Positions 1-64,000 of a stretch of 64,000 nt of DNA are shown here, piece by piece (within the stretch, counting starts at the first letter, position 1; each line of letters starts with the position of its first letter). The notes under the pieces are model-generated. The model ran no database searches. It saw only the letters and a program-made list of their open reading frames with translations, and was not told the origin of the DNA. The position numbers were made by a program, and so were the translations under genes. Origin of the DNA: Gemmatimonadota bacterium (GTDB taxonomy: Bacteria > Gemmatimonadota > Gemmatimonadetes > Gemmatimonadales > GWC2-71-9). The stretch is taken from the NCBI GenBank assembly GCA_003222085.1, contig QHUK01000010.1, forward strand, positions 3,688 to 67,687, written 5' to 3'.

Positions 1-1473
1 CAGGCGCTAGGCGAGCTCGCCGGGGCCGAGGGGGCGCTCGCACGACGTTTGTTCGCGGCAGCCGTCAGTGCGCTCGAGCGGCGTGCCGCCGAGCTGGTCG
101 CCGCGGGCAAGGATCGCGATCTGTTCGGACGGCGCCGCGGGCTCCGGCCGGACGAGCGCGCGCTGCTCCGGCGGGTGCGCGCCAGTCGCCGCGAGCTCCG
201 TGCGGCCGCGCGCCGCCTCTCCCGTGAGGGTGGTGCCCCGTTCTTCGCGTTCGAATCGCACTTCGCCGACATCCTGGCACGCGGCGGGTTCGACCTCGTC
301 GCGGGGAACCCGCCCTGGGTCCGCGGCGAGCGCGTGCCCGCCCAGGTGCGGGAGACGCTGGCGACGCGCTATGCCACGTGGCGGCCGGCGCGCGGGCGCG
401 GGTTTGCGCACCTGCCCGACCTCGCGGTCGCGTTCGTGGAGCGCGCGCTCGAGCTCGTCGCTCCCGGTGGTGCGGCGGCGCTCCTCGTCCCCGCGAAGCT
501 GGCCTCGAGCGGCTACGCAGAGCCGTTGCGGCGGCGGCTCGTCGCAAGCACGCGCCTCGAGCGGGTGGCGCCGGTCGACCAGGCGGGAGCCTTCGGCGGG
601 GGAGCCGCGGTTTACCCCATGGCGCTCGTGGCTGCGCGGATCGAGCCGACCGGCCGCGAGCGCGTGGCCACTGCCCTCGGGCCCAAGACCCGAGCCCGGG
701 AGATGCCGCAGCGCGCCCTCGCGACCGACGGGCCCTGGATCCTTGGAGGAGGGGCCACACGGGTCACGCGTCACCTGCGAGCCGTGTGTCCAACGGTGGG
801 CGATCGCTGGACGCCGCAGCTCGGTGTGAAGACCGGAGCGGACGACGTGTTCCTGGTCGCGCGACCGGGACCGGGGACCCGGCCCGTCGTCCGGGGCCGG
901 GACCTGGGGCCGTGGCGCGCGACGCCGCGTGCCCACGTCTTGTGGACCCACGGACCCGACGGCCGGCCGCTCGCCCGCCTCCCGGCCGAGCTGGCCCGCG
1001 CGCTGGATCTACATCTCGATCGCCTGCGCCGTCGCAGCGACTACCGCGGCGGTCCGGCCTGGCAACTGTACCGGCTCGCCCTGGCGGACGCTCCACACCG
1101 GGTGATCTGGCCCGACCTCGCCCGGCGACTCGCCGCCGTCGTTCCCGACGCCGGGGTGGTTCCCCTGAACACCGTCTACGGGATCGCGACCCGCGTCGCG
1201 GACGACGCGTACGCGCTGGCCGCACTGCTGAACTCGCGTTGGCTCACGGCGCTCGCGCGGCTCTATGCCGATCCCGCCCGAGGTGGCTTCCGGCGGTTCA
1301 ACGCGCGCGTCGTCCGGTCACTGCCGCTTCCGCCCACGGGGGCGACGGCCTGGCGCAGCCTCGCGGACCAAGGCCGCGTGCACGTCTCGGACGACGACGC
1401 CATTGCCGACATCTACCAGCTCGACGCCGCGGACCGCCGTGCACTGGATGCATCCGCCACGGATCCTCTCTGA
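1..1473 (+). CDS. N6-adenine DNA methyltransferase, Eco57I/TaqI-like gamma class (5' end lies outside the window)
   Basis: The frame is open from nt 1, with no stop upstream of the listed start at 49. It carries catalytic motif IV 'DLVAGNPPW'. The C-terminal 'GVKTGADDVFLV' region resembles a TaqI-type target-recognition domain. The stop is at 1471-1473. Confidence 0.75.
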   Translation, partial: QALGELAGAEGALARRLFAAAVSALERRAAELVAAGKDRDLFGRRRGLRPDERALLRRVRASRRELRAAARRLSREGGAPFFAFESHFADILARGGFDLVAGNPPWVRGERVPAQVRETLATRYATWRPARGRGFAHLPDLAVAFVERALELVAPGGAAALLVPAKLASSGYAEPLRRRLVASTRLERVAPVDQAGAFGGGAAVYPMALVAARIEPTGRERVATALGPKTRAREMPQRALATDGPWILGGGATRVTRHLRAVCPTVGDRWTPQLGVKTGADDVFLVARPGPGTRPVVRGRDLGPWRATPRAHVLWTHGPDGRPLARLPAELARALDLHLDRLRRRSDYRGGPAWQLYRLALADAPHRVIWPDLARRLAAVVPDAGVVPLNTVYGIATRVADDAYALAALLNSRWLTALARLYADPARGGFRRFNARVVRSLPLPPTGATAWRSLADQGRVHVSDDDAIADIYQLDAADRRALDASATDPL

Positions 1474-3718
1474 GCATCTCGCCCCGCTCTCCGAGCCGCT
1501 CGCCTGCCTCCTCGCGCCGGGGGCGGTCGGCGCGCCGGCGGCGGTCGCGGCGCTCGGGGCGCGCGCGTTGCTCGACCTCACGCCGCTCGCGCTCGAAGGC
1601 GAAGCGCCGTGGCCGGCGTGGCTCGCCCCACACCAGCTCCCCGCCGCCGAGCGGCTCGTCGGCATCGTGGCGCGCTACGGCGGCGCCCTGCTCGCCGACG
1701 CCGTCGGGCTCGGCAAGTCGTACGTTGCGCTCGCAGTCGCCCTCGCCCTCGGCGAGCCGTTCGCGCTCGTCGTGCCAGCAGTATTGGTGGGCCAGTGGCG
1801 CGCGCTCCTCGCGGAGCACGGGACCGAGGCACCTATCCTCACCCATGAGTCGCTGAGTGCACCATCTTACCGCCCTGTACCGCCCTCCGCCGCCCGTTGC
1901 CGCCTCTGGATCATCGACGAAGCGCATCGCTTCAGAAACCCCGACACCAACCGCTACCGCGCGCTCGCGAAGATGCTGGTCGGTGCGCGCGTCCTGCTCG
2001 TCACGGCCACGCCGGTGCACAACCGGATCGCGGACCTGTTCCATTTGTTCCGCCTCTTCCTACGCGACCACGACCTCACGGCTTGGGGCGTGCCCTCCCT
2101 GTGCCGCGCGGCGCGGGGCGACGCCGATCCGCACGCCGTGGCGGCCGTCGCGGCCCGCCTGAGCGTGTCGCGCTCGCGCGAGCGCGTGCACGCGGGCTAC
2201 GGCACCGGGCCGGCCGTGCTCTCTTTCCCAGAGCGGGCCGTAGACGAGGCGATGCGCTTGGGCACGGCGCCCGACGCGGAGCTCCACCAGCTTGTGACGG
2301 GAATCGGTCGGCTCGAAGCGGGCGGCGAGGCGGCGGCGTTGTTTCGCATGCTTCTGCTGTCGCAGCTCGCTTCGAGTCTGCCCGCGTTTCGCGCGAGCCT
2401 CGATCGGTACGAAGCGTTCCTCGAGCTGGGTGTCGCGGCCGCGGCGCAAGGGAGGACGCTCGGACGCCGCGACTTCAGGCGCCTGTTCTCCGCCGGGGCG
2501 GGCGACCTGCAGCTCGCGTTCTTCCCCCTGGTCCTTCCGCCCGGACCCGCCGCCGCGACCGAGCGTGACCGCGATATGGTGCGGCGGCTGCGTGCGCTGG
2601 CTGCGTCACCCCACGATCCCAAGGCGGACGCGCTGGCGCGCCTGCTCGATGGCCGCGCGGCCAAGACGGTCGTCTTCGTCCAGTCCCGCGCCACCGTGCA
2701 TCACCTGGTGCGCCACCTCCGCGGCCACCGCCTGGCGGCGGTGACGGGAGAGCGGGGCTGGTTCGGGAGCGGGCCCGCCGGGCGGGAGGAAGTGCTGCGC
2801 GCATTCGCGCCACAGGCACAGGGCGCTCCACCGCCCGCCCGCGCACTCGAGACCGACGTCCTCGTCGCAACCGATCTCCTGAGTGAAGGCCTCAATCTCC
2901 AGGACGCCTCGCGCGTGATCCATTACGACCTGCCCTGGAGCCCCGCCCGGCTGGAGCAGCGCGTTGGCCGGATCGATCGCGCGGGCTCGCCCCATGGCCG
3001 GATCGAGACCGTTACGTTCCTCCCGCCGCAGTCGCTCGCCGACGCGCTGACGATGGAGCGCCGCCTGATCGCAAAGCGACGCCTGCAAGCCCGGGCCGGC
3101 GCCGGCCCGGACGGGCTCGATTGGTGTGATCGGCTGTACGGTCTCGCCGCCCGGGCCGGGTCTCCCGTCACGCCCGGGGCTTGCGCGGCGGTCCCGTCGA
3201 CCGAGCCCGCGGTCGTGCTGGTGGTCCGCCTCGGTGGTCTGGTGGAGGGGGTGGTGGTGACGGACGCGGGCGCGCGGGCCGATCCCGCTCGCGCTACCCG
3301 ACTCCTCGAGCAGGCGGCCGCAGCGGACCCCGCCCCGTTCGACCGCGCGGCCCTGGAGCGGGGGATCAGACGGGCGGCGCCGCTCCTCCGCGGCCGGCTT
3401 GCGGCGCTCGAGGACGCGCGCTGGCGCGCGGCCCACCGCGACCGCCTCAGTCGCCGGCTCATCCCCTGGGTGCTGGCAGCCGGGCGCCGCGCCGCCACTC
3501 GGCGACGCCACGCCGACCTGGCCCGCCTCGATGCACTCGTGTCACGGCTCGCGCTCGGCATGTCGGCGGGAGAGGAGCTGCTCCTGGAAGAGCTACTGGC
3601 TCGCCGCGGGCCGCTGACGGTACGCGACGTGTTGGCGTGGCACGAGCGCCTGCCGCGGCTCGGCACCGGCGCCGAAGCGCCCCAGGTCGAATTGGTGGCG
3701 GCGATCGTGCTCGGCTGA
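1448..3718 (+). CDS. SNF2-family helicase/ATPase
   Basis: Motif I is 'LADAVGLGKS', motif II is 'IIDEAHRFRN', motif III is 'LLVTATPVHNRIADLFHLF', and motifs V/VI are 'VLVATDLLSEGLNLQDASRVIHYDLPWSPARLEQRVGRIDRAGS'. The first plausible ATG is at 1448 (residue 62 of the listed ORF), which overlaps the MTase stop by 26 nt. Confidence 0.85.
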   Translation: MHPPRILSEHLAPLSEPLACLLAPGAVGAPAAVAALGARALLDLTPLALEGEAPWPAWLAPHQLPAAERLVGIVARYGGALLADAVGLGKSYVALAVALALGEPFALVVPAVLVGQWRALLAEHGTEAPILTHESLSAPSYRPVPPSAARCRLWIIDEAHRFRNPDTNRYRALAKMLVGARVLLVTATPVHNRIADLFHLFRLFLRDHDLTAWGVPSLCRAARGDADPHAVAAVAARLSVSRSRERVHAGYGTGPAVLSFPERAVDEAMRLGTAPDAELHQLVTGIGRLEAGGEAAALFRMLLLSQLASSLPAFRASLDRYEAFLELGVAAAAQGRTLGRRDFRRLFSAGAGDLQLAFFPLVLPPGPAAATERDRDMVRRLRALAASPHDPKADALARLLDGRAAKTVVFVQSRATVHHLVRHLRGHRLAAVTGERGWFGSGPAGREEVLRAFAPQAQGAPPPARALETDVLVATDLLSEGLNLQDASRVIHYDLPWSPARLEQRVGRIDRAGSPHGRIETVTFLPPQSLADALTMERRLIAKRRLQARAGAGPDGLDWCDRLYGLAARAGSPVTPGACAAVPSTEPAVVLVVRLGGLVEGVVVTDAGARADPARATRLLEQAAAADPAPFDRAALERGIRRAAPLLRGRLAALEDARWRAAHRDRLSRRLIPWVLAAGRRAATRRRHADLARLDALVSRLALGMSAGEELLLEELLARRGPLTVRDVLAWHERLPRLGTGAEAPQVELVAAIVLG

Positions 3719-3722
3719 CCGC

Positions 3723-5324
3723 TCACTCGTGATGGAGCATCAACTCCTCATAATCGAGGTCACGCTGGATGCGTCGCATCACGGCGTCACCGATCGCGCC
3801 GTTGTCACGTAATCGGATCAGCTGGCGCCGCTCCACGGCAAGCAGCTCGCGCGCGAGCCGCAGCTGCGCGATGGACTTGGCTTCTATCGGGCCGTCCAGG
3901 ACGCCATCGGCGTGGCCGTGCAGATGGCGGGTGCGGAGGCGGTAACGATCGCGGGAGTGCGACAAGGCGTCCGGGTGCATCCACGACTCGGTCGCGAGCT
4001 CCTCGAGTCGCGCCAGCGCCGCCTCCGAGGCCTCGATGCGCGCCGCGATCTCCTCACGGCGCTCCTCCTCGCCCGTTTCGCGCACGCCCAGCCAGCGCAT
4101 CAGCGGCGCCAGCGTGAAGCCCTGGCCCAGCAGCGTCACGACGATCACGACGAACGTGATCGCGATGACTAGGTCGCGGCCGGGGAATGGCGTACCCGCG
4201 GCGGTCATGGTGGGAATGGCGGCAGCCAGCACCAGGGACTCCGCGCCGCGCAGGCCAGCCCAGGAAACGACTGCCGGAAACTGCCATGGCGGGTACGGGT
4301 CCCGCTTTCGCACACGCGCACTCAGGAACCGAGGGAGGTAGGTCGCGGGGAACACCCACACGAAGCGCGCGACGATGATCGCCAGGCTCACCAGCACCGC
4401 TCCCGACACCAGTTCCCGCGCGAACGGACCGTTCCAGCCCCCGAGAATGGGCCGCAACGCCAGTCCGGTGATGATGAAGATGAGCCCTTCGAGCGCGAAC
4501 ACGACCACATCCCACATACCGACGTTCTGTACGCGCGTGTCCGCCGCCACGAAGCGGGGTCCCACGCGCCCCAAATACAGTCCGGTCGCGACGACCGCCA
4601 GGATGCCGGAGACCCCGAGCCGTTCGGCGGGCAGATACGCCGCGTACCCGGTCAAGAGCGAGATGGTGTTCTCCACCTCGGGATCGTGGATGTGGCGGCG
4701 CACCGCGGCCAGGAGCCACGCCACGGCCAAGCCCACTGCGACCCCGCCCGCACCCACCACGAGGAACCGGCCCGTCGCCGCGGGGAGCGAGAACGACCCC
4801 GTGACCCCAGCGGCGACTGCCATGCGGTACGCGACGATCGCGGCCGCGTCGTTGATCATGCTCTCACCCTCGAGGATGGTCACGAGGCGCCGTGGCAGCG
4901 GCAGCCGGCGCACGAACGCGGTCGCGGCCGCCACGTCCGGCGGCGAGACGACGGCGCCCAGGGCGAAGGCCGATGCCCACGGCAATCCCGGGACCGCGAG
5001 GTGCGCGACCCCGGCGACGACGACCGTCGCGAACAGGACATGCCCGACGCCCAAGAGGAGGATCGGGCGAAGGTTCGCGCGGGCATCGCGGTACGACGCC
5101 AGGAGGGACGCGCGATACAACAGCGGCGGGATGAAGACCAGAAAGACGAGCTGCGGGTCGAACTGCACCGCGGGAAGCCCCGGGAGCAACGCGACCAGCA
5201 CTCCGCCTGCGAGGAGGACCGCGGGCGTGGGAATGCCGAGCCGACGCGCCACCAGTGCCAGGAAGGCGACGCCGACGAGCAGAGTGAGGACGGTTTGGAA
5301 ATTGTGCATGACGGTTGCGCCCAT
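3723..5324 (-). CDS. Na+/H+ antiporter, CPA1 (NhaP-type)
   Basis: The 533 aa polytopic membrane protein has a C-terminal cytoplasmic helical domain and the overall sequence pattern typical of the a_cpa1 family. The ATG at 5324 is preceded by GGAAGG. Confidence 0.8.
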   Translation of the reverse strand: MGATVMHNFQTVLTLLVGVAFLALVARRLGIPTPAVLLAGGVLVALLPGLPAVQFDPQLVFLVFIPPLLYRASLLASYRDARANLRPILLLGVGHVLFATVVVAGVAHLAVPGLPWASAFALGAVVSPPDVAAATAFVRRLPLPRRLVTILEGESMINDAAAIVAYRMAVAAGVTGSFSLPAATGRFLVVGAGGVAVGLAVAWLLAAVRRHIHDPEVENTISLLTGYAAYLPAERLGVSGILAVVATGLYLGRVGPRFVAADTRVQNVGMWDVVVFALEGLIFIITGLALRPILGGWNGPFARELVSGAVLVSLAIIVARFVWVFPATYLPRFLSARVRKRDPYPPWQFPAVVSWAGLRGAESLVLAAAIPTMTAAGTPFPGRDLVIAITFVVIVVTLLGQGFTLAPLMRWLGVRETGEEERREEIAARIEASEAALARLEELATESWMHPDALSHSRDRYRLRTRHLHGHADGVLDGPIEAKSIAQLRLARELLAVERRQLIRLRDNGAIGDAVMRRIQRDLDYEELMLHHE

Positions 5325-5341
5325 CAAAGTTACCTTCCGGC

Positions 5342-5989
5342 GTGTCCCTCTCCACCTTTCTCTTCGACCTCGACGGCACGCTCATCGACTCCATCGAGCT
5401 GATCCTCCGCTCGTACCGCCACACCATGCGCCTGCACCGCGGGCATGAGCCGTCGGACGACGTCTGGATGCAGGGGCTGGGCACGCCGTTGTGGGTGCAG
5501 TTCCGCCACTTCACCGAGGACCCCGCCGAGATCGAGGCCATGGTGGCGACGTACCGCGCCTACAATCTCGCGCACCACGACGAGCTGGTGCGTCCCTATG
5601 CCGGCGTGGTCGAGGCAGTGCTGGCGCTCCGGGACCGGGGGAAGACCCTCGGCCTCGTCACGAGCAAGATGCGGAGCGGCGCCCTCCGCGGGCTCCGCGT
5701 CGCGGGGCTCGAGGACGCCTTCCAGGTGATCGTGGGCGCGGACGAGGTCACCCATCCCAAGCCGCACCCCGAGCCGGTGCTCATGGCACTCGAGCGCCTG
5801 GGCGCGCCTGCTTCAGGCGCGGTGTTCGCGGGCGACTCGCGTCACGACATCGAGTGCGGCCGCGCGGCGGGCGTGAAGACCGCCGCCGTCCTGTGGGGAC
5901 CGTTCGACCGCTCCCACCTCGAGGACCTCGAGCCGGATTACTGGCTGGAACGGCCGGAAGACCTCACTTTACTGGCACCCGACACCTAG
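5342..5989 (+). CDS. HAD-superfamily hydrolase (phosphoglycolate phosphatase / PpaX-like)
   Basis: It has HAD motif I 'FLFDLDGTLIDS', 'LVTSK', and 'FAGDSRHDIECGRAAG'. A GTG at 5342 gives the usual short N-terminus, and the listed ORF start at 5315 is an alternative. Confidence 0.8.
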   Translation: MSLSTFLFDLDGTLIDSIELILRSYRHTMRLHRGHEPSDDVWMQGLGTPLWVQFRHFTEDPAEIEAMVATYRAYNLAHHDELVRPYAGVVEAVLALRDRGKTLGLVTSKMRSGALRGLRVAGLEDAFQVIVGADEVTHPKPHPEPVLMALERLGAPASGAVFAGDSRHDIECGRAAGVKTAAVLWGPFDRSHLEDLEPDYWLERPEDLTLLAPDT

Positions 5990-6010
5990 CACCCGGCACC
6001 TGGAGGTTCT

Positions 6011-7135
6011 TTGCCCTTTGTCCCATTCGAGCTGGAGCGCTGGCAGAGCACCTGGGAGAACCGGGTGCGTTACAACCTGTCCGAGTCGGGGGTGCACCCG
6101 CTCTCGATCCAGGAGTTGCTCGACCTGGCGGGGGCGTCCCCGGCGCCGCTGCTCGACGTCCGGCTCGGCTACAGCCAGTCGAACGGCACCGACCTGCTGC
6201 GCGAGCGGATCGCGGCGCTGTACCAAGGGGTCTCGCCGGAGCAGATCTTGGTCACCACCGGCAGCGCCGAGGCGAACTTCGTCGTCTGCTGGCGGCTGGT
6301 CGAGCCCGGCGACCAGGTCGCCGTGATGCTCCCGAACTACCTCCAGACCTGGGGGCTCGCCCAGAACTTCGGCGCCGTGGTGCGCGGCTTCGCGCTGCGC
6401 GCCGAGGCGGAGTGGGAGCCCTCACCGGAGGACGTGCGGCGCGCCATCGCGCCGGGCACGAAGCTGGTCGTCGTCACCAATCCACATAATCCGACGGGGC
6501 ACGTGCTCTCGCAGGAAATGCGACAGGCCATCGTGGCTCGCGCGGCGGAGGTCGGTGCATGGCTGCTCGCGGATGAGGTCTACCAGGGAGCGGAGCGTGA
6601 CGGCACGACGACGCCGTCGTTCTGGGGCAGCTATGAGCGCGTGATCGTCGTGAACGGCCTCTCGAAGGCGTACGGCCTGCCGGGTCTGCGGATCGGCTGG
6701 GTGCTCGCGCCGCCGGGCTTCGCGGGAGAGGCGTGGGCGCGGCACGACTACACCACGATCGGGCCGGCCGGGGCGAGCGACCATCTCGCCGCCGTGGCGC
6801 TCGAGCCGCGGGTGCGGGAGAAGGTGCTGGCGCGCACGCGCGGCATCCTCCGCGCCAACTATCCGGTGATCGAACAGTGGTTGAAGCGGTTCGGCGATGC
6901 GTTCAGCTGGCACCCGCCGCAGGCGGGGGCGATCTGTCTCGTGCGCTACCGCCAGGCGATCAGCGCCCTCGACCTGGTGGAGAAGATGCGGGCCGAGCAC
7001 GACGTGCTGCTCGTGCCGGGCGACCACTTCGAGCTGCCGAACCACATCCGCTTCGGTTTCGGGGAGGAGCTGCACCACTTCCGGGAAGCGCTCGCCGAGA
7101 CCGAGCGGGGTCTGAAGCGCGTGTTCGCCGATTGA
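6011..7135 (+). CDS. PLP-dependent aminotransferase, class I/II
   Basis: It has 'VVVTNPHNPTG' and the PLP-lysine motif 'NGLSKAYGLPGLRIGW'. The TTG start is preceded by GGAGG. Confidence 0.85.
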   Translation: MPFVPFELERWQSTWENRVRYNLSESGVHPLSIQELLDLAGASPAPLLDVRLGYSQSNGTDLLRERIAALYQGVSPEQILVTTGSAEANFVVCWRLVEPGDQVAVMLPNYLQTWGLAQNFGAVVRGFALRAEAEWEPSPEDVRRAIAPGTKLVVVTNPHNPTGHVLSQEMRQAIVARAAEVGAWLLADEVYQGAERDGTTTPSFWGSYERVIVVNGLSKAYGLPGLRIGWVLAPPGFAGEAWARHDYTTIGPAGASDHLAAVALEPRVREKVLARTRGILRANYPVIEQWLKRFGDAFSWHPPQAGAICLVRYRQAISALDLVEKMRAEHDVLLVPGDHFELPNHIRFGFGEELHHFREALAETERGLKRVFAD

Positions 7136-7136
7136 G

Positions 7137-8084
7137 ATGCGGGTCGTCCCGCTCGAGGCGTTCCGGGACAAGATCCCCTTCGCCGTGGCGATCGCCGCCG
7201 TCGAACAGGGCTTCCGCGCGCTCGGGCGCGGCGAGGCCGCGCTGCCCGACCCGATGGTGCTGGAGCTGCGCGAGCAGCAGGCCGAAGTGCACGTGAAGGG
7301 AGCGCACCTCGCGGGCGCGCGGCACATCGTCCTCAAGGTGGCGACCGGATTCTATCGCAACCGCGCCCGCGGCCTCCCCTCGGGCGACGGCATGTTCCTG
7401 CTGCTCGATGCGGACACCGGGGTCCCCGCCGTGCTGCTCGAGGAGCACGGCTACCTCACCGACTTCCGCACGGCGGCGGCGGTGGCGCTCACGCTCAAGT
7501 ACCTGGCACCCAAGGACGCGCACGACGCGCTGCTCGTGGGCGCGGGTGCGCTCGCCCGGCTCACCGCCCGGGCCATGGTCGCGCAGCTGCCGCTCGCCAG
7601 GCTCACCCTGTGGAATCGCACCCGCGAGCGCGCCGAGGGACTCGCCAGGGAGCTGGCGCAGGTGGTCGACACGCGCATCGCCCCGGCGCTCGAGTCCGCG
7701 GTCCGTGACCACCGAGTGATCGTCACGGCGACGGCCAGCACGACGCCGCTCGTGATGGCCTCGTGGGTGGGGCCCGGCACACACATCACCTCCGTCGGGA
7801 CCGGCAGCCCGGAGAAGATCGAGCTCGAGCCGGCCTTGCTCCGGCGGGCCGACAAGCTCGTCGTCGACCGTGTATTCCAGACCGAGCGCTACGGCAACCT
7901 GCACCACGCCATGGCGGCCGGAATCGTCACGCGCGACAAGGTCTACGCGGAGCTCGGCGACCTCGCCGCCGGCCGGCTCCCCGGACGAGAAAACGCCAGC
8001 GAGATTACCGTCGCGGACTTGACCGGCGTGGGCGTGCAGGATGCCGCGATCGCGCAGGCGGTCGTCGAGGTCCTCGGGCTATGA
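7137..8084 (+). CDS. Ornithine cyclodeaminase / mu-crystallin family protein
   Basis: It has the Rossmann motif 'LLVGAGALARL', a length of about 315 aa, and 'ITSVGTGSPEKIELEP', all typical of the OCD family. It follows the aminotransferase by 1 nt. Confidence 0.8.
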   Translation: MRVVPLEAFRDKIPFAVAIAAVEQGFRALGRGEAALPDPMVLELREQQAEVHVKGAHLAGARHIVLKVATGFYRNRARGLPSGDGMFLLLDADTGVPAVLLEEHGYLTDFRTAAAVALTLKYLAPKDAHDALLVGAGALARLTARAMVAQLPLARLTLWNRTRERAEGLARELAQVVDTRIAPALESAVRDHRVIVTATASTTPLVMASWVGPGTHITSVGTGSPEKIELEPALLRRADKLVVDRVFQTERYGNLHHAMAAGIVTRDKVYAELGDLAAGRLPGRENASEITVADLTGVGVQDAAIAQAVVEVLGL

Positions 8085-8166
8085 GTCATCCGTCGACCGT
8101 CATCTGTCGTCCGTGGGACCGAGAGCAGGGGAAGACACGGATGACGGATGACTGAAGACGGATGAC
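8085..8166. repeat. Long imperfect hairpin built from heptamer arrays (CATCCGT x4 / ACGGATG x4)
   Basis: The left arm is gtcatccgtcgaccgtcatctgtcgtccgtg (8085-8115). The right arm is cacggatgacggatgactgaagacggatgac (8136-8166). The loop is 20 nt. The element exactly fills the gap between the convergent OCD-like and PiT genes. Confidence 0.75.
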
Positions 8167-8169
8167 GTT

Positions 8170-9204
8170 CTAGATCAGCGCACGCAAGACTAGATACGCG
8201 ACGCCGGCGATCCCCGCCGCCGCCGGGATCGTGAGCATCCACGCCCACACGATGCGTCCGGCCAGACCCCACCGTACCGCCGAGAGGCGATGCGCGGCGC
8301 CCACGCCCGAAATCGCGCCGGTGATCGTGTGAGTCGTGCTGACGGGAATACCGAAATGCGAGGCGATGAACAGTGTGATGGCGCCGCTCGTTTCGGCGCA
8401 GAATCCGCCGAACGGCGTGAGCTTCGTGAGCCGCTGTCCCATCGTCTTGACGATGCGCCAGCCGCCGGACATGGTGCCGAGCCCCATGGCCCCGCCGCAG
8501 GCGATGATGACCCACGCCGGCACCACGCCCGCGTCCGTCAGATGCAACGCCGGCACCGGGAAGTCGGTGAGGACCTGCCGCTCGGCGACCAGCAACCCGA
8601 CGATGATCCCCATCGTCTTCTGTGCGTCGTTGGAGCCGTGGCCCAAAGAATACGCGGCCGCCGAGCCCAGCTGCAGCACCCGGAAGACCCGATCCACCCT
8701 GCGCGGTAAGGAGCGGCGCAGCGCCCACGACAGCGCGACCGTGAGCACCAAGGCGAGCGTCAGACCCATCACCGGCGCGACGACGATGAAGGCCAGGGTG
8801 GAGATCCATTTGCCGGGGAAGAGCAGTGCGGCGAAGCCCGCCTTCGCCACGGCGGCCCCGCCATAGCCGCCGATGAGCGCATGGGAGGACGACGTCGGCA
8901 ACCCGAGCCACCATGTGATGAGGTCCCACACGATCGCCCCGAGGAGCCCGGCCAAGATCACGGTCGCGTCGACCACCGCGAGATCCACGAGCCCTTTCCC
9001 CATCGTCTTCGCGACCGCCGTCCCGAAGATAAAGACGGCGATGAAATTGAACGCCGCCGCCCAGACGACCGCCGCGGACGGCGACAGGACCCGGGTCGAA
9101 ACGACCGTGGCAATGGAGTTTGCCGCGTCGTGAAAACCGTTAATGAAATCGAAGGCGAGCGCGACCAACACGATCGCGAGGACGAACCAGACGGTGCTCG
9201 TCAT
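8170..9204 (-). CDS. pit: Inorganic phosphate transporter, PiT family
   Basis: It carries the duplicated PiT signature 'GFHDAANSIATVVSTRVL' and 'GSNDAQKTMGII'. The likely start, MTSTVW at 9204, overlaps the stop of the upstream DUF47 gene (TGATG). Confidence 0.9.
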   Translation of the reverse strand: MTSTVWFVLAIVLVALAFDFINGFHDAANSIATVVSTRVLSPSAAVVWAAAFNFIAVFIFGTAVAKTMGKGLVDLAVVDATVILAGLLGAIVWDLITWWLGLPTSSSHALIGGYGGAAVAKAGFAALLFPGKWISTLAFIVVAPVMGLTLALVLTVALSWALRRSLPRRVDRVFRVLQLGSAAAYSLGHGSNDAQKTMGIIVGLLVAERQVLTDFPVPALHLTDAGVVPAWVIIACGGAMGLGTMSGGWRIVKTMGQRLTKLTPFGGFCAETSGAITLFIASHFGIPVSTTHTITGAISGVGAAHRLSAVRWGLAGRIVWAWMLTIPAAAGIAGVAYLVLRALI

Positions 9205-9818
9205 CACGCGTGCTTGAGCGTGATGGACTCCAGCACGTTGGCGACGTCTTCGCCCTGGTCGAGGGTCATTTCGAGATTGTCGTAGATCTCCTTCCACTTG
9301 ATGACCTCGAGGGCGTCCCGCTCGGTCTCGAACATCTGGCCGAGGGCATCCTGGTAGATCGCGTCACCCTCTTCTTCCAGCTTCTTCGCCTCGATTGAGC
9401 ACTTCATCACGTCGTCGCCTTTCTTGAGGCGACCGACGCCCTCGGCGAGCACGCCGACCATCCGCTGAATCACCTCCGTGAGCTGCTTCACGCCCTCCGG
9501 CGCGGGACCCAGGTGGAAGATCTGGGAGCGGCGAGCGGTGCCGTCGATCGCGTCCATCACGTCGTCCAGATCGGAGGCGAGCTGATGGATGTCTTCGCGA
9601 TCGAGCGGCGTGATGAATGTGCGATCGAGCCGGTTCACCACTTCGTGCGTGACCTGGTCGGCCTCGTGCTCCAATCGCTTGATCGCCTCGACGTGGGCGA
9701 TGCGGCGCTCGGGGGGCGCGTCGAACAGCTCGCGCAGATGCTCGGCCGCGACCGTGTTGCGCTGGGCGACCGCGACGAACAGGTCGAAGAACTCTTCTTC
9801 ACGGGGCAAGAGGCGCAC
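9204..9818 (-). CDS. DUF47 / PhoU-like phosphate transport regulator (TIGR00153 type)
   Basis: The N-terminus 'LLPREEEFFDLF' and the 'EHEADQVTHEV...FITPLDREDI' pattern are typical of PiT-associated DUF47 proteins. It is translationally coupled to pit. Confidence 0.85.
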   Translation of the reverse strand: MRLLPREEEFFDLFVAVAQRNTVAAEHLRELFDAPPERRIAHVEAIKRLEHEADQVTHEVVNRLDRTFITPLDREDIHQLASDLDDVMDAIDGTARRSQIFHLGPAPEGVKQLTEVIQRMVGVLAEGVGRLKKGDDVMKCSIEAKKLEEEGDAIYQDALGQMFETERDALEVIKWKEIYDNLEMTLDQGEDVANVLESITLKHA

Positions 9819-9897
9819 GGTCGTCCTCGCGTGTTGGGGTTGTCGAGCGCCGGAGAAGATAGCGGCCTTCCGCGGGAGCCACTAGCTTACGTCGCCA

Positions 9898-11325
9898 ATG
9901 GCCGCGACCCAGCAGCCGCAGACCGACTTCGTCAAGGCGATCTCCCGGCTCGACGCCACCGCCCTCGTCGTCGGATCGATGATCGGCTCGGGGATCTTCA
10001 TCGTCTCGGCGGAGATCCTCCGAGAAGTCCAGGCCCCGGGCCTGCTGCTCGTGGTCTGGGCGGCGTCGGGCATCGTCACCCTGATGGGCGCGCTCACCTA
10101 TGGCGAGCTGGCGGCGATGTTCCCCCGCGCCGGGGGACAGTACGTGTACCTGCGCGAAGGTATCTCCCCGCTGTTCGGCTACCTGTACGGGTGGACCCTG
10201 TTCGTCGTGATCCAGACCGGCACCATCGCCGCCGTCGCGGTCGCGTTCGGGCGGTTCACGAGCGTCTTCTGGCCCGGCCTCTCACCAGACGTGTTCTTCG
10301 GGTTCACGATGCACTTCCCGAGACCGATCGGGGACATCGCCGTCGGCCTCTCGCCGCAGCGCATCCTCGCCGTCCTGTCCGTCGCCCTGCTCACCTGGAT
10401 CAACGTTCGCGGCGTGCGCACGGCGGCCTTGATCCAGACGTCGCTCACCGCGATCAAAACCGGCGCGCTCGCGCTGCTGATCCTGCTCGGCGTCACCATC
10501 GGCCGGAACGCCGAGGCGCTGGCCGCCAACTTCGGCGGCAACTTCTGGGCAACAGGCGGCGCGGCGGTCGGTCTGGGGACGATCGGCGCCGCCATGGTCG
10601 GCTCGCTGTTCTCGATGGACGCGTGGAACAACGTCGGATTCGCGGGAAGCGAGCTCAAGAACGCCCAGCGCGACCTCCCGCTGGCCATGGGGGCGGGCGT
10701 GCTGATCGTGACCGTCCTCTACGTGCTCGCCAACGTCGCCTACCTGAACGTCCTGCCCGCAGCCGCGATCGCGACCGCGCCGCAGGACCGGGTCGGCACG
10801 GCCGCGCTCCAGGCCATCCTGGGAGAACCCGGCTTGAAGCTCATGGCCGCGGCGATCATGATCTCGACGTTCGGCTGCAACAACGGCCTCATCCTGTCGG
10901 GAGCGCGGGTGTACTACGCGATGGCGCGCGACGACCTGTTCTTCAAATCCGCCGGCGTGCTGCACCCGGAATACAAGACGCCGGCAGTCGCCCTCGTCGT
11001 CCAAGCCGTGTGGACGAGTCTCCTTTGCCTTTCCGGGACGTACACGCAGCTGTTGAACTTCGTCATCTTCGCAGCGCTGGTCTTCTACGGGCTGACCGCC
11101 GTCGGGTTGTTCGCCCTGCGCCGCAAACGCCCGGCGGCAGACCGCCCGGTGCGGGCGCCCGGCTATCCCTGGCTCCCGGCGCTGTACGTGATCGCCACGG
11201 CCGTAATCGCCGTCGACCTCCTGGTGCAGGATGCCACCCGGACCTACAGCTTTCTCGGACTGGGCCTCGTGTTGATCGGTGTGCCGGTGTACTTCGGCTG
11301 GAGGGCCATGGTGCGGCGCGCCTGA
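9898..11325 (+). CDS. Amino acid permease, APC superfamily
   Basis: The N-terminal 'ATALVVGSMIGSGIFIVSAEI' motif and roughly 12 TM segments over 475 aa support the call. Confidence 0.85.
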   Translation: MAATQQPQTDFVKAISRLDATALVVGSMIGSGIFIVSAEILREVQAPGLLLVVWAASGIVTLMGALTYGELAAMFPRAGGQYVYLREGISPLFGYLYGWTLFVVIQTGTIAAVAVAFGRFTSVFWPGLSPDVFFGFTMHFPRPIGDIAVGLSPQRILAVLSVALLTWINVRGVRTAALIQTSLTAIKTGALALLILLGVTIGRNAEALAANFGGNFWATGGAAVGLGTIGAAMVGSLFSMDAWNNVGFAGSELKNAQRDLPLAMGAGVLIVTVLYVLANVAYLNVLPAAAIATAPQDRVGTAALQAILGEPGLKLMAAAIMISTFGCNNGLILSGARVYYAMARDDLFFKSAGVLHPEYKTPAVALVVQAVWTSLLCLSGTYTQLLNFVIFAALVFYGLTAVGLFALRRKRPAADRPVRAPGYPWLPALYVIATAVIAVDLLVQDATRTYSFLGLGLVLIGVPVYFGWRAMVRRA

Positions 11326-11396
11326 ACGGCCCCCTTGCCGGTCTTCTGGAGGGGTGTGATATTGAGCTTCGGACCCGAACAAATACCGAAGCCACC

Positions 11397-11537
11397 ATGG
11401 CTCTCTCGACGCCCCACCCTTCCCCCACCCCTCATCCACCGTCGCAGACGTCGTCCTGCCCCGATTGCGGTGGCGGGCTGGTGCGCCAATCGGGTTGCCT
11501 GGTGTGCGTGCAGTGCGGTTGGGCGAGGTGCGGGTAG
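11397..11537 (+). CDS. Candidate 46 aa zinc-ribbon micro-protein
   Basis: Translation from ATG 11397 gives MALSTPHPSPTPHPPSQTSSCPDCGGGLVRQSGCLVCVQCGWARCG. This contains CxxC-x9-CxxCxxC-x4-C. No clear SD is present. It is the tail of a longer artefactual ORF in the track. Confidence 0.4.
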   Translation: MALSTPHPSPTPHPPSQTSSCPDCGGGLVRQSGCLVCVQCGWARCG

Positions 11538-11542
11538 TGAAG

Positions 11543-11645
11543 CACGACGCCACGACGCCACGACGCTACGACGGACAGTCAACGCCGGGACCGCGGCAAC
11601 TCGCGCTACCCCTTGCCGTCGTGACGTCGTCACGTCGTTGCGTCG
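11543..11645. repeat. Long imperfect hairpin built from octamer arrays (CACGACGC x3-4 / inverted)
   Basis: The left arm is cacgacgccacgacgccacgacgctacgacgg (11543-11574). The right arm is ccgtcgtgacgtcgtcacgtcgttgcgtcg (11616-11645). The loop is about 41 nt. The element starts 6 nt after the zinc-ribbon ORF stop. Confidence 0.7.
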
Positions 11646-12658
11646 CCCTTCCGATTCTCGACGAGCGTCTTCGCGGCACCAAGTTCGTCTCGCTCGAAGC
11701 GAAGTCCGTCCTCAACTCGCCGCTGCAGACCGGCGTCGATTTCTGGTCGCTCAACCCCTACATCGGGTGCGAATTCGGCTGCACGTATTGTTATGCGCGC
11801 TACGCGCATCGCTATGCGGTGGAGCGAGCCCACGACGCGGGGCGGCTCTCCGACGAGGAGTTTGTGGAGTTCCGCGGACCGCACGGCTGGGAGGCGTTCG
11901 AGCAGCGTGTGTTCGTGAAGCACCAGCTGCTGGGCGCCCTGGAAGGCGATTTGCGCCGCTACTGGCGGTCCCTCGGTCCGACTGCCCGCCCGGCCACCCC
12001 CATCGTCATCGGCACCGCGACCGATCCGTACCAGCCGGCCGAGCGGCGGTTCCGGCTCACGCGAGGGATTCTCGAGCGGCTGGCGCGCTGCGAAGGGTTG
12101 AACATCGGCATCATCACCAAGAGCCCGCTCATCGCGCGCGACACCGACGTGCTGCTGCGCCTTCAGGAGCGCAGCGATCTCGAGGTCCACATCTCCCTCA
12201 CCACGGTGGACGTGGCGCTGATCCGGCAGGTCGAGGCGCGCTCCCCGATACCGGCGGTACGGCTCCGGGCGCTCAAGCGACTCGCCGACGCGGGCGTACG
12301 TGTGGGCTTGATCGTCGCGCCGGTCCTTCCGGGGATCACCGATGACCTACCCCATCTGGAAGCGCTCTTCCAGGCGGCACGGGAGGCCGGCGCCAGGTTC
12401 GTGCATGCCGGTCCGCTGCGTCTCTACTCCGCGGTGCGGGACCGCTTCCTCCCGATGCTCGAAGAGCAGTTCCCCCACCTCGTCGCGCGCTACCGGCGCG
12501 CGTACGAGGGCCGGAGCGGGGCGCCGCGCGACTATGCGCGCGCACTGGCCGCGCGCATCCAGAAGCTGCAAGCGCGATTCGGATTTCCGGTGAAGGAGGG
12601 GATGGCCGATCGCTGCGGGCGACGGCTGGCACCGGCGCAGCAAGAGCTCGGATTGTGA
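11621..12658 (+). CDS. Radical SAM protein (COG1533 / SplB-like 'DNA repair photolyase' family)
   Basis: It has the CxxxCxxC cluster 'NPYIGCEFGCTYCYARY'. The start is uncertain. I prefer the GTG at 11621 because upstream candidates (11537, 11465) would translate the octamer hairpin and overlap the micro-ORF. Confidence 0.8.
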   Translation: MTSSRRCVALPILDERLRGTKFVSLEAKSVLNSPLQTGVDFWSLNPYIGCEFGCTYCYARYAHRYAVERAHDAGRLSDEEFVEFRGPHGWEAFEQRVFVKHQLLGALEGDLRRYWRSLGPTARPATPIVIGTATDPYQPAERRFRLTRGILERLARCEGLNIGIITKSPLIARDTDVLLRLQERSDLEVHISLTTVDVALIRQVEARSPIPAVRLRALKRLADAGVRVGLIVAPVLPGITDDLPHLEALFQAAREAGARFVHAGPLRLYSAVRDRFLPMLEEQFPHLVARYRRAYEGRSGAPRDYARALAARIQKLQARFGFPVKEGMADRCGRRLAPAQQELGL

Positions 12659-12662
12659 CGGC

Positions 12663-13082
12663 TCAGGCGACTTCGCTCGCCGCTTTGCCCCGGCGCGGCT
12701 GGTAATGCCGCACCAGATCCTGTACCCAGCGAGGGGGGGAGAGCCGACGCGCCTCGTACGAGTCGACGAGCAGCCCGGCGAGAGCCCGTCCCAAGTCGAG
12801 CGTGTGCTCGGGGGAGAGGTCAACCGACAGCTCGTTCAGCAGGCGGACGAACTGACCCACGTTCGGCGGTCGCGTGACCTTGCCCTGAGCGGCGAGCCAG
12901 CGCTCTAACCTGATTCGGGTGACGCTGCGGGGAAGCGCTCCGATCAGAAAGCCGCGCAGCCCGTTGGGGCTCATGCCCACTTCGCGGGCGACGCGCCGCA
13001 GCGAGGAACGCGCCGCCTCGCGCGCAAGTCCGTCCCGCAGCAATGGCACCGGGAGGGTGGGAACGGCCGAGCCAGCGGTCAC
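12663..13082 (-). CDS. Hypothetical HTH-containing protein, paralog 1 of a tandem array
   Basis: The 139 aa protein has the HTH-like segment 'SLRRVAREVGMSPNGLRGFL'. It is roughly two-thirds identical by eye to the 13414-13836 product, and both share the C-terminus 'RRGKAASEVA'. Confidence 0.6.
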   Translation of the reverse strand: MTAGSAVPTLPVPLLRDGLAREAARSSLRRVAREVGMSPNGLRGFLIGALPRSVTRIRLERWLAAQGKVTRPPNVGQFVRLLNELSVDLSPEHTLDLGRALAGLLVDSYEARRLSPPRWVQDLVRHYQPRRGKAASEVA

Positions 13083-13105
13083 GTGACGCCCGGGGACGGG
13101 GCGCG

Positions 13106-13354
13106 CTAACGCGCCCGCTTCCGCCCGTAGTAGGCGATCAGCTGTCGGACCCAGCCCGGGACTTTTCCTTGCTTTGCGCGGTACGCGTCTCGTAACAGGT
13201 CCGCAATGCCGCGGCCCAGCACGACGCCGTCGTGCGAGCCAACCCCGGTGCTCAGCGCCTCTACCAGGCGGACGATTTCCGCGGCCTTGGGAGACGCGGT
13301 CCGCTTGCCACGCTTAGTCGCCACGTCAGCACGCTTCGAAGAGGAACTGCACAA
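13106..13354 (-). CDS. Hypothetical protein resembling the C-terminal module of the flanking paralogs
   Basis: In the 82 aa protein, 'IVRLVEAL...LGRGIADLLRDAYRAKQGKVPGWVRQLIAYY' parallels 'FVRLLNEL...LGRALAGLLVDSYEARRLSPPRWVQDLVRHY' of paralog 1. Confidence 0.5.
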   Translation of the reverse strand: MCSSSSKRADVATKRGKRTASPKAAEIVRLVEALSTGVGSHDGVVLGRGIADLLRDAYRAKQGKVPGWVRQLIAYYGRKRAR

Positions 13355-13413
13355 ACTTCACAAGAAGATGTAGCGCATGCGCACCGGGGTCGCAAGGCCC
13401 CTGGGAACTCACC

Positions 13414-13836
13414 CTAAGCGACTTCGCTGGCCGCTTTGCCCCGGCGCACCCGGTAATGCCGGAGCAATTCCTGCACCCAGCGAGGTGGGGACAGCCGGCG
13501 CGCCTCGTACGCGGCGGCGAGCAGCCCCGCGATGTCGCCTGCGAGTGCCGCCGTCTGCTGGGTGGAGAGGTCGCCCGCCAGCTCATTCAGCAACCGCACG
13601 AGCTGACCGACGTTGGGGGGCCGGCTGACGCGCTGTCGCGCGGCGAGCCAGCGCTCGAGCTTGACGCGGGTGGCGCTGCGGGGCACCGAGCCGTTGAGGA
13701 AGTTCCGCAGACCGTTGGGACTGATGGAGATCTCGGTTGCGGCGCGCCGCAAGGACAACCGGGCGGCCTCCCGCCCGACGGCGTCACGCAGTACGGGAAC
13801 CGGCAGCGTGGGAACGCCCCGGCTGCTAGCGCTCAC
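13414..13836 (-). CDS. Hypothetical HTH-containing protein, paralog 2 of a tandem array
   Basis: The 140 aa protein has the same architecture as the 12663-13082 product. Nucleotide similarity is clearly visible at the 3' ends (…gacttcgct.gccgctttgccccggcgc…). Confidence 0.6.
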   Translation of the reverse strand: MSASSRGVPTLPVPVLRDAVGREAARLSLRRAATEISISPNGLRNFLNGSVPRSATRVKLERWLAARQRVSRPPNVGQLVRLLNELAGDLSTQQTAALAGDIAGLLAAAYEARRLSPPRWVQELLRHYRVRRGKAASEVA

Positions 13837-13885
13837 GGGAGCCGTGCACTTTGTGCGGTATTGCAGGCCTTACACGGGAAATAGC

Positions 13886-14893
13886 CTAGCTCGAGTCGGG
13901 AAAGCTCGCAAGCGTGCCGACGCTCCCCCCCCTCTCTGCCATCATCTCCACGAGCGCCCGGATGGTCCCCGGCGCGTTGCCCTCGAGCCGGTTGTTCACG
14001 AGGATCAGCGCCTCCAAATGGCGCCGCATGACCTCGGCGACCAGGCGCCGCAGATCGTGTCGCACCTCCGGCTGGGGATCGCGGATGCGGTCGTAGGGCT
14101 CGAACAGCCTTACCGCGTCGGCGTACGCCCGCCCGGGGCGGAGCAGCGCGCGCGCCACGGTGAAGCCGGCGGGGAACGCCCACGGCAGCTCGAGCTGCTC
14201 GCCGATCGCCGGCATTTCGTTCCACGAATTGAACACATGGGCCACCCCGTGCCGCGCCAGCACCGCACCGTGGGCGTCGGTCAAGAGCTCCCGGTTCCGC
14301 AGCTCCACCGCGTAGCGGAAGTCGCGGGGCAGTCGCCGCAGGAAGCCGTCGAGCTCCTCCGCCCACCTGGCCGCCTCGGGGAGATCATGCCCTCGCATCG
14401 CCTGAAACTCGAACACGAAGGCGCCGGCATGGTCCGAGAACGCCCGCGCGTACGGCCCGAGCACTGCCTCCTTGAAAAGATCAGCGTTCAAGAAGTCGGG
14501 GTTCCGCTGACCCGCGAGGTTGCCCCAGCGCGGGTCCTGCGTGAAGCGCCGCGCCGTGATCCGATCCCACACCTTGCTCACGCACGGAAAGCCGGGGGGC
14601 AACGCCCGCGCGTACGCCGTGAGCACCTCTTCTGACGGCGGCTCGTAGAACGCGCTGTCGATCCCCACCGTGCGGAACAAGGGATAGCGCACGTACTCCT
14701 CGAGCCGACGGGCCGGCTGGGCGCTGCGATAGGGCCGATGATAGACCTCGCCCGCCCAGCCGTCGTACGTCCACGTGGAGGTACCGAACCGAATGGACGG
14801 CGGGATGTGTTGGGCGAGCGAGATCAGGGCGGCGGGCGGTGCAGGCAGCGCGGCGACATCGTCGAAGAGATTCGGCTGATCACGCCTGGACAT
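13886..14893 (-). CDS. DUF72 (UPF0759) family protein
   Basis: The N-terminal 'IRFGTSTWTYDGWAGEVY' signature and the roughly 335 aa length fit the family. Confidence 0.75.
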   Translation of the reverse strand: MSRRDQPNLFDDVAALPAPPAALISLAQHIPPSIRFGTSTWTYDGWAGEVYHRPYRSAQPARRLEEYVRYPLFRTVGIDSAFYEPPSEEVLTAYARALPPGFPCVSKVWDRITARRFTQDPRWGNLAGQRNPDFLNADLFKEAVLGPYARAFSDHAGAFVFEFQAMRGHDLPEAARWAEELDGFLRRLPRDFRYAVELRNRELLTDAHGAVLARHGVAHVFNSWNEMPAIGEQLELPWAFPAGFTVARALLRPGRAYADAVRLFEPYDRIRDPQPEVRHDLRRLVAEVMRRHLEALILVNNRLEGNAPGTIRALVEMMAERGGSVGTLASFPDSS

Positions 14894-15039
14894 TAGAAGT
14901 TGAAATATATCAATAGCTTACCATCGAAGTAACGGGCCTTGCGATGTCCTTGATCTTCGGGATATATTCGGGTCCCATTTACTACCCGACAATGCCAAAA
15001 ACTCCCCACCTGACGAGCGAGTCCGCGGCTTGCTGTTGG

Positions 15040-16284
15040 ATGCCGCTGTTCGCGTTGCGCTCCGAACTGGCGCGGCGGCCCGAACTCGCGTCCCACCCCG
15101 TGGCGCTCGTCGCACCCGACACCGCTCGCACCCCTCGGGTGTGGCAGGTCGTGCCGCTCGCCCGGCACGCCGGGGTGAAGCCGGGAATGACGGTCAGCCA
15201 GGCGATCGGACTCTGTCCCGCGCTCAAGCTGTGCGAGCCCGACCCGGTGCATTACGACGAGCAGTTCGAGCAGCTCATCGCTGCACTTGCCGTGGTAAGC
15301 CCCGTCGTGGAGCCGGTGGAGTTGGGGCGGGTGTTCGTGGGCACCGACGGATTGGAAGGGCTGTACGGAGGGCCGGAGGAGATCGTCGAGGCGATCAAAC
15401 GCGGAACGCGGAAGTGGGAACGCGGAACAGGCGAGCGATCTTCCAGCCCCTGTTCCGCGTTCCGCGTTCCGCGTTTCGCGTTTCGGGTGGGCTGGGGCCG
15501 CGGGAAATTCGTTTCCTGGGTGGCCGCGACCCGCGCAAAACCCGGAGCTGCGGTCATAGTGCCGGTGGGAGGGGAGGCGAAGTTTCTCGCTTCCCAGCCG
15601 CTCGCCGTGCTCCCGCTCGACCCCGACACACATCGCCGGCTGCAGCAGCTCGGCGTCAAGACGCTGGGCGCGCTCGTCGCGCTTCCGGAGGAAGCCGTCG
15701 TGTCGCAATTCGGTGGCCCGGGCCGGCGGCTGTGGCGGCTCGCGGCGGGACTCGTGTCGGAGCCGGTGGTGGGACGGGTCGTGCCCGAGCCGATCGTGGC
15801 CGCTCTCACGTTTTTCACCCCGGTCGGCGAGCGGGACCTGCTCGCCCACGCACTGGACAAGCTCGTCGACCGCGCGCTCGGAGATCCGCGTCGCAGCGGC
15901 TGGCGCGTGCAGGTCGTCCGGGTGCGCGCCGAGCTCGAGCACGGCGCCTCCTGGCTCGTCACCGCGACCCTCAAAGACCCATCCGCGACGCGGGAGCACA
16001 TCGCGGCACCGCTCAAGACGCAGCTCGAGCGGTCGCCGCCCGTCGGTGCGGTCGAGCGGCTCGTCGTCGAGTTTACCGCCTTCGCTCCCGGCACCGCCGA
16101 GCTGCAGCTGTTCGCGCATGATGCGAGCGCCGCGGCTCGCGCCGGGCGACGGCGTGCGCTCCAAGGCGCCGCCCGGGAGATCGCGCTCCGAATCAGACGG
16201 CCGATGCTGTATCACGTCATCGAGGTGCAGCCATGGTCCCGCCTTCCCGAGCGGCGGTACGCGCTGATCGACTATGAACCGTGA
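15040..16284 (+). CDS. imuB: ImuB-like Y-family DNA polymerase homolog (mutasome subunit)
   Basis: 'MPLFALRSELARRPELASHPVALV...ARHAGVKPGMTVSQA' is the typical ImuB N-terminus, and the gene lies directly upstream of dnaE2. The ATG at 15040 is chosen over the listed 14944 start. There is a possible clamp-binding 'LQLF'. Confidence 0.8.
   Translation: MPLFALRSELARRPELASHPVALVAPDTARTPRVWQVVPLARHAGVKPGMTVSQAIGLCPALKLCEPDPVHYDEQFEQLIAALAVVSPVVEPVELGRVFVGTDGLEGLYGGPEEIVEAIKRGTRKWERGTGERSSSPCSAFRVPRFAFRVGWGRGKFVSWVAATRAKPGAAVIVPVGGEAKFLASQPLAVLPLDPDTHRRLQQLGVKTLGALVALPEEAVVSQFGGPGRRLWRLAAGLVSEPVVGRVVPEPIVAALTFFTPVGERDLLAHALDKLVDRALGDPRRSGWRVQVVRVRAELEHGASWLVTATLKDPSATREHIAAPLKTQLERSPPVGAVERLVVEFTAFAPGTAELQLFAHDASAAARAGRRRALQGAAREIALRIRRPMLYHVIEVQPWSRLPERRYALIDYEP
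15397..15486. repeat. GGAACGC-type heptamer hairpin element inside imuB
   Basis: The left arm is ggaacgc ggaagtg ggaacgc ggaacag. The loop is 17 nt. The right arm is cctgttcc gcgttcc gcgttcc gcgtttc gcgtttc. The ORF stays open and reads KRGTRKWERGTGERSSSPCSAFRVPRFAFRV. Confidence 0.8.
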
Positions 16285-16582
16285 ACAAACGCGGAAGTTG
16301 GAGCGCGGAACGCGGAACAATGCGGACAGGCTTCGGGCGCTCAACGTTCAGCAGCAGGTGAAGGTCGATCTGGATGACGGTGGAGTGCCGGTAGTCGTGA
16401 CACGGGAAACGGGAGATGGGAAACGTGTTGAGTCGATCGGTGAGACGTGGCGGATCGATGATGAATGGTGGCGATTGCCTATTGTGCGGCGATATGTGGA
16501 AGTGATTCTCGAAGGTGGCGGGCGGGTTGTGTTGTTCGAAGATCTGTCGACGGGCGAGTGGTGGATCCAGAAGCCCGCCTGA
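16274..16582 (+). CDS. Small ORF between imuB and dnaE2 with a 'WRIDDEWWR' motif (possibly a DUF6504-like ImuB-associated domain)
   Basis: The 102 aa ORF ends '...GETWRIDDEWWRLPIVRRYVEVILEGGGRVVLFEDLSTGEWWIQ'. It overlaps the imuB stop in the +1 frame. Its first ~20 codons are repeat-derived, so the true start is uncertain. The family assignment is from memory. Confidence 0.55.
   Translation: MNREQTRKLERGTRNNADRLRALNVQQQVKVDLDDGGVPVVVTRETGDGKRVESIGETWRIDDEWWRLPIVRRYVEVILEGGGRVVLFEDLSTGEWWIQKPA
16287..16320. repeat. GGAACGC-type heptamer array (left arm of a split pair)
   Basis: The sequence is aaacgc ggaagtt ggagcgc ggaacgc ggaacaa. It lies immediately after the imuB stop. Confidence 0.75.
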
Positions 16583-16617
16583 ACGTTCCGCGTTCCGACT
16601 TCCGCGTTCCAACTTCC
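16583..16617. repeat. GGAACGC-type heptamer array, inverted (right arm of a split pair)
   Basis: The sequence is acgttcc gcgttcc gacttcc gcgttcc aacttcc. Its reverse complement, ggaagtt ggaacgc ggaagtc ggaacgc ggaacgt, matches the 16287-16320 arm. It fills the whole spacer between the small ORF stop and the dnaE2 ATG. Confidence 0.75.
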
Positions 16618-19600
16618 ATGTACGTCGAGCTCCACTGCCACTCCGCTTTCTCGTTCCTCGACGGCGCCTCGCTCCCCGAGCAGCTCGCGCTCACCGCGTC
16701 GCAGCTCGGCTACCCCGCGCTCGCGCTCACCGACCACAACGGCCTGTACGGCTCGATGGCGTTCGCGCAAGAAGCGAAACAGCTCGGCATCCAGGCGATC
16801 ACCGGCGCGGAGCTGACCCTACTCGACGGCTCTCACGTGACGATTCTCGCGGAGACGCCTGAGGGGTACGCGAACCTCTGCCGGTTGATTACGGAGGCTC
16901 ATCTCGGTCGTGAAGACCGGCGCGACCCGCGGCTCGATTTCGCCTCGCTCGAAGCCCGGCACGCAGGGCTCATCGTGCTGTCGGGATGCCGCAACGGGCT
17001 GCTCCCTCAGGTGCTGCGGCGCGACGGCCCGGCCGCTGTCCGTCGCGTCGCCGAGCGGTGTCGTGCGGTGTTCGGGAAGGACAACTTTGTCGTCGAGCTG
17101 CAGCGCAATTATGTACGGGGCGATCTGGCCCTGACCCGGGCGCTGAAAGCCCTCGCGGACGACGCGCAGCTGGGCGTCGTGGCGTCGGGCAACGTGCATT
17201 ATCACGCCCGCCCGCGTCACCGTCTGCACGACGTGCTGGTGGCGATCCGGCACCGCACCACGCTCGACGGCTCGCACGACGTGCGGCATGCGAACAGCGA
17301 GTTCTTCCTGCGCCCGCACGAAGAGGTCGAGGCGCTGTTTCGTGACTGTCCGAATGCTGTCGCTAATACTCTAGCCCTGGCGGAGCGCTGCCGGGGGTTC
17401 GATCTCACGCGGGATCTGGGATATCGGTTTCCCGATTTCAACGGCGCCGAGCGCGCCCCCGCCCCGCGAGCGCTCGCCGAGCTGTGCCGGGCGAGACTGG
17501 AAGAGCGCTACCCTCCGGATTCCCCCCACCGCGACGCCGCGGAGCGGCGGCTCGCCGAGGAGCTGCGGCTGGTCGAGCACCATGCGCTCTCGGGGTTCTT
17601 TCTCGTCTATCACGACCTGTTCGACCTGGCCCGGGAAGTCGCCGTCGACGTGCGGCGCGGCTCGCGGCGGGCGCAGGGCGGCCTGCTCCCCGGTCGCGGT
17701 CGCGGCTCATCGGTCTCCTCCGTCGTGTGCTACCTGCTCGGCCTCTCGCACATCGACCCGGTCGCGACCCGGCTGTTCATCGGGCGGTTCCTGAGCGAGA
17801 CCCTCGCCTCGGTGCCGGACATCGACCTCGATTTCCCGCGCGAGATCCGCGAGGAGCTGATCCGGCGGGTGTACAAGCGGTACGGCGACGAGCACGTCGG
17901 GCTCGTCTGCTCGTTCCCCACCTATCGCCTGCGCTCGACGGTGCGGGAGATCGGCAAGGCGCTCGATCTGCCGCCGGGCGAGATCGAGCAGGTCGCGAAA
18001 CTGGCGGACCGGCGATCCGGCGGACTGGCGGACGAATTGGACCAGCTTCCCGGATTCGCGGGGCGACGGAGCGCGCCGCTCTGGAAAGAGCTGTGCGAGC
18101 TCGCCGAGGAGATCGCGGGGCTGCCGCGGCACATTTCCCAGCACGTGGGCGGGATGGTCATCTCGAGCCGGCCGCTCGTGGAGATCGTGCCGCTCGAGCG
18201 CGCCGCCATGGAAGACCGGGTGGTATGCCAGTGGGACAAGGATGCCTGCGACGACGCACGCTTCATCAAGATCGACTTCCTGGCGCTCGGCATGCTGTCG
18301 CTCGTGGAAGAGTGTGTCGAGCGGATCGCCGTGCACCAGGGAGCGCCACCCGACCTCTCGCGCATCGACTTCGAGGACCCCGCGGTGTACGACCGCATCT
18401 GCCGGGGCGACACGGTTGGACTGTTCCAGATCGAGAGCCGGGCGCAGATCCAGATGATCCGTCGCACCCGACCCACCAACCTCGAAGACCTGGCGGTCGA
18501 GGTCGCGATCGTGCGGCCCGGCCCGATCGTGGGAGGAGCGGTGAACCCGTACGTGCGACGCCGCGAGGAGCAGCGCCGCGCCCGGGCCGCCGGTCGCGCC
18601 TACGAGCCGCCGCTCGAGCATCCCCTGCTCAAGGAAGCGCTCGACGAAACGCTCGGCGTGATCCTCTATCAGGACCAGGTGCTGCAGGTGTGCCAGGCGC
18701 TCGCCGGATTCACGGCGGGCCAGGCCGAGGCCTTGCGGCGGGCGATGAGCCGGCGGCGCAGCCGCGAGTTGATGGCGGGGTTCTGGGAGGAGTTCAAGGA
18801 GGGCGCGGCGGCGCGCGGCGTCCCCGAGCAGACAGCAGAGCGCGTGTTCACACAGGTGATCGCGTTCTCGGAGTTCGGTTTCCCCAAGTCGCACGCCGCG
18901 GCGTTCGGCCTGCTCGCCTACCAGTCGGCGTGGCTCAGGCATTATCACCCGGCCGAGTACTATTGCGCCCTCTTCAACAACCAGCCGATGGGGTTCTACT
19001 CGCTCGACGCGCTGGGACGCGATGCCCAGCGGAACGGCGTCGAGATCCGGCTGCCGGATGTGAATCTGAGTGACGTATGGAGCACGATAGAGCGGGAAAG
19101 GGGAAACGGGAAACGGGAAACGGGAGGCGTTCGGATCGGGCTTGGGTTCGTGCGCGACTGGAGCGAGGAGACGGCGACGGCGGTCGTGATCGAGCGCGAG
19201 CGGCGCGGGCCGTACGCGAGTATCGGCGACTTCGTGCGCCGGGCGCCGCCCAAGCTCAAGCGCACCGCGATCGAGCATCTCGTGTGGGTGGGAGGATGCG
19301 ACGGCTTCGGGCTCACCCGGCGCGAGCTCCTGTGGCAGGTGGGGCTGTGGCTGCCTCCGGAATCGGAGCACGGGGTGGACGCGCGCGCACGGCGGCAGCT
19401 CGAGCTGGCGCTCAATCATCCCCACGAGGGACTCCGATTCGGCGGCCTCGAGGCGGCCGAGCGGCTGCTCGCGGAGTATGACGTCCTGGGGTTCGCCGCG
19501 AGCGGCCATCCGCTCTCGCTGCTCCGCGGGGCGCTGCCGCCGGGTATCGTGCAGAGCGACACGCTCCCCCGGCTCGAGCACGGAGCGTGGGTCGAAGTCG

Positions 19601-19953
19601 CCGGGCTGGTGGTCGCGCGCCAGCGACCCGAGACGGCGAAGGGATTCATATTTGTGCTGGTCGAGGATGAGGCGGGGATGGTGAACGTGATCGTGCGGCC
19701 CGACGTGTACGAGCGCTATCGCACCGCGGTCCGCGGCGAGCCGCTCTTGTGGGTGCGCGGTAAGCTCGCCAAGGACGACGGGACGGTGAACGTGATCGCG
19801 GAAGAGGCGAGGGGGCTCAAAGTCGGAACGTGGAACGCGGAAGGCGGAACGGACGGCGGGCCTGCCAGTTCCGCGTTCCCACTTCCGCATTCCGCGTTCG
19901 ACTTTCTTAAGTCCATGCGTCGCCTCGCGCCGGAGTCCAAGGATTGGGGGTAG
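16618..19953 (+). CDS. dnaE2: Error-prone DNA polymerase III alpha-like subunit DnaE2
   Basis: It has the PHP-domain N-terminus 'MYVELHCHSAFSFLDGASLPEQL...LALTDHNGLYG', a length of about 1111 aa, and sits in an imuB-dnaE2 arrangement. Confidence 0.9.
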   Translation: MYVELHCHSAFSFLDGASLPEQLALTASQLGYPALALTDHNGLYGSMAFAQEAKQLGIQAITGAELTLLDGSHVTILAETPEGYANLCRLITEAHLGREDRRDPRLDFASLEARHAGLIVLSGCRNGLLPQVLRRDGPAAVRRVAERCRAVFGKDNFVVELQRNYVRGDLALTRALKALADDAQLGVVASGNVHYHARPRHRLHDVLVAIRHRTTLDGSHDVRHANSEFFLRPHEEVEALFRDCPNAVANTLALAERCRGFDLTRDLGYRFPDFNGAERAPAPRALAELCRARLEERYPPDSPHRDAAERRLAEELRLVEHHALSGFFLVYHDLFDLAREVAVDVRRGSRRAQGGLLPGRGRGSSVSSVVCYLLGLSHIDPVATRLFIGRFLSETLASVPDIDLDFPREIREELIRRVYKRYGDEHVGLVCSFPTYRLRSTVREIGKALDLPPGEIEQVAKLADRRSGGLADELDQLPGFAGRRSAPLWKELCELAEEIAGLPRHISQHVGGMVISSRPLVEIVPLERAAMEDRVVCQWDKDACDDARFIKIDFLALGMLSLVEECVERIAVHQGAPPDLSRIDFEDPAVYDRICRGDTVGLFQIESRAQIQMIRRTRPTNLEDLAVEVAIVRPGPIVGGAVNPYVRRREEQRRARAAGRAYEPPLEHPLLKEALDETLGVILYQDQVLQVCQALAGFTAGQAEALRRAMSRRRSRELMAGFWEEFKEGAAARGVPEQTAERVFTQVIAFSEFGFPKSHAAAFGLLAYQSAWLRHYHPAEYYCALFNNQPMGFYSLDALGRDAQRNGVEIRLPDVNLSDVWSTIERERGNGKRETGGVRIGLGFVRDWSEETATAVVIERERRGPYASIGDFVRRAPPKLKRTAIEHLVWVGGCDGFGLTRRELLWQVGLWLPPESEHGVDARARRQLELALNHPHEGLRFGGLEAAERLLAEYDVLGFAASGHPLSLLRGALPPGIVQSDTLPRLEHGAWVEVAGLVVARQRPETAKGFIFVLVEDEAGMVNVIVRPDVYERYRTAVRGEPLLWVRGKLAKDDGTVNVIAEEARGLKVGTWNAEGGTDGGPASSAFPLPHSAFDFLKSMRRLAPESKDWG
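19094..19128. repeat. GGGAAAC heptamer tandem array inside dnaE2
   Basis: The array is gggaaag gggaaac gggaaac gggaaac gggaggc, translated as ERERGNGKRETGG. A related array, gggaaac gggagat gggaaac, occurs at 16404-16424 in the small ORF. Confidence 0.7.
19825..19899. repeat. GGAACGC-type heptamer hairpin element in the dnaE2 3' coding region
   Basis: The left arm is ggaacgt ggaacgc ggaaggc ggaacgg. The loop is 15 nt. The right arm is gttcc gcgttcc cacttcc gcattcc gcgttc. It shares a 21-nt identical stretch (gttccgcgttcccacttccgc) with the reverse complement of the imuB element arm. Confidence 0.8.
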
Positions 19954-19958
19954 CGGCA

Positions 19959-19986
19959 TTGACATCGTCACGGCGCCGGATAGCCT
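19959..19986 (+). promoter_or_regulatory. Candidate sigma70-type promoter giving a leaderless transcript
   Basis: The layout is TTGACA (19959-19964), 16 nt, then TAGCCT (19981-19986). The ATG of the downstream gene lies 6 nt after the -10 element. Confidence 0.35.
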
Positions 19987-19992
19987 TGCTCC

Positions 19993-21057
19993 ATGCCGAT
20001 CCCCACCGAACCCATTGGCAGCATCCCCAGACCCCCGGAGCTCGTCGCGGGGATGCAGCAGCTCGCCACCGGTCGCCTCACGCGCGACCAGTTCGCCCGA
20101 CTCCAGGACGCGGCGATCCACGACACCATCCGGCGGTTCGAAGCGACCGAGTCCCCCGTCATCACCGACGGTGAGCAGGCGAAACCCAGCTTCGCCACCT
20201 ACCCGATCCACGGGCTCACGAACCTCGCACCCGACGGCGTCACGATCCCGTTCGCCGACGGACACACGCGGCAGCTCCCCCGGCTCACCGCCGGGCCGTT
20301 CCGCTATCAGACGTACGCCGACGCATATCTCGCGAGCGCGCGAGCGCACGCCCACGTGCCCGTCAAACAGGCGGTGATCGCGGCCTCGGCGCTCAGCCTG
20401 CTCTATCCGGAGGACGGCATCACAGGGTATCCGCGCGAAGCGTTTCTCAAGGATCTCGTGCGCGAGGCGGAGACGGACATCCGCCGGTGTCTCGCGAAGG
20501 GTGCCCACGTGGTGCAGCTCGATTTCACCGAAGGCCGGCTCGCGGTGAAGTTCGATCCATCGCTGGGCCTGCTCAGGATGTTCGTGGACCTGAACAATCA
20601 GGTACTCGAGCGCTTCACGGCCGACGAGCGCCGCAGGATCGGCGTTCACACCTGTCCGGGCGGCGACCGGGACTCGACGCACAGCGCGGACGTGGACTAC
20701 GCGGAGCTCCTGCCCACGCTGTTTGAGCTGAAGGCGACGAACTTCTACATCCAGTGCGCGAGTGAGCCGGACCGCGGCAGGGTGCTGCGCCTCATGAAGG
20801 AGCACAGCAAGCCCGGCCAGCGGATTTTCGTCGGCGTGATCGATCCGATCGATCCACGGGTTGAGACGCCCGACGAAGTCCGGGACCGGGTCCTGGAGGC
20901 GGCGGAGTACATCGCGCTCGACCGGCTCGGCACCACCGACGACTGCGGCTTCGCGCCCTTCGGCGACGACACCTCCACCGACCGCGAGACGGCATTCGCC
21001 AAGATCCGCGCACGCGTGGCCGGCACCGCGCTGGCGGCCCGGGCGCTGCGGGCGTGA
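19993..21057 (+). CDS. Cobalamin-independent methionine synthase (MetE C-terminal-like) family protein
   Basis: At 354 aa, '[14 protein letters not shown]' and '...[14 protein letters not shown]...[13 protein letters not shown]' are typical of the COG0620/methionine synthase II family. Confidence 0.7.
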
Positions 21058-21112
21058 TCACGCCTTGCCGCTCAGGCTAACTTTCGCAAGAACGCGGAAA
21101 GGGGATGTGCGG

Positions 21113-21661
21113 ATGCCGCAACGCGAAGTGGCAACCCTCGCCGGCGGGTGCTTCTGGTGTCTGGAAGCCGCCTTCCAGGACTTGAAGGGTGTCGAGAAGG
21201 TTCAGTCGGGCTACGCCGGGGGGCGCGTGGCGAACCCGTCGTACGAGGACGTCTGCACCGGCACCACGGGCCACGCCGAGGTCGTGCAGATCACCTTCGA
21301 CCCCACCGTCGTGTCGTTCAACGACCTGCTCCACATCTTTTTCACGATTCACGATCCGACCACGCTCAACCGCCAGGGCGGGGACGTGGGCACCCAGTAC
21401 CGCTCGGCCGTCTTCTACCACACCCCGGAGCAGAAGACCGTGACGGAGCAGGTCATCAGGGAGCTCGAGGCGGAGCACATCTGGGACGATCCGATCGTGA
21501 CCGAGGTGAAGCCGCTCGAGGCCTTCTATCCGGCCGAGGAGTACCACCGCGACTACTATCGCCGCAACCCGAACCAGGGCTACTGCCGCGCGGTGATCGC
21601 GCCCAAAGTGGCCAAGGTCCGCAAGCTCTATTTCGACAGGCTGAAGCAATCGGCGAATTGA
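21113..21661 (+). CDS. msrA: Peptide-methionine (S)-S-oxide reductase
   Basis: It has the active-site motif '[15 protein letters not shown]' and '[12 protein letters not shown]'. The ATG at 21113 is preceded by AAAGGGGA. Confidence 0.9.
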
Positions 21662-21670
21662 GGAGACACG

Positions 21671-22105
21671 ATGCGCTGGTCGATATTTGCGCTGCTTGTC
21701 GCGGCGCCGGTGTTGGCGGCGGCCCAGGCGCCGCCCGCCGGCGCGAGTGAGCCGTTCGTGGTGGAGTATTACTACAAGACCCGCTGGGGCTTCGCCGACG
21801 AGTTCATCCGGCTCTTCAAGAAGAACCACTTCCCGGTATTGAAGCGCGAGATCGAGCTGGGGCACATCCAGCGGGTCACCGCGGAGGCACCGAGGTTCCA
21901 CGGGACCGAGGAGGGCCGCTGGGACTATCGCATAACGATCGTGTGGAAGAACGCCGCCGCACCGCACGAGCCGTTCCCCGAGGCGGAGCTCAAGCGCCTG
22001 TTTCCTGACCAGGACACGTTTCGGCGCGAAGAGCAGCGGCGTTTCGAAATCCTCGCCGCGCACTGGGACCTGCCGGTGGTCAGCGTGGATCTGACGCGGC
22101 CGTAA
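21671..22105 (+). CDS. Hypothetical secreted protein
   Basis: It has the signal peptide '[20 protein letters not shown]' and no recognisable family. Its 3' end overlaps the convergent lhr by 26 nt. Confidence 0.5.
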
Positions 22106-25100
22106 AGGCGGGCCGGCTCTTTCCGAGATACGTCCGCACGAGCGGAGCCACGCGCCCGCGCACCAGAGCGGACTTGAGCCGCTCCCGTTCATCCGGCGCG
22201 ACCTCCACCAGGTACCGCTCGCCGCTCCCAGCTCCCTCCTTGATCGCGACGGGGATCCCGTCTCGATACAGGATCCGGTTCGTCGCAACCCCGGCGAGCA
22301 CGTCTCCCGGCGTCACGATCCCTACCAGGTTGAGCGGGTCGGCCCCGCTCACGGCCACCAGCTCCCCGCGGGGCTCCTCGCGCCGCACGCGGCGGAGCAA
22401 CCCCACGGCTTCCGGCAGGGCGTATTGCTCGCCCGAGAACCCGCCCACGAAGCGCCCGCCGCGAATCTCGCCGCGCGCCTCGAGCCGGCGGTACACCCGC
22501 AGGATGTCGCGCCACGGCGTGAGCAATGTCTCGCGCGTCACCAGCCGACGGAACACCACCCCGTAGCGGCGCAGCAGCTGCCACGCGACCGCTTCCGCGA
22601 CGGCCTCTTCCTGGAGCGGCGCTGCCAGGCGCCGCACCCGCGACCATCGCCCCGCCGTCTCGACCCCGAACGGCGCTACACGCCCCCGTCGCCGGAACCC
22701 GCCCCCCCCGATAGGGCGGCGCCGGTCGGACGGCACGAGCAGCGCTCGCAGCCCGGCGAAGCTGTCCGAGGTCACCAGCCCCCACGCGACCAGCTCCCCG
22801 AGTCCCTTCTCGACTTCGGTGCGTAACAGTCCGGTCGCGTTCGTGAGGTCGCCAAAGAACGACGCGCCGCGCTCGTCGAGCGCCTCGAGCACGGCCCGGG
22901 CCGAGTGTGACAGTGACAGGTGCGCTGGATCGGCCTGCACCGTGAGGGACTGCCAGACCACTCCCCGCTCCCTGCGAAACAGCGCAATCGGCGTGGTGCG
23001 AATCGGCCCGGCTTTGTGACCCCCCCCGTTCGACGGCGCCGCCGGCGACAACCGGCCCCAGGCGATCTCCCCGGACAGGCACAGGCCGTCGAGCCACAGA
23101 GGGTCGTAGTCGCCGAGCCGCGCGGGGAGCACGTCCGCCTCCCAGGCCGCCGCCGGCGCCTCGTATCCGTCGAGCAGCTCGAGCACTGCACCAAGCCCGT
23201 CCGGCCCCTCGGCCCGGGCATCGGGTGCGGCGCGCTGCCACTCGAGCAGGAACCGCATGAAGTCCGCCGCGGTGACCGGCTCGATTTCCTGGCGCAGCCG
23301 GTCGAGCGTGTAGCGGTGGATGCGGGCGAGCAGGCGCCGCTCGCACCATTCGAGCTCCACGACGCCGGGAGTGAACCGGCCGCGCAGCACGAAGCCCTCG
23401 TGCTCGAGCGCGCCGAGCGCGAAGTCCACGTCCCCGGCCGGGACGCCCAGCGATCGTGCGATGTCGGCGGCCGTCGTGGGACCGACCGCCTCGAGCCGGC
23501 CGCGCACCAGCTCGCGCACCGCATCCTCGCGCGTCCATACCTTGGCCCGATCTCGTTCCGGCACCACCAGCGGCGGCTCGCACCGAGCTCCCGGGAACAC
23601 CGCCTCCAGCATCGGCAGCCGCTCGGCGGCCACGCACAGGTGCGGGTCGTGCGACAGCATCCCCGCTCGTCCAGCTCTCGCCAGCTCCTCGAAATACCCT
23701 TGCTGTTCCGCGTTCCGCGTTCCGACTTCCGCGTTGGGAATGGCGCCCATCACGAGCAACGCATCGTGCAGCTCGTCGGCGCTCGCGACCTCCGGCCACG
23801 CCTCCTCCTTCACCCGATCAATCGCCGCCTGATCGAGCTTGCCCAGCTCCTCGGCGGTCTTCACGTCAAGGCCGCGCCGTGTGATCACGGCCTGAGTGCG
23901 GCGCTCCTCGAGCGGCGCGTCGTCGAGGAAGGCGTAGGGCTTGGCATTGATCACCTCGTGGGCGAGCGGCGACGGCTCCGTCGTGTCGCGCGCCACGAGC
24001 GTGAACTGTCCCGCCGCCATCCCCTCGAGCACGCCCTTCAGACCCGGGAAGTCCATCGCTTCCAGCAGACAGTCCGCGATGGTCTGCTGCACCAGCGGAT
24101 GGTCGGGAATCTCCCGGTCCCCCACGAGGTTCTCGGGGCACGCGAGCTGGTCGGGGAACACGGCGGCCACCAGGTCCTCCGCGTCCATGCGCTGGAGCGG
24201 CGTGGGCACCTTCTTCCCGCCTCGCGCGCGCAGCACGGCGAGCGCCCGCGTCGCGTTCCAGCGCCAGCGCGAGCCGAACATCGGCGCGTCCAGCATCGCC
24301 TGCACCAGCAGGTGCTCCGCCGTCTCGGGCTTCAGATACTGGAACACGTCCTCGAGCGGGAAGCTGTGCTGGGGCCCGAGCGACAGGACGATCGCGTCCT
24401 CGGTGGCCGCGGCCTGGAGCTCGAAGTTGAAGCTGCGGCAGAACCGCTTGCGGAGCGCGAGTCCCCACGCGCGGTTCACCCGACTCCCGAACGGCGCGTG
24501 CAGCACCAGCTGCATCCCCCCCGCCTCGTCGAAGAAGCGCTCCAACACGAGCGTCTCCTGGGTCGGGGTGACCCCGAGGATCCTCTTCGAGGCCTCGAGA
24601 TACTCGACCATCTGCCGGGCCGCGGCCTCGGGGACGCCCGGGATCTCGCGCGCGAGCCACGTATTCGCCTCGCGGACGTCACCTAGCCGGGCGTCGACGT
24701 CCCGGCGCAGGCGAGACACCTCTTGCGATAGCTCCGGCGTGCGACCCGGCGCCTCCCCCAGCCAGAACGGGATCGACGGGGGCTGGCCCTGGGCGTCCAC
24801 GACGCGCACCTGGCCCGACTCGATCCTCTCGATCCGATACGATCGGTTGCCCAGCTGGAAGATGTCGCCGGGCATGCTCTCGATGGCGAAATCCTCGTTG
24901 AGCGTTCCGACGAAGGTCTCTGTCGGCTCGAGGATAACGCGGTAGTCGCCGATGTCCGGAATCGCCCCGCCCGACGTGAGCGCGGCGAGTCGGGCGCCGC
25001 GCCGCGCGCGCAGCCGGCGATTCACGCCATCGTAGTGGACGTAGGCGCCGCGCCGCCCGCGCCGCGTCGTGAATCCGTCGGCGAGCATCTGCACCACGGC

Positions 25101-26456
25101 GTCGAAGTCCTTGCGCGACACGTCGCGATACGGGTACGCCCCGCGCACCAAGTCGAACAGGCCGTCCTCCTGCCACTCCTCGCACGCCACCGCGGCCACG
25201 ATCTGCTGCGCCAGGATGTCGAGCGGGTGCGCCGGGATGATCAAGCGGTCGAGGCGGCGCTCCCGTGCGGCCCGCACCAGCGCGGCGCACTCGATCAGCT
25301 CGTCGCGCGACAACGGGAACAGCCGGCCCTTGGGAACGGCGGCGAGATGGTGTCCCGAGCGACCTACGCGCTGCAACAGCGTCGCGATCGAGCGGGTCGA
25401 GCCGATCTGACACACCAAGTCCACCGCACCGATGTCGATCCCTAGCTCGAGCGACGCCGTCGCGACCAGCGCCTTGAGCTTTCCCTCCTTGAGCCTGGTC
25501 TCCGCGTCGAGGCGCTTTTCCTTGGAGAGGCTGCCGTGGTGCGACGTCACTTGATCCGCGCCCAGCCGCTCGGAGAGATGCAGCGTCAACCGCTCCGCCA
25601 GCCGGCGCGTGTTCACGAACACCAGCGTGGTGCGATGCTCGAGGATCAGCTGGACCAGGCGCTCGTAGATCTCCTCCCACACCTCGGCCGCCATGACCGC
25701 CTCGAGCGGCGAGGAGGGAATCTCGATCGCCAGGTCGAGCGTGCGGGCGTGGCCGGAGTCGATCACGCTCGGGGCTTGGGACTCGGGGCTGGGGGCTCGT
25801 TTGGTGCCCACCAGAAACTGGGCGATGTCCTCGATGGGCTTCTGCGTCGCCGAGAGCCCGATGCGCTGGAGACGCCGCCCGGCGAGGTGCTCGAGCCGTT
25901 CGAGCGACAGCGCCAGGTGGCTCCCCCGCTTGTCGCGCGCCACGGCGTGGATCTCGTCCACGATCACGGTGCGCACGCCGCGCAGCATCTCGCGGGCGCG
26001 CTCGGACGTGAGGATGAGATAGAGAGACTCGGGCGTGGTGACGAGGATGTGCGGGGGCCGCCGCACCATCTCCTGGCGCTCCGCGCCCGGCGTGTCGCCG
26101 GTCCGCACCAGCGTGCGGATCTCCACATCCGGCAGGCACGATGCTTCCAGCGTGCGGCGGATCTCGGCAAGGGGCTCTGCCAGGTTCTTCTGAACGTCGT
26201 TCGAGAGCGCTTTGAGCGGCGAGACGTACACGACCTGCGTGCCGTCGGTGAGGGTGCCGTCGAGGCCCTGACGCAGCAGTGAATCGATGGCGGCGAGAAA
26301 GGCCGCGAACGTCTTACCGGAGCCGGTGGGCGCGGCGATCAGGGCGTTCCGGCCCGCCTGGATGAGTGGCCACGCGCGCCGCTGTGGCTCGGTGGGCTCG
26401 CGGAATCGCGACCCAAACCAGCGCTCGATGACGGGGTGAAAGCCAGACAACGACAT
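22080..26456 (-). CDS. lhr: Lhr-family ATP-dependent helicase (large DEAD/DEAH-box)
   Basis: It has '[39 protein letters not shown]', 'VIVDEIHA', '[10 protein letters not shown]', and the long C-terminal Lhr extension. The start MSLSGFHPV at 26456 is chosen. Confidence 0.9.
23703..23735. repeat. Solo GGAACGC-type heptamer array inside lhr
   Basis: The array is ctgttcc gcgttcc gcgttcc gacttcc gcgtt. No partner arm lies within about 100 nt. On the minus strand it is translated as [14 protein letters not shown]. Confidence 0.7.
25771..25798. repeat. GGGGCTN heptamer array inside lhr
   Basis: The array is ggggctt gggactc ggggctg ggggctc, translated on the minus strand as ...[11 protein letters not shown]... 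Confidence 0.5.
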
Positions 26457-26475
26457 ACTCAAATATGGCGAAGAT

Positions 26476-27672
26476 TTACCGAAGCAGCGACACCCCTCGC
26501 GCCGCGGCGATCCGCTCGACCGTCTCCCCAATCTTGTTGTTCGGGGTCGACGCGCCCGCGGTCACTCCCACGGTCAGGGGCCCCGCAGGGAGCCACCCGC
26601 TCACGCGCCGCTCCTGCGTGGCCCCCGGAGGGCGGAACCGGATCGTCCCGGCCTCCGGGTCGATGCAGCTCGCATCCTCGATGTGATAGGTCGGCGCCTT
26701 GTCGTGGCAAATGGCGGCGAGGTGCGTCGTGTTGCTCGAGTTGTATCCCCCGATCACGACCATGAGGTCGAGCGGCTCGGCGATGAGCTTCAGCACTGCA
26801 TCCTGACGGTCCTGCGTGGCCGAGCAGATCGTGTCGAACGTGCGGAAGTGCTCGGGCAGCGCGGCCTCACCGTACCGCTGCGCCATGCTCCGCCGGATCT
26901 CGGCCGCGATGGCGAGCGATTCCCCGGAGAGCATCGTGGTCTGATTGGCGACGCCCACGCGGACGAGGTCGCGATCGGGATCGAACCCGGGCGACAACTT
27001 GTCCGCAAAGAGCTCAAGGAACCGCTCCCCGCTCCCCGCTCCCTCGATGTAGGCGCAGACTTCACGCGCTTCCGCCATGTCGCGCACGACGAGGTACTTC
27101 CCGCCCGGGTATTTGGTGACTTGGCTCGAGGTGGCCTTTGTCTCCTCGTGGTAGTACTTGCCGTGGACGACGGCGGTGAACCCGTCCTTCGCGTAGGAGT
27201 CGACGCGCTTCCAGACGTTGAGCACCGATCCGCACGTCGTGTCCACGAGGACGCATCCGACCGCGCGCAGCCGCTCGAAGTCCTTCACGGTGACCCCGAA
27301 GGCCGGAAGAATGACGACGTCCGCGGGGGTGATCCCGCGGAAGTCGAACTCACCTTCGTCCGGCCGGTGCAGGAACTCGACCCCCATGCTCTGCAGCTTC
27401 TTGTTGACGTGCGGATTGTGGATGATTTCGCCGACCAGGAACACCCGCCGCTCGGGGAACTTGGTGCGGGTTTCGTAGGCGTATTCGACGGCGCGGTCCA
27501 CTCCGTAGCAGAACCCGAACTCGCGGGCGAGTTTGAACGTGAGGTCGCCCATCGTGAGGACGTAACCCTGGGCGCGAATGCGATCCACCACGCGGCTGTG
27601 ATAGTCCGCCGTGAGCGCACCCTCGATGTCGCTCTTGAGGCCGAAGCCGCGTCGAAAGTAGGTCTGCTCCAC
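26476..27672 (-). CDS. ispH: 4-hydroxy-3-methylbut-2-enyl diphosphate reductase (long form)
   Basis: It has '[13 protein letters not shown]', 'HNPHVN', '[14 protein letters not shown]' and '[12 protein letters not shown]'. Confidence 0.9.
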
Positions 27673-27676
27673 GAGG

Positions 27677-28738
27677 TCAATCTAACCGCGCGCCCCGCCC
27701 GTCGCGCACGGCGTCCATGACGCGCTGCACCGCGAGGCCGTCGTAGAACGTGGCGGGCTCCCCCGCGGCGCGCCGACCGTCGAGCAGGGCCACCAGATCC
27801 CGCATCAACCGCACGAACGAGCGGGCCCACATGTTGTTGGGAACCGTCTGCTCCCACAGATCATCGGGGACGCTGGCGTCCTCGAGCGGCCCGCCCGAAC
27901 GGCCCACCTCGAGCGTCGTCTCGCCCGTCAGCACGAGCGTGCCGTCGCGGCCCGTGACTTGGGCAAAATGCCCGGGCCCGTGCGCCCCCACCGTCGTCAG
28001 CGTGATCGTGGCGACCGCGCCGCTCGCGAGCCGCATCACGAAGCTCGCGTATTCGTCGGCGGTCACCGCATGCCGCACCCGCCGCTCGTCGGAGCGCTCG
28101 GACACGAACGTGGCCGTCCGGCCGCTCACTTCGACGACCTCACTCCCGGTCCAGAACCGGCACAGGTCGATGAGGTGCGACCCGACCGCGCCCAAGATGC
28201 CGCCCCCTCTCGCAGCATCGTACCACCAGCTCCAGGGAGCATCGAACGCCTGCGGCCGCCCGTCACCGCGCACATAGGGCCTGAGCACGAGCTCGAGATG
28301 GAGAACCGGGCCGATGGTGCCCACCTGGATCAGCTGCCGCACCTTGCGCCGATTGGGCTCGTAACGCAGCTCGTGGTCGATGCGGGCCAGCCCGCGGCTC
28401 CGCTCCGCGACCTCGAGCATCTGCTCCGCCTCCCGGACCGTGAGCGCCATCGGCTTCTCGCACAGCACGTGCTTCCCCGCCTCCAGCGCCGCGATCGTGT
28501 GGCGCGCGTGGGCATCGGGCGTCGAGGATACGATGACGAGGTCGACCTCGGGAGCGCGGGCGAGCGCTTCACCGCCCTCGAATGCGTTGGGAACACCGAA
28601 CTCCGCCGCGACGGCGCGGGCGCGCTCCACGCTCCCGCTCGCGATCGCCGTCACCGCGACACCCGGCACGAGGCGCAGTGCCGGGATCTGCACCCGACGC
28701 GCGAACCCCGTGCCGATCAGCCCGACCCGGAGCGTCAC
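27677..28738 (-). CDS. Gfo/Idh/MocA family oxidoreductase
   Basis: It has the N-terminal Rossmann segment 'LRVGLIGTGFARRVQIPAL' and 'HVLCEKPMAL'. Confidence 0.85.
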   Translation of the reverse strand: MTLRVGLIGTGFARRVQIPALRLVPGVAVTAIASGSVERARAVAAEFGVPNAFEGGEALARAPEVDLVIVSSTPDAHARHTIAALEAGKHVLCEKPMALTVREAEQMLEVAERSRGLARIDHELRYEPNRRKVRQLIQVGTIGPVLHLELVLRPYVRGDGRPQAFDAPWSWWYDAARGGGILGAVGSHLIDLCRFWTGSEVVEVSGRTATFVSERSDERRVRHAVTADEYASFVMRLASGAVATITLTTVGAHGPGHFAQVTGRDGTLVLTGETTLEVGRSGGPLEDASVPDDLWEQTVPNNMWARSFVRLMRDLVALLDGRRAAGEPATFYDGLAVQRVMDAVRDGRGARLD

Positions 28739-29250
28739 GGTCTTGCCCAGCAGGAAACGCTGTCCGTCTCGAGCGGCACCGCGTCGAACGACGCTTCGAG
28801 CGCCACGCGCCCCGCGGCCATCGTCTCATGCCCGGTGCCACGCGCGACGACGGTAAAGACGTGGGCGGTCTCCCGCACCTCGACCGCGCCGCTGTCGAGC
28901 GGCAGGCCGTGCGCCACGGCGTTCAGCATGTAGCGCACGCCGACCGTCCCGCCGCGCGGCGACAGGGTATCGCCCCGCTGCAACAGCGGCCACGGGCCGC
29001 CCGCCAGCGAGTCGGTCTCGCCCCCACGCAGCCAGATGAACACACCGTTGCCGTCGCTCGACCCCTGGAGCACCAGCCCGCTCCGAGGACCGCCGCTGCA
29101 GTGGTGCGCGCGAGCCGGAGCTTCGAATCGGATCGTGTCCTTGGGCGGGCGGGCCACGAGAGCGCGGACCCGCCCCGCCTGCTCGGGCGCGCTGCCGCAC
29201 GCCCCGCCCAGCAGGGCGAGTGGGAGGGCGACGATCTGGGCCGATCTCAG
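28735..29250 (-). CDS. Hypothetical lipoprotein (probable CTG start)
   Basis: The in-frame peptide '(L/M)RSAQIVALPLALLGGACGS' is a textbook lipoprotein signal with a lipobox. No ATG, GTG or TTG is available nearby. The CTG at 29250 overlaps the thioesterase stop (CTGA). The 3' end overlaps the next gene's start by 4 nt. Confidence 0.45.
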   Translation of the reverse strand: MRSAQIVALPLALLGGACGSAPEQAGRVRALVARPPKDTIRFEAPARAHHCSGGPRSGLVLQGSSDGNGVFIWLRGGETDSLAGGPWPLLQRGDTLSPRGGTVGVRYMLNAVAHGLPLDSGAVEVRETAHVFTVVARGTGHETMAAGRVALEASFDAVPLETDSVSCWARP

Positions 29251-29729
29251 GGGGACGCTCGCGCGCTCGGCGGGGTCGTGATGCCCAGTGTCGCGCGCGC
29301 GGCGGCGGGCACCAGGGTGTGCGGAGCGAGCGCCGCGACCAGCCGCGGAGGCAGGGGGTGTGGCTTCAGCCTTTTCCGGTCCACGCAGACCAGCACCATC
29401 CACCCCGCCGCCCCGAGCTGCGGCGGGTCGTCGCGCAGCACGTCGAAGTTGAGGGTCATCGACTTGGTGCCGACGCGGCCGACATACGTCGCCACGCGCA
29501 GCCGGTCGTCCAGCCGCGCGGGGAGGTAAAACTCGCTGTGCACCGCCTTGCGCGGCAGAAAGATGTCGTAGCGGTCGAACACCTGGGCATAGGCGAGGCC
29601 GCAGGCACGAAACAGCTCCGTTTCCGCGATCTCGAAAAAACGGATGTAGGACCCGTAGAAAATGATGCCGGCGAAGTCCACGTCGGACCACCGGACATAC
29701 TCTTCGATGATGTACGGCGTGGCGGGCAT
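29247..29729 (-). CDS. Acyl-CoA thioesterase, 4HBT/YbgC-like
   Basis: 'VRWSDVDFAGIIFYGSYIRFFEIAETELFRACGL' fits the hotdog fold. The start MPATPY is at 29729. Confidence 0.8.
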   Translation of the reverse strand: MPATPYIIEEYVRWSDVDFAGIIFYGSYIRFFEIAETELFRACGLAYAQVFDRYDIFLPRKAVHSEFYLPARLDDRLRVATYVGRVGTKSMTLNFDVLRDDPPQLGAAGWMVLVCVDRKRLKPHPLPPRLVAALAPHTLVPAAARATLGITTPPSARASP

Positions 29730-29800
29730 CGCTTCCCGAACGATGAAGCTCGAGCGGGAAGCTAGAGGGGGGCAAACGCCCACGCCAGGACGGCGCGGGG

Positions 29801-30274
29801 TTAGACGCGTGTGGCCGGTCCCTGGCCTCCCCGCCCGTTGGCCGGCAGCCCATAGGCTCGCAACCGGCGCCACAGCGTGGTACGGCTGATGCCGAGCCGT
29901 CGTGCGGTCTCCGCCAGTTTGCCGTGCGTCGCCTCGAGCGTGTCGAGGATGGCCTGGCGCTCGCGCTCGGCCAGCGTCGGACTGTCGCCGCCGTCCGGCA
30001 GGAACACTACTTCACCGAGCTCGAGCGAGCCCTGTTTCAGGGTTCGGGCTCGGCCGCCGAACGCCATGAGCCGGTCGCGCAGGTTCTCGCCCCGATGCGG
30101 CGTGCCGTCCGCGAGGGCGTCGAGCGTGTGCCGGGCCCGCTGGTTCGCATACAGCATCCGGCCGTAGGGGTCGAACACGACCACACCCTCGCTGAACGTT
30201 TCCATCACCGCCTGCCCGAGGGGGGCGAAGCCGGGTGGAGTGGGGAGACTGGGGTTCTTTTCTCTCGCAGCCAT
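29801..30274 (-). CDS. Small PAS-like sensor fused to a Fis-type HTH (HTH_8) regulator, with no AAA+ domain
   Basis: The C-terminal 'ILDTLEATHGKLAETARRLGISRTTLWRRLRAYGL' is a Fis-type HTH. The N-terminal 'FSEGVVVFDPYGRMLYANQRARHTL' is PAS-like. The start MAAREKN is chosen. Confidence 0.65.
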   Translation of the reverse strand: MAAREKNPSLPTPPGFAPLGQAVMETFSEGVVVFDPYGRMLYANQRARHTLDALADGTPHRGENLRDRLMAFGGRARTLKQGSLELGEVVFLPDGGDSPTLAERERQAILDTLEATHGKLAETARRLGISRTTLWRRLRAYGLPANGRGGQGPATRV

Positions 30275-30373
30275 AGTCCTTGGATAGCCGAGTTGCTGGG
30301 TCAAAGTTCCAGAGAGCACCGCCATAAGCAAGACCCGCAGAGCGTCCAGAAGTCACAGCGCCCGGGCGGAGTC

Positions 30374-32929
30374 TTAGCGACGCCGACCCCGCCTGCCGCC
30401 CCGCGCCAGGCGCTGCCGTTCTCCCCGGGAGAGGCCGCTCAACTGGCGACGCAGGTCCTCCAGCGAGTCCGACCGCACCGCCTCCCGCTTGCCCCGCAGG
30501 ACCGTGAAGCGGACCGGCCGGTCGAACGGGGGCACATCCCGCGGTTGCAGGCGCCGCGCCTGGCCTTCCTTGAGGCGCAGCCGCACCACGCCGATCCCCT
30601 GCTCCACCTCGTAATCGACCGGCACACGGTCTCCGTAGAGGTGGGCAGATGCCGGGAGCGCTTCCAGCGCGTGCCGCTCAGCTTCGGGGACCACTTCGTT
30701 TACGTCGAGCACCAGCCGAGCGTTGATGAACTCATCCCACGAGCCGACCCGTGAGAGCTGGGCGCCGAGCCTGGCGCTCAAGTGCTCGGTCGCCGCTTGC
30801 GTGAGCCGCCCGCCCGAGCGCCGCCAGTAGAAGCCGAGGCGCTCGAGGGCGCGCCGCACGCGTGCCTGATCCGGGTGTGGCGAGTGCCCGGCGAGCAGCG
30901 CCTCGACCAGTGCCGCCCGCGCCGCGTCGGCGAGGTCCGGTGGGAACGGGCTCGGGAGCGGCTCGACGTCGCGCTCGAGCAGGAATCCGAAATAGGTGAC
31001 CGTCCGGACCCGCATCAAGCCCTCGTGACGGCGTTGCCGCTCGAACACCACGGTGGGCGCGCCGCGCCGTGCGTAGCGGCGAATCGCGCGCTCGCTCAAC
31101 TCGGTACCCTCTACGCTGGCGCGCGGCACGCCGAAGCGGTCGGCGAAGTAGCGCAGCGTGCCGGCGACGGCGCCCCAGCTCGAGCACACCGACCCGCGGC
31201 TCACGCGGGCCTCGCGGCCGTCCGCCGTCTCCTCGTCGATCACCAGGTCGAACGGCTGGATCTTGGCCACGAGATCCGCGAACGCCGCCAGGGTCTTCTC
31301 GCCCGCGTGGGGCAGCCGCCCGGGCAGTGGCAATTCGAGCTGGCGGTACACGGACGCCATCCCCAGAGCCACATCCTCGATCGCCTTGACGAGCACGCCG
31401 CGGTCTTCGGCCCAGCGATCGATGCTCTCGCGGAACAGGTGGCGGGGCAGCCCGTACACCTCCCCCAGATCACCGTGCTGGTTGACCGCTTCGGCGTAGA
31501 CATTGTACGCCGTGAGATGATCGCTTCCGGAGACGATCAGGCCCCGCAGGTCTCGCTCCTCGCGGGTCATGCGGTGCAGCGACTCGACACTCGCCGCGAC
31601 GGCCACCATCGGAACGAGCTCGGGATCGACGTGATAGAGCAGCTCGCCCCAGGGTCGCTCGACCGGCATCGCTTCCACCTCGCGGCCGTAGCGGGTCAGC
31701 CGCCCGCGCTCGATCAACCCGCGCTCGGTGAGCAGCGCCACGGCATCGCGGTACGCCTTACGGTCCAGCGGCACAGGCAGATCGAGCTCGCGCGCGTCCA
31801 CGCCCAGCGCCGCGCAGGTGATTGCCACCCGCTCCGCGTCTCCGGCGAGCTGGAACTCCGGCGCCGTCGGCTCGAGCTGCTCGAATACGAGCTCCCGGTC
31901 GCTCAGGATGTAGACCTCGCCGCTCTCCACGCGGCCGTGCACGCGGCCGGCCATCTGGAGGATTTCGTTTGCGCCGAGGTACGCCCTCGTCAGCACGTTG
32001 CGACCCCGCTCAACGACATTGGCGTAGCGCGCGTCGTAGATCACCACGGTGTCCAGTCCGCGGATGTTGAGGGCGGACTGACCCGCCGCGGTCATCGCCA
32101 GCAGGAACGGGCGGCGCACCTGACCGTCGAGGAACGGTCGAATGACCCGGATCGGCTCGCCCCCGTGGTAGAACGCGGTCGGCAGTCCCTGCCAGCGGTC
32201 GCCGAGTTCTTTGGCGATCTGCTCCACTTCGGCGCGGGTGGGCACGAACACCGCCACGCCGCGCCGCTCCCGCAGGACGCGCTTCACGAAGCGATCGTTC
32301 AGGAACTCGAGCGGCTGCTGGGGCAGGACGCGCACATCGGCCGCCCGCGCGGGATCGAACGCCCGGGTCTCGAGGACCTCGACCGACCTCAGGTAGCGGG
32401 CGTAGAAGGCGGGATCCACGGTGGCGGAGAGCCAGATGAAGCGGCAGCCCGCCCGCTTGCCGAGCGCCAGGCACAGCTCGAGTTCCGCCGACGTCTGGTG
32501 GATCTCGTCCACCACCAGCGTGTCCCGCGCCGTGATGAGGCCGTCCTCGAACCAGCGGCGCGCGATCCCGGTCGTCACGATCACGACGTTCCACGTCGGC
32601 GTTTCGGGCGTGGCTTCGCGCTCACGGTTCACGACGCCGACCTTGAGCGGCGCCTGCAGAATGGTCGTCGCGATCGACCGGATGGCGAGCGTCTTGCCGG
32701 TACCCGTCCCCGCAACGATGCCGAATCCCGGCCCCGACGCCGCCAGGCGGCGGATGTCGTCCCCGTGCTCCCGCGCGAGCAGGGTGTCGATGTCGAGGCT
32801 CATCGCCAGCTCGATCGTTTCGCAAGCCGCGCGCGTCGGGGCGATCACCACGACCCGGCCGGTGGCGGGCTCCGCGGCGCGGAAGGCGTTGGGATCGGGG
32901 GGAAGGAAGTGGTCTCGGGAGACTCGCAC
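30374..32929 (-). CDS. DEAH-box ATP-dependent helicase, HrpA/HrpB-like
   Basis: Motif I is 'IVAGTGTGKT', motif II is 'LVVDEIHQTS', and 'IWLSAT' is present. It has a long C-terminal region and an Arg-rich tail. The start is GTG. Confidence 0.75.
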   Translation of the reverse strand: MRVSRDHFLPPDPNAFRAAEPATGRVVVIAPTRAACETIELAMSLDIDTLLAREHGDDIRRLAASGPGFGIVAGTGTGKTLAIRSIATTILQAPLKVGVVNREREATPETPTWNVVIVTTGIARRWFEDGLITARDTLVVDEIHQTSAELELCLALGKRAGCRFIWLSATVDPAFYARYLRSVEVLETRAFDPARAADVRVLPQQPLEFLNDRFVKRVLRERRGVAVFVPTRAEVEQIAKELGDRWQGLPTAFYHGGEPIRVIRPFLDGQVRRPFLLAMTAAGQSALNIRGLDTVVIYDARYANVVERGRNVLTRAYLGANEILQMAGRVHGRVESGEVYILSDRELVFEQLEPTAPEFQLAGDAERVAITCAALGVDARELDLPVPLDRKAYRDAVALLTERGLIERGRLTRYGREVEAMPVERPWGELLYHVDPELVPMVAVAASVESLHRMTREERDLRGLIVSGSDHLTAYNVYAEAVNQHGDLGEVYGLPRHLFRESIDRWAEDRGVLVKAIEDVALGMASVYRQLELPLPGRLPHAGEKTLAAFADLVAKIQPFDLVIDEETADGREARVSRGSVCSSWGAVAGTLRYFADRFGVPRASVEGTELSERAIRRYARRGAPTVVFERQRRHEGLMRVRTVTYFGFLLERDVEPLPSPFPPDLADAARAALVEALLAGHSPHPDQARVRRALERLGFYWRRSGGRLTQAATEHLSARLGAQLSRVGSWDEFINARLVLDVNEVVPEAERHALEALPASAHLYGDRVPVDYEVEQGIGVVRLRLKEGQARRLQPRDVPPFDRPVRFTVLRGKREAVRSDSLEDLRRQLSGLSRGERQRLARGGRRGRRR

Positions 32930-32975
32930 GGTCGCAATATAGATTGGCGGAGCAGGGGAGAGAGGCTCTGCGCGC

Positions 32976-33015
32976 GACGAAAAGAAAACGGGAGGCGTGC
33001 GTGCGCGCCTCCCGT
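32976..33015 (-). terminator. Rho-independent terminator
   Basis: On the minus strand there is a 12-bp GC-rich stem (aaacgggaggcg / cgcctcccgttt) with a 6-nt loop, followed by TTTTCTTTTCG. It lies downstream of the selW-small ORF pair. Confidence 0.65.
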
Positions 33016-33037
33016 TTCGCGACCTTACCTGCCCACC

Positions 33038-33280
33038 TCAGTCATTGTCACCGTCGTAATCGTAGTCATAGGCGTGATGATGCCGACGATGCCGGGCCAC
33101 GTAACCGCGCCGCGCCACGAGCAGCGAGGGCCGGTACCGGTAGACGTGCGGCCTTCCAACGATCACGACGCCAGTCACGTACGTCCGCGGTACGCCGAAA
33201 CCAACCGCGACGCTGACGCGCGTCTGCCCCGCCATGGGCGCGGCACCGAGCGCGAATGCCAGTCCAACTGCCAAGAGCAC
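33038..33280 (-). CDS. Hypothetical small secreted protein with a His/Tyr/Asp-rich C-terminus
   Basis: The 80 aa protein has an N-terminal hydrophobic segment 'LLAVGLAFALGAAPMAGQ' and the tail 'HRRHHHAYDYDYDGDND'. It lies between selW and a strong terminator. The start is GTG and there is no homology call. Confidence 0.4.
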   Translation of the reverse strand: MLLAVGLAFALGAAPMAGQTRVSVAVGFGVPRTYVTGVVIVGRPHVYRYRPSLLVARRGYVARHRRHHHAYDYDYDGDND

Positions 33281-33358
33281 CCGTTCCGGGTGCGGAACCG
33301 GCGGGAGCGGGGAGTGTCACCTGCCCGGGTCACGACTGTCCTCCGCGCCGGCAACGGA

Positions 33359-33601
33359 TCAACGTGAGGGCGGCGGCGTCGGCTGCCGCATCAGCCCTAC
33401 GACTTCACCGGGCTCGGCGTGGCGTCCCTGGGCCTTCTTGGAGAAAATGCGGCGACCGTCGACCTCGACCTCGAAGACGCCGCCCGACGACTGGATCAGC
33501 TTCACGTCGGCGTGGGGGTAGGTCTTGCGAATTTCGGCCGCCAGACCGGCGGCGCGCGGCTCGTAGTTTCAGACGACGCAGTATTCGATCGTGACCCGCA
33601 T
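33359..33601 (-). CDS. selW: SelW/Rdx-family selenoprotein (in-frame UGA = Sec at codon 11)
   Basis: Manual translation gives MRVTIEYCVV[U]NYEPRAAGLAAEIRKTYPHADVKLIQSSGGVFEVEVDGRRIFSKKAQGRHAEPGEVVGLMRQPTPPPSR. The CxxU lies where the family has CxxC/CxxU. The 'GGVFEV..DG..IFSKK' core is present. The TGA is at 33569-33571, and a SECIS-like hairpin follows. Confidence 0.8.
33537..33553 (-). promoter_or_regulatory. Candidate bacterial SECIS hairpin
   Basis: On the minus-strand RNA, GCCGCC-GGUCU-GGCGGC forms a 6-bp stem with a 5-nt loop containing GU. It starts 15 nt after the in-frame UGA. Confidence 0.55.
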
Positions 33602-33665
33602 GCCGTAAACGATAGTCGCGCTTGACAGGTCATGCCAAGGGGCCGACTTTGCTCCCAGCTTCCCC

Positions 33666-35792
33666 ATGGCTGCCCTCTCCCGCCTCAAAGCGTCGCCGGG
33701 CCTGCTGGTACGGACGCTCGTCGCGCTCGGTGCCGTCGCAGCGATCGCCGCGGGGCTGGCGGCGTTCGCGACTCGACGGGTGCCGCTCGGCGCGGATGTC
33801 GCGGAGGAAATCGTGGTGCTCGTCGTGGTCGGCGCGCTGACCCGCCGCTACGGCATCGCCCTCCCGGGCAACGGGTTCGCCTCGTACATCCTCGGCGTCA
33901 CGGCGTACGCCATCCTCGACCGTGGCTGGCCTTTCGCCGTCCTCGTCGCGCCGCTCGCGGTGGTCGCGGGCGACCTCGCACTGCGCCGTCTGCCCGTGGC
34001 CGCGGCGCTCGACAACGCGGCGCACCTCACGACGGGCGCGGCCCTCGCCGGGCTCGCATACGCGCGACTCGGCGGGGCCAAGGACGCCCAGGCGCTCGCC
34101 GCGGGCAACCTCGTGCCCCTCGTCGTGTTCCTCGTCCTGCTTCCTTGCGTCGTGAACGGGACCTTCTACATCGAGTTGGCGCTCGGGCGTACGCTCGCCT
34201 GGGTCGACGCCGCACTCACCGCCCGATGGGAGGCCGTCGTCTACGCCTGCTCGGTGGGTCTGGCCCTCGCGTCCGTCGACCTTGCGCACGCGGGCCTCGA
34301 CATGATCGGGCTTCTGGTGATCGGCGCTCTACTCGTGGGCGCCGCCGTCGCGAGCGTGTCGGTCATCCGGCGGGGGGTTCGCGCCGATGAGCTCGCGCTC
34401 ATTCAGGGGTTGTCACAGGCGATGGCGCGGGACATCAGCCTGGCGAAGAGCTTCCCGCGGATTCAGGAGCTCGCCCGACGCCTGGTCCCGTGGGAGCACA
34501 TGGGCTTCGCGCGGTACGACGCGGGGACGAACGAGATGGAGCTCGTCGCGGACACGGCGACGGGCGATCGGGAGGGGCGAACGGTCCGCTTCGACGCGAA
34601 TGCGGGGCTCGCCGGCGAGGCCGTGCGGCTGCGGCGGCCGGTCGTGGGCCACGCGGTCTCCCCCGAGCACGTGCTCGTGCCGGGGCGGGAACCACCCGGC
34701 TCGGAGGTGCTGCTGCCGCTGTACCACGCCGGACAGCTGGTGGGCCTGTGGAGCGTGCGGCACTCGGATCCCACCATGTACCGTGACGCCGACGCCGACT
34801 TGCTGGAGCTGTTGGCGCCACAGCTGGCGCTGATGCTCGCGATCGAGGGCTCGGTTCTGCCGGTCGTCGGGGCGTCGGGTCGCACAAGCGCTTACGTGCA
34901 GACCCTGACCGCGACGGCCGAGGAGATCCACGCCGCGAGCCAGGAGGTGGCGGCCTCGGCGCGGCGCGCCAGCCAGGGAGCCGCCCAAGCGGCGAGCCTC
35001 GTGAGCGCGCTGGCCCGCGACTCGGAGCAGCTGACCCAGCACGCCGGCGAGGTGGCTGCCGCGGGGGCCCAGACCCGCGATTCGGGTGCACAGATGGAGC
35101 AGACCACCGAGAAGGTCCGTCTCGCGACCCAGACGGCGGTCCGTCGCCTCACGGATCTCGGTGTGACCACCGAAGAGAGTGCCCGCGAGGTGCGGCGCCT
35201 GCGCGACGTGGCAGAGCAGGTCGAGAAGTTCTCGGAAACGATCGGCTTCATCGCGAATCAGACGAACCTGCTCGCGCTCAACGCCACAATCGAAGCGGCG
35301 CGGGCCGGCGTGCACGGCCGCGGTTTCGCGGTGGTCGCGGACGAGGTCCACAAACTCGCCGAGGCGAGCGGTCGAGAGGCGCGCAACGTCGGCAAATCCG
35401 CCCAAGAGACCCGCCGGGCGCTCGACCGGGCCGCGCAGCTGCTCGAGCGTGTCCGAGGCGACCTCGGAGACGTCGTGCGCTCTTCGACCGACTGGGTGCA
35501 GGACCTGACGCGAATCGCGGAGGCAGCGGGCGGCACGGCGCGCGCCGGGAAGCAGGTCGCGGAGCTGGCGCAGGGCATCAGCGAGCGGGCGGGCAGGATC
35601 AGTCAGTCACTCGAGCAGGCCAGGGCGGGTGCTCACGCCTCTACTCAGGAAGCCGAAGCCGTCGCCGCCGCCGCCGCGGAACAGCTGCAGGCCATCGAAG
35701 GACTCGCTCACGGCGCGACCGAGCTGGCGGCGCTCGCCGACAACCTCGCCAGGGCCGTCCGGTTCGTGCGCGGCGAGAACGGGCGACAGTAG
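33666..35792 (+). CDS. Methyl-accepting chemotaxis-type protein with a polytopic membrane N-terminus and a GAF domain
   Basis: It has the highly conserved MCP hairpin '[38 protein letters not shown]', a GAF-like middle region ('...[21 protein letters not shown]'), and multiple N-terminal TM helices. Confidence 0.8.
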
Positions 35793-35886
35793 CTCGGTGA
35801 CCCACGTCACCACGTCCGTTCTCCGGGGTTTCTAACCGGAGCCCGAGTTATTACCGTAGGGCCGGCCCTAGAGGAGAAGCCGGTCC

Positions 35887-37335
35887 GTGCGGACACTCGC
35901 GGTCCTGGGAGTAGCGCTCGCGTGCGGGACCTCCGGCCTCGGTGCGCAGCGCGCGCACGAGTTCGAGTTCGGCGCGTTCGGATCGTTCACACGCTACGAC
36001 AGAGCCTTCAACCTCGACAACCGGATGGGCGGCGGCGGCCGGCTGGGCTATTTCTTCAGTAACGTCGTCAGCGCGGAGCTCGACGGGGGATATCAGAGCC
36101 CCAATCCGAAGACGGGCAGCGCCTCCCCCACACTCGCCCACGGCAGCGCGAGCCTGGTGCTGAATTTCGGCACCGCCCGCAACCTCTTCTATCTGCTCGG
36201 CGGCTATTCCCGGCTCGACTTCGAGAAGACGGCGCCATACCGCTTCACCGACGACGCCGTCCACGGCGCGATCGGCGACCGCATCTTTCTGGGCGACCGA
36301 GCCGCCCTGCGCCTCGAGGTGCGTGGCGTGTACGCGCCCAGCACGGGATTCGCCGGCGGCGACTGGGCGGGGCACGTCGTCGGCTCCCTCGGCTTGTCCG
36401 TCTTCACCCGGGGCGGCCCGGCAGCGGACACGGACACGGACCACGACGGGGTTCCCGACCAGCGGGATGTGTGCCCCGACACGCCCCTCGGCGCAGCGAC
36501 GGACGCGCGCGGCTGCCCCACTGACTCCGACCACGACGGGGTGTACGACGGCCTCGACCGGTGCCCCGGCACGCCCGCGGGGGCACGCGTCGACTCCAGA
36601 GGCTGCCCCGCCGATGCCGACGGCGATGGCGTGCTCGACGGCCTCGACCAGTGCCCCAGCACACCCGCCGGCGCGAGCGTGGACGCCAAGGGCTGCCCCG
36701 CCGATGCCGACGGCGACGGCGTGCTCGACGGCCTCGACCAGTGTCCCAGCACGCCCGCCGGCGCGGTGGTCGACGCGGTCGGCTGCCCGCTCGACGCGGA
36801 CAAGGACGGCGTCCCGGACGGACTCGACAAGTGTCCCAACACGCCGCCCGGGGCGGAGGTGGACGACGTCGGCTGCCAGCGCTTCAAGGACTCGGACGGC
36901 GACGGCGTGGACGACACGAAGGACCGCTGCCCGGGCACGCCCACCGGCACGCGCGTGGACGCCGCCGGCTGCCCGATTCTGTTCACGCCGGAGCGGACGC
37001 CGGTCATCCTGCGCGGCGTGATCTTCGAGACCGGCAAGTCGGCGCTCAAGCCCGAGTCGTTCACGGTCCTGGATATCGTCGCCCAGTCGCTCAACGCCAA
37101 TCCGGACATCCGGATCGAAATTGCCGGCTACACCGACAACACCGGCTCGGACGCCACCAACCTCCGCCTGTCGCAGGCCCGGGCGGACGCGGTGCGCGCG
37201 TACCTCGGGAGCAAGGGAGTCGCGCCGGGCCGCATGGTGACGAAGGGGTACGGCGCGACGAAACCGATCGCCCCGAATACGACGGTCGCGGGGCGCGCGC
37301 AAAACCGGCGCGTCGAACTGCACCAATTACCTTGA
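35887..37335 (+). CDS. OmpA-family outer membrane protein with a beta-barrel N-domain and thrombospondin type-3 repeats
   Basis: It has a signal peptide and about 6 repeats of 'D.D.DGV.D..D.CP.TP.G..VD..GCP'. The C-terminal OmpA domain reads 'IEIAGYTDNTGSDATNLRLSQARADAVRAYL...NRRVEL'. The start is GTG. Confidence 0.85.
   Translation: MRTLAVLGVALACGTSGLGAQRAHEFEFGAFGSFTRYDRAFNLDNRMGGGGRLGYFFSNVVSAELDGGYQSPNPKTGSASPTLAHGSASLVLNFGTARNLFYLLGGYSRLDFEKTAPYRFTDDAVHGAIGDRIFLGDRAALRLEVRGVYAPSTGFAGGDWAGHVVGSLGLSVFTRGGPAADTDTDHDGVPDQRDVCPDTPLGAATDARGCPTDSDHDGVYDGLDRCPGTPAGARVDSRGCPADADGDGVLDGLDQCPSTPAGASVDAKGCPADADGDGVLDGLDQCPSTPAGAVVDAVGCPLDADKDGVPDGLDKCPNTPPGAEVDDVGCQRFKDSDGDGVDDTKDRCPGTPTGTRVDAAGCPILFTPERTPVILRGVIFETGKSALKPESFTVLDIVAQSLNANPDIRIEIAGYTDNTGSDATNLRLSQARADAVRAYLGSKGVAPGRMVTKGYGATKPIAPNTTVAGRAQNRRVELHQLP
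36427..36969 (+). repeat. 90-bp (30-codon) tandem repeats encoding TSP3 calcium-binding repeats
   Basis: There are six consecutive units. Units 3 and 4 (about 36601-36780) are nearly identical at nucleotide level over their first ~70 nt. Confidence 0.8.
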
Positions 37336-37358
37336 GCGCGTTGCGCGCGGGAGCCGAC

Positions 37359-38957
37359 ATGAGACGGTTCGGGATGCTGGCGGCGGGGCTGGTGCTCGCC
37401 GCAGGACGCCTCGCAGCGCAGCACGCCGGGCAGGTCGAAGTCGGCGCGTTCGGCTCCTATACGCGTTACGACGCCACGTTCGGGCTCGCCCACAAGATCG
37501 GGGGCGGCGTCCGGCTGGGATACCTGCTGGGCAACATCGTCGGCGTGGAAGGCGACATCCTGTTTCAACCCGAGTACACCGTCTCACCGGGCGGCACGCC
37601 CACCACACTCGAGCCGTTGATCGGCAGCGCGTCCCTCGTGATCAACGCGGTGCATACGAGCCGACTCATGGTCTACGTGCTCGGCGGCTACTCGCTGCTC
37701 GACTTCGGCACGCGCGCGCCCTACAGCTTTACCGATAACGGCGCCCACGGCGGCGCCGGTATGCGCCTGTTCCTGACCGAGCGCATCGCGCTGCGCGCGG
37801 AGGGGCGGGCCATTTACAGCCCCAGCACCCGGTCGACGTTCGGCCCCAAGACGGCGACGCATTACGTTGCCACCGCGGGGCTCTCCGTGTTCCATCTGGG
37901 TACCCCGTCCAAGGATTCCGACCACGACGGCGTCCCCGACGCGAAGGACGCCTGCCCGGACACCCCCGCCGGAGCGGCCGTCGACTCGAAGGGTTGCCCC
38001 ATCGATTCCGACCATGACGGCGTGTACGATGGGATCGACAAGTGCCCCGGCACGCCGACGGGCGCGCACGTCGATGCGACGGGTTGCCCCACCGATAGCG
38101 ACGCCGACGGCGTCCCCGACGGGATCGATCAGTGCCCGGCCACGCCGGCGGGCGTGCACGTGGACGCGAAGGGCTGTCCGGTCGACTCCGATGGCGACGG
38201 CGTCCCCGATGGCGTCGACCAGTGTCCCAATACGCCCGCGGGCGTAACGGTCGACGCGGCCGGCTGCCCGCTGGACTCGGACAAGGATGGCGTCCCCGAC
38301 GGCATCGACAAGTGCCCCAACACGCCGGCCGGAGCCACGGTGGACGCGAGCGGGTGCCCGCTGGACGCGGACCTCGATGGCGTACCGGATGGGCTCGACC
38401 AATGTCCCAACACGCCGGCGGGCACCAAGGTAGATGCGGCAGGCTGCCCGCTGCCCGTCGGAGCGGTCAAGGCACCGGCGGCGGCGCCGCTCCCCACCCC
38501 CACCCCGCCCGGCAAGTGCCCGCCCACCCCGCCGGGGAGTCAGGTGGATGCGAACGGCTGTCTCATTCTGTTCACGCCCGAGGCCGCGCGGTCTGCGACG
38601 CCGGGTGCGCCGCCACGGCCCACGCTGATTCTGACCGGTGTGAACTTCGAGACCGGCCGGTCGGCCCTGACGCGCGACTCCTACATGGTGCTCGACGCGG
38701 TCGCGGCCTCGCTGCTCGCGAACCCGGACATCCGGATCGAGATCGCCGGATACACCGACAGTACCGGCACGAAATTCATGAACCTCCGGCTGTCGCAGGG
38801 GCGCGCCGCCGCCGTGCGCTTCTACCTCGCGCGCAAGGGCGTCGCGCCTGCCCGTATGGTTGCCAAGGGGTACGGCGCGTCGGGCTACATCGCGCCCAAC
38901 AGGACCGCGGCCGGGCGCGCGCAGAACCGTCGGGTGGAGCTGCACAAGCTGCCGTAG
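37359..38957 (+). CDS. OmpA-family outer membrane protein with TSP3 repeats (tandem paralog)
   Basis: It has the same architecture as the upstream gene. The signal peptide is 'MRRFGMLAAGLVLAAGRLAAQ'. It has about 6-7 TSP3 units and the OmpA domain 'IEIAGYTDSTGTKFMNLRLSQGRAAAVRFYL'. Confidence 0.85.
   Translation: MRRFGMLAAGLVLAAGRLAAQHAGQVEVGAFGSYTRYDATFGLAHKIGGGVRLGYLLGNIVGVEGDILFQPEYTVSPGGTPTTLEPLIGSASLVINAVHTSRLMVYVLGGYSLLDFGTRAPYSFTDNGAHGGAGMRLFLTERIALRAEGRAIYSPSTRSTFGPKTATHYVATAGLSVFHLGTPSKDSDHDGVPDAKDACPDTPAGAAVDSKGCPIDSDHDGVYDGIDKCPGTPTGAHVDATGCPTDSDADGVPDGIDQCPATPAGVHVDAKGCPVDSDGDGVPDGVDQCPNTPAGVTVDAAGCPLDSDKDGVPDGIDKCPNTPAGATVDASGCPLDADLDGVPDGLDQCPNTPAGTKVDAAGCPLPVGAVKAPAAAPLPTPTPPGKCPPTPPGSQVDANGCLILFTPEAARSATPGAPPRPTLILTGVNFETGRSALTRDSYMVLDAVAASLLANPDIRIEIAGYTDSTGTKFMNLRLSQGRAAAVRFYLARKGVAPARMVAKGYGASGYIAPNRTAAGRAQNRRVELHKLP
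37914..38444 (+). repeat. 90-bp tandem repeats encoding TSP3 repeats
   Basis: There are six consecutive 'CP.DSD.DGVPDG.D.CP.TPAG..VDA.G' units. Confidence 0.8.
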
Positions 38958-38995
38958 CGGCGGTGGGCGGGGCCTCGGTATGTTCTCCTGCCCCC

Positions 38996-41365
38996 ATGCT
39001 CCGCCCGCAGGTGCTCCTGTTCGCGTTGGCGATCACCGTCGCGCCGGCCCCCCCTGGCGCGGCCCAGCAACCGCGCCGCACGCCGCCGGCCCGGCGCCGC
39101 CCACCGCCGGTGACCGCCCACCGGATACCAACCCCGCGGTCGATCCTGGGCTTCGAGCCCGGCGACGATCGGAAGCTCGCCGACTGGCCCACCCTCGTCC
39201 GGTACTACCAGGCGCTCGCTTCCGCGAGCGATCGGATGCGGTACCGCGAGCTGGGGCACAGCACCCTCGGAGCCCCGCTCATTGCGCTCGCGATCTCGAG
39301 CCCGCAGAACCTGCGGGGCCTGGACCGCTACCGTGAGCTCAACGCGAAGCTCGCAGACCCGCGCGGGTTCAAGACCGCCCGGGAGTCGGAGGACGTGCTG
39401 CGTGACGGCAAGGCCGTCGTGCTCATCACGTCGGGCATCCATTCGACGGAAGTCGGCGGACACCTGACCCCTGCCGTGCTCGCGTACCGGCTCGCGAGCG
39501 ACACCAGTCTCGCGACCCGGACGATCCTCGACAACGTGATCCTCTGGCTGGTGCCGTCGCTCAACCCCGATGGGGTCTCGATCGTGACCCGTTGGTACAA
39601 CCGCACGATCGGCACGGCAGCCGAGGGGACGGATCCACCCGAGCTGTATCATCACTACACCGGGCACGACAACAACCGCGACTGGTACGCGTTCACACAG
39701 ATCGAGACGCAGGTGGTCGTGGACTCGATCCACAACGTGTGGCACCCGCAGATCGTGCACGACATTCACCAGCAGGACACCGACGGGTCGCGGCTCTTCC
39801 TGCCCCCCTACCTCGATCCCATCGAGCCGAACGTCGATCCCCTGCTGGTCGACGGCGTGAACGCCCTCGGCACCGCCATGGCGTGGGCGCTCGCGGGGCA
39901 GGGGAAACCGGGGATCGTCATCAATGCCGTCTACGACGCGTGGACGCCCGCCCGCGCCTACCAGCACTACCACGGCGGCGTCCGCATCCTCTCGGAAGCG
40001 GCGAGCGCGAACCTCGCGTCGCCCCTCGATCTCGCGGCCGACCAGCTCGCCACGCGCGGCCGGGGCTTCAATCCGCGCGAGCGCTCCTGGAACTTCACGA
40101 ATCCGTGGCAGGGCGGTCGGTGGACCCTGCGCGACATCGTGGCCTACCAGACGGACGGAGCCTACGCGCTGCTCGAGAACGCGGCCCGCTACCGGGACCG
40201 CTGGCTCGCGAACTTCCTGACGGTCGAAGGGCGCGCGGTCCGCGGGTGGAAAGGCTGGCCCTACGCGTACGTCATGCCTCGACAGCATCAGGATTCGGTC
40301 GGACTCGCCACGCTGCTTGGCATCCTGCATCGCGGCCAAGTCGAGATTCGCACCGCGCTCCACCCGGTTGCGCTCGGTGGCCAGCGGTTCCCGGCCGGGA
40401 GCTACGTCGTGGTGCTGCGGCAGCCGTATGCCGGGTTCGCCAAGACGCTGCTCGAGCCGCAGCGCTATCCCGACCTTCGACTGTTTGCGGGTGGTCCGCC
40501 ACTCCCGCCGTACGACGTGACCGCCCACACCCTGCCGTTGCTGATGGGCGTGACCGCCGTGCCGGCGCGCGATTCACTGCGCTTCGCCCTGTCCGCCCCG
40601 GTCGAGCCGCCCGCCGCGAGCCCTGGGTATCCCGGCTTCGCCGGCCCGGAGGCGCCGCGGATCGGGCTGTACCGCTCGTACGCCGCGCCGATCGACGAGG
40701 GGTGGACGCGCTGGGTGTTCGATACGTGGAAGGTGCCCTACGTGTCGGTCGTCGACTCGGTGGTGCGGGCAGGGAAGCTCAGAGACCGTTTCGAAGTGAT
40801 CGTCCTGCCGGATCAGTCACCCCACGAGCTGTTCGACGGGCTGCCGAGCCAATATCCCGCGCCCTACGCCGGAGGCCTCGGCCAGGAAGGCGTGGAGGCG
40901 CTGCGCCAGTTCGTGACCGACGGCGGCACGCTCGTCGCCCTCAATGACGCGAGCCGCTTCGTCGTCCAGCGGCTCCTGCTTCCCGTGCGCAACGTCCTCG
41001 AGAGCGTGGCCGACGATGAGTTCTACGCTCCCGGATCGATCTTCCGGCTCGAGCTCGACGCGAGCGACCCGATCGCTCGAGGCTTGCCCCCCCAATCTGT
41101 GGCGTGGTACGAAAGCGGTCCCGCGTTCGAGGTGCTCGATTCCAGCGCCGCGCGTATCGTAGGGCGCTATCCGGTTGATGCGGATAAGGTGCTGCTTTCC
41201 GGCTGGGCCTTGCATCCCGAGCGGGTGGCAGGTCGCGGCGCCCTGGTGGAAGCCAAGCTCGGCACCGGTCGGGTCGTCCTGTTCGGGTTCCGGCCGCAAT
41301 ACCGAGGGCAAAGCATCGCTACTTACCCATTGCTATTCAACAGCTTGCGGCTGACGCCACGGTAA
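38996..41365 (+). CDS. M14-family zinc carboxypeptidase-like protein (secreted)
   Basis: It has a signal peptide, the zinc-ligand motif 'ITSGIHSTEVGG' (HxxE), and 'SLNPDG'. The ATG at 38996 lies inside a longer artefactual ORF. Confidence 0.75.
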   Translation: MLRPQVLLFALAITVAPAPPGAAQQPRRTPPARRRPPPVTAHRIPTPRSILGFEPGDDRKLADWPTLVRYYQALASASDRMRYRELGHSTLGAPLIALAISSPQNLRGLDRYRELNAKLADPRGFKTARESEDVLRDGKAVVLITSGIHSTEVGGHLTPAVLAYRLASDTSLATRTILDNVILWLVPSLNPDGVSIVTRWYNRTIGTAAEGTDPPELYHHYTGHDNNRDWYAFTQIETQVVVDSIHNVWHPQIVHDIHQQDTDGSRLFLPPYLDPIEPNVDPLLVDGVNALGTAMAWALAGQGKPGIVINAVYDAWTPARAYQHYHGGVRILSEAASANLASPLDLAADQLATRGRGFNPRERSWNFTNPWQGGRWTLRDIVAYQTDGAYALLENAARYRDRWLANFLTVEGRAVRGWKGWPYAYVMPRQHQDSVGLATLLGILHRGQVEIRTALHPVALGGQRFPAGSYVVVLRQPYAGFAKTLLEPQRYPDLRLFAGGPPLPPYDVTAHTLPLLMGVTAVPARDSLRFALSAPVEPPAASPGYPGFAGPEAPRIGLYRSYAAPIDEGWTRWVFDTWKVPYVSVVDSVVRAGKLRDRFEVIVLPDQSPHELFDGLPSQYPAPYAGGLGQEGVEALRQFVTDGGTLVALNDASRFVVQRLLLPVRNVLESVADDEFYAPGSIFRLELDASDPIARGLPPQSVAWYESGPAFEVLDSSAARIVGRYPVDADKVLLSGWALHPERVAGRGALVEAKLGTGRVVLFGFRPQYRGQSIATYPLLFNSLRLTPR

Positions 41366-41419
41366 AGTGACGCCCGTCTCTTGTCCGATTGTCGGGTGAT
41401 TCCTATCGTGTAGCCCCCT

Positions 41420-42658
41420 ATGATTGTGGTCCGGCAGGCAGGCGTTCTCTTGCTGGCCGCGCTCCTCACGAGTCGCGGCCTTTTTGCGCAAGACAGCGCC
41501 GCGGTCGCGACCGCCAGTCCCACCGACCAAGTCGCCAGTCCCGCTGATCAAGTCAAGGTTCTGCTGCGGCCAACCGAGATCCGGTACGTCCACCAGGAGT
41601 CCGTGCTGCTCCCGCCGACCGCGAAGATCAAGGGACTGTACGTCAACGCGTGGGCGTTCGGGTCGCCAAAGCTCTGGCAGCTCGTGCGCCTCGCCGACGA
41701 AACCGAGATCAATGCCTTCGTCGTCGACGTGAAAGACGACACCGGCTGCCTGCTCTACCCCTCGACCGTGCCCACCGCCGAGCAGATCGGCGCGAACCGG
41801 TGCGTGCGTGCGAAAGACGCACGTGCGCGGCTCGATACTCTCGCGAAGCACGGCATCTATGCCATCGCGCGTATCGTGGTCGCCAAGGATCCCCTCCTCG
41901 CGGAACGGAAGTCCGGGTGGTCGGTCAAGGAGCGCGGGACGGGTCAACTGTGGCGGGACCGGATCAACATCGCGTGGGTGGACGCCTACAACGACTCCGT
42001 CTGGATCTACGCCGCCCAGCTGGCGCAGGAAGCCGCGCAGATGGGATTCCGGGAGGTGCAGTTCGACTACGTGCGGTTCCCGGACGAGCCCCGGGAGCGG
42101 ATGGCCACCGCCATCTTCCCGGCGCACCGGTCGGGGCAAACCCAGCGCGAAGCGGTGCGCGAGCACGTAGCGCTGCTCAAGGACCGGCTGAAGGCATCGG
42201 GCGTACCGGTCACGTTCGACATCTTCGGGCTCACTGCGTCCGCCACGAGCGACCTCGGCATCGGGCAGGTGTGGGAGGACTTCGTCAGCGTGGCCGACGT
42301 GGTGCTGCCGATGGTGTATCCGAGTCACTACTACCGAGGCGCCTTCGGGTACGCATGGCCCAACGGCCAGCCGTACCGCGTCGTGCGCCGCGCCCTGACC
42401 GAGGCGCTGAAACGCTCAGAACCGCTCCCCGGCTCGGCCGAGATCCGGCCCTTCCTGCAGGCGTTCACGCTCGGGCGCCGGCTCCCCCGCTACACCCCCT
42501 TCGAGATCCGCGAGCAGATCCGTGCGGTCGAAGACCTGGGGATCACCTCGTGGGTGCTGTGGAATCCGCGGAGTGTGTACCAGCGCGGCTCGCTGCGACC
42601 GAAGCAGGGCGCCGAGTCGGCGGCGGGACAGGGCCTCTCCAGCCGCGGCGGCCGCTAA
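41420..42658 (+). CDS. Putative glycoside hydrolase (DUF4015 / COG1306-like), secreted
   Basis: It has a signal peptide and 'KGLYVNAWAFGSPKLWQLVRLADETEINAFVVDVKDDTG', which is typical of this family (recalled from memory). Confidence 0.65.
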   Translation: MIVVRQAGVLLLAALLTSRGLFAQDSAAVATASPTDQVASPADQVKVLLRPTEIRYVHQESVLLPPTAKIKGLYVNAWAFGSPKLWQLVRLADETEINAFVVDVKDDTGCLLYPSTVPTAEQIGANRCVRAKDARARLDTLAKHGIYAIARIVVAKDPLLAERKSGWSVKERGTGQLWRDRINIAWVDAYNDSVWIYAAQLAQEAAQMGFREVQFDYVRFPDEPRERMATAIFPAHRSGQTQREAVREHVALLKDRLKASGVPVTFDIFGLTASATSDLGIGQVWEDFVSVADVVLPMVYPSHYYRGAFGYAWPNGQPYRVVRRALTEALKRSEPLPGSAEIRPFLQAFTLGRRLPRYTPFEIREQIRAVEDLGITSWVLWNPRSVYQRGSLRPKQGAESAAGQGLSSRGGR

Positions 42659-42670
42659 TCGGCCCGACCG

Positions 42671-44698
42671 TCAAGCCGACGGTTCGGCGAGCGCCATCCC
42701 GGGCTGCCACTCGGCGATGTAGCCGGCGATGGCCGACGCGGCGACGGTGTAGGGATTGGCGAGGTAGAGTAGTCCGGGCCCCGAGCGACCCGGGAAGTTG
42801 CGGTTGATCGCGCTGATCGTGACTTCGTCCTTGGTCTTTGAGACCCCGGGCCCCGCGTTGATGCACGCGCCGCAGGAGGGCTCGAGGAACGTGGCACCCA
42901 CCTTCCGGAACAGCTCCAGGTACCCCCGCTCCTCACAATACCGCTTCACGTCCTGCGACCCGCACTGGATGTAGAAGCGCACCCAGGGCGCCACGCGCTC
43001 GCCGCGCTCAGCCGCCTCCTCGAGGACGCGGGCGTACATATCCATGTCTTCCTTCTTGCCTGCGGTGCAGGAGCCGGCGTACGCGATGTCCACCCTCACC
43101 CGCTCCGCCGCCTCGGCGATATAGCGTCCATTCCCCGGATCGCCGGGCAGCGCGATCAGCGGTCGGATTGCGGCTGCGTCGATCTCGATCACTTCGCAAT
43201 ACTCCGCATCCGCATCGCTCGCGAGGCCCCGACACAGCCGCTCTGCCGCTGCGCGGGCCATCCCGCGGTACGCCATCAGGTACGCGACGGTCTTCTCGTC
43301 GGGAGCGACGTAGCCGGTGAAGCCGCCCACCTCGGCCGTCATGTTGGTCATAGTCGCGCGCTCGTCTACCGACAGCGACTCGACAGCATCACCACAGTAT
43401 TCCACCAGTTTCCCGATCGCGCGGCCGCTCTTCACGTACGGGTGGCGCAGGATCTCGAGCATGAAGTCCTTCGCCGTCACATTGTCGGGCTTCCTGCCGC
43501 GCACGACGACCTTGACGGTCTCGGGCACCGTGAGCCGCACGTCCTTCGTGATCCAGGAGTTGAAGACCGCCGTCGTGCCGACCCCGAAGGCGACGCACCC
43601 CACGGCGCCGGCATGCGGCGTGTGGGAGTCGCTGCCGATGATCACCATTCCCGGCTCGGCGTGTCCCTCGAGGATCTTGGAATGGCAAATCGCCTCGGAC
43701 CCGTGGTGGCCCAGCCGCAGCTCGCCGTACAGCCGGATCCCTTGCTTCTGCGCGAAGGCGCGCTGCTTCTTCTCCAGCTCGAGGGCGACGTCGAGCAGGC
43801 CCTCTTTCACGCGCTCGGGCGTCATGGCGTCGCCGAGGAAGGTGAGGTGATCGCGGAACATCAGGATCGAGCCCGGGTCGAGCACCTTCTCGTCCGGTCC
43901 CACGAGCTGCTCGAAAAAGATCGCCGCCATAGGGGTGACGTACTCGTGGCTGAACCGGACATCGGTGACCACGAACCCTTCGTCTCCCGGCTTGACCGCC
44001 GGGACGCCGATCGTCCCCTTGGAGGGATCCACGACCCAATGGCGGGCGATGATCTTCTCGCCGAGCGTCATGGGGCGAGGCGGGGTGGCAGGGGGTGAGA
44101 GCACGACGTTCCCCTGGAGTCGAGCCACGTTGAAGTTGAACAGCCCGCCGTACTCGATGATGCCGCGGGTGATCTCGCCTTCGCCCGCCGTGAACGCGCT
44201 CAGCGGGATCGTCTCGCCGCGCCGCACCCTGTCGATGATGGAGAAGTCCGTGGTGGTCAAGACGCCCAGGTTCTGACAGTTCTCCCGGTAGATGCGCTCG
44301 ATGTTCTGCGCGACCACGAGCTTGATCCCGGCGCACATCTCGGCGTAGGGAGACTGCTCACGCGACGAGCCCTTGCCCCGGCGCTGGCCGCTCACCGAGG
44401 CGACGAAGCCCGCGCGCTTCACCGCGCCGCGGGTGATGGGAAACTCGTCGCCGCATTTCAGCCCCAGGTAGGGAAAGTCGCCCAGGGTTTCGTCGTAGTA
44501 GTAGCAGATGTACGCGGGGGTGATTTCGTCGGTGGAGATGTTGTCGCGGAGCTTGGTTGCGGGCTGCCAGTCGATATCCTGCCCGTCGAGCTGTCGGCGC
44601 ACCAGCGCCGCGTCCTCCGTCAGAAACAGGATCCGCCCCCGGAGCATCACTTGATCCGGCAGCTTCTCGACGCGACGGGAGCGCAACGCAGCGAGCAT
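42671..44698 (-). CDS. Aconitase-family hydro-lyase with an N-terminal swivel (LeuD-like) domain fused to the LeuC-like catalytic domains
   Basis: The N-terminal part has 'NISTDEITP' and 'RRGKGSSREQSPYA...NIERIYRENCQNLGVL'. The rest has 'MTLGEKIIARHW', 'IGSDSHTPHAGAVG', 'YAGSCTAGK', 'CGACINAGPG' and 'AINRNFPGRSG'. The start at 44698 is chosen over 44809. Confidence 0.8.
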   Translation of the reverse strand: MLAALRSRRVEKLPDQVMLRGRILFLTEDAALVRRQLDGQDIDWQPATKLRDNISTDEITPAYICYYYDETLGDFPYLGLKCGDEFPITRGAVKRAGFVASVSGQRRGKGSSREQSPYAEMCAGIKLVVAQNIERIYRENCQNLGVLTTTDFSIIDRVRRGETIPLSAFTAGEGEITRGIIEYGGLFNFNVARLQGNVVLSPPATPPRPMTLGEKIIARHWVVDPSKGTIGVPAVKPGDEGFVVTDVRFSHEYVTPMAAIFFEQLVGPDEKVLDPGSILMFRDHLTFLGDAMTPERVKEGLLDVALELEKKQRAFAQKQGIRLYGELRLGHHGSEAICHSKILEGHAEPGMVIIGSDSHTPHAGAVGCVAFGVGTTAVFNSWITKDVRLTVPETVKVVVRGRKPDNVTAKDFMLEILRHPYVKSGRAIGKLVEYCGDAVESLSVDERATMTNMTAEVGGFTGYVAPDEKTVAYLMAYRGMARAAAERLCRGLASDADAEYCEVIEIDAAAIRPLIALPGDPGNGRYIAEAAERVRVDIAYAGSCTAGKKEDMDMYARVLEEAAERGERVAPWVRFYIQCGSQDVKRYCEERGYLELFRKVGATFLEPSCGACINAGPGVSKTKDEVTISAINRNFPGRSGPGLLYLANPYTVAASAIAGYIAEWQPGMALAEPSA

Positions 44699-44744
44699 CG
44701 GCCGAAAGATTACCCCTTGCCTAGTCCCGAGCAAGCGGATTTCC

Positions 44745-45620
44745 TTGGGGGCCGTGCTCCTCCTCCTCTTCACACTGCAAGGCATCCCCAGCGTCGCGCT
44801 GACGGCCACGTTTCACAGTCCGCGCGTGAGGGAGAGCTCGGGCATTGCCGTGAGCCGCGCGCACCGCGGCGTCCTGTGGACCCACAATGATTCGGGCGAT
44901 GATGCCTACGTGTACGCCACGGACCTCGCCGGCACGGATCGCGGCGTCGTCCGAATCCGCGGCGCCCGTGCGGTAGACTGGGAGGACATCGCTCTCGGCT
45001 CCTGCCCCACGCAGGAAGGTGCATGCCTCTACATCGCGGACACGGGCGATAACGACAGGACCCGCAAATCCGTAGTGATTTACGCCGTGCCCGAGCCCGA
45101 TCCGCCTGCCAGGGGCGGGGGTCCGGGGCGCTCCGCGGCGGCCGCGACGCTACGCCTCAGATACCCTGGGGGCCCAGATGACGTGGAGGCGATTTACGTC
45201 TCGCCTCGGGACAGCGCGCTCTACCTCGTGACCAAGGGACGCTCCGGTGTCATTCGATTGTACCGCGTATCGCGCCAGGCCTGGGGCGGCGACACGGTGG
45301 TCACCGCCACGCCGCTCCAGCAACTGCCGGTCGCTCCGTTCGCGCCCGTCGGGCGCCTCGTGACCGGCGCTGCGATTCGACCGGATGGCCGCCTGGTCGC
45401 GATCCGCACATACACCGAGATCTATACCTTCGTCCCCGGTGCGGGGGGGCTCCTGACCCCCAGCGGGTGGCCCGTGTGCAATGTCTCCGGGCTCGAGCCG
45501 CAGGGTGAGGCGATCGCTTTCCTCGACGACTCGACGTTCGTGCTCACAAGCGAAGCCGCCCCCACACGGCGCGGGCTCATCCACGCGGTGCGCTGCCCCA
45601 GCCGACTTCGAAAGGAGTGA
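44745..45620 (+). CDS. Hypothetical secreted protein (beta-propeller-like; 'WTHNDSGD' motif)
   Basis: It has an N-terminal hydrophobic signal, 'ESSGIAVSRAHRGVLWTHNDSGDD', and 'VDWEDIALG'. No confident family name can be given. Confidence 0.55.
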   Translation: MGAVLLLLFTLQGIPSVALTATFHSPRVRESSGIAVSRAHRGVLWTHNDSGDDAYVYATDLAGTDRGVVRIRGARAVDWEDIALGSCPTQEGACLYIADTGDNDRTRKSVVIYAVPEPDPPARGGGPGRSAAAATLRLRYPGGPDDVEAIYVSPRDSALYLVTKGRSGVIRLYRVSRQAWGGDTVVTATPLQQLPVAPFAPVGRLVTGAAIRPDGRLVAIRTYTEIYTFVPGAGGLLTPSGWPVCNVSGLEPQGEAIAFLDDSTFVLTSEAAPTRRGLIHAVRCPSRLRKE

Positions 45621-45626
45621 CCACAC

Positions 45627-47270
45627 GTGTCCCGGAAATGGTCGATCACCGTCGCGATGATATCCGTCGGCTGCGCCGGCGCGTCACGGCCCGGCGGCAC
45701 GCCGGCGACCCGCGCTGCCCCCCTCCCGGCCGTGAGCACCACGGCGATGGACGCCCACCTGAAATATCTGGCCGACGACCTGCTCGAGGGCCGCGCGCCT
45801 GCGACGCGCGGCGGCCTCCTGGCCGCGAGGTACATCGCGGCCCAATTCGAGGCGCTCGGCCTCGAGCCCGCGGCGAGGGACGGATCGTACTTCCAATCGG
45901 TGGCACTCGTCGGCATGACGCCGCACCCGTCCCTCGTGTTGGGCAAGGGCGGGGCGACCCGCCCGCTCACCTATCTCGACGATTTCGTAGCCTGGGCGGA
46001 GCGGCCGGAGCGTCATATCGTCGCCGACGGCGAGGTCGTGTTCGTCGGCTACGGCGTCGCAGCGGCGGAGTGGCGGTGGGACGATTACAAGGACATGGAC
46101 GTTCGCGGCAAAGTGCTCTTGATGCTCGTGAACGATCCCGGCCTCCAGGACTCGACCGTCTTCAACGGGCGGGCCCTGACCTACTACGGCCGCTGGACCT
46201 ACAAGCTCGAAGAAGCGGCGCGTCGTGGCGCGGTGGGCGCGATCCTGCTCCACACCGCCGAGAGCGCCACGTACGGATGGGACGTGGTGCGCGGGTCCTG
46301 GTCGGTGGAGCAATTCAAGCTCGACCAGCCGGTGGCGCAGAGCATCGCGTTCGCGGCGTGGGTGACCCACGACGCCGCGCAGGCCGCCCTCGCCCGGGCC
46401 GGCCTCAACCTCGACTCCTTGACGCGGGCGGCGGCGCACCGCGAGTTCCGTCCCGTCGCGACCGGGATCAACGTTGCGGTCGAGGTCACGAGCGCGCTGC
46501 GTCACGTCCGCTCGGAGAACGTCGTGGCGAGGATCCCCGGGAGCGACCCCGCGGTGGCCCGCCAGGCGGTGCTGTTCACGGCGCACTGGGATCACAAGGG
46601 GATCGGCCCGGTCGCGAACGGCGACTCGATTTACAACGGCGCGGAGGACAACGCGTCGGGCGTCGCGGCGATGCTCGGGGCCGCCGAGGCGCTGGTTCAG
46701 GTACAGCCCCGCCCCCGGCGCACGCTGCTGTTCGTGGCGACCACGGCCGAGGAGAGCGGCTTGCTCGGCAGCGAGGCGTACACGCGAGACCCGCTCGTCC
46801 CGCTGGACCAGACGGCGGCGGTGCTGAATCTCGATGTCGCCAACGTGCGGGGGGCGACGCGCGACATCGACGCCCTGGGCCTGGACCGGTCGACCTTGGG
46901 CGCCGCGTTCGAGGAGGCCGCTCGTGCCGAATCGCTGGCGGTGGTGCACGAGCCCGACGTGCGCGGCTCGTTCTACCGGTCGGACCACTTCCCGTTTTCC
47001 AGAGCGGGCGTGCCGGCGCTGTCGATCGAGCCCGGGAGGGACTTCGTCGGTCGACCCCCTGGCTGGGGCGAGCAGGAAGCCGCCCGCTACAACCGCGAGC
47101 GCTACCATCAGCCGAGCGACGAATACCGCCCGACGTTCAGCTACGCGGGGATGGCGCAGGAGGTACGAGTGGCGATGCGAGTCGCGCTGGCGGTCGCGAA
47201 CGCGCCGGCGCTGCCCGAGTGGCTGCCGAATTCAGAATTCCAGCGACCGAGCGGGCGGGCTCACCCCTGA
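45627..47270 (+). CDS. M28-family aminopeptidase with a PA domain (lipoprotein)
   Basis: It has the lipobox 'MISVGCAG', 'HLKYLADDLLEGR', 'FTAHWDHKG', 'NGAEDNASGVAAML', 'ATTAEESGLLGS' and 'RSDHFPFSRAGVPAL'. Confidence 0.85.
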   Translation: MSRKWSITVAMISVGCAGASRPGGTPATRAAPLPAVSTTAMDAHLKYLADDLLEGRAPATRGGLLAARYIAAQFEALGLEPAARDGSYFQSVALVGMTPHPSLVLGKGGATRPLTYLDDFVAWAERPERHIVADGEVVFVGYGVAAAEWRWDDYKDMDVRGKVLLMLVNDPGLQDSTVFNGRALTYYGRWTYKLEEAARRGAVGAILLHTAESATYGWDVVRGSWSVEQFKLDQPVAQSIAFAAWVTHDAAQAALARAGLNLDSLTRAAAHREFRPVATGINVAVEVTSALRHVRSENVVARIPGSDPAVARQAVLFTAHWDHKGIGPVANGDSIYNGAEDNASGVAAMLGAAEALVQVQPRPRRTLLFVATTAEESGLLGSEAYTRDPLVPLDQTAAVLNLDVANVRGATRDIDALGLDRSTLGAAFEEAARAESLAVVHEPDVRGSFYRSDHFPFSRAGVPALSIEPGRDFVGRPPGWGEQEAARYNRERYHQPSDEYRPTFSYAGMAQEVRVAMRVALAVANAPALPEWLPNSEFQRPSGRAHP

Positions 47271-47516
47271 GTGCAACACATTGCAGTAGACGTAAGATGC
47301 TGTGAATAACCAATATACAAATATTGGGAGAGTTGCTCGTGGGTGCCTCTGGCCGATTGGGAGGCACCCACATAAGTTTGCGCCCGCCTTGCGGCAGTCG
47401 CATCTCCCGCACTCCGGAGTGGGCACCTGGACCTCCCCACATCGCATCGGCTGCCGCTATCCTGGCTCGCGGAGGCAGCGAGCCCGCCGATCGTCTATCG
47501 AGCCTACAGCGAAGTC

Positions 47517-48566
47517 GTGCCGGAGGGCCAGCGGGATCCGGCGCGCCTCGAGGCGCTGCGCCAGTCTGTGTCGCAATACAAGGCGGCTCAGGCAATTGCT
47601 CGCAAGCAGAAGACCACGGGGCTGTGGGGGGGGAACCTGCTCGCGCCCGCGGCGTCCAAAGCGTACGGCTGGACCGATCCAGGCACGGTGTACCAGTACC
47701 GGCGCCTGCTCGAGCTGGGGTGGCCGCCATCGGAGCGGGTGTTTCGCAACGCCGACCGATTCCTGTTTCAGCTGCTGTCGCGCATCGAGCCAGACGATCC
47801 CGATCGCACGGTCGCCCAGCGGGCGCTCGAGCTGCTGGTCGAGTTCCAAAGGGCTGCCAAGACAGACCCCGGGCTGGGGCGCTGGGCGCGCCGTATGGGG
47901 CGCGAGGGAGCGGCCTGCGCACTGGCGCGTGGCGGGCACAGCGACGATCCGCGGGTGCGCGGCACGGCGCATACCATCGCCAGCAACATCTCGCAATACT
48001 TGCGCAGCGAGCTTGCCGCCAACCCCTTCAAGCGGGCGCAGGGGAGGACCGTGCTCGATCCCCATGCGTGCCCCCCGACCATCTTCGCCGTGGAGATGCT
48101 CGCATTCCTGCCCTCCGTACAGCGGGAGCGGGCCGGCTTCATCGAGCGGCTGGGGCACTACTTCTCCTCGCCCGCGCCACGACGGGCGTTTTTCATCCTC
48201 GCTGGCAAGAAGCTCCTGAAGCCGCTATTCGAGATCCTCGGCGACCCCCTGCGATCCGACGCCCAAGGCCACATCACCGACGTCCCGCTCGCGCTCTACT
48301 GGATCGAGCTTCTGGCTCGACTCGGTCTCGTACGCCAAATCCCGAGCGCCAGCCGCGTGCTGGCGCGGCTGTTCAATGAATGCGACGATCGGGGGATCTG
48401 GAGCCCAAAGAGCCTGCGCGCGATGCCTAAGGCGACGAGCCCCCTCACGGCTCACTACTTTCCGCTCGAGGGCCCGGGGAAGAGCCCGGCGCAACGGCAA
48501 ACAGACGCAACGTTCCGGCTCGGGCTCATCGCGCGGTTGCTGGGGATTCCGGTCGAAATCCTCTAG
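47517..48566 (+). CDS. Hypothetical protein
   Basis: The 349 aa ORF has coherent GC3-rich coding and no recognisable catalytic motif. 'TTGLWGGN' is faintly reminiscent of alpha/alpha-toroid repeat proteins. The start (GTG 47517 or an upstream CTG) is uncertain. Confidence 0.5.
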   Translation: MPEGQRDPARLEALRQSVSQYKAAQAIARKQKTTGLWGGNLLAPAASKAYGWTDPGTVYQYRRLLELGWPPSERVFRNADRFLFQLLSRIEPDDPDRTVAQRALELLVEFQRAAKTDPGLGRWARRMGREGAACALARGGHSDDPRVRGTAHTIASNISQYLRSELAANPFKRAQGRTVLDPHACPPTIFAVEMLAFLPSVQRERAGFIERLGHYFSSPAPRRAFFILAGKKLLKPLFEILGDPLRSDAQGHITDVPLALYWIELLARLGLVRQIPSASRVLARLFNECDDRGIWSPKSLRAMPKATSPLTAHYFPLEGPGKSPAQRQTDATFRLGLIARLLGIPVEIL

Positions 48567-48595
48567 GTTTCCCATTGCTTATGGGGACGTCTTTA

Positions 48596-48617
48596 CGTAG
48601 TAGTAATTACTACTACG
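48596..48617. promoter_or_regulatory. Perfect 22-bp palindrome, candidate operator
   Basis: The sequence cgtagtagtaattactactacg is its own reverse complement. It ends 3 nt before the ATG of the TrmB-family gene. Confidence 0.5.
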
Positions 48618-48620
48618 CAC

Positions 48621-49289
48621 ATGCCCATCGAGATCGATCTCACGCCTTTCGGGTTCACGGCCACTGAGTCCGAGGCGTACGCCGCGCTTCTCAGGCTCGG
48701 TCCCTCGACGGGCTACGCGGTCGCCCATGCCACGCGGGTGGCGCGCGCCAACACCTACGGTGCCCTGGAGGGTCTGGTAGGCCGCACCGCGGCGCTGCGG
48801 CTGCCGGGGCGTCCCGCCCGCTATCGGGCGACGGACCCTGCGGCACTGATCGTCCAGCTGGCGGCACAGCAGGGCGAGGCCCTCGACCGCCTCAGCCGGT
48901 CCCTGCGCGACGCCGCTGGTCCCGCCGAGCCGGAAACCCGGAGCGTCACGGGCGGGCGGGCCGTTGCCAACTTGATCATCCAGGTCGTCGCCCGGGCCGA
49001 ACGACGCGTGGAGGGCGTGCTCTCGGCCGAGCTGCTTCGCCCTACGCTGCCTGCCTGGCGCCGCGCCAAGGAACGCGCGGCACTCGAGCTGCGGGTCGCG
49101 GGGGACGTGCCCGCAGAAGCGAGCCCAATCCTCAGCGGGACCGTGTCGGCGGACGCACCCATCGTGCTGCTGATCGACGACGTGCAAACGCTGGTCGTGG
49201 CGGGGAGCGGCGAAACAGCCGCAGGGATGTGGAGTTCGCACCCGGCGGTCGCCGCCCTGGCCCGCGCGTGGATCCGGGGCCCCGCGTGA
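48621..49289 (+). CDS. TrmB-family transcriptional regulator
   Basis: The N-terminal winged HTH reads 'LTPFGFTATESEAYAALLRLGPSTGYAVAHATRVARANTYGALEGLV'. Confidence 0.7.
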   Translation: MPIEIDLTPFGFTATESEAYAALLRLGPSTGYAVAHATRVARANTYGALEGLVGRTAALRLPGRPARYRATDPAALIVQLAAQQGEALDRLSRSLRDAAGPAEPETRSVTGGRAVANLIIQVVARAERRVEGVLSAELLRPTLPAWRRAKERAALELRVAGDVPAEASPILSGTVSADAPIVLLIDDVQTLVVAGSGETAAGMWSSHPAVAALARAWIRGPA

Positions 49290-50221
49290 GGCGCCTGCTT
49301 CTGCTGCTCCTTTGCGCCGTCGGCGCATGCCGGGCCGCCGCCCTGCCGGAGGCTCAGCTGTTTCCCACCGGGACTCAGTTTACCGCCCGCTACCTCCGGG
49401 TCGAGGGGACGAGGATCCGCTACATCGACGCTGGGCGCGGCGCCCCAGTCGTCTTTCTACACGGCCTCGGCGCCTCGATGTACGCCTGGCGCAACAACCT
49501 CGGAGCCGTGGCCGCGGCGGGCTTTCGGGTGATCGCGTTCGACAACCGCGGATTCGGTCTGTCCGACAAGCCACCGGCCCCCTACGACAACGCCGCCTAT
49601 GCTCGCCTCGCGATCGCCTTCATGGACTCGCTCGGTCTCCCGGATGCTGTGCTCGTCGGGCACTCTATGGGCGGCGCGATTGCCGCGGAGGTCGCGATCG
49701 AGCATCCACAACGGGTGCGGGGGCTCGTACTGGTTGGCTCGGCCGGGCTGGGCACCCGCGAGCCGCTTCTGTTCCGGCTGGTCCGGTGGCCAGTGCTCGG
49801 ACCGGCAGTACTCGCGTTCCGCGGGCGAGGCCTCACCGCCCGTCTCCTCAAGTCCACGTATTTCGATCCTCGCAAGGTGACCGAGGCCGACGTGGATCAG
49901 TATTACGCCCCTGTCGCGCTGCCCGACTACGGACGGGCTCTCCGGGGTGCGCTCCGGCAGTTCCGCTTCGACGATCTCGGCGGCCGGCTCGATCGCATCG
50001 CGGCTCCGACTCTGGTGCTGTGGGGGGAAGAGGACCGCTGGGCGCCTCTGGGACTGGGCCGTGCCCTCGCGGGCGGAATCACCCGCTCCGCCTTCCTCAG
50101 CGTGCCGCACGCTGGCCACTCGGTCCAGGAGGAGGCGCCAGACGAAGTGAACCACCTCTTCATCGCGTTCCTGAGGGACGGCCTGCCACGGATCCCCGCG
50201 GATCTGGCGCTCGCGCGGTAG
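49286..50221 (+). CDS. Alpha/beta-fold hydrolase (secreted or lipoprotein)
   Basis: It has 'PVVFLHGLGASMYAW', the nucleophile elbow 'GHSMGGAIA', and a C-terminal 'HAGHSVQEE'. The GTG at 49286 overlaps the TrmB stop (GTGA) and gives the signal peptide 'RRLLLLLLCAVGAC'. Confidence 0.85.
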   Translation: MRRLLLLLLCAVGACRAAALPEAQLFPTGTQFTARYLRVEGTRIRYIDAGRGAPVVFLHGLGASMYAWRNNLGAVAAAGFRVIAFDNRGFGLSDKPPAPYDNAAYARLAIAFMDSLGLPDAVLVGHSMGGAIAAEVAIEHPQRVRGLVLVGSAGLGTREPLLFRLVRWPVLGPAVLAFRGRGLTARLLKSTYFDPRKVTEADVDQYYAPVALPDYGRALRGALRQFRFDDLGGRLDRIAAPTLVLWGEEDRWAPLGLGRALAGGITRSAFLSVPHAGHSVQEEAPDEVNHLFIAFLRDGLPRIPADLALAR

Positions 50222-50233
50222 TCGCCTATATTT

Positions 50234-50251
50234 CTCAACCGGCCGGTTGAG
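50234..50251. promoter_or_regulatory. Perfect 18-bp palindrome, candidate TetR operator
   Basis: ctcaaccggccggttgag lies between a TATATT box (50226-50231) and the TetR ATG (50262). Confidence 0.5.
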
Positions 50252-50261
50252 GAATCATCAC

Positions 50262-50855
50262 ATGAAGCCTAAGCTCAGCAATTCCAGTGCATTGCGGATC
50301 ATCGCCGCGGCCCGCGAGGAGTTCTCGCGCCGCGGTTTCGACGGGGCGCGAGTCGAACAGATCGCGCGTCGGGCGGGAGTGAACAAGCAGTTGCTCTTTT
50401 ACTATTTCCACTCCAAGCGTGGCTTGTTCACCGCCGTGCTCGCGCGTGGTGCGGCTGAGCTCGAACAGGCACTGGCCGGCCCGCCGACCGGGGGCGAGCG
50501 CCCGCTGGACCGGATCCGCCTGGCACTCGGCGCGCAATTCGACTTCCTCGCTGCGCACCCTGACCTCGTGACGTTACTCACCCAGGCCGGCCGCTCCGAC
50601 GCGCGCCCCTTCGCGCCCGCGATCAAGCGGCTGGTCGTGCTCCTCGCCGAGGGCCAGGGGCGCGGGCAGGTGCGGGACGATCTCGACCCACATCTTGCGG
50701 CCGCCCAGGCGCTCGTGCTCATGGTGGCCTATCTCGGTCTCGAGTCGCTCATCGCGATGAGCGCGGCCCCGCTCGGCGCCGACGAGCCGGCGCTCCGCGA
50801 GCGCTGGAAAGAGGCTGCGGTGAGGCTGGTGCTGGATGGCGTGGCGGCGCACTGA
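50262..50855 (+). CDS. TetR/AcrR-family transcriptional regulator
   Basis: It has the HTH 'AAREEFSRRGFDGARVEQIARRAGVNKQLLFYYFHSKRGLF'. The ATG at 50262 is preceded by GAGGA. Confidence 0.85.
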   Translation: MKPKLSNSSALRIIAAAREEFSRRGFDGARVEQIARRAGVNKQLLFYYFHSKRGLFTAVLARGAAELEQALAGPPTGGERPLDRIRLALGAQFDFLAAHPDLVTLLTQAGRSDARPFAPAIKRLVVLLAEGQGRGQVRDDLDPHLAAAQALVLMVAYLGLESLIAMSAAPLGADEPALRERWKEAAVRLVLDGVAAH

Positions 50856-50859
50856 TGCC

Positions 50860-53406
50860 CTACCAGTTGATCCAGTAGGATGCTTTCACGAGGAACGTGT
50901 TCTCCGGATGCAGGTCGAAGAGGTCACGGAAGTCGCCGCCCATGGAGCGCGGCCCTTCGGCGCCGTCGCGATGTTGCCGTCCCTGCGTCCAGACGAGGAA
51001 CAGAGCGGAGCCGGGTCGGTACTCCCAGCGCAGCACGGCGGTCGAGTTGAATGCCTTCTTGTTGAACCCGTCGGAGGCGGCCGGGTACGGCTGGTAACGA
51101 TCGTCAAAGGCGGCGGCGTTGGGATCGGCGAGCTCGCGCACATCTGAGAACGTGCCCTTACTGACGAACGGCTGCGCATACAATTGGAGGGTGAGGGTGG
51201 TCGACAGCGTGTAGTCGACCCGGCCGGTGAGCGACACCTCCTTCTGATTCAGATGAGCGAACGTGTAGTGCGTCGCGAACGGCGGGGTCGGGTCGGTGAT
51301 GACGCCGTGCGGCTGGACGTCCTTCACGTTGTGCGTGGCGCTCAAGGTCAGGGACGTTCTGAACTGGGATGCGATGCGAAACGCGACCTGGACGTTGCCG
51401 TTGAACCGCTCGGACCGTCCCACGTCACCGCGCCGGTAGTTGAACCACACGTACGGCGTGAACGCGGGACGTTCATCCCCGTCCACCTCCCCCCAGGCCG
51501 ACAGGTAGGGATCGACGCGCACGGCCGGCCCGCCGCGAGTGCAGTCGCGATCACAGAAGGTGGCGCCGAGCTGGCCCGCCGTCACGCCGCCGTGCACCCA
51601 CCACCGGTTGTTGAGCTGAGCGTGCACGTTGGTGTTGGCGGCGCGCTCGACGGCGGTGCCCGCAGCCGTCCAGAATTGCCACCAGTTGAAGTTCCAGAAC
51701 GCGGTCTGATAAAACGAGCTGGGGTGCCGGGACTGAAACGCGAACCACGTGTTCCAGCTCTGCTGGTCCGCCTGCAACAGGAAGCCGAGGTCGTTCACCT
51801 CGAAGCCCTGAGAGCGGCGCTGGTAGCTGGTCTCGAACCGCGTGATACCACCACCGACTTTTCCGAACTTGAGCTCTTCGGCGTCGCCCGCGAGCGAGGT
51901 CCGGGTCGAGTCGTAGGAGACCCCGGCGCCGGGCCGCTGATAGTAGTGCACCGGATCTTGCTGGGTGGCGGCGATCGCGGACGGCGTCCCGGCGACGCGG
52001 CTCAGGTCCAACGATCCCGAGATCTGGTAGCGGCGGCCGAAAAAGCGGTGCCGGAAGTCGACGGCCCCCACGTAGGCGCTACCGTGTAACAAGCCTTCGG
52101 TCCACTGGTCGAGGTCGCGGTTCACCGCCGTCCCCATGGCGCCGATGCCGCTCTCGCCGTTCCGGAAGTCCTGTTGGGCCCGCACTGCCGCATAGTTGGT
52201 GGTCGGCTCCATGGTGCGGTCCAGCGAACCGACCTCGCGCCCAGTCACCGCGTCCAGCACGCCCACCGTTTGGCCGCCGGGAAGGCGTCCCGTCAGCTTC
52301 GCCGCGCCATCGATCGTCGTGGCGGTGGGGGGGTTGGGGTCGCCGTAGTCCAGCTGCGGGGCGCGCCCGATCCGCCGCGAGTAGAACAGGCCCTCGCCGG
52401 TGTTGCAGTCGTTCACGGCGCTGCAATTCACGTCGAACCGAAAGATTCCCGCCCCCTGGACGAAGAAGGGGCGCCGTTCCTGAAAGAATGTCTCGAACGC
52501 GGTCAGGTTGAGGACCGCCGGATCCGCTTCGACCTGCCCGAAATCGGGGTTGATCGTGGCATCGAGCGTGAGACTCGGCGTGAGCCCGTACTTCAAGTCG
52601 GCGCCGCCCGTCACCTTCTGGGAGCGGTCGAACCTGGTGCCGGTCGGCACCGACACGTTCTTCGTCACCACGTAGGGCGCAATCTCGGGCCGGCGCGGCG
52701 ACGGCAGCCCCTCGAGGCCGGTGAGCTCGCCCAGCTGCGACGAGATTCCCGCCTGGGAGTTTCGGTACAGCGGCCAGCTGACCCGCTCGGAGTAGCGCTG
52801 GATGTCACGCCACACCGCGAACCCGAAGGTGTTCACGGCGCGGGGGACGTAGCGTAGCTGCGAGAGCGGAATCCGGAACTCGGCGGTCCACCCGAGCGAG
52901 TCGACCTGCGTGCCGACGTCCCAGACCGCGTCCCAGGCGTCGTCCTCCTGCGCGTCGTTGTACATCGCGTAGTCACGCTTCACGCCGGCCGGGTTCACGG
53001 CGAACTCGAAGCCGGAGCGGCGGTCGTGGTACGAGTCCACCATGATTTTGAGCTGATCGGTGGCGGCGCGCACGTCCCGCCGCGCAAGCAGCTTCAGAAT
53101 GCTGTCCGGATGCGGGTCGAAGGCCCGGATAAAGACGTAGAAGTAGCGGTCGTCGTAGGCGACCCGGGCTTCGGTCGGAAAGCGGGGATCCCCGTCCTCT
53201 TTCGGTTGGAACTCCCGGAACTGGGTGATCGGCTGGGCGATGCGCCAGACTTCATCGTCGTCCCGGCCGTCGATCACCACGGGGACGGCCGCTCGCACGG
53301 CGGTTGCCCGAGTGGTGCTGGCGGGTTGGGGCGCGGCGACACCACCGGCGGCGGAAGGTGGTGTGGCGGTTTGCAGGACGATCGCGAGCAGGACGGCAGC
53401 CGGCAT
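50860..53406 (-). CDS. CBM9-like / DUF5916 domain protein (secreted, beta-rich)
   Basis: It has a signal peptide and 'VIDGRDDDEVWRIAQPITQFREFQPKEDGDP...YDDRYFYVFIRAFD'. The C-terminus ends 'WINW'. The family assignment is from memory. Confidence 0.65.
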   Translation of the reverse strand: MPAAVLLAIVLQTATPPSAAGGVAAPQPASTTRATAVRAAVPVVIDGRDDDEVWRIAQPITQFREFQPKEDGDPRFPTEARVAYDDRYFYVFIRAFDPHPDSILKLLARRDVRAATDQLKIMVDSYHDRRSGFEFAVNPAGVKRDYAMYNDAQEDDAWDAVWDVGTQVDSLGWTAEFRIPLSQLRYVPRAVNTFGFAVWRDIQRYSERVSWPLYRNSQAGISSQLGELTGLEGLPSPRRPEIAPYVVTKNVSVPTGTRFDRSQKVTGGADLKYGLTPSLTLDATINPDFGQVEADPAVLNLTAFETFFQERRPFFVQGAGIFRFDVNCSAVNDCNTGEGLFYSRRIGRAPQLDYGDPNPPTATTIDGAAKLTGRLPGGQTVGVLDAVTGREVGSLDRTMEPTTNYAAVRAQQDFRNGESGIGAMGTAVNRDLDQWTEGLLHGSAYVGAVDFRHRFFGRRYQISGSLDLSRVAGTPSAIAATQQDPVHYYQRPGAGVSYDSTRTSLAGDAEELKFGKVGGGITRFETSYQRRSQGFEVNDLGFLLQADQQSWNTWFAFQSRHPSSFYQTAFWNFNWWQFWTAAGTAVERAANTNVHAQLNNRWWVHGGVTAGQLGATFCDRDCTRGGPAVRVDPYLSAWGEVDGDERPAFTPYVWFNYRRGDVGRSERFNGNVQVAFRIASQFRTSLTLSATHNVKDVQPHGVITDPTPPFATHYTFAHLNQKEVSLTGRVDYTLSTTLTLQLYAQPFVSKGTFSDVRELADPNAAAFDDRYQPYPAASDGFNKKAFNSTAVLRWEYRPGSALFLVWTQGRQHRDGAEGPRSMGGDFRDLFDLHPENTFLVKASYWINW

Positions 53407-53510
53407 GACGGGATCCCCCGTGGCCTGGTCGGACGGTTAGACAGGTCTTACGGGGAAAGGGTTGGGCGGGTTCCGGCCGTGACAAAAACCGAACAAGCCC
53501 CCGGGGGGCC

Positions 53511-55940
53511 TTAGTTGTGCCTCGCGAGCAGGCTTGGCTCGACCGGTGCTTCGCCGTCGAACACGAGGTGACCGGCCTCGAAGCGCGCGCCGCGCAGCGC
53601 CAATGTCAGGACTTCGTCCAGATCTTCCACGAGGTGCACGTCGAGTGACGAGCGGACGTCCTCTGGAAGATCCTCCAGGTCGGGGCCGTTCTCCTTCGGC
53701 AGCACGATGGTGTGGATGCCCGCCCGCACCGCGCCGAGCACCTTTTCCTTTACGCCGCCGATCGGCAGGACCCGGCCCCGTAGGGTGATCTCACCGGTCA
53801 TGGCGAGGTCGTGGCGCACCGGCCGGCGGGACAGCGCCGACACCAGCGCCGTCGCCATGGTCACGCCCGCCGATGGGCCGTCCTTGGGGATGGCGCCTGC
53901 GGGGACGTGGATATGGACGTCGGTGCCGGCGAAGGCCTCCTCCTGAATCCCGAGCTGATCGGCGTGGGACTTCGCGTAGGTGAGCGCAGCCCGGGCCGAC
54001 TCCTTCATGACGTCGCCCAGCTGGCCCGTGAGCACGAGCTCGCCCTTGCCGCGCATCACGCTCGCCTCGGCGAACATGATATCCCCGCCGACCGGCGTAT
54101 AGTACATGCCCGTGGCCACGCCGACCTGGTCCTCGCCCTCCTTGTGCTCCGGATGGACCTTGGGGCGCCCGAGCAGGTCGTCAACGTCCTTGGCGTCGAC
54201 CGTGACGCGCTCGAGCTCGCCGCCGGCGATTTGGCGCGCGACCTTGCGCCCGAGCTTCCCGATCTCCCGCTCCAGCTGGCGGACGCCCGCCTCACGCGTG
54301 TAGCTCGTGATGATCTCGCCGAGCGCAGCGTCCGTGACCGTGAGCTGCTCCAGCGTGAGGCCGTTCTCACGCACCTGCCGCGGGACCAAATAGCGCTTCG
54401 CGATCTCCAGCTTTTCACGCTCGGTGTAGCCCGCGAAGGTCACGGTCTCCAGCCGGTCGAGCAGCGGGCCGGGGATGCTCTGCGGAAAGTTCGCGGTCGC
54501 GACGAACAACACTTCCGACAGGTCGAAGGGCACTCCCAGGTAGTGATCCGTGAACGAATCGTTCTGCGCCGGATCGAGCACCTCGAGTAACGCCGCCGCC
54601 GGGTCTCCCTGGAACGAGACGCCAAGCTTGTCGAGCTCGTCGAGCAGGAACACCGGGTTCTTGGCGCCCGCCTGCTTCATGCCCTGGATGATCCGGCCGG
54701 GCATGGCGCCGACGTACGTGCGCCGGTGGCCGCGGATGTCCGCCTCGTCGCGGGCGCCGCCCAGCGAAATGCGAACGTACGGCCGGCCCATAGCGCGCGC
54801 GATGGACTTGGCGATCGAGGTCTTGCCGACGCCCGGAGGGCCGACGAACAGCAAGATCTGGCCCCGCGCCTGCTTGTCGTCTTCGTTGCCCTGCGCCACC
54901 GCGTCGGGCGAGCGCTGGCGGAGCTGCCGCACGGCCAGGAACTCGAGGACCTGATCCTTCACGTCCTTGAGGCCGTAGTGATCCTGCTCGAGGATCTCCG
55001 CCGCCCGCTTCAAGTCGAGCGACTCCTCCGCCCGCTTGTTCCACGGCAATTCCGCCATGTTCTCGAGGTAGGTCCGAATCACCTGGCCTTCCATCGAGTC
55101 GCGGTTCGCCCGCTCCAGGCGGTCGAGCTCGCGGTCGACTTCTTTGCGCGCGGCCTCGGGGAGCCCGAGGGCCTCGAACCGCTTCCGCAGCTGCTCCACC
55201 TCGGTCCCTTCGTCCTCTTCGCCGAGCTCCTTGCGGATCGCCTTCATCTGCTCCCGCAGGAACATCTCGCGCTGACGCTCGCCCAGCTCTTCCTGCACCT
55301 GCGACTTGATGTGCTCCTGGGCGTCGAGCACGCCGATCTGGCGCTGGACGTGAATGAGGACGCGCCGCAGCCGCTCCTCCACGGACAACGTCTCGAGCAA
55401 CCCCTGCCGCTCCGCCGGTTGGATCTCAAGGTAGCCGGCCACAAGATCCGCGAGCCTGCCGGGGTCGGTGACCTCTTCGAGCACCTGCCGGACGACGTCC
55501 TCGGGGAGTCCTGATTTCTGGCCCAGCTCCGCGGCCCGCTCGCGCGCCTCGCGGTGCAGGCCGACGAACGCTGGATCCTCGGCGTTCAGTGGCGGCATAT
55601 CGTCGACCTCGTGGACCACCGCCTCGAGGTAGCGGCCGTTATCCCGGTAGTGCAGCGCGGCGCCCCGGCGCTCGCCGTGCAGCAGCAGCTGCACGCCGCC
55701 GAGGCCCCGCTGGATCTGGCTGATCTTGGCGATCGTGCCCGTCGTGTATAGCACCTCGGGGCTGACCGCATCGACGTTCTCGCGCTGCGCGACGGCAAAA
55801 ATCAGGCGGGAATCGCTCTTCAGCGCCGCCTCGATGGCACGCAGCGTGGTGGGGCGTCCGGCGCCGACCGGCGCCGACACGCCCGGAAACAGCACGACCT
55901 CCCGGAGCGGAAGCACGGGAAGGGTCAGGCGTTCAGACAT
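53511..55940 (-). CDS. lon: ATP-dependent Lon protease
   Basis: It has the LON N-domain 'LPVLPLREVVLFPG', the Walker A 'GPPGVGKTS', and the protease motif 'PKDGPSAGVTM'. The ATG at 55940 (MSERL) is chosen. Confidence 0.95.
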   Translation of the reverse strand: MSERLTLPVLPLREVVLFPGVSAPVGAGRPTTLRAIEAALKSDSRLIFAVAQRENVDAVSPEVLYTTGTIAKISQIQRGLGGVQLLLHGERRGAALHYRDNGRYLEAVVHEVDDMPPLNAEDPAFVGLHREARERAAELGQKSGLPEDVVRQVLEEVTDPGRLADLVAGYLEIQPAERQGLLETLSVEERLRRVLIHVQRQIGVLDAQEHIKSQVQEELGERQREMFLREQMKAIRKELGEEDEGTEVEQLRKRFEALGLPEAARKEVDRELDRLERANRDSMEGQVIRTYLENMAELPWNKRAEESLDLKRAAEILEQDHYGLKDVKDQVLEFLAVRQLRQRSPDAVAQGNEDDKQARGQILLFVGPPGVGKTSIAKSIARAMGRPYVRISLGGARDEADIRGHRRTYVGAMPGRIIQGMKQAGAKNPVFLLDELDKLGVSFQGDPAAALLEVLDPAQNDSFTDHYLGVPFDLSEVLFVATANFPQSIPGPLLDRLETVTFAGYTEREKLEIAKRYLVPRQVRENGLTLEQLTVTDAALGEIITSYTREAGVRQLEREIGKLGRKVARQIAGGELERVTVDAKDVDDLLGRPKVHPEHKEGEDQVGVATGMYYTPVGGDIMFAEASVMRGKGELVLTGQLGDVMKESARAALTYAKSHADQLGIQEEAFAGTDVHIHVPAGAIPKDGPSAGVTMATALVSALSRRPVRHDLAMTGEITLRGRVLPIGGVKEKVLGAVRAGIHTIVLPKENGPDLEDLPEDVRSSLDVHLVEDLDEVLTLALRGARFEAGHLVFDGEAPVEPSLLARHN

Positions 55941-55991
55941 GGACCTCAACTCTGATGAGGGTAAGCATGCACATAGTTCACACAGGCCTAA

Positions 55992-56006
55992 GCATCGTCC
56001 GTGCCA
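55992..56006 (-). promoter_or_regulatory. Sigma54-like -24/-12 element upstream of lon
   Basis: The minus strand reads TGGCACGgacgATGC, against the consensus TGGCACG-N4-TTGC. It lies about 50 nt upstream of the lon ATG. Confidence 0.3.
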
Positions 56007-56132
56007 CTACAAAACGCTCCCCTGAGCACGCGCGTTCCGGCGACCGGCGGCCAATAAGGCAGATGCTGCCGAATAGCCACCGCGCGGGCGCCAACCCGGC
56101 TACCGAAGCGTAAGTCAAAAGCCGCTTACAGG

Positions 56133-56161
56133 TTGCACGCTCGTCGCCCTGCGGCTAATCT
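56133..56161 (+). promoter_or_regulatory. Candidate sigma70-type promoter of the kinase gene
   Basis: The layout is TTGCAC, 17 nt, then TAATCT. The -10 element ends 27 nt before the ATG at 56189. Confidence 0.35.
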
Positions 56162-56188
56162 ATCCGCGCGCACTTCACGCGACGCTCG

Positions 56189-58039
56189 ATGAACGACGCA
56201 GACAAGGCACTCGCCACCCGCCTCAGCCAAGCCCTCGGCAGCTCCTACACGCTCGAGGGAGAGATCGGCCGGGGCGGAATGGGCGTGGTGTTCAACGCCC
56301 GCGACGAGCGGTTGAAGCGTCAGGTCGCCGTCAAAGTGCTCCCGCCGGAGCTCGCGTTCCGGGAAGAAATCCGGCTGCGCTTCCTGCGCGAAGCCGAGAC
56401 GGCGGCGCGGCTGTCGCACCCGCATATCGTGCCGATCCACTCCGTCGGCGAGGGACGAGACGGGCTGGTCTACTTCGTCATGGCCTACGTGGACGGCGAG
56501 TCGCTCGGCGCGAAGCTCAAGCGGCGCGGGAGGCTGCCACCGGACGAATCGCGTCGCATCATGCAAGAGACCGCCGATGCACTGGGAGCCGCGCACGCGT
56601 TTGGGATCATCCACCGCGACGTGAAGCCCGACAACATCCTGCTGGAGGGAAGTCGCGGCCGCGTGGTCGTCACCGACTTCGGGATCGCCAAGGCGCTATC
56701 CTCGACGACCGGCGGAGCGACACTCACCGCCACGGGTGTGGCGATCGGCACGCCGCACTACATGAGCCCGGAGCAGGCGGCGGGAGACCGCGAGATCGAC
56801 GGACGGTCCGACATCTATAGTCTGGGTGTGGTGACCTACCAGATGCTCGCGGGGGAGCTGCCCTTCCAAGCCCCCACGGTCCCCGGGATCCTGATGAAGC
56901 ACATCACGGAGCGGGCGCCACTGATCACCGACCGGCGGCCGGAGGTGCCCGAGGACCTCGCGGCCTGCGTGATGCGATCGCTCGAAAAGGATCCGGAGGA
57001 CCGCTGGCCCACCGCGGACGCGCTGCGGCGTGCGCTCGAGGCCCGGAGCGCGACCATGTACAAGCCGCGTCGCTCGAGCGGCCCCTCGCCGTCGCGCGGG
57101 GTGCGAGCGCCGCCCCTACCCCCACCGCCGCCGTTGCGGGGGCGGCCGGACGTGCTCGCTCAGCGTGCCCGGCGGGTCGACCGGATGAGCGACCGACCGA
57201 CACTCGCCCCCAGCGGCGAGCCCGAGATCGTGCGCGAGCTGCGCAGCCGATTCGTCACCTGGGCCTCGGTGTGCGGATCCCTGTTCATCATCGATGTCGC
57301 CACGGGCAACCATACGCCCGGGTGGTCGCTCTTCGTGGCGGCGGTCTGGGGTGGCACCGCGCTCGTCCCCCGCTACATCCGGCTGTGGCACGCCGGCTAT
57401 TCGTGGCGCGACGTCTTCGCCCGGCCACCGGCGCCGGACGCGATGGAAGCCCGTCTCGCCGCGGTGGGGAGCCGCCCCGTCGACCTGCCGCGCGCGACGA
57501 CCGACGAGTTCGGCGGCCACGCCGAGCCGATCCAGCAGGCCCGCAGCGATCGCAAGGCCATTCTGCGGGTCGTGGATCGTCTCCCCAAGTCGGAGCGGAA
57601 GCTGCTGCCCGACGTGATCGCGACCGCGGATGCGCTCCTGAATCGGGCTGAAGACCTAGCGCGGACCCTGCACTCCATGAGCGGGAGCGTGGACCGGGGC
57701 GCCCTCGCACGCCTCGAGGAAAAGATCCAGGCGACCAAGCATCAAGGGGCCAGCACGGAACGGGATCGACAGGTAGGCCTGCTCGAGCGCCAGCGCCAAG
57801 CGGTCACGGATCTCCTGACCAAGCGTCAGCTCGTCGCGGACCAGCTCGAGTCGTGCGTGCTGGCAATGCAGAATGTTCGGTTCGACCTGCTGCGCCTCCG
57901 CTCCGCGGGTGTGGCGGTGGCCCTCGATGATCTCACCCGTGCCACCCAGCAGGCCCGCGCGCTGTCGCGCGACGTCGATCACGTAATCGCAGCGGCGGGT
58001 GAGGTCAAAGCGATCCTGGGCGAGCAAAGCGGTGTCTAG
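56189..58039 (+). CDS. Ser/Thr protein kinase with C-terminal 2-TM and coiled-coil region
   Basis: It has 'IGRGGMGVVFNA...VAVKVL', 'HRDVKPDNILL', 'DFGIAKAL' and 'GTPHYMSPEQ'. Two hydrophobic segments lie around 'WASVCGSLFIIDV' and 'WSLFVAAVWGGTALV'. Confidence 0.9.
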   Translation: MNDADKALATRLSQALGSSYTLEGEIGRGGMGVVFNARDERLKRQVAVKVLPPELAFREEIRLRFLREAETAARLSHPHIVPIHSVGEGRDGLVYFVMAYVDGESLGAKLKRRGRLPPDESRRIMQETADALGAAHAFGIIHRDVKPDNILLEGSRGRVVVTDFGIAKALSSTTGGATLTATGVAIGTPHYMSPEQAAGDREIDGRSDIYSLGVVTYQMLAGELPFQAPTVPGILMKHITERAPLITDRRPEVPEDLAACVMRSLEKDPEDRWPTADALRRALEARSATMYKPRRSSGPSPSRGVRAPPLPPPPPLRGRPDVLAQRARRVDRMSDRPTLAPSGEPEIVRELRSRFVTWASVCGSLFIIDVATGNHTPGWSLFVAAVWGGTALVPRYIRLWHAGYSWRDVFARPPAPDAMEARLAAVGSRPVDLPRATTDEFGGHAEPIQQARSDRKAILRVVDRLPKSERKLLPDVIATADALLNRAEDLARTLHSMSGSVDRGALARLEEKIQATKHQGASTERDRQVGLLERQRQAVTDLLTKRQLVADQLESCVLAMQNVRFDLLRLRSAGVAVALDDLTRATQQARALSRDVDHVIAAAGEVKAILGEQSGV

Positions 58040-58061
58040 CGCGCCTTAGGGGCGGGCCGCG

Positions 58062-60182
58062 CTAGAACGCATGCAGGTCGCGCATCGCCCCCGCGAGATC
58101 CTCCACCTGCGGCAGGATGAAATCTTCGAGCCTGGGCGCGTAGCCGACGAAGGTGTCGGTCGAGGCCACCCGCTTCACGGGCGCGTCCAGCCACGGAAAG
58201 CACTCGTCGGCGATCCGGGCGGCGAGCTCGGCGCCGTAACCCCATGACCGCGCGTCCTCGTACGCGACGAGCACCTTGCTCGTCTTGGTCACCGACGCCG
58301 TGATGGCTTCCCAATCGACGGGCGAGAGGCTGCGCAGGTCGATCACCTCGACGCTCACGCCGTCCCGCTCCTCGAGCTCCTTCGCCGCAACGAGCGCGCG
58401 CTGCACCACGGCGCCGTAGGTCACCACGGTGAGGTCCCGGCCTTGCCGGACGACCTTCGCCTTGCCGAAGGGGATCATGAAGTTCGGCCCGGGATTGGGC
58501 GCCTTGTTGTACGTCTGGCGATAGAGGTGTTTGTGCTCGAGGAACAACACCGGGTCGTCACACCGAATCGCCGTGCGCAACAGGCCGTTGGCGTCGAGCG
58601 CCGTACTGGGGCAGATGACGCGGAGCCCGGGAACGGCCGTGAACACCACGGCCCCCGTCTGGGAGTGGTAGATCGAGCCGCCCTTCAGATAGCCGCCGTA
58701 GGTGACGCGCACCACGACCGGGCACGAGAACGCGTTGCTGGAGCGCCACCGCAGGGTGGCGAGCTCGTTGCGCAGCTGATGATAGGCGGGCCAGATATAG
58801 TCGAAGAATTGAATCTCGACGACCGGTTTCAGGCCGCGGGTCGCGAGACCGATCGCGCGGCCCACGATGTTCGCCTCGGCGAGGGGTGAGTTGTAGACCC
58901 GATCACTTCCGAACTGGCGCTGGAGCCCCCACGTGACCTTGAAAACGCCGCCTTTCCCCTTCACGTGCTCCAGGTGCTGCTCGCGGCTGACGTCGGCCAC
59001 ATCTTCGCCGAACACCACGATGCGGGGATCACGCCCCATTTCGTCTTTCAGACAGGCGTTGAGCAGGTCCACCATCGTGGTGGGATCGCCCCCGAATTGC
59101 GGATCGTCCTCCGTATCAAACTGCTCGGACGTGGGGTCCACCTCGGGGGAGTACACGTACAACAGTGCCGTCTCCGGCTCGGGCTGAGGCGAGGCCAGCG
59201 CCATGTCGGCAGCGACGCCGACTTCCTCATCCACCTGGCGCTGGATGGCCTCGATCTCGGCTGCGGTGGCCGCGCCGTCGGCGATGAGCCGTTTCGGGAA
59301 CAGGGTGAGGCAGTCCCGGCGTGCCTCCTCTTCCCGCTCTTTGGGCGGCTTGTACAACACTTCGTCGTCCGAGAGGGAGTGCGAGTAGGGCCGGGTCACG
59401 TGGGCGTGCACCAGAGCCGGGCCCTTGCGCTGGCGGACGTACTCCGCGGCCCGCAACAGGACGTCATAAGCGGCGATCGGATCGCAGCCGTCTACTTCCT
59501 CGACCAGGAGGCCGGGGAAGCTCCGGACGAGCTTCGACACCGAGCCACCCGCGGTCTGCACCTCGACCGGCACCGAGATCGCGTACTTGTTGTCCTCGAT
59601 GAGGAACAGCACGGGCAGCTTCAGGTTGCTGGCGGTGTTGAGCGCTTCCCAGAACTCGCCTTCGCTCGTCGTACCATCCCCGGCCGAGACGTACACGAGC
59701 TCGTCGCCGTGGACCGGTTTCTCCGCGATGGCGTCGATCCGGGTGTAACGGAGCCACGCCTCCGCGCAGCCCACGGCTTGGAGCAGCTGTGTACCGGTCG
59801 GGCTCGACTGACTGACGATGTTAAGCGCCTTGTGGCCCCAGTGGGACGGCATTTGGCGGCCCCCCGAGTTGGGATCCTCGGCCGCACCGACCGCGGAGAG
59901 GAGCATCTCGGTGGGGGTCATGCCGAGGCTGAGGCAGAGGGCGCGGTCGCGATAGTACGGATAGAACCAGTCGTATGCAGGACGGAGCACTCTCCCGGCG
60001 GCGACCAGGACGCCCTCGTGGCCGGCCCCGGAGATCTGGAAGAAAATCTTGTTTTGCCGCTTGAGCTGAATCTCCTTATCGTCGATGCGCCGCGACAGGA
60101 ACATCAGCCGATACATATCCAGCAGGTCGGCCTTCGACAGGGACTTGGCGGCCCGGGGCCGGGGTTGAGCGCGCGTCGCCAT
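58062..60182 (-). CDS. Fused alpha/beta E1 component of a 2-oxoacid dehydrogenase (TPP-dependent)
   Basis: The alpha part has '[17 protein letters not shown]'. The beta part has '[10 protein letters not shown]...[29 protein letters not shown]' and '[11 protein letters not shown]'. Confidence 0.85.
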
Positions 60183-60212
60183 GGGACAAAGATAGTATCA
60201 TATTCCCTCCCC

Positions 60213-60695
60213 ATGAACGTAGCCGCCAAACAGACGGTCCTCCGGCATTTCACGTACGGCCTGTACGCGCTCACCGTGAAGCGTGAGGGCGATGAGCACG
60301 GCATAACGGCCAATTGGGTCAGCCAGGCCTCGTTCGATCCGCCCATGGTGGTCGTAGCGGTCGAAAGCACGTCCAAGATGATCGAGATGATCCGCGACGC
60401 GCATCACTTTGCCATCAGTATCTTTCACGAGCGGCAACGCGACCTGGCCGACAAGCTGGGGCGGGGGTCGGCGGGCGCGTCGTCGAAGCTAAAGGGGATC
60501 AAGACCAGGCCGGGGCCGATCTCCGGTGTTCCGGTGCTCGCCGAGGCGCTCGGCTGGCTGGAGTGTCGCGTCGTCGCAACCCTGCCAAGCGGAGACCATA
60601 CACTGGTGCTGGGTGAGGTGGTCGAGGCAGGCGTGGAGCACGAGGGAGCGCAGCCCCTCACGCTTCAGGAGTCGGGGCTCAAGTACTCCGGCTAG
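60213..60695 (+). CDS. Flavin reductase-like FMN-binding domain protein
   Basis: At 160 aa, 'HGITANWVSQASFDPPMVVVAV' and 'GDHTLVLGEVVEA' are typical of the flavin reductase domain. Confidence 0.8.
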   Translation: MNVAAKQTVLRHFTYGLYALTVKREGDEHGITANWVSQASFDPPMVVVAVESTSKMIEMIRDAHHFAISIFHERQRDLADKLGRGSAGASSKLKGIKTRPGPISGVPVLAEALGWLECRVVATLPSGDHTLVLGEVVEAGVEHEGAQPLTLQESGLKYSG

Positions 60696-62344
60696 CGCCG
60701 GTAGACCACCCTGCCACCCACGATCGTGTACCGCACCCTTGCCTGATCGAGCGAATCGGCCGGCGTCGTGAAGAGATTGCGGTCCAGCACGACAAGATCC
60801 GCATCAGCGCCCGGTGTGAGCGTGCCTCGTCTGGCCTCGTCGAACGTCGCATAGGCGTTGCCCGCCGTGTAGGCACGCAGCGCCTCTGCCACCGAGATCT
60901 TCTGCTCCGGTACCCACCCATCAGGATGCCTGCCGTCGAGCGTGCGGCGAGTGACGGCCGCGTACACGCCGAGGATCGGGTCGAGCGGCGCGACCGTCCA
61001 ATCCGACCCGAAGGCGAGCCTGGCGCCCGTGTCGAGCAGCGTGCGGAACGGGTAGGTCGTCTTGATGCGGACCGGCCCGATGCGCTGCTCCACCCAGCGC
61101 CCGTCGTCAATGGCGTGATAGGGCTGCACCGACGCGATCACGCCGAGCTTTCCGAACAGGGGGATGTCCTGTGGGCGCAGGTGCTGGGCGTGCTCGACCC
61201 GGAAACGTCGGTCGCGCGGCCCGTGTGCCCGCGCCACGCTGTCGTAGATCGACAGGAGAACCGCGTTGGCGCGATCGCCGATCGCGTGGACGGCGATCTG
61301 GAGACCCGCCGAGTCGGCGCCGCCGATCCAGCGGCGCATGTCCGCCTCCGGATGCTGCAACAGCCCTTGATAGCCTGCCGAGTCGCTGTAGGGTTCGAAA
61401 AAGTAGGCGGTGCGGGACCCCGCCGAACCGTCCATGTAGCCTTTGAGCCCGCCGATCTTCACCCAATCGTCGCCGTGCCCCGAGCGGCTCACCGTCTCCG
61501 CGACGGCCTGCCATGACTCGAGCGGGAGATAGAGCGCCACCCGCACGGTGAGCCGGCCCGCCCGCTCGAGGCGGTGGTAGGTCTCGAGATCGGCCCACGA
61601 CGCGGACACGTGGGACGTGGCCGTGACGCCCAACGACGCGGCGTACGCGAGCGCGCGAGCGAGGGCCGAATCACGCTGGGCGGGAGATGGGTCCGGGATC
61701 GCACGGCCGACGAGGTCGAGCGCACGGTCTTTGAAGATGCCCGTCGGCTCGTCGGTCCTCGGATCCCGCAGGATCTCACCACCTGAGGGAGTAGGGATGG
61801 CCTTCGTGACCGCAGCAGCGCGCATGGCTGCTGCGTTCGCCAGCGCCTCATGGCCATCCAGCCGGTTCACGAATACCGGATTGCTCGGCGTGACCGAATC
61901 GATCCACTCGTGATGGGGGAGCGGCTGGCCGGGCCACAGCGTATGGTCCCAATCACCGCCGGTGATCCATTCGCCGGGCTTCAGGGTCTTGGCGTAGTCC
62001 TTGATGCGCCGGATGAACTCCTTGGGCGTCGCCGCATTCCTGAGATCCACCGAGGCGAGCTGGAAACCGCCATCGACGAAGTGCGTGTGTCCGTCGGTGA
62101 AGCCGGGCAGGACGAGCCCACCGTTGGCCTGAATCCATTGCGTCTTGGGGCCCGCGTACCGCCCGACCTGCGCGCTGTCGCCGATCGCGAGGATCTTGGC
62201 GTCGGCGATGGCAACCGCGCCCCGCTGGGGTGCGCCGGTCGAAAGGCCGGTCCAGACCATCCCGTCGGAGATGATGATGTCCGCCTTCCGGGCGCAGGCC
62301 GCGAGGGTCAGGCAGAGGAGTCCCAGAGACAAACGCAGGCGCAT
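60692..62344 (-). CDS. Amidohydrolase-family metallohydrolase (amidohydrolase 3 type), lipoprotein
   Basis: It has the lipobox 'LCLTLAAC', 'LPGFTDGHTHF', 'IAVHAIGDRAN' and 'FGSDW'. Confidence 0.85.
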   Translation of the reverse strand: MRLRLSLGLLCLTLAACARKADIIISDGMVWTGLSTGAPQRGAVAIADAKILAIGDSAQVGRYAGPKTQWIQANGGLVLPGFTDGHTHFVDGGFQLASVDLRNAATPKEFIRRIKDYAKTLKPGEWITGGDWDHTLWPGQPLPHHEWIDSVTPSNPVFVNRLDGHEALANAAAMRAAAVTKAIPTPSGGEILRDPRTDEPTGIFKDRALDLVGRAIPDPSPAQRDSALARALAYAASLGVTATSHVSASWADLETYHRLERAGRLTVRVALYLPLESWQAVAETVSRSGHGDDWVKIGGLKGYMDGSAGSRTAYFFEPYSDSAGYQGLLQHPEADMRRWIGGADSAGLQIAVHAIGDRANAVLLSIYDSVARAHGPRDRRFRVEHAQHLRPQDIPLFGKLGVIASVQPYHAIDDGRWVEQRIGPVRIKTTYPFRTLLDTGARLAFGSDWTVAPLDPILGVYAAVTRRTLDGRHPDGWVPEQKISVAEALRAYTAGNAYATFDEARRGTLTPGADADLVVLDRNLFTTPADSLDQARVRYTIVGGRVVYRR

Positions 62345-62353
62345 GCGGTTCCC

Positions 62354-62638
62354 TCAGCGCAGTCTCGTGATGCGGTGGATGGTCTCGAGCGCGGTGATCG
62401 GGTCGGGTCCGGGGGTCTTCCCGGTGCCTGGCTCGGCAACCGCCGGAAGGGACGTGAGCGCGTCGCGGATGTCGAGCAACACCTCGAGGAGGAGCTGCTC
62501 GCGCTGGTAAGCGGCGTCGAGATCCGCCATGCGCACCTGGTCGCTCGCGGCCTTGGCGCGCTCGTAGGCCTCGCGGTAGATGGACTCGAGATTGCCGAGG
62601 ATGCGGTCGCGGGAGCGGGGGGAGGCGGAAGGAGACAT
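62354..62638 (-). CDS. Hypothetical small helical protein
   Basis: The 94 aa ORF starts at ATG 62638 and is the only coherent part of a longer artefactual ORF. No family is recognised. Confidence 0.4.
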   Translation of the reverse strand: MSPSASPRSRDRILGNLESIYREAYERAKAASDQVRMADLDAAYQREQLLLEVLLDIRDALTSLPAVAEPGTGKTPGPDPITALETIHRITRLR

Positions 62639-62676
62639 GGGGAGAAAATATAGAGGCGACGGCCTGCCGCCGCCTT

Positions 62677-63996
62677 CTAGACCGCCCGGATCACCAATCC
62701 ACTCGGCACCTTCGGCACGAAGTACGTCGACTTGGGCGGCATCACCTCCCCCGCGTCGGCGACGGCGAACACGTCCCGCACTTTCGTGGGATTGAGGAGG
62801 ACCGCGGCGGCCGCCCGGCCGTTCCGGACCGCATCGAAGGCCGCTCGTGGATCGGGCGTGTAGGCGAGCGACGGCGTCGCCGTGCCGGCCCCGAGGATGC
62901 GCTGCACGACGAGCGATTCGATGCGGGCCACGTCCAGGGCGCGGACCGCGGGGGTCTTTCCCAGGTCCGGGACCTTGTCGAGGGCCGCGTCGTTCTTCAG
63001 CACGAGCGTAACGTCGTAGGCGTCGGGGAACGCCACGATGCACGCGGTGCGCTCCCGCCCGAGCTCGGCAAGCCGCTCGACTCGGTCCATGCACGGTGCT
63101 ACCCGCCCGACCTCGAACCACTCCCGCCAGGCCGCGACCAGCTTCGCCGCATCGCGCCCCGCGCCGAAGATGATGCGGTGGGTAGGGAGGACCGTAAGGC
63201 CGGGATCGCCCGCGGACACGATGAACGAGAGCACGCGGTCGGCGCTGGGGTGCTCCCGCGCATACGCCACGGCGGTCTCGTAGCGGTGATGGCCGTCCGC
63301 GATGTAGAGCTGCGCCCGGCCCGCCAGCCGGGCGAGCTCCGCCGCCTGATCACCCGACATGATCCAGAGGCGGGTCCCCACGCCGTCGAGCTCCGCGCGC
63401 GCGGCCGGCACGCCGGAGGCGCCCTTCACCAGGGCTTGCGCGAGCGTCCGGTCGGGGTCCGGGGCGAGCAGGAAAATCGACTCGAGGTTCGCACCGGTGG
63501 CGCGCAGCAGGGCGAGCCGGTCGGCCTTGGGCGCCGAGTGCGTCTGCTCGTGCGGCCGCACGCGCCGCGTCGCAAACGGCTCGGCGCGCACGGCGGCCAG
63601 CATCCCGATGCGCGTCCGGCGTTCGCCCGACGGCACGGCGTAGTCCTGCGCGACGATGTACACCGACTCCGCCGGATCCGGTCGCACTACCCCTCCCTCC
63701 CGCCACGTCGCGAGCAGCGTCGCGGCGTGCGCGTAGCGGTCCCCGCCTGCGCCCGACGGCGCTTCCGGCAGAATGAGATGCACGATATTGTGGAGATCGC
63801 GCGCCGCGTAGCGGGTGCGGTCCTCGTGAGAAATGACATCGTAGGGGGGCGCGATGAGGGCGCTCAACTCTCTCGCGGTGTACCGCTCTCCGCGGAACGG
63901 CGCGACGAGCGGCGGCAGCTCGGCGTTCACGATTGCCCGGAGCCTCCCGTGTCCCTGCGCGAAACCCAGCAGACGGTCGATCGGTGGATCGGCCAA
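62677..63996 (-). CDS. DUF1015 family protein (start near or beyond the window edge)
   Basis: It has 'PFRGERY...LIAPPYDVISHEDR' and 'YIADGHHRYETA'. The frame is still open at the window end, so the start is uncertain. Confidence 0.8.
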   Translation of the reverse strand: MADPPIDRLLGFAQGHGRLRAIVNAELPPLVAPFRGERYTARELSALIAPPYDVISHEDRTRYAARDLHNIVHLILPEAPSGAGGDRYAHAATLLATWREGGVVRPDPAESVYIVAQDYAVPSGERRTRIGMLAAVRAEPFATRRVRPHEQTHSAPKADRLALLRATGANLESIFLLAPDPDRTLAQALVKGASGVPAARAELDGVGTRLWIMSGDQAAELARLAGRAQLYIADGHHRYETAVAYAREHPSADRVLSFIVSAGDPGLTVLPTHRIIFGAGRDAAKLVAAWREWFEVGRVAPCMDRVERLAELGRERTACIVAFPDAYDVTLVLKNDAALDKVPDLGKTPAVRALDVARIESLVVQRILGAGTATPSLAYTPDPRAAFDAVRNGRAAAAVLLNPTKVRDVFAVADAGEVMPPKSTYFVPKVPSGLVIRAV

Positions 63997-64000
63997 TATA

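Follow-up and report, generated by a model that had tools for sequence, protein, structure and literature searches.

What are the two inverted arrays of seven-nucleotide units that bracket an entire small open reading frame between imuB and dnaE2, and could they control the operon in which they lie? ImuB-DnaE2 is the damage-inducible mutasome underlying induced mutagenesis and the evolution of drug resistance in many bacteria, and to our knowledge the balance of subunit synthesis is poorly known beyond a few models. The following features of the window, that is, the whole 64,000-nt stretch of DNA that was analysed, are needed for the argument:

14944..16284, + strand: imuB, a catalytically dead Y-family polymerase homologue (Pfam IMS, 4.8e-15), with its stop TGA at 16282-16284
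15397..15483, + strand: S1, a compact heptad hairpin (+ arm 15397-15431, - arm 15449-15483), in frame in imuB past the IMS domain
16274..16582, + strand: the small ORF sm, 102 aa, which overlaps the last 11 nt of imuB and takes the place of imuA in the cassette
16288..16320, + strand: J1, the left arm, which reads directly as AACGC plus the four heptads GGAAGTT GGAGCGC GGAACGC GGAACAA
16402..16425, + strand: a second heptad type, (GGGAAAC)~3, inside sm and without a complementary arm (TRF period 7; found at 26 related loci)
16583..16617, - strand: J2, the right arm, five heptads that fill the entire spacer between sm and the dnaE2 ATG
16618..19953, + strand: dnaE2, an error-prone Pol III alpha homologue (Pfam PHP, DNA_pol3_alpha, finger, HHH_6, OB)
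19093..19129, + strand: a (GGGAAAC)~5 array in frame in dnaE2, without a partner arm (TRF 4.7 copies, 92% matches), also present in the related locus L004
19820..19906, + strand: S4, a compact hairpin of heptads that keeps the dnaE2 frame near the 3' end of the gene, past the OB fold and ahead of the conserved tail FLKSMRRLAPESKDWG
22080..26531, - strand: lhr, a large DEAD-box helicase whose orthologues carry DEAD, Helicase_C, and WHD_Lhr domains
23703..23735, - strand: a single 4-unit GGAAYGC array in frame in lhr, G-rich on the sense strand and without a local partner
25767-25799: (CCCGAGC)~4.7 in lhr, detected by TRF

The two arms are GGAAYGC arrays of four to five units in opposite orientation and belong to the class of heptameric simple-sequence palindromes. 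The four heptads of J1, (GGAAYGC)4, occupy 16293-16320; with its AACGC flank the arm begins 4 nt past the imuB stop and spans codons 5-16 of sm, in line with the original statement that the left arm supplies the start of the small ORF, whose first ~16 codons run through it. The extent proposed for that arm held in part, as the array is real with heptads from 16293, but the claimed start at 16287 includes a flank, AAACGC, which is complementary to the right arm as well. Read on the opposite strand, 16583-16617 gives GGAAGTT GGAACGC GGAAGTC GGAACGC GGAACGT, and it adjoins the dnaE2 ATG at 16618, confirming that the right arm is the whole spacer. A repeat search recovered the inverted repeat in two registers, 16288-16312 / 16584-16608 (25 nt, 92%) and 16293-16318 / 16592-16617 (26 nt, 88%), and both mismatches of the 25-nt register become G.U in the + strand transcript. 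The arms enclose the 102-aa ORF and are separated, as previously stated, by 262 nt (16321-16582); both are real and complementary and behave as the partner arms they had been taken for. TRF reported period 7 at 16288-16318 and 16584-16610, the head-to-tail 7-nt arrangement of heptameric simple-sequence repeat (SSR) arrays. Allowing at most one mismatch, GGAANNNGGAANNNGGAA matched the window 20 times against 0.11 expected, and none of 100 shuffles reached 20; the heptad arrays are therefore not a product of chance. The heptad class contains no stop codon in any frame.

The imuB and dnaE2 frames run on through the compact copies S1 and S4. S1 has 35-nt arms (89% complementary) and a 17-nt loop, folds as RNA at -67.1 kcal/mol (z -6.4), encodes KRGTRKWERGT..CSAFRVPRFAF, and occupies an identical codon position in most relatives with differing heptad variants; S4 folds at -50.8 kcal/mol (z -4.9). 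The lhr array at 23703..23735 showed no local RNA structure (z +0.9), and orthologous heptad arrays are present in the lhr genes of relatives. An Rfam scan of 12000-26000 stayed below the gathering score, returning just two sub-threshold matches to miRNA models. Two further hairpins in the window have arms built from repeats of unrelated units and lie between convergent genes, one of heptads at 8085-8166 and one of a period-8 repeat at 11543-11638. The true imuB start is probably the in-frame ATG at 14992, with a conserved promoter-like motif in the stretch from 14944 to that codon. An upstream motif, TTCGGG-N5-TTCGS, is common to imuB and lhr and conserved in relatives; we rejected it as a statistically supported operator, since its window count is at chance (4 vs 3.9 expected) and its support is the conservation in relatives only. 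The product of sm is a conserved protein with 370 homologues and 567 metagenome stretches, its family unassigned by profiles (no Pfam or NCBIfam match). Its AlphaFold model is beta-rich (pLDDT 75.6), with the heptad-encoded residues 1-19 below 50 and predicted to be disordered, and a Foldseek search of the model against the PDB gave nothing better than E = 0.37.

We compared the locus with 86 related Gemmatimonadales-like loci, all from metagenome assemblies, typing the arrays by protein alignment and a typed classifier so that GGATTGC-type arrays were included. In all 87 loci imuB-sm-dnaE2 forms one co-oriented unit, with sm and the arms inside. J1 is present in 60 related loci, with four units in nearly all, and J2 in 49, with 4-5 units and an end that invariably falls 0-12 nt short of the dnaE2 start. 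Unit number (4-5) and array positions are conserved down to 53% sm identity, and the heptad is swapped wholesale at the same sites for GGATTGC, GGGGCGT, GGGGAGT, GGTGAGT, or GGGAGCA. In GGAATGC-type relatives the called sm start lies inside the array (MRN..). In this soil Gemmatimonadales-like lineage, heptads have built up at fixed places: within imuB, on either side of sm, close to the end of dnaE2, and in lhr. Among the relatives, period-7 arrays reach ~26 times the density of flanking DNA (419 kb) in imuB-sm-dnaE2 and 13 times in lhr. Occupancy nevertheless varies at every site. Partial arms occur in L019, L070, and L085; five relatives (L050, L052, L081, L083, and L085) carry sm between imuB and dnaE2 though they have no arms, and others are one-armed. 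At least 10 lineages (including L001, L024-26, L037-38, L015, L055, and L067) have an intact J1 but no J2 to pair with it, their J2 site carrying a self-contained hairpin of another heptad, and J2 occurs without J1 in about 7 lineages. The arm-less and one-armed relatives indicate that J1-J2 pairing is dispensable.

The same relatives overturn two earlier proposals. The suggestion that a coding segment had been captured in the loop of the element is contradicted by the presence of sm in arm-less and one-armed relatives, which makes it an ancestral member of the operon. Mobility of an element carrying sm in its loop, or of an invertible or excisable segment between the arms, would fit inverted repeats around a complete ORF and the loops of up to 167 nt known in the family, but it is largely refuted and hardly credible: sm keeps its place with or without arms, none of the 87 assemblies has it inverted or missing, and no recombinase or transposase was found among the neighbours (DUF72, Meth_synt_2, PMSR, Lhr). 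These observations led us to reject an inverton, and a MITE was rejected because aligned imuB sites with full, partial, or no arms showed graded arm lengths and no target-site duplication. Likewise, the lack of a Shine-Dalgarno (SD) sequence before dnaE2 had been read as a consequence of the right arm. No SD-like sequence was found upstream of the dnaE2 ATG in the window or in relatives, the arm-less ones included, so the arm is not its cause; together with the 3-16 nt sm-dnaE2 spacers of arm-less relatives, this suggests that dnaE2 is normally translated by coupling.

Of the two options originally offered, arrays at both operon junctions that permit long-range RNA pairing with sm looped out fits better, because the heptad variants of the arms agree and RNAalifold predicts the helix with compensatory changes. 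J1 and J2 carry the same variant in 43 loci and different variants in none (19 C, 22 T, 2 TT), and in L073, counted besides these, both arms use an unrelated GGGGCGT/AGGACGT alphabet; for other site pairs the concordant and discordant loci number 34/13 (S1-J1), 16/5 (J1-S4), and 11/8 (S1-S4). Across 35 distinct sequences, RNAalifold predicted a J1-J2 long-range helix of 23 pairs in which, over four heptad alphabets, 96.8% of cells are paired compared with 89.4% in shuffles (0/500) and 23-50% in slid controls. Both sides have changed in 14 of the 23 pairs, against 5.6 in shuffles (0/500), in related sequences and between linked arms. Folding of 16265-16640 (-150.1 kcal/mol, z -2.26) recovered the helix in both the MFE and the centroid structure. 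Sense-strand mismatches are G.U rather than A.C in 39 vs 19 cases for J1-J2, 71 vs 46 for S1, and 23:24 for S4; this modest bias could reflect strand-specific mutation. Mixed-variant S1 hairpins in L046 and L051 combine a T-type + arm with a C-type - arm, and L046 has 3 G.U and 0 A.C.

The specificity of the pairing has clear limits. A within-variant permutation found own J1-J2 pairs to be no better than cross pairs (p 0.19 and 0.34), and the specific co-variation of variable triplets (GGC in L003, GTT in the window) was dropped on that result. Within one heptad variant, duplex energies with own and foreign J2 partners are near-equivalent and J2 lengths differ, so ranking them is uninformative. 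In the window each + arm pairs with each - arm at similar energies, and J1 with the imuB-internal - arm (-57.4) is stronger than J1-J2 (-50.3). The concordance of the arms, which lie ~300 nt apart, could be explained by linkage or by arm-to-arm gene conversion. The locus shows what is expected of a translational-coupling stem, an upstream segment complementary to the downstream start region with compensatory change, at a resolution that stops at the heptad variant.

Our preferred reading, which we hold tentatively and at slightly less than an even chance, is that the arms pair over a long range in the mRNA, in a stem that occludes the dnaE2 start. All heptad copies of the operon would lie on one mRNA, on which the copies internal to imuB and dnaE2 may fold locally; J1 and J2 would then pair because they are the sole + arm and - arm left without a neighbouring partner. 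Their pairing would give a stem of 25-34 bp that loops out sm and buries the SD-less dnaE2 start and, in GGAATGC-type relatives, also the GGAG...AUG within the left array at which sm starts. Ribosomes ending imuB may re-initiate at the overlapping sm start (ATGAACCGTGA) and traverse the left arm, and translation across that arm would melt the stem, opening the dnaE2 start to the ribosome terminating 35 nt upstream. Since upstream translation would melt the stem, dnaE2 synthesis would stay low and depend on imuB and sm being translated. Long-range RNA pairing couples adjacent cistrons in Escherichia coli rpmI-rplT and in the coat-replicase region of phage MS2 (the 'Min Jou' interaction). There, too, a segment of the upstream cistron pairs with the downstream start region and the downstream gene needs the passage of ribosomes upstream; here, by contrast, the arms belong to a generic repeat family and are not dedicated sequences, and the loop would be a complete ORF.

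GGAAYGC-type arrays are found in at least 120 loci of at least 10 phyla (GC 42-71%), with 51 intergenic-like, 29 at ORF ends, and 40 inside long open frames among the matches listed; by count across genomes they are dispersed, at gene ends and within genes, as heptameric SSR arrays are. Other phyla carry arrays in frame in PurL, IleS, GlnE, CheR, and others, and further copies in Gemmatimonadales lie beside gap, glmS, murG, queA, and other housekeeping genes. Four to five units make up 156 of 213 arrays across phyla, matching the roughly four units of known heptameric arrays. Arrays at many unrelated sites in many phyla make the arms members of a generic repeat family. An element specific to one regulon was rejected as a general statement, as none of the at least 120 matches listed lies in imuB or dnaE2, and L167 merely has lhr similarity elsewhere in its locus. 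The arms had been expected to prove generic REP-like filler if relatives had the small ORF without arms and with a normal SD for dnaE2, and if arms stood at many unrelated sites; arm-less relatives and unrelated sites were indeed found, but the arrays are concentrated in the operon and lhr, and the SD is absent.

Rickettsia palindromic elements (RPEs), reportedly described by Ogata and colleagues in 2000, are said to be selfish palindromes lying in frame in protein genes. Like these ~85-150 nt palindromes, which sit in linkers and surface regions of conserved proteins and are translated as an extra peptide, the heptad palindromes are inserts translated in frame (imuB S1 and dnaE2 S4; PurL, IleS, and GlnE elsewhere), a functional analogy only, in a different taxon. 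RPEs are not known to consist of short tandem units or to occur outside Rickettsia, whereas the heptad family spans phyla, has 7-nt periodic arms, and appears to grow and shrink in place. RPEs find mention in PMC1779305. The closest relatives in form are G-rich heptameric SSR arrays, GGGAATC in Xanthomonas and GGGGAYT in Nostoc (Rehm 2015, PMC4692102), together with the 4 x GGACCGG elements of Geobacter metallireducens (Aklujkar 2009, PMC2700814), TAACTGA repeats (PMC4679880), and the tandem heptanucleotides of the cyanobacterium Calothrix PCC7601, cited in a passage of PMC4692102. Shared traits are tandem, G-rich 7-nt units with about four preferred, a suggested slippage origin, and many dispersed copies near stop and start codons, sometimes as inverted pairs and in Geobacter also intragenic. 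GGAAYGC arrays differ in their usual form, a near-perfect palindrome, in lying in frame in conserved proteins of many phyla, in their concentration in one operon, and in having one pair split by a whole ORF; no relevant paper on the unit, its heptad strings, or the encoded peptides was found in the searchable literature. REP/BIME and REPIN elements, mobilised by RAYT transposases (PMC3733652), are likewise short dispersed palindromes at gene ends, and REPs are thought to affect mRNA stability or termination. REPs, however, bear a GTAG/CGTC tag in a 20-40 nt extragenic palindrome, whereas the heptad arms are periodic, end without a tag (ACAAACGC / GGAACAA and ACGTTCC / AACTTCC), and also lie inside imuB, dnaE2, and lhr; no RAYT gene was found near them.

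The main rival to the occluding stem, in our view somewhat unlikely, is that the arrays are functionless simple-sequence DNA generated by slippage, template switching, or palindrome homogenisation and tolerated where harm is small, at junctions, in linkers, and in rarely expressed genes, with common origin, linkage, and conversion between the arms giving rise to J1-J2 complementarity as a side effect. It accounts well for the same arrays in at least 10 phyla, whether at the ends of genes or within the frames of PurL, IleS, GlnE, CheR, and others, for the copies beside gap, glmS, murG, and queA, for the absence of partner specificity within one heptad variant, and for the window hairpins of unrelated units between convergent genes (8085-8166; 11543-11638). 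Variable occupancy at every site, partial arms, and the lack of target-site duplication also suit it and suggest growth and shrinkage in place, and a passage of PMC4692102, citing Mrazek 2007, ties heptamer over-representation to polymerase slippage. It sits poorly with the ~26-fold operon and 13-fold lhr density over flanks, the conservation of unit number and positions to 53% sm identity, the 96.8% pairing kept over four heptad alphabets, the lean of mismatches to G.U, and a - arm that always adjoins the dnaE2 start (0-12 nt).

That lhr carries single, partnerless arrays implies that the hairpin is not the common denominator and lends some weight to an explanation by protein binding, in which a regulator recognises GGAA cores on DNA or single-stranded RNA (CsrA/S1/Csp-like) and marks imuB, sm, dnaE2, and lhr as a damage regulon. 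The omega repressor of pSM19035, for example, binds direct and inverted 7-bp heptads on DNA. The nearly invariant GGAA core with variable positions 5-7, and the enrichment in two damage-related loci sharing the upstream motif TTCGGG-N5-TTCGS, would be in keeping with such a regulator; heptamer repeats beside the recF and recO start codons of Nostoc affect expression (bioRxiv 10.1101/2022.06.06.494920), and a binder has been proposed for TAACTGA repeats (PMC4679880). We nonetheless regard it as improbable, because wholesale replacement of the heptad at the same sites leaves no conserved binding motif, the same arrays flank unrelated housekeeping genes, most copies would sit locked in duplex, and no candidate binder was identified. 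Less probable still are G-quadruplexes (G4), in which four GG tracts at 5-nt spacing would form two-tetrad structures in DNA or RNA. G4 formation has been argued for GGGAATC and GGGGAYT heptamers of Xanthomonas and Nostoc, with the same 4-5-unit preference (PMC4692102) that is strong here (156/213 arrays), and in lhr, sm, and dnaE2 the copies that lack a partner arm are G-rich on the sense strand. The tracts are just GG, however, the loops are 5 nt, and the usual complementary C-rich arm would form a far more stable duplex (-50 to -67 kcal/mol).

A broader proposal, which we consider unlikely, though less so than protein binding, would make the GGAAYGC palindromes a pan-bacterial repeat family not described before, one that can be translated in every frame and lies inside conserved proteins (PurL, IleS, GlnE, ImuB, DnaE2, Lhr). 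In soil Gemmatimonadales its >25-fold pile-up in lhr and the mutasome operon would then be no accident. The pile-up might be a recruited post-transcriptional control layer of local and long-range RNA duplexes, targeting DNA-damage genes that share an upstream motif; the other possibility is that it consists of footprints of slippage or template-switch synthesis favouring these loci, conceivably made by the ImuB-DnaE2 machinery itself.

If the occluding stem is real, a 25-34 bp duplex around a whole cistron, hiding the start codon of a polymerase, would be a simple coupling device. The arms also reveal a cross-phylum repeat family, readable in every frame and present inside housekeeping proteins, which neither Rfam nor the searchable literature appears to contain and which bears on the origin of simple-sequence palindromes and on the evolution of protein linkers. 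Metagenome gene calling may be affected as well, for instance through N-terminal extensions and spurious peptides such as MRNAECG. Should the arms be merely tolerated repeats, the locus would counsel caution against regulatory readings of complementary pairs of generic repeats.

The complementary heptad arrays that bracket the small open reading frame (ORF) between imuB and dnaE2 are real. Direct reading bore out the original prediction of such arms with one small correction: the left-arm heptads occupy 16293-16320, and ACAAACGC, directly 5' of them, is likewise complementary to the right arm. The 102-aa small ORF (16274-16582, +) overlaps the end of imuB by 11 nt (ATGAACCGTGA) and its frame continues through the left arm, while the dnaE2 ATG (16618) immediately adjoins the right arm. 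An inverted-repeat search returned two registers, 16288-16312 with 16584-16608 (25 nt, 92%) and 16293-16318 with 16592-16617 (26 nt, 88%), and a three-heptad GGAA pattern matched the window 20 times against 0.11 expected. Pfam assigned IMS to imuB and PHP, Pol III alpha, finger, HHH, and OB domains to dnaE2. As annotated, imuB starts at ATG 14944, ahead of a conserved promoter-like motif (region 14944-14994); translation more likely begins at the in-frame ATG 14992. All GGAAYGC arrays of the 64-kb window are confined to four genes.

Repeat arrays and associated features in the window
8085-8166: hairpin between convergent genes, arms of heptads GTCATCC/GGATGAC (-53.8 kcal/mol, z -6.6)
11543-11638: hairpin between convergent genes, arms of a period-8 repeat (CACGACGC / CGTCGTCA)
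15397-15483: near-perfect compact heptad hairpin, 35-nt arms, in frame within imuB, after the IMS domain and ahead of the C-terminal part
16282-16284, +: TGA ending the imuB-like ORF (direct reading)
16293-16320: left arm, four heptads GGAAGTT GGAGCGC GGAACGC GGAACAA (direct reading)
16402-16425: second heptad, GGGAAAC, single sense-strand array inside the small ORF (peptide TRETGDGKR)
16583-16617: right arm, reverse complement GGAAGTT GGAACGC GGAAGTC GGAACGC GGAACGT (direct reading)
19093-19129: GGGAAAC, single sense-strand array inside dnaE2
19820-19906: in-frame compact heptad hairpin towards the dnaE2 3' end, flanked by the OB fold and the conserved C-terminal tail FLKSMRRLAPESKDWG
23703-23735, -: single 4-unit GGAAYGC array, lhr sense strand, no partner arm
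25767-25799: separate (CCCGAGC)~4.7 array in lhr

RNA folding gave -67.1 kcal/mol (z -6.4) for the imuB hairpin and -50.8 kcal/mol (z -4.9) for the dnaE2 hairpin. The former keeps its codon position in most relatives with different heptads, encoding peptides such as KRGTRNAERGT..SAFPLPRSAF, KCGVRNAECGI..HSALHTPHSAL, and QLRIADCGLRI..ESAIHNPQSAI. The GGGAAAC arrays (three to five units) are kept in part of the relatives. Folding revealed no local structure at the lhr GGAAYGC array, which is complementary in trans to every minus-strand-type arm of the imuB operon mRNA (-49 to -65 kcal/mol), and no Rfam family was found for the heptad arrays. Because the hairpins filling the two convergent intergenic gaps are built from tandem units unrelated to GGAAYGC, repeat-built arms are habitual in this genome as a whole. 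The long 90/180-nt tandem repeats at 36471-38453 encode aspartate-rich DGDGV..D.CP-like units, by eye a thrombospondin type 3-like repeat protein, and bear no relation to the arms.

The arms belong to a pan-phylum family of heptameric simple-sequence palindrome arms. A scan with GGAAYGCGGARNNNGGAAYGCGG, using one genome per species, matched at least 120 loci; those listed are all MAGs or uncultured assemblies, and their taxon proportions are not representative. The matches listed came from Acidobacteriota, Planctomycetota, Verrucomicrobiota, Gemmatimonadota, Chloroflexota, Nitrospirota, Desulfobacterota-type lineages, Bacteroidota, Clostridia, Cyanobacteria, and one archaeal MAG, spanning 42-71% GC; two were from a bin labelled Klebsiella (67% GC), probably mis-binned. 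Among these 120, 51 were intergenic-like, 29 at ORF ends, and 40 within long open frames, with none in imuB or dnaE2. In-frame hosts (L105, L196, L132, L187, L146, L172, L182, L200; MAGs of Nitrospirota, Planctomycetota, Acidobacteriota, Verrucomicrobiota, and Chloroflexota) included PurL, twice and in different phyla, GlnE, IleS, a Ser/Thr kinase, CheR, a molybdopterin oxidoreductase, and an ECF ATPase. None of the six frames of GGAAYGC contains a stop (direct reading), and since 7 and 3 share no factor, one cyclic peptide is encoded by an array whatever the frame; the inserts translate like xRNAECGMRN...SAFRIPHSAF. Such in-frame heptad palindromes resemble Rickettsia palindromic elements. 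Arrays mostly held 4-5 units, detected hairpin loops had a median of 45 nt (up to 167 nt), and further Gemmatimonadales copies adjoin gap, glmS, murG, queA, ubiA, and xdh-type genes. Heptameric tandem repeats in Xanthomonas and Nostoc likewise prefer four units and are dispersed near gene ends, sometimes inverted (PMC4692102), 49 sites between and within genes of Geobacter metallireducens carry 4 x GGACCGG (PMC2700814), and heptamers adjoin the recF and recO starts in Nostoc (bioRxiv 10.1101/2022.06.06.494920). A role in translational regulation has been considered possible for TAACTGA repeats (PMC4679880). REPs carry GTAG or CGTC tags (PMC3733652), whereas the junction arms have neither. A literature search for GGAAYGC strings and their encoded peptides found no paper.

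Our comparison set comprised 86 related loci (L001-L086; 821 kb), all metagenome assemblies or MAGs; mis-assembly of repeats is possible, yet the same arrangement turns up in JGI, ENA, and GenBank assemblies made independently, with intact reading frames. Every locus reads duf72(-), then imuB, small ORF, and dnaE2 (+), with lhr(-) downstream in the longer ones. GGAA-phased arrays lie nearly all at orthologous sites.

GGAA-phased arrays in the related loci, by site (phylogenetically redundant counts, not independent events)
imuB internal: 101
left junction: 60
right junction: 49
dnaE2 3' end: 37
lhr: 36
small-ORF internal: 26
dnaE2 internal: 8
elsewhere: 10, all of another, purine-rich type

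Densities of period-7 arrays of any unit, per kb, were 0.98 for the operon, 0.50 for lhr, and 0.038 for the flanks (419 kb); allowing for redundancy, about 8 ancestral sites in 9.5 kb against 1-2 in the flanks still make a strong excess.

Some loci have only the left arm (L001, L019, L024-26, L037-38, L057, L070, and others), some only the right (L021, L023, L027, L059, L062), and five neither (L050, L052, L081, L083, L085); in these five the small ORF and dnaE2 lie only ~3-16 nt apart. Because the small ORF persists in one-armed and arm-less lineages, it is an ancestral operon member older than the arms. No Shine-Dalgarno sequence (SD) precedes dnaE2 in the five arm-less relatives either, so its absence cannot be put down to the right arm, as had been proposed, and dnaE2 is probably translated by coupling in every case. 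Of the marks that the original prediction gave for generic REP-like filler, these relatives showed the same small ORF without arms, and arrays were found at unrelated sites in many phyla; the normal dnaE2 SD that was to accompany the arm-less ORF was not seen. The heptad differs by lineage (GGAACGC, GGAATGC/GGAGTGC, GGATTGC; GGGGCGT/AGGACGT in L073). In L001, L015, L024-26, L037-39, L056, L058, and L060, the GGAAYGC right arm gives way to a hairpin complete in itself, built of GGGGAGT heptads around a loop of ~50-60 nt, and the heptad there is GGTGAGT in L067 and GGGAGCA in L071; a structured element ahead of the dnaE2 start thus recurs with unrelated sequences. Aligned imuB sites form a graded series of filled, partial, and empty states with no target-site duplication, and it looks as if arrays grow and shrink in place rather than by cut-and-paste insertion.

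Arm complementarity is kept across several heptad alphabets, and the right arm, where present, always covers the region just 5' of the dnaE2 start. Left and right arms agreed in heptad variant at 43 of 43 loci, plus L073, matching the level of the two arms of compact hairpins (50/2 and 19/4 concordant/discordant); separate sites of a single genome often disagreed, the ratios being 34/13 for imuB hairpin and left arm, 16/5 for left arm and dnaE2 hairpin, and 11/8 for the two hairpins, and in some genomes (L004, L005) the dnaE2 hairpin differs from the junction arms. The 38 distinct left-right pairs form ungapped helices of 18-46 nt (1054 Watson-Crick pairs, 39 G.U, 19 A.C, and 28 other mismatches). 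RNAalifold recovered a 23-pair long-range helix from 35 distinct sequences, with 96.8% of cells paired (shuffles 89.4%) and two-sided changes at 14 pairs (shuffles 5.6; each 0/500, phylogeny not corrected); slid controls were only 23-50% paired. As the long-range pairing option anticipated, the helix is predicted in both the MFE and the centroid of the window's 376-nt transcript.

From these patterns we tentatively favor a long-range mRNA stem that would hide the dnaE2 start until upstream translation melts the left arm. Within the polycistronic transcript, each compact hairpin would fold locally, and the junction arms, the sole arms without a neighbor, would pair together and enclose the small ORF; the stem would conceal the dnaE2 start, which ribosomes from imuB and the small ORF would expose by melting the left arm. 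The main rival, that the repeats are tolerated DNA and complementary through origin and conversion, seems to us somewhat less likely; with only ~300 nt between the arms, linkage or conversion from one arm to the other could give the concordance. Within one heptad variant, own left-right pairs match no better than cross pairs (p 0.19, 0.34), any plus arm of the window can pair with any minus arm at similar energy, and the G.U excess is modest, with none at the dnaE2 hairpin.

That the arrays bind protein is a considerably weaker candidate, and G4 arrays, proposed for the Xanthomonas and Nostoc heptamers (PMC4692102), are very improbable here. Hardly credible is a coding segment captured in the loop of the element, or an inverton: the small ORF is inverted in none of the 86 loci and is present in arm-less relatives.

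The cassette itself departs from the usual dnaE2 cassettes, which contain imuA or imuA' and are LexA-regulated (PMC3919608); neither gene was found in the cassette here (13400-16600) or in L001-L086, and the position of imuA is filled by a small protein of no known family. In all 87 loci this conserved protein (75-102 aa) separates imuB from dnaE2, with the core WRIDDEWWR..PIVRRYVEV..GGGRVVLFEDL.TGEWW.QKP. It has 370 database homologues, one named as Gemmatimonadales, and no family in Pfam or NCBIfam; in its predicted structure beta strands dominate and the N-terminus encoded by the heptads is disordered, and no PDB fold matched it. A motif shared just upstream of imuB (14956-14971, +; TTCGGGATATATTCGG) and lhr (26468-26483, -; TTCGGTAAATCTTCGC) is kept at both places in relatives, with a count in the window at chance level, and could serve a damage regulon as its shared promoter or operator. 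The small beta-rich protein may represent a new mutasome accessory factor.

Follow-up and report, generated by a model that had tools for sequence, protein, structure and literature searches.

The window, by which we mean the whole 64-kb stretch of DNA that was analyzed, has a G+C content of 69%, and the GC3 of its real genes is ~0.85-0.92. Its minus strand carries a short reading frame whose ATG (33601-33599) lies 64 bp (33602-33665) from the start codon of a divergent, plus-strand gene for a GAF-domain methyl-accepting chemotaxis protein (GAF-MCP; ATG 33666). The first-pass annotation had described this frame as 80 codons running from ATG 33601 to TGA 33359 with one internal TGA at 33569-33571, and we reproduced both the coordinates and the conceptual translation exactly: MRVTIEYCVV, the internal stop, then NYEPRAAGLAAEIRK...PPPSR and the terminal stop. 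The internal TGA, at codon 11, is the only one within the frame; it is reached from Cys8 through the codons TGC, GTC and GTC, and 69 sense codons separate it from the terminal TGA. Such a gene had been expected to be split by ORF finders, and the mechanical ORF list indeed holds for this locus just a 48-aa tail (33359..33505). The features of the locus are as follows.

33359..33601, minus strand: complete coding sequence of a predicted SelW-like (Rdx family) selenoprotein, 80 codons plus TGA stop, Sec at codon 11
33578..33580, minus strand: Cys8 codon TGC, first residue of the CxxU redox motif
33569..33571, minus strand: in-frame UGA predicted to be read as selenocysteine, codon 11
33537..33553, minus strand: putative bacterial SECIS apical hairpin inside the ORF, GCCGCC-GGUCU-GGCGGC
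33359..33361, minus strand: terminal TGA stop of the selW-like gene, codon 81
33609..33638, minus strand: sigma-70-like promoter, TTGGCA (33638-33633), 18 nt, TATCGT (33614-33609)

The window shares its arrangement of genes with loci L001 and L002, in which the GAF-MCP gene also lies divergently upstream and genes for a helicase, an HTH_8 protein and LytB lie downstream. Synteny with the metagenomic loci L091-L093 extends over >20 kb (window 22083-47267) in the order Lhr helicase, LytB, HTH_8 regulator, DEAD-like helicase, selW, GAF-MCP, OmpA, M14 peptidase, DUF4015, aconitase and M28 peptidase. Small insertions are lineage specific: a GFO/IDH/MocA oxidoreductase in the window, PFK in L091 and DUF2167 in L001. 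In the plus-strand region 35872-38957, genes for two paralogous outer-membrane proteins stand in tandem; each product combines a beta-barrel with thrombospondin type-3 repeats and an OmpA domain, and this pair adjoins the MCP gene in L001, L002 and L091 as well. Elsewhere in the window (14917-19953, plus strand), a second gene of the DNA polymerase III alpha type comes after an ORF of the impB/mucB/samB family (Y-family polymerase-like), an arrangement that resembles the imuB-dnaE2 damage-inducible mutagenesis cassette.

For homology searches with the 80-aa product, the UGA was replaced by Cys. The first-pass annotation had assigned the protein to the Rdx/SelW family and had named PF10262 as the model with which to check this. 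Pfam Rdx (PF10262) matched the substituted translation with an E-value of 7e-22 and 77.8 bits (cut-off 22.6), and since the match covers residues 2-72, it runs through the UGA. The NCBIfam model NF041051, "SelT/SelW/SelH family (seleno)protein" (104.4 bits vs. a cut-off of 88), and TIGR02174 CXXU_selWTH (64.7 bits vs. 34.2) matched as well, so that family membership holds at the curated cut-offs of all these models. Sequence matches in the PDB were the SelW-related proteins 2fa8 (2.4e-10), 3dex, 2obk, 2oka, 2ojl and 2p0g, together with human MIEN1 (2ljk). The redox motif of the window protein reads Cys8-Val-Val-Sec11 (CxxU), and in alignments with 2fa8, 3dex and 2ljk the UGA takes the place of the second Cys of their CxxC; it thus falls at the second redox position of these solved Cys-form homologs, as had been claimed.

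The fold was modeled on P0004, a natural Cys ortholog with 76% identity to the window protein. In the AlphaFold2 model (pLDDT 91.8), strand beta1 spans residues 2-8 and helix alpha1 spans residues 14-27, which puts the CxxC/U motif in the beta1-alpha1 loop. Foldseek placed 2fa8 at the top (TM 0.90, rmsd 1.5 Å), followed by other bacterial SelW-related structures, MIEN1 (TM 0.76), mouse SelW (2npb; TM 0.71) and then thioredoxins and glutaredoxin. On the basis of this model, the window product is predicted to have the thioredoxin-like fold of SelW-related proteins. The Cys-form Rdx structures from Agrobacterium (Atu0228, 2fa8), Streptomyces (SAV_2001, 3dex), Pseudomonas (2obk and 2oka) and Vibrio (2p0g) resemble it in sequence (E-values of 2.4e-10 to 3e-4 against the window protein), in structure (TM 0.85-0.90 and rmsd 1.1-2.0 Å against the P0004 model) and in the location of the motif in the beta1-alpha1 loop, whereas they have CxxC and ~20 extra residues in place of a CxxU that needs recoding. 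Mammalian SelW and MIEN1 share the Rdx fold, and mammalian SelW has CxxU with Sec at the same position, although their identity to P0004 is just ~27-28%. Eukaryotic SelW also differs in its use of a 3'-UTR SECIS and SBP2/eEFSec. The partners of eukaryotic SelW-type proteins include 14-3-3; we know of no bacterial counterpart to partners of the 14-3-3 type.

A TGA at a redox Cys codon might mean no more than that a Cys-form Rdx gene has suffered a nonsense mutation (TGC/TGT to TGA), or a sequencing error, which left a non-functional fragment. The step from TGC to TGA takes one substitution, and gene callers treat the gene in just this way, with public ortholog entries that start after the UGA. 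We therefore turn to the conservation of the codon among relatives. One genome per GTDB species was scanned, 432 relatives were found and the best 80 of these were fetched, all of them Gemmatimonadales or Gemmatimonadota MAGs. Because the peptide patterns able to match TGA-form loci sit downstream of the UGA, the scan was without bias to TGA. In each of these 80 species-level genomes (best 80 of 432), whose proteins range from ~57 to 94% identity, TGA was present at the CxxU codon, and the frame was otherwise uninterrupted, with no frameshifts or extra stops. The amino acid Cys8 was invariant across the same 80 loci (TGC in 77, TGT in 3), while Ile5 was encoded by ATC (57 loci), ATT (17) or ATA (5) and Thr4 by four different codons; throughout codons 2-10, amino acids were kept in the presence of synonymous variation, and codon-level conservation was seen on both sides of the UGA. 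Amino acids kept through synonymous codon change upstream of the UGA are a signature of translation in that frame, and the alignments argue that the ten codons 5' of the UGA are under protein-level purifying selection. This selection and the presence of the same TGA in every one of the 80 genomes count against a decayed or misread gene. The comparative data effectively refute that explanation, to which we assign a negligible probability.

Orthologs with Cys also exist. TGT or TGC stands at the Sec codon in L002-L004 and L085-L088, which are syntenic or related Cys forms from metagenomes, and L002 (a TGT form) shares its gene neighborhood with the window and L001, both of which are TGA forms. 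The ortholog comparison that had been proposed at first pass thus returned a conserved UGA or Cys codon at this position in place of scattered stops or frameshifts, and the gene has the comparative hallmarks of a selenoprotein gene: a conserved UGA, Cys-aligned orthologs and coding conservation on both sides.

Two of the metagenomic loci have peculiarities of their own. At L089 (1251-1481; P0015), a syntenic locus with the helicase directly downstream, CTG (Leu) replaces the Sec/Cys codon (CVVLNYEP), and its product may be a redox-dead derivative. The forest-soil contig L088 (1230-1742) carries two tandem Rdx genes. The upstream one has TGA (VIEYCGM, the UGA, then GYQSRAAG...) and was split by the gene caller; its immediate downstream neighbor encodes Cys (KIEYCVVCNYYPRAAG...).

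The relatives returned by the protein search, all from Gemmatimonadetes or metagenomes, were of three kinds. Some are full length with Cys at the Sec position (e.g., P0002, P0004 and P0009), and others are full-length JGI calls with W at the codon (P0001, P0006 and P0020), meaning that the TGA was translated under another code. Many more are fragments of 47-65 aa that begin at different codons after the UGA, including P0019, P0022, P0024-P0030, P0036, P0040 and P0043 (from NCBI MAGs and JGI); the NCBI fragments start "MAAEIRK" and carry names such as "hypothetical protein" and "SelT/SelW/selH family protein." Nearly all database entries of the orthologs lack the CxxU active site, and the earlier remark that this family is easily missed in annotation is borne out by these public fragments, from which the UGA part is gone.

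Read literally, such entries would mean that there is no recoding: a 10-codon ORF, perhaps a leader peptide, would stop at the UGA, and an Rdx-like protein would be made from a downstream CTG, GTG or ATG, for instance GTG 33505. Codons of this sort do exist, the 48-aa ORF is listed and the "MAAEIRK" entries have precisely such a start. The product would, however, be without strand beta1 and the family-defining CxxU/CxxC motif, whereas the Cys-form orthologs are one continuous protein with the same N-terminus. The supposed start codons are not conserved either, as is also seen in the differing first codons of the annotated fragments. We consider internal initiation of this kind very unlikely.

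The UGA is followed, inside the ORF, by a hairpin that starts 15 nt after it and consists of a 5' arm, GCCGCC (33553-33548), a loop, GGUCU (33547-33543), and a 3' arm, GGCGGC (33542-33537), so that 21 nt (33568-33548) lie between the UGA and the loop. A seventh pair (33554/33536) is formed in most relatives and is a C-C mismatch in the window. The consensus bacterial SECIS model allows 3-9 nt for the loop and 4-16 bp for the stem, calls for G at one or both of the first two loop positions (G then G or U) and sets a distance of 16-37 nt from the UGA and an MFE of at most -7.5 kcal/mol (PMC13188914). All of these values accommodate the window hairpin, with its 5-nt loop beginning GG, its stem of 6 bp (7 bp in most relatives), its spacing of 21 nt and its energy of -12.8 kcal/mol (21-nt hairpin).

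Selection on the RNA itself is apparent from an ungapped alignment of 79 distinct TGA-form sequences, drawn from the best 80 of the 432 relatives. The 7-bp helix (columns 30-36 with 42-48) was paired in 93.7% of cells, vs. 15-58% when the helix partner was slid 1 to 3 columns either way as a control. Both-side changes occurred at four helix pairs, none of 500 column shuffles reached any observed measure, and RNAalifold independently predicted the same hairpin. Two pairs, 30:48 (GC 53, AU 12, CG 6, GU 1 and 7 unpaired, among them the C-C of the window) and 33:45 (CG 66, UG 10, GC 2 and GU 1, broken in no sequence), connect synonymous third positions. At L061, replacements of Ala by Ile (GCC to AUC) and of Ala by Met (GCG to AUG) turn two G-C/C-G pairs into A-U/U-A and keep the pairing. 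Synonymous entropy at codons 18-21 was 0-0.34 bits, compared with 1.2-1.9 bits at the other four-fold sites of the gene. Gly19 was GGT in 73 of 74 cases, a codon that accounts for 9% of all Gly in the window's genes and for 2-28% at the other Gly positions of the selW-like gene, and the loop started with GGU in 72 of the 79 sequences (AGU in 6, GGG in 1).

Several observations qualify this picture. Relative to shuffles of such GC-rich sequence, the folding energy was unexceptional (z = -1.85 for the hairpin alone and -0.6 to -1.0 with flanks), and an A-C mismatch lay mid-stem (pair 34:44) in 28 of the 79 sequences. Since the stem codes for a conserved Ala-Ala-Gly-Leu-Ala-Ala and since Cys-form genes retain much of it, the pairing is partly a coding by-product or a fossil. 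Of six Cys- or Leu-form loci examined, three have lost GGU (L002 GGC, L086 GCA and L089 GCG), and L004, a near-identical copy of L002, additionally breaks the loop-closing pair (GCA). Rfam returned nothing relevant over the whole window at gathering thresholds or over 33300-33700 at permissive E-values, with no family for the hairpin. The covariation and the frozen synonymous sites lend indirect support to a role for the hairpin as an in-ORF bacterial SECIS, a putative site of SelB binding and recoding.

The putative SECIS can be compared with that of Escherichia coli fdhF, which is likewise a hairpin directly after the UGA in the ORF, with the apex GGUCUG in the same frame (GGU CUG, Gly-Leu) and with G and U in the loop. 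The fdhF loop starts 18 nt after the UGA rather than 21 nt, and it is a GGUC tetraloop closed by A-U, whereas the window hairpin has a 5-nt loop closed by C-G. The bulged U of the fdhF SECIS has no counterpart in the window hairpin, though many relatives have the A-C stem mismatch. The Moorella thermoacetica fdhA SECIS, known from SelB co-crystals, has the same GCC-GGUCU-GGC apex.

No selA, selB, selD or tRNA-Sec gene (selC) was found within the 64-kb window, where ARAGORN detected no tRNA and Pfam scans of 40 candidate ORFs detected no SelA, SelB or SelD domains. Likewise, tRNA-Sec was absent from the 85 loci scanned, out of 87 fetched from relatives and metagenomes, in which the sole tRNA was one tRNA-Val, and no Sec machinery was present in ~0.5 Mb of flanks from relatives. 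The conserved UGA and the SECIS-like hairpin suggest that the host possesses the machinery for Sec synthesis and insertion.

Other places at which a TGA might be recoded were also considered. Two in-frame TGA junctions, one at 21659-61 and the other at 45618-20, were rejected as recoding sites because each is an ordinary boundary of adjacent genes. At the former, an MsrA-like ORF (~21113-21661, plus strand), known by its GCFWC motif alone and having Cys rather than Sec, ends at the TGA, and a separate gene for a signal-peptide protein (21662-22105, plus strand) follows in frame. A crude scan of the window for a TGA followed by a hairpin gave 14 other candidates, which we judged to be likely antisense-frame artifacts of GC-rich sequence; the same scan missed the selW-like gene itself.

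The UGA could also be decoded as something other than Sec, either by near-cognate read-through (Trp or Cys) or by a lineage-wide reassignment like that of genetic codes 4 and 25. The JGI calls with W take this form, and the lack of Sec machinery in the 64-kb window would fit it. UGA also terminates many confident window genes, however, as well as the selW-like gene itself; it is therefore an ordinary stop in this genome, which excludes genome-wide reassignment and makes recoding at codon 11 dependent on local context. Moreover, the UGA occupies a redox Cys position in a family with well-documented Sec forms (PMC1088965, PMC2398784), and it is followed by a constrained, covarying hairpin of the SECIS-model type, a feature that SelB-dependent insertion, unlike passive read-through, would lead one to expect. 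Decoding as another amino acid thus seems improbable to us. The preferred reading, in which we have high confidence, is that the gene at the window locus is functional and encodes a SelW-like (Rdx family) selenoprotein of 80 residues, with an in-ORF SECIS. The frame, the family, the conserved UGA, the Cys orthologs, the RNA-level constraint and covariation, and the fold support it directly.

The sigma-70-like promoter upstream of the gene was the one site found with its pattern, where shuffles gave an expectation of 0.0. Its -10 hexamer stops 7 nt short of ATG 33601 and a Shine-Dalgarno sequence is absent, which points to a leaderless mRNA that probably starts at or beside the AUG. When the 80 nt 5' of the ATG were compared across L001-L084, the block GTGTCAAGCGCGACTATCGTT, which includes the promoter spacer, was near-invariant in most closer relatives, Cys forms included. 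Because 1-nt indels occur among relatives between the TATCGT box and the ATG, the block is non-coding, and it may mark an operator. An in-frame ATG at 33667, which would add 22 codons to the gene, was rejected as coding, given the 1-nt indels in relatives and invariant third positions. Distant relatives have the promoter CCCTTGGCAT-N17-CTACGATTCGC (TTGGCAT-N17-TACGAT) and a ~35-nt leader with GGAG.

We infer the following course of expression from these sequence features. The transcript would begin at or beside the AUG, and the ribosome would meet the UGA at codon 11, where the hairpin would act as a SECIS and recruit SelB-GTP-Sec-tRNA(Sec), such that Sec, and with it selenium, would be inserted in a SelB-dependent manner without termination. 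The UGA at codon 81, with no such hairpin, would terminate translation. Going by the modeled fold and the motif, Cys8 and Sec11 would most likely cycle between the selenolate/thiol and a Cys-Sec selenenylsulfide, and the protein would most likely serve as a thiol-dependent oxidoreductase acting on a redox substrate.

SelW-like proteins with CxxU and an in-ORF SECIS were the most abundant prokaryotic selenoprotein family in surveys of the Sargasso Sea and GOS metagenomes (PMC1088965, PMC2398784). The window protein is like these bacterial selenoproteins in belonging to the same family by HMM cut-offs, in its small size, in its N-terminal CxxU with Sec second, in the in-ORF SECIS candidate just after the UGA and in the coexistence of Sec and Cys orthologs. 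It differs in its host, a soil member of the Gemmatimonadales, and in that the Sec form is fixed in 80 of 80 species sampled (the best 80 of 432 relatives), which makes the host range mildly new. No paper in the literature searched links Gemmatimonadetes/Gemmatimonadota to selenocysteine use in any substance, and the survey of Peng et al. (2016), with its supplements, does not mention the phylum Gemmatimonadota. The gene is an unannotated addition to a bacterial selenoprotein family that is well known and whose members are routinely shortened by gene finders.

A broader proposal, which we advance only tentatively and think rather doubtful as a whole, is that Sec decoding may be an undocumented and near-universal trait of aerobic soil Gemmatimonadales, for which the SelW-like protein would be the flagship client. 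In the window's clade, the same proposal would add a leaderless mRNA with SelB/SECIS recoding at codon 11, no more than ~55 nt from the 5' end, with expression under a promoter/operator block that is strongly conserved and common to the divergent GAF-MCP gene, which would hint at redox- or selenium-responsive control.

The finding leaves the understanding of selenocysteine insertion and of SelW-like proteins unchanged. The 79-sequence alignment offers a clean natural case of RNA structure constrained in a coding region, with compensatory amino-acid changes that keep the pairing. Correcting the annotation would restore a redox-active selenoprotein whose active-site half is missing in dozens of Gemmatimonadales genomes, and the gene implies a selenium dependence of an abundant soil lineage.
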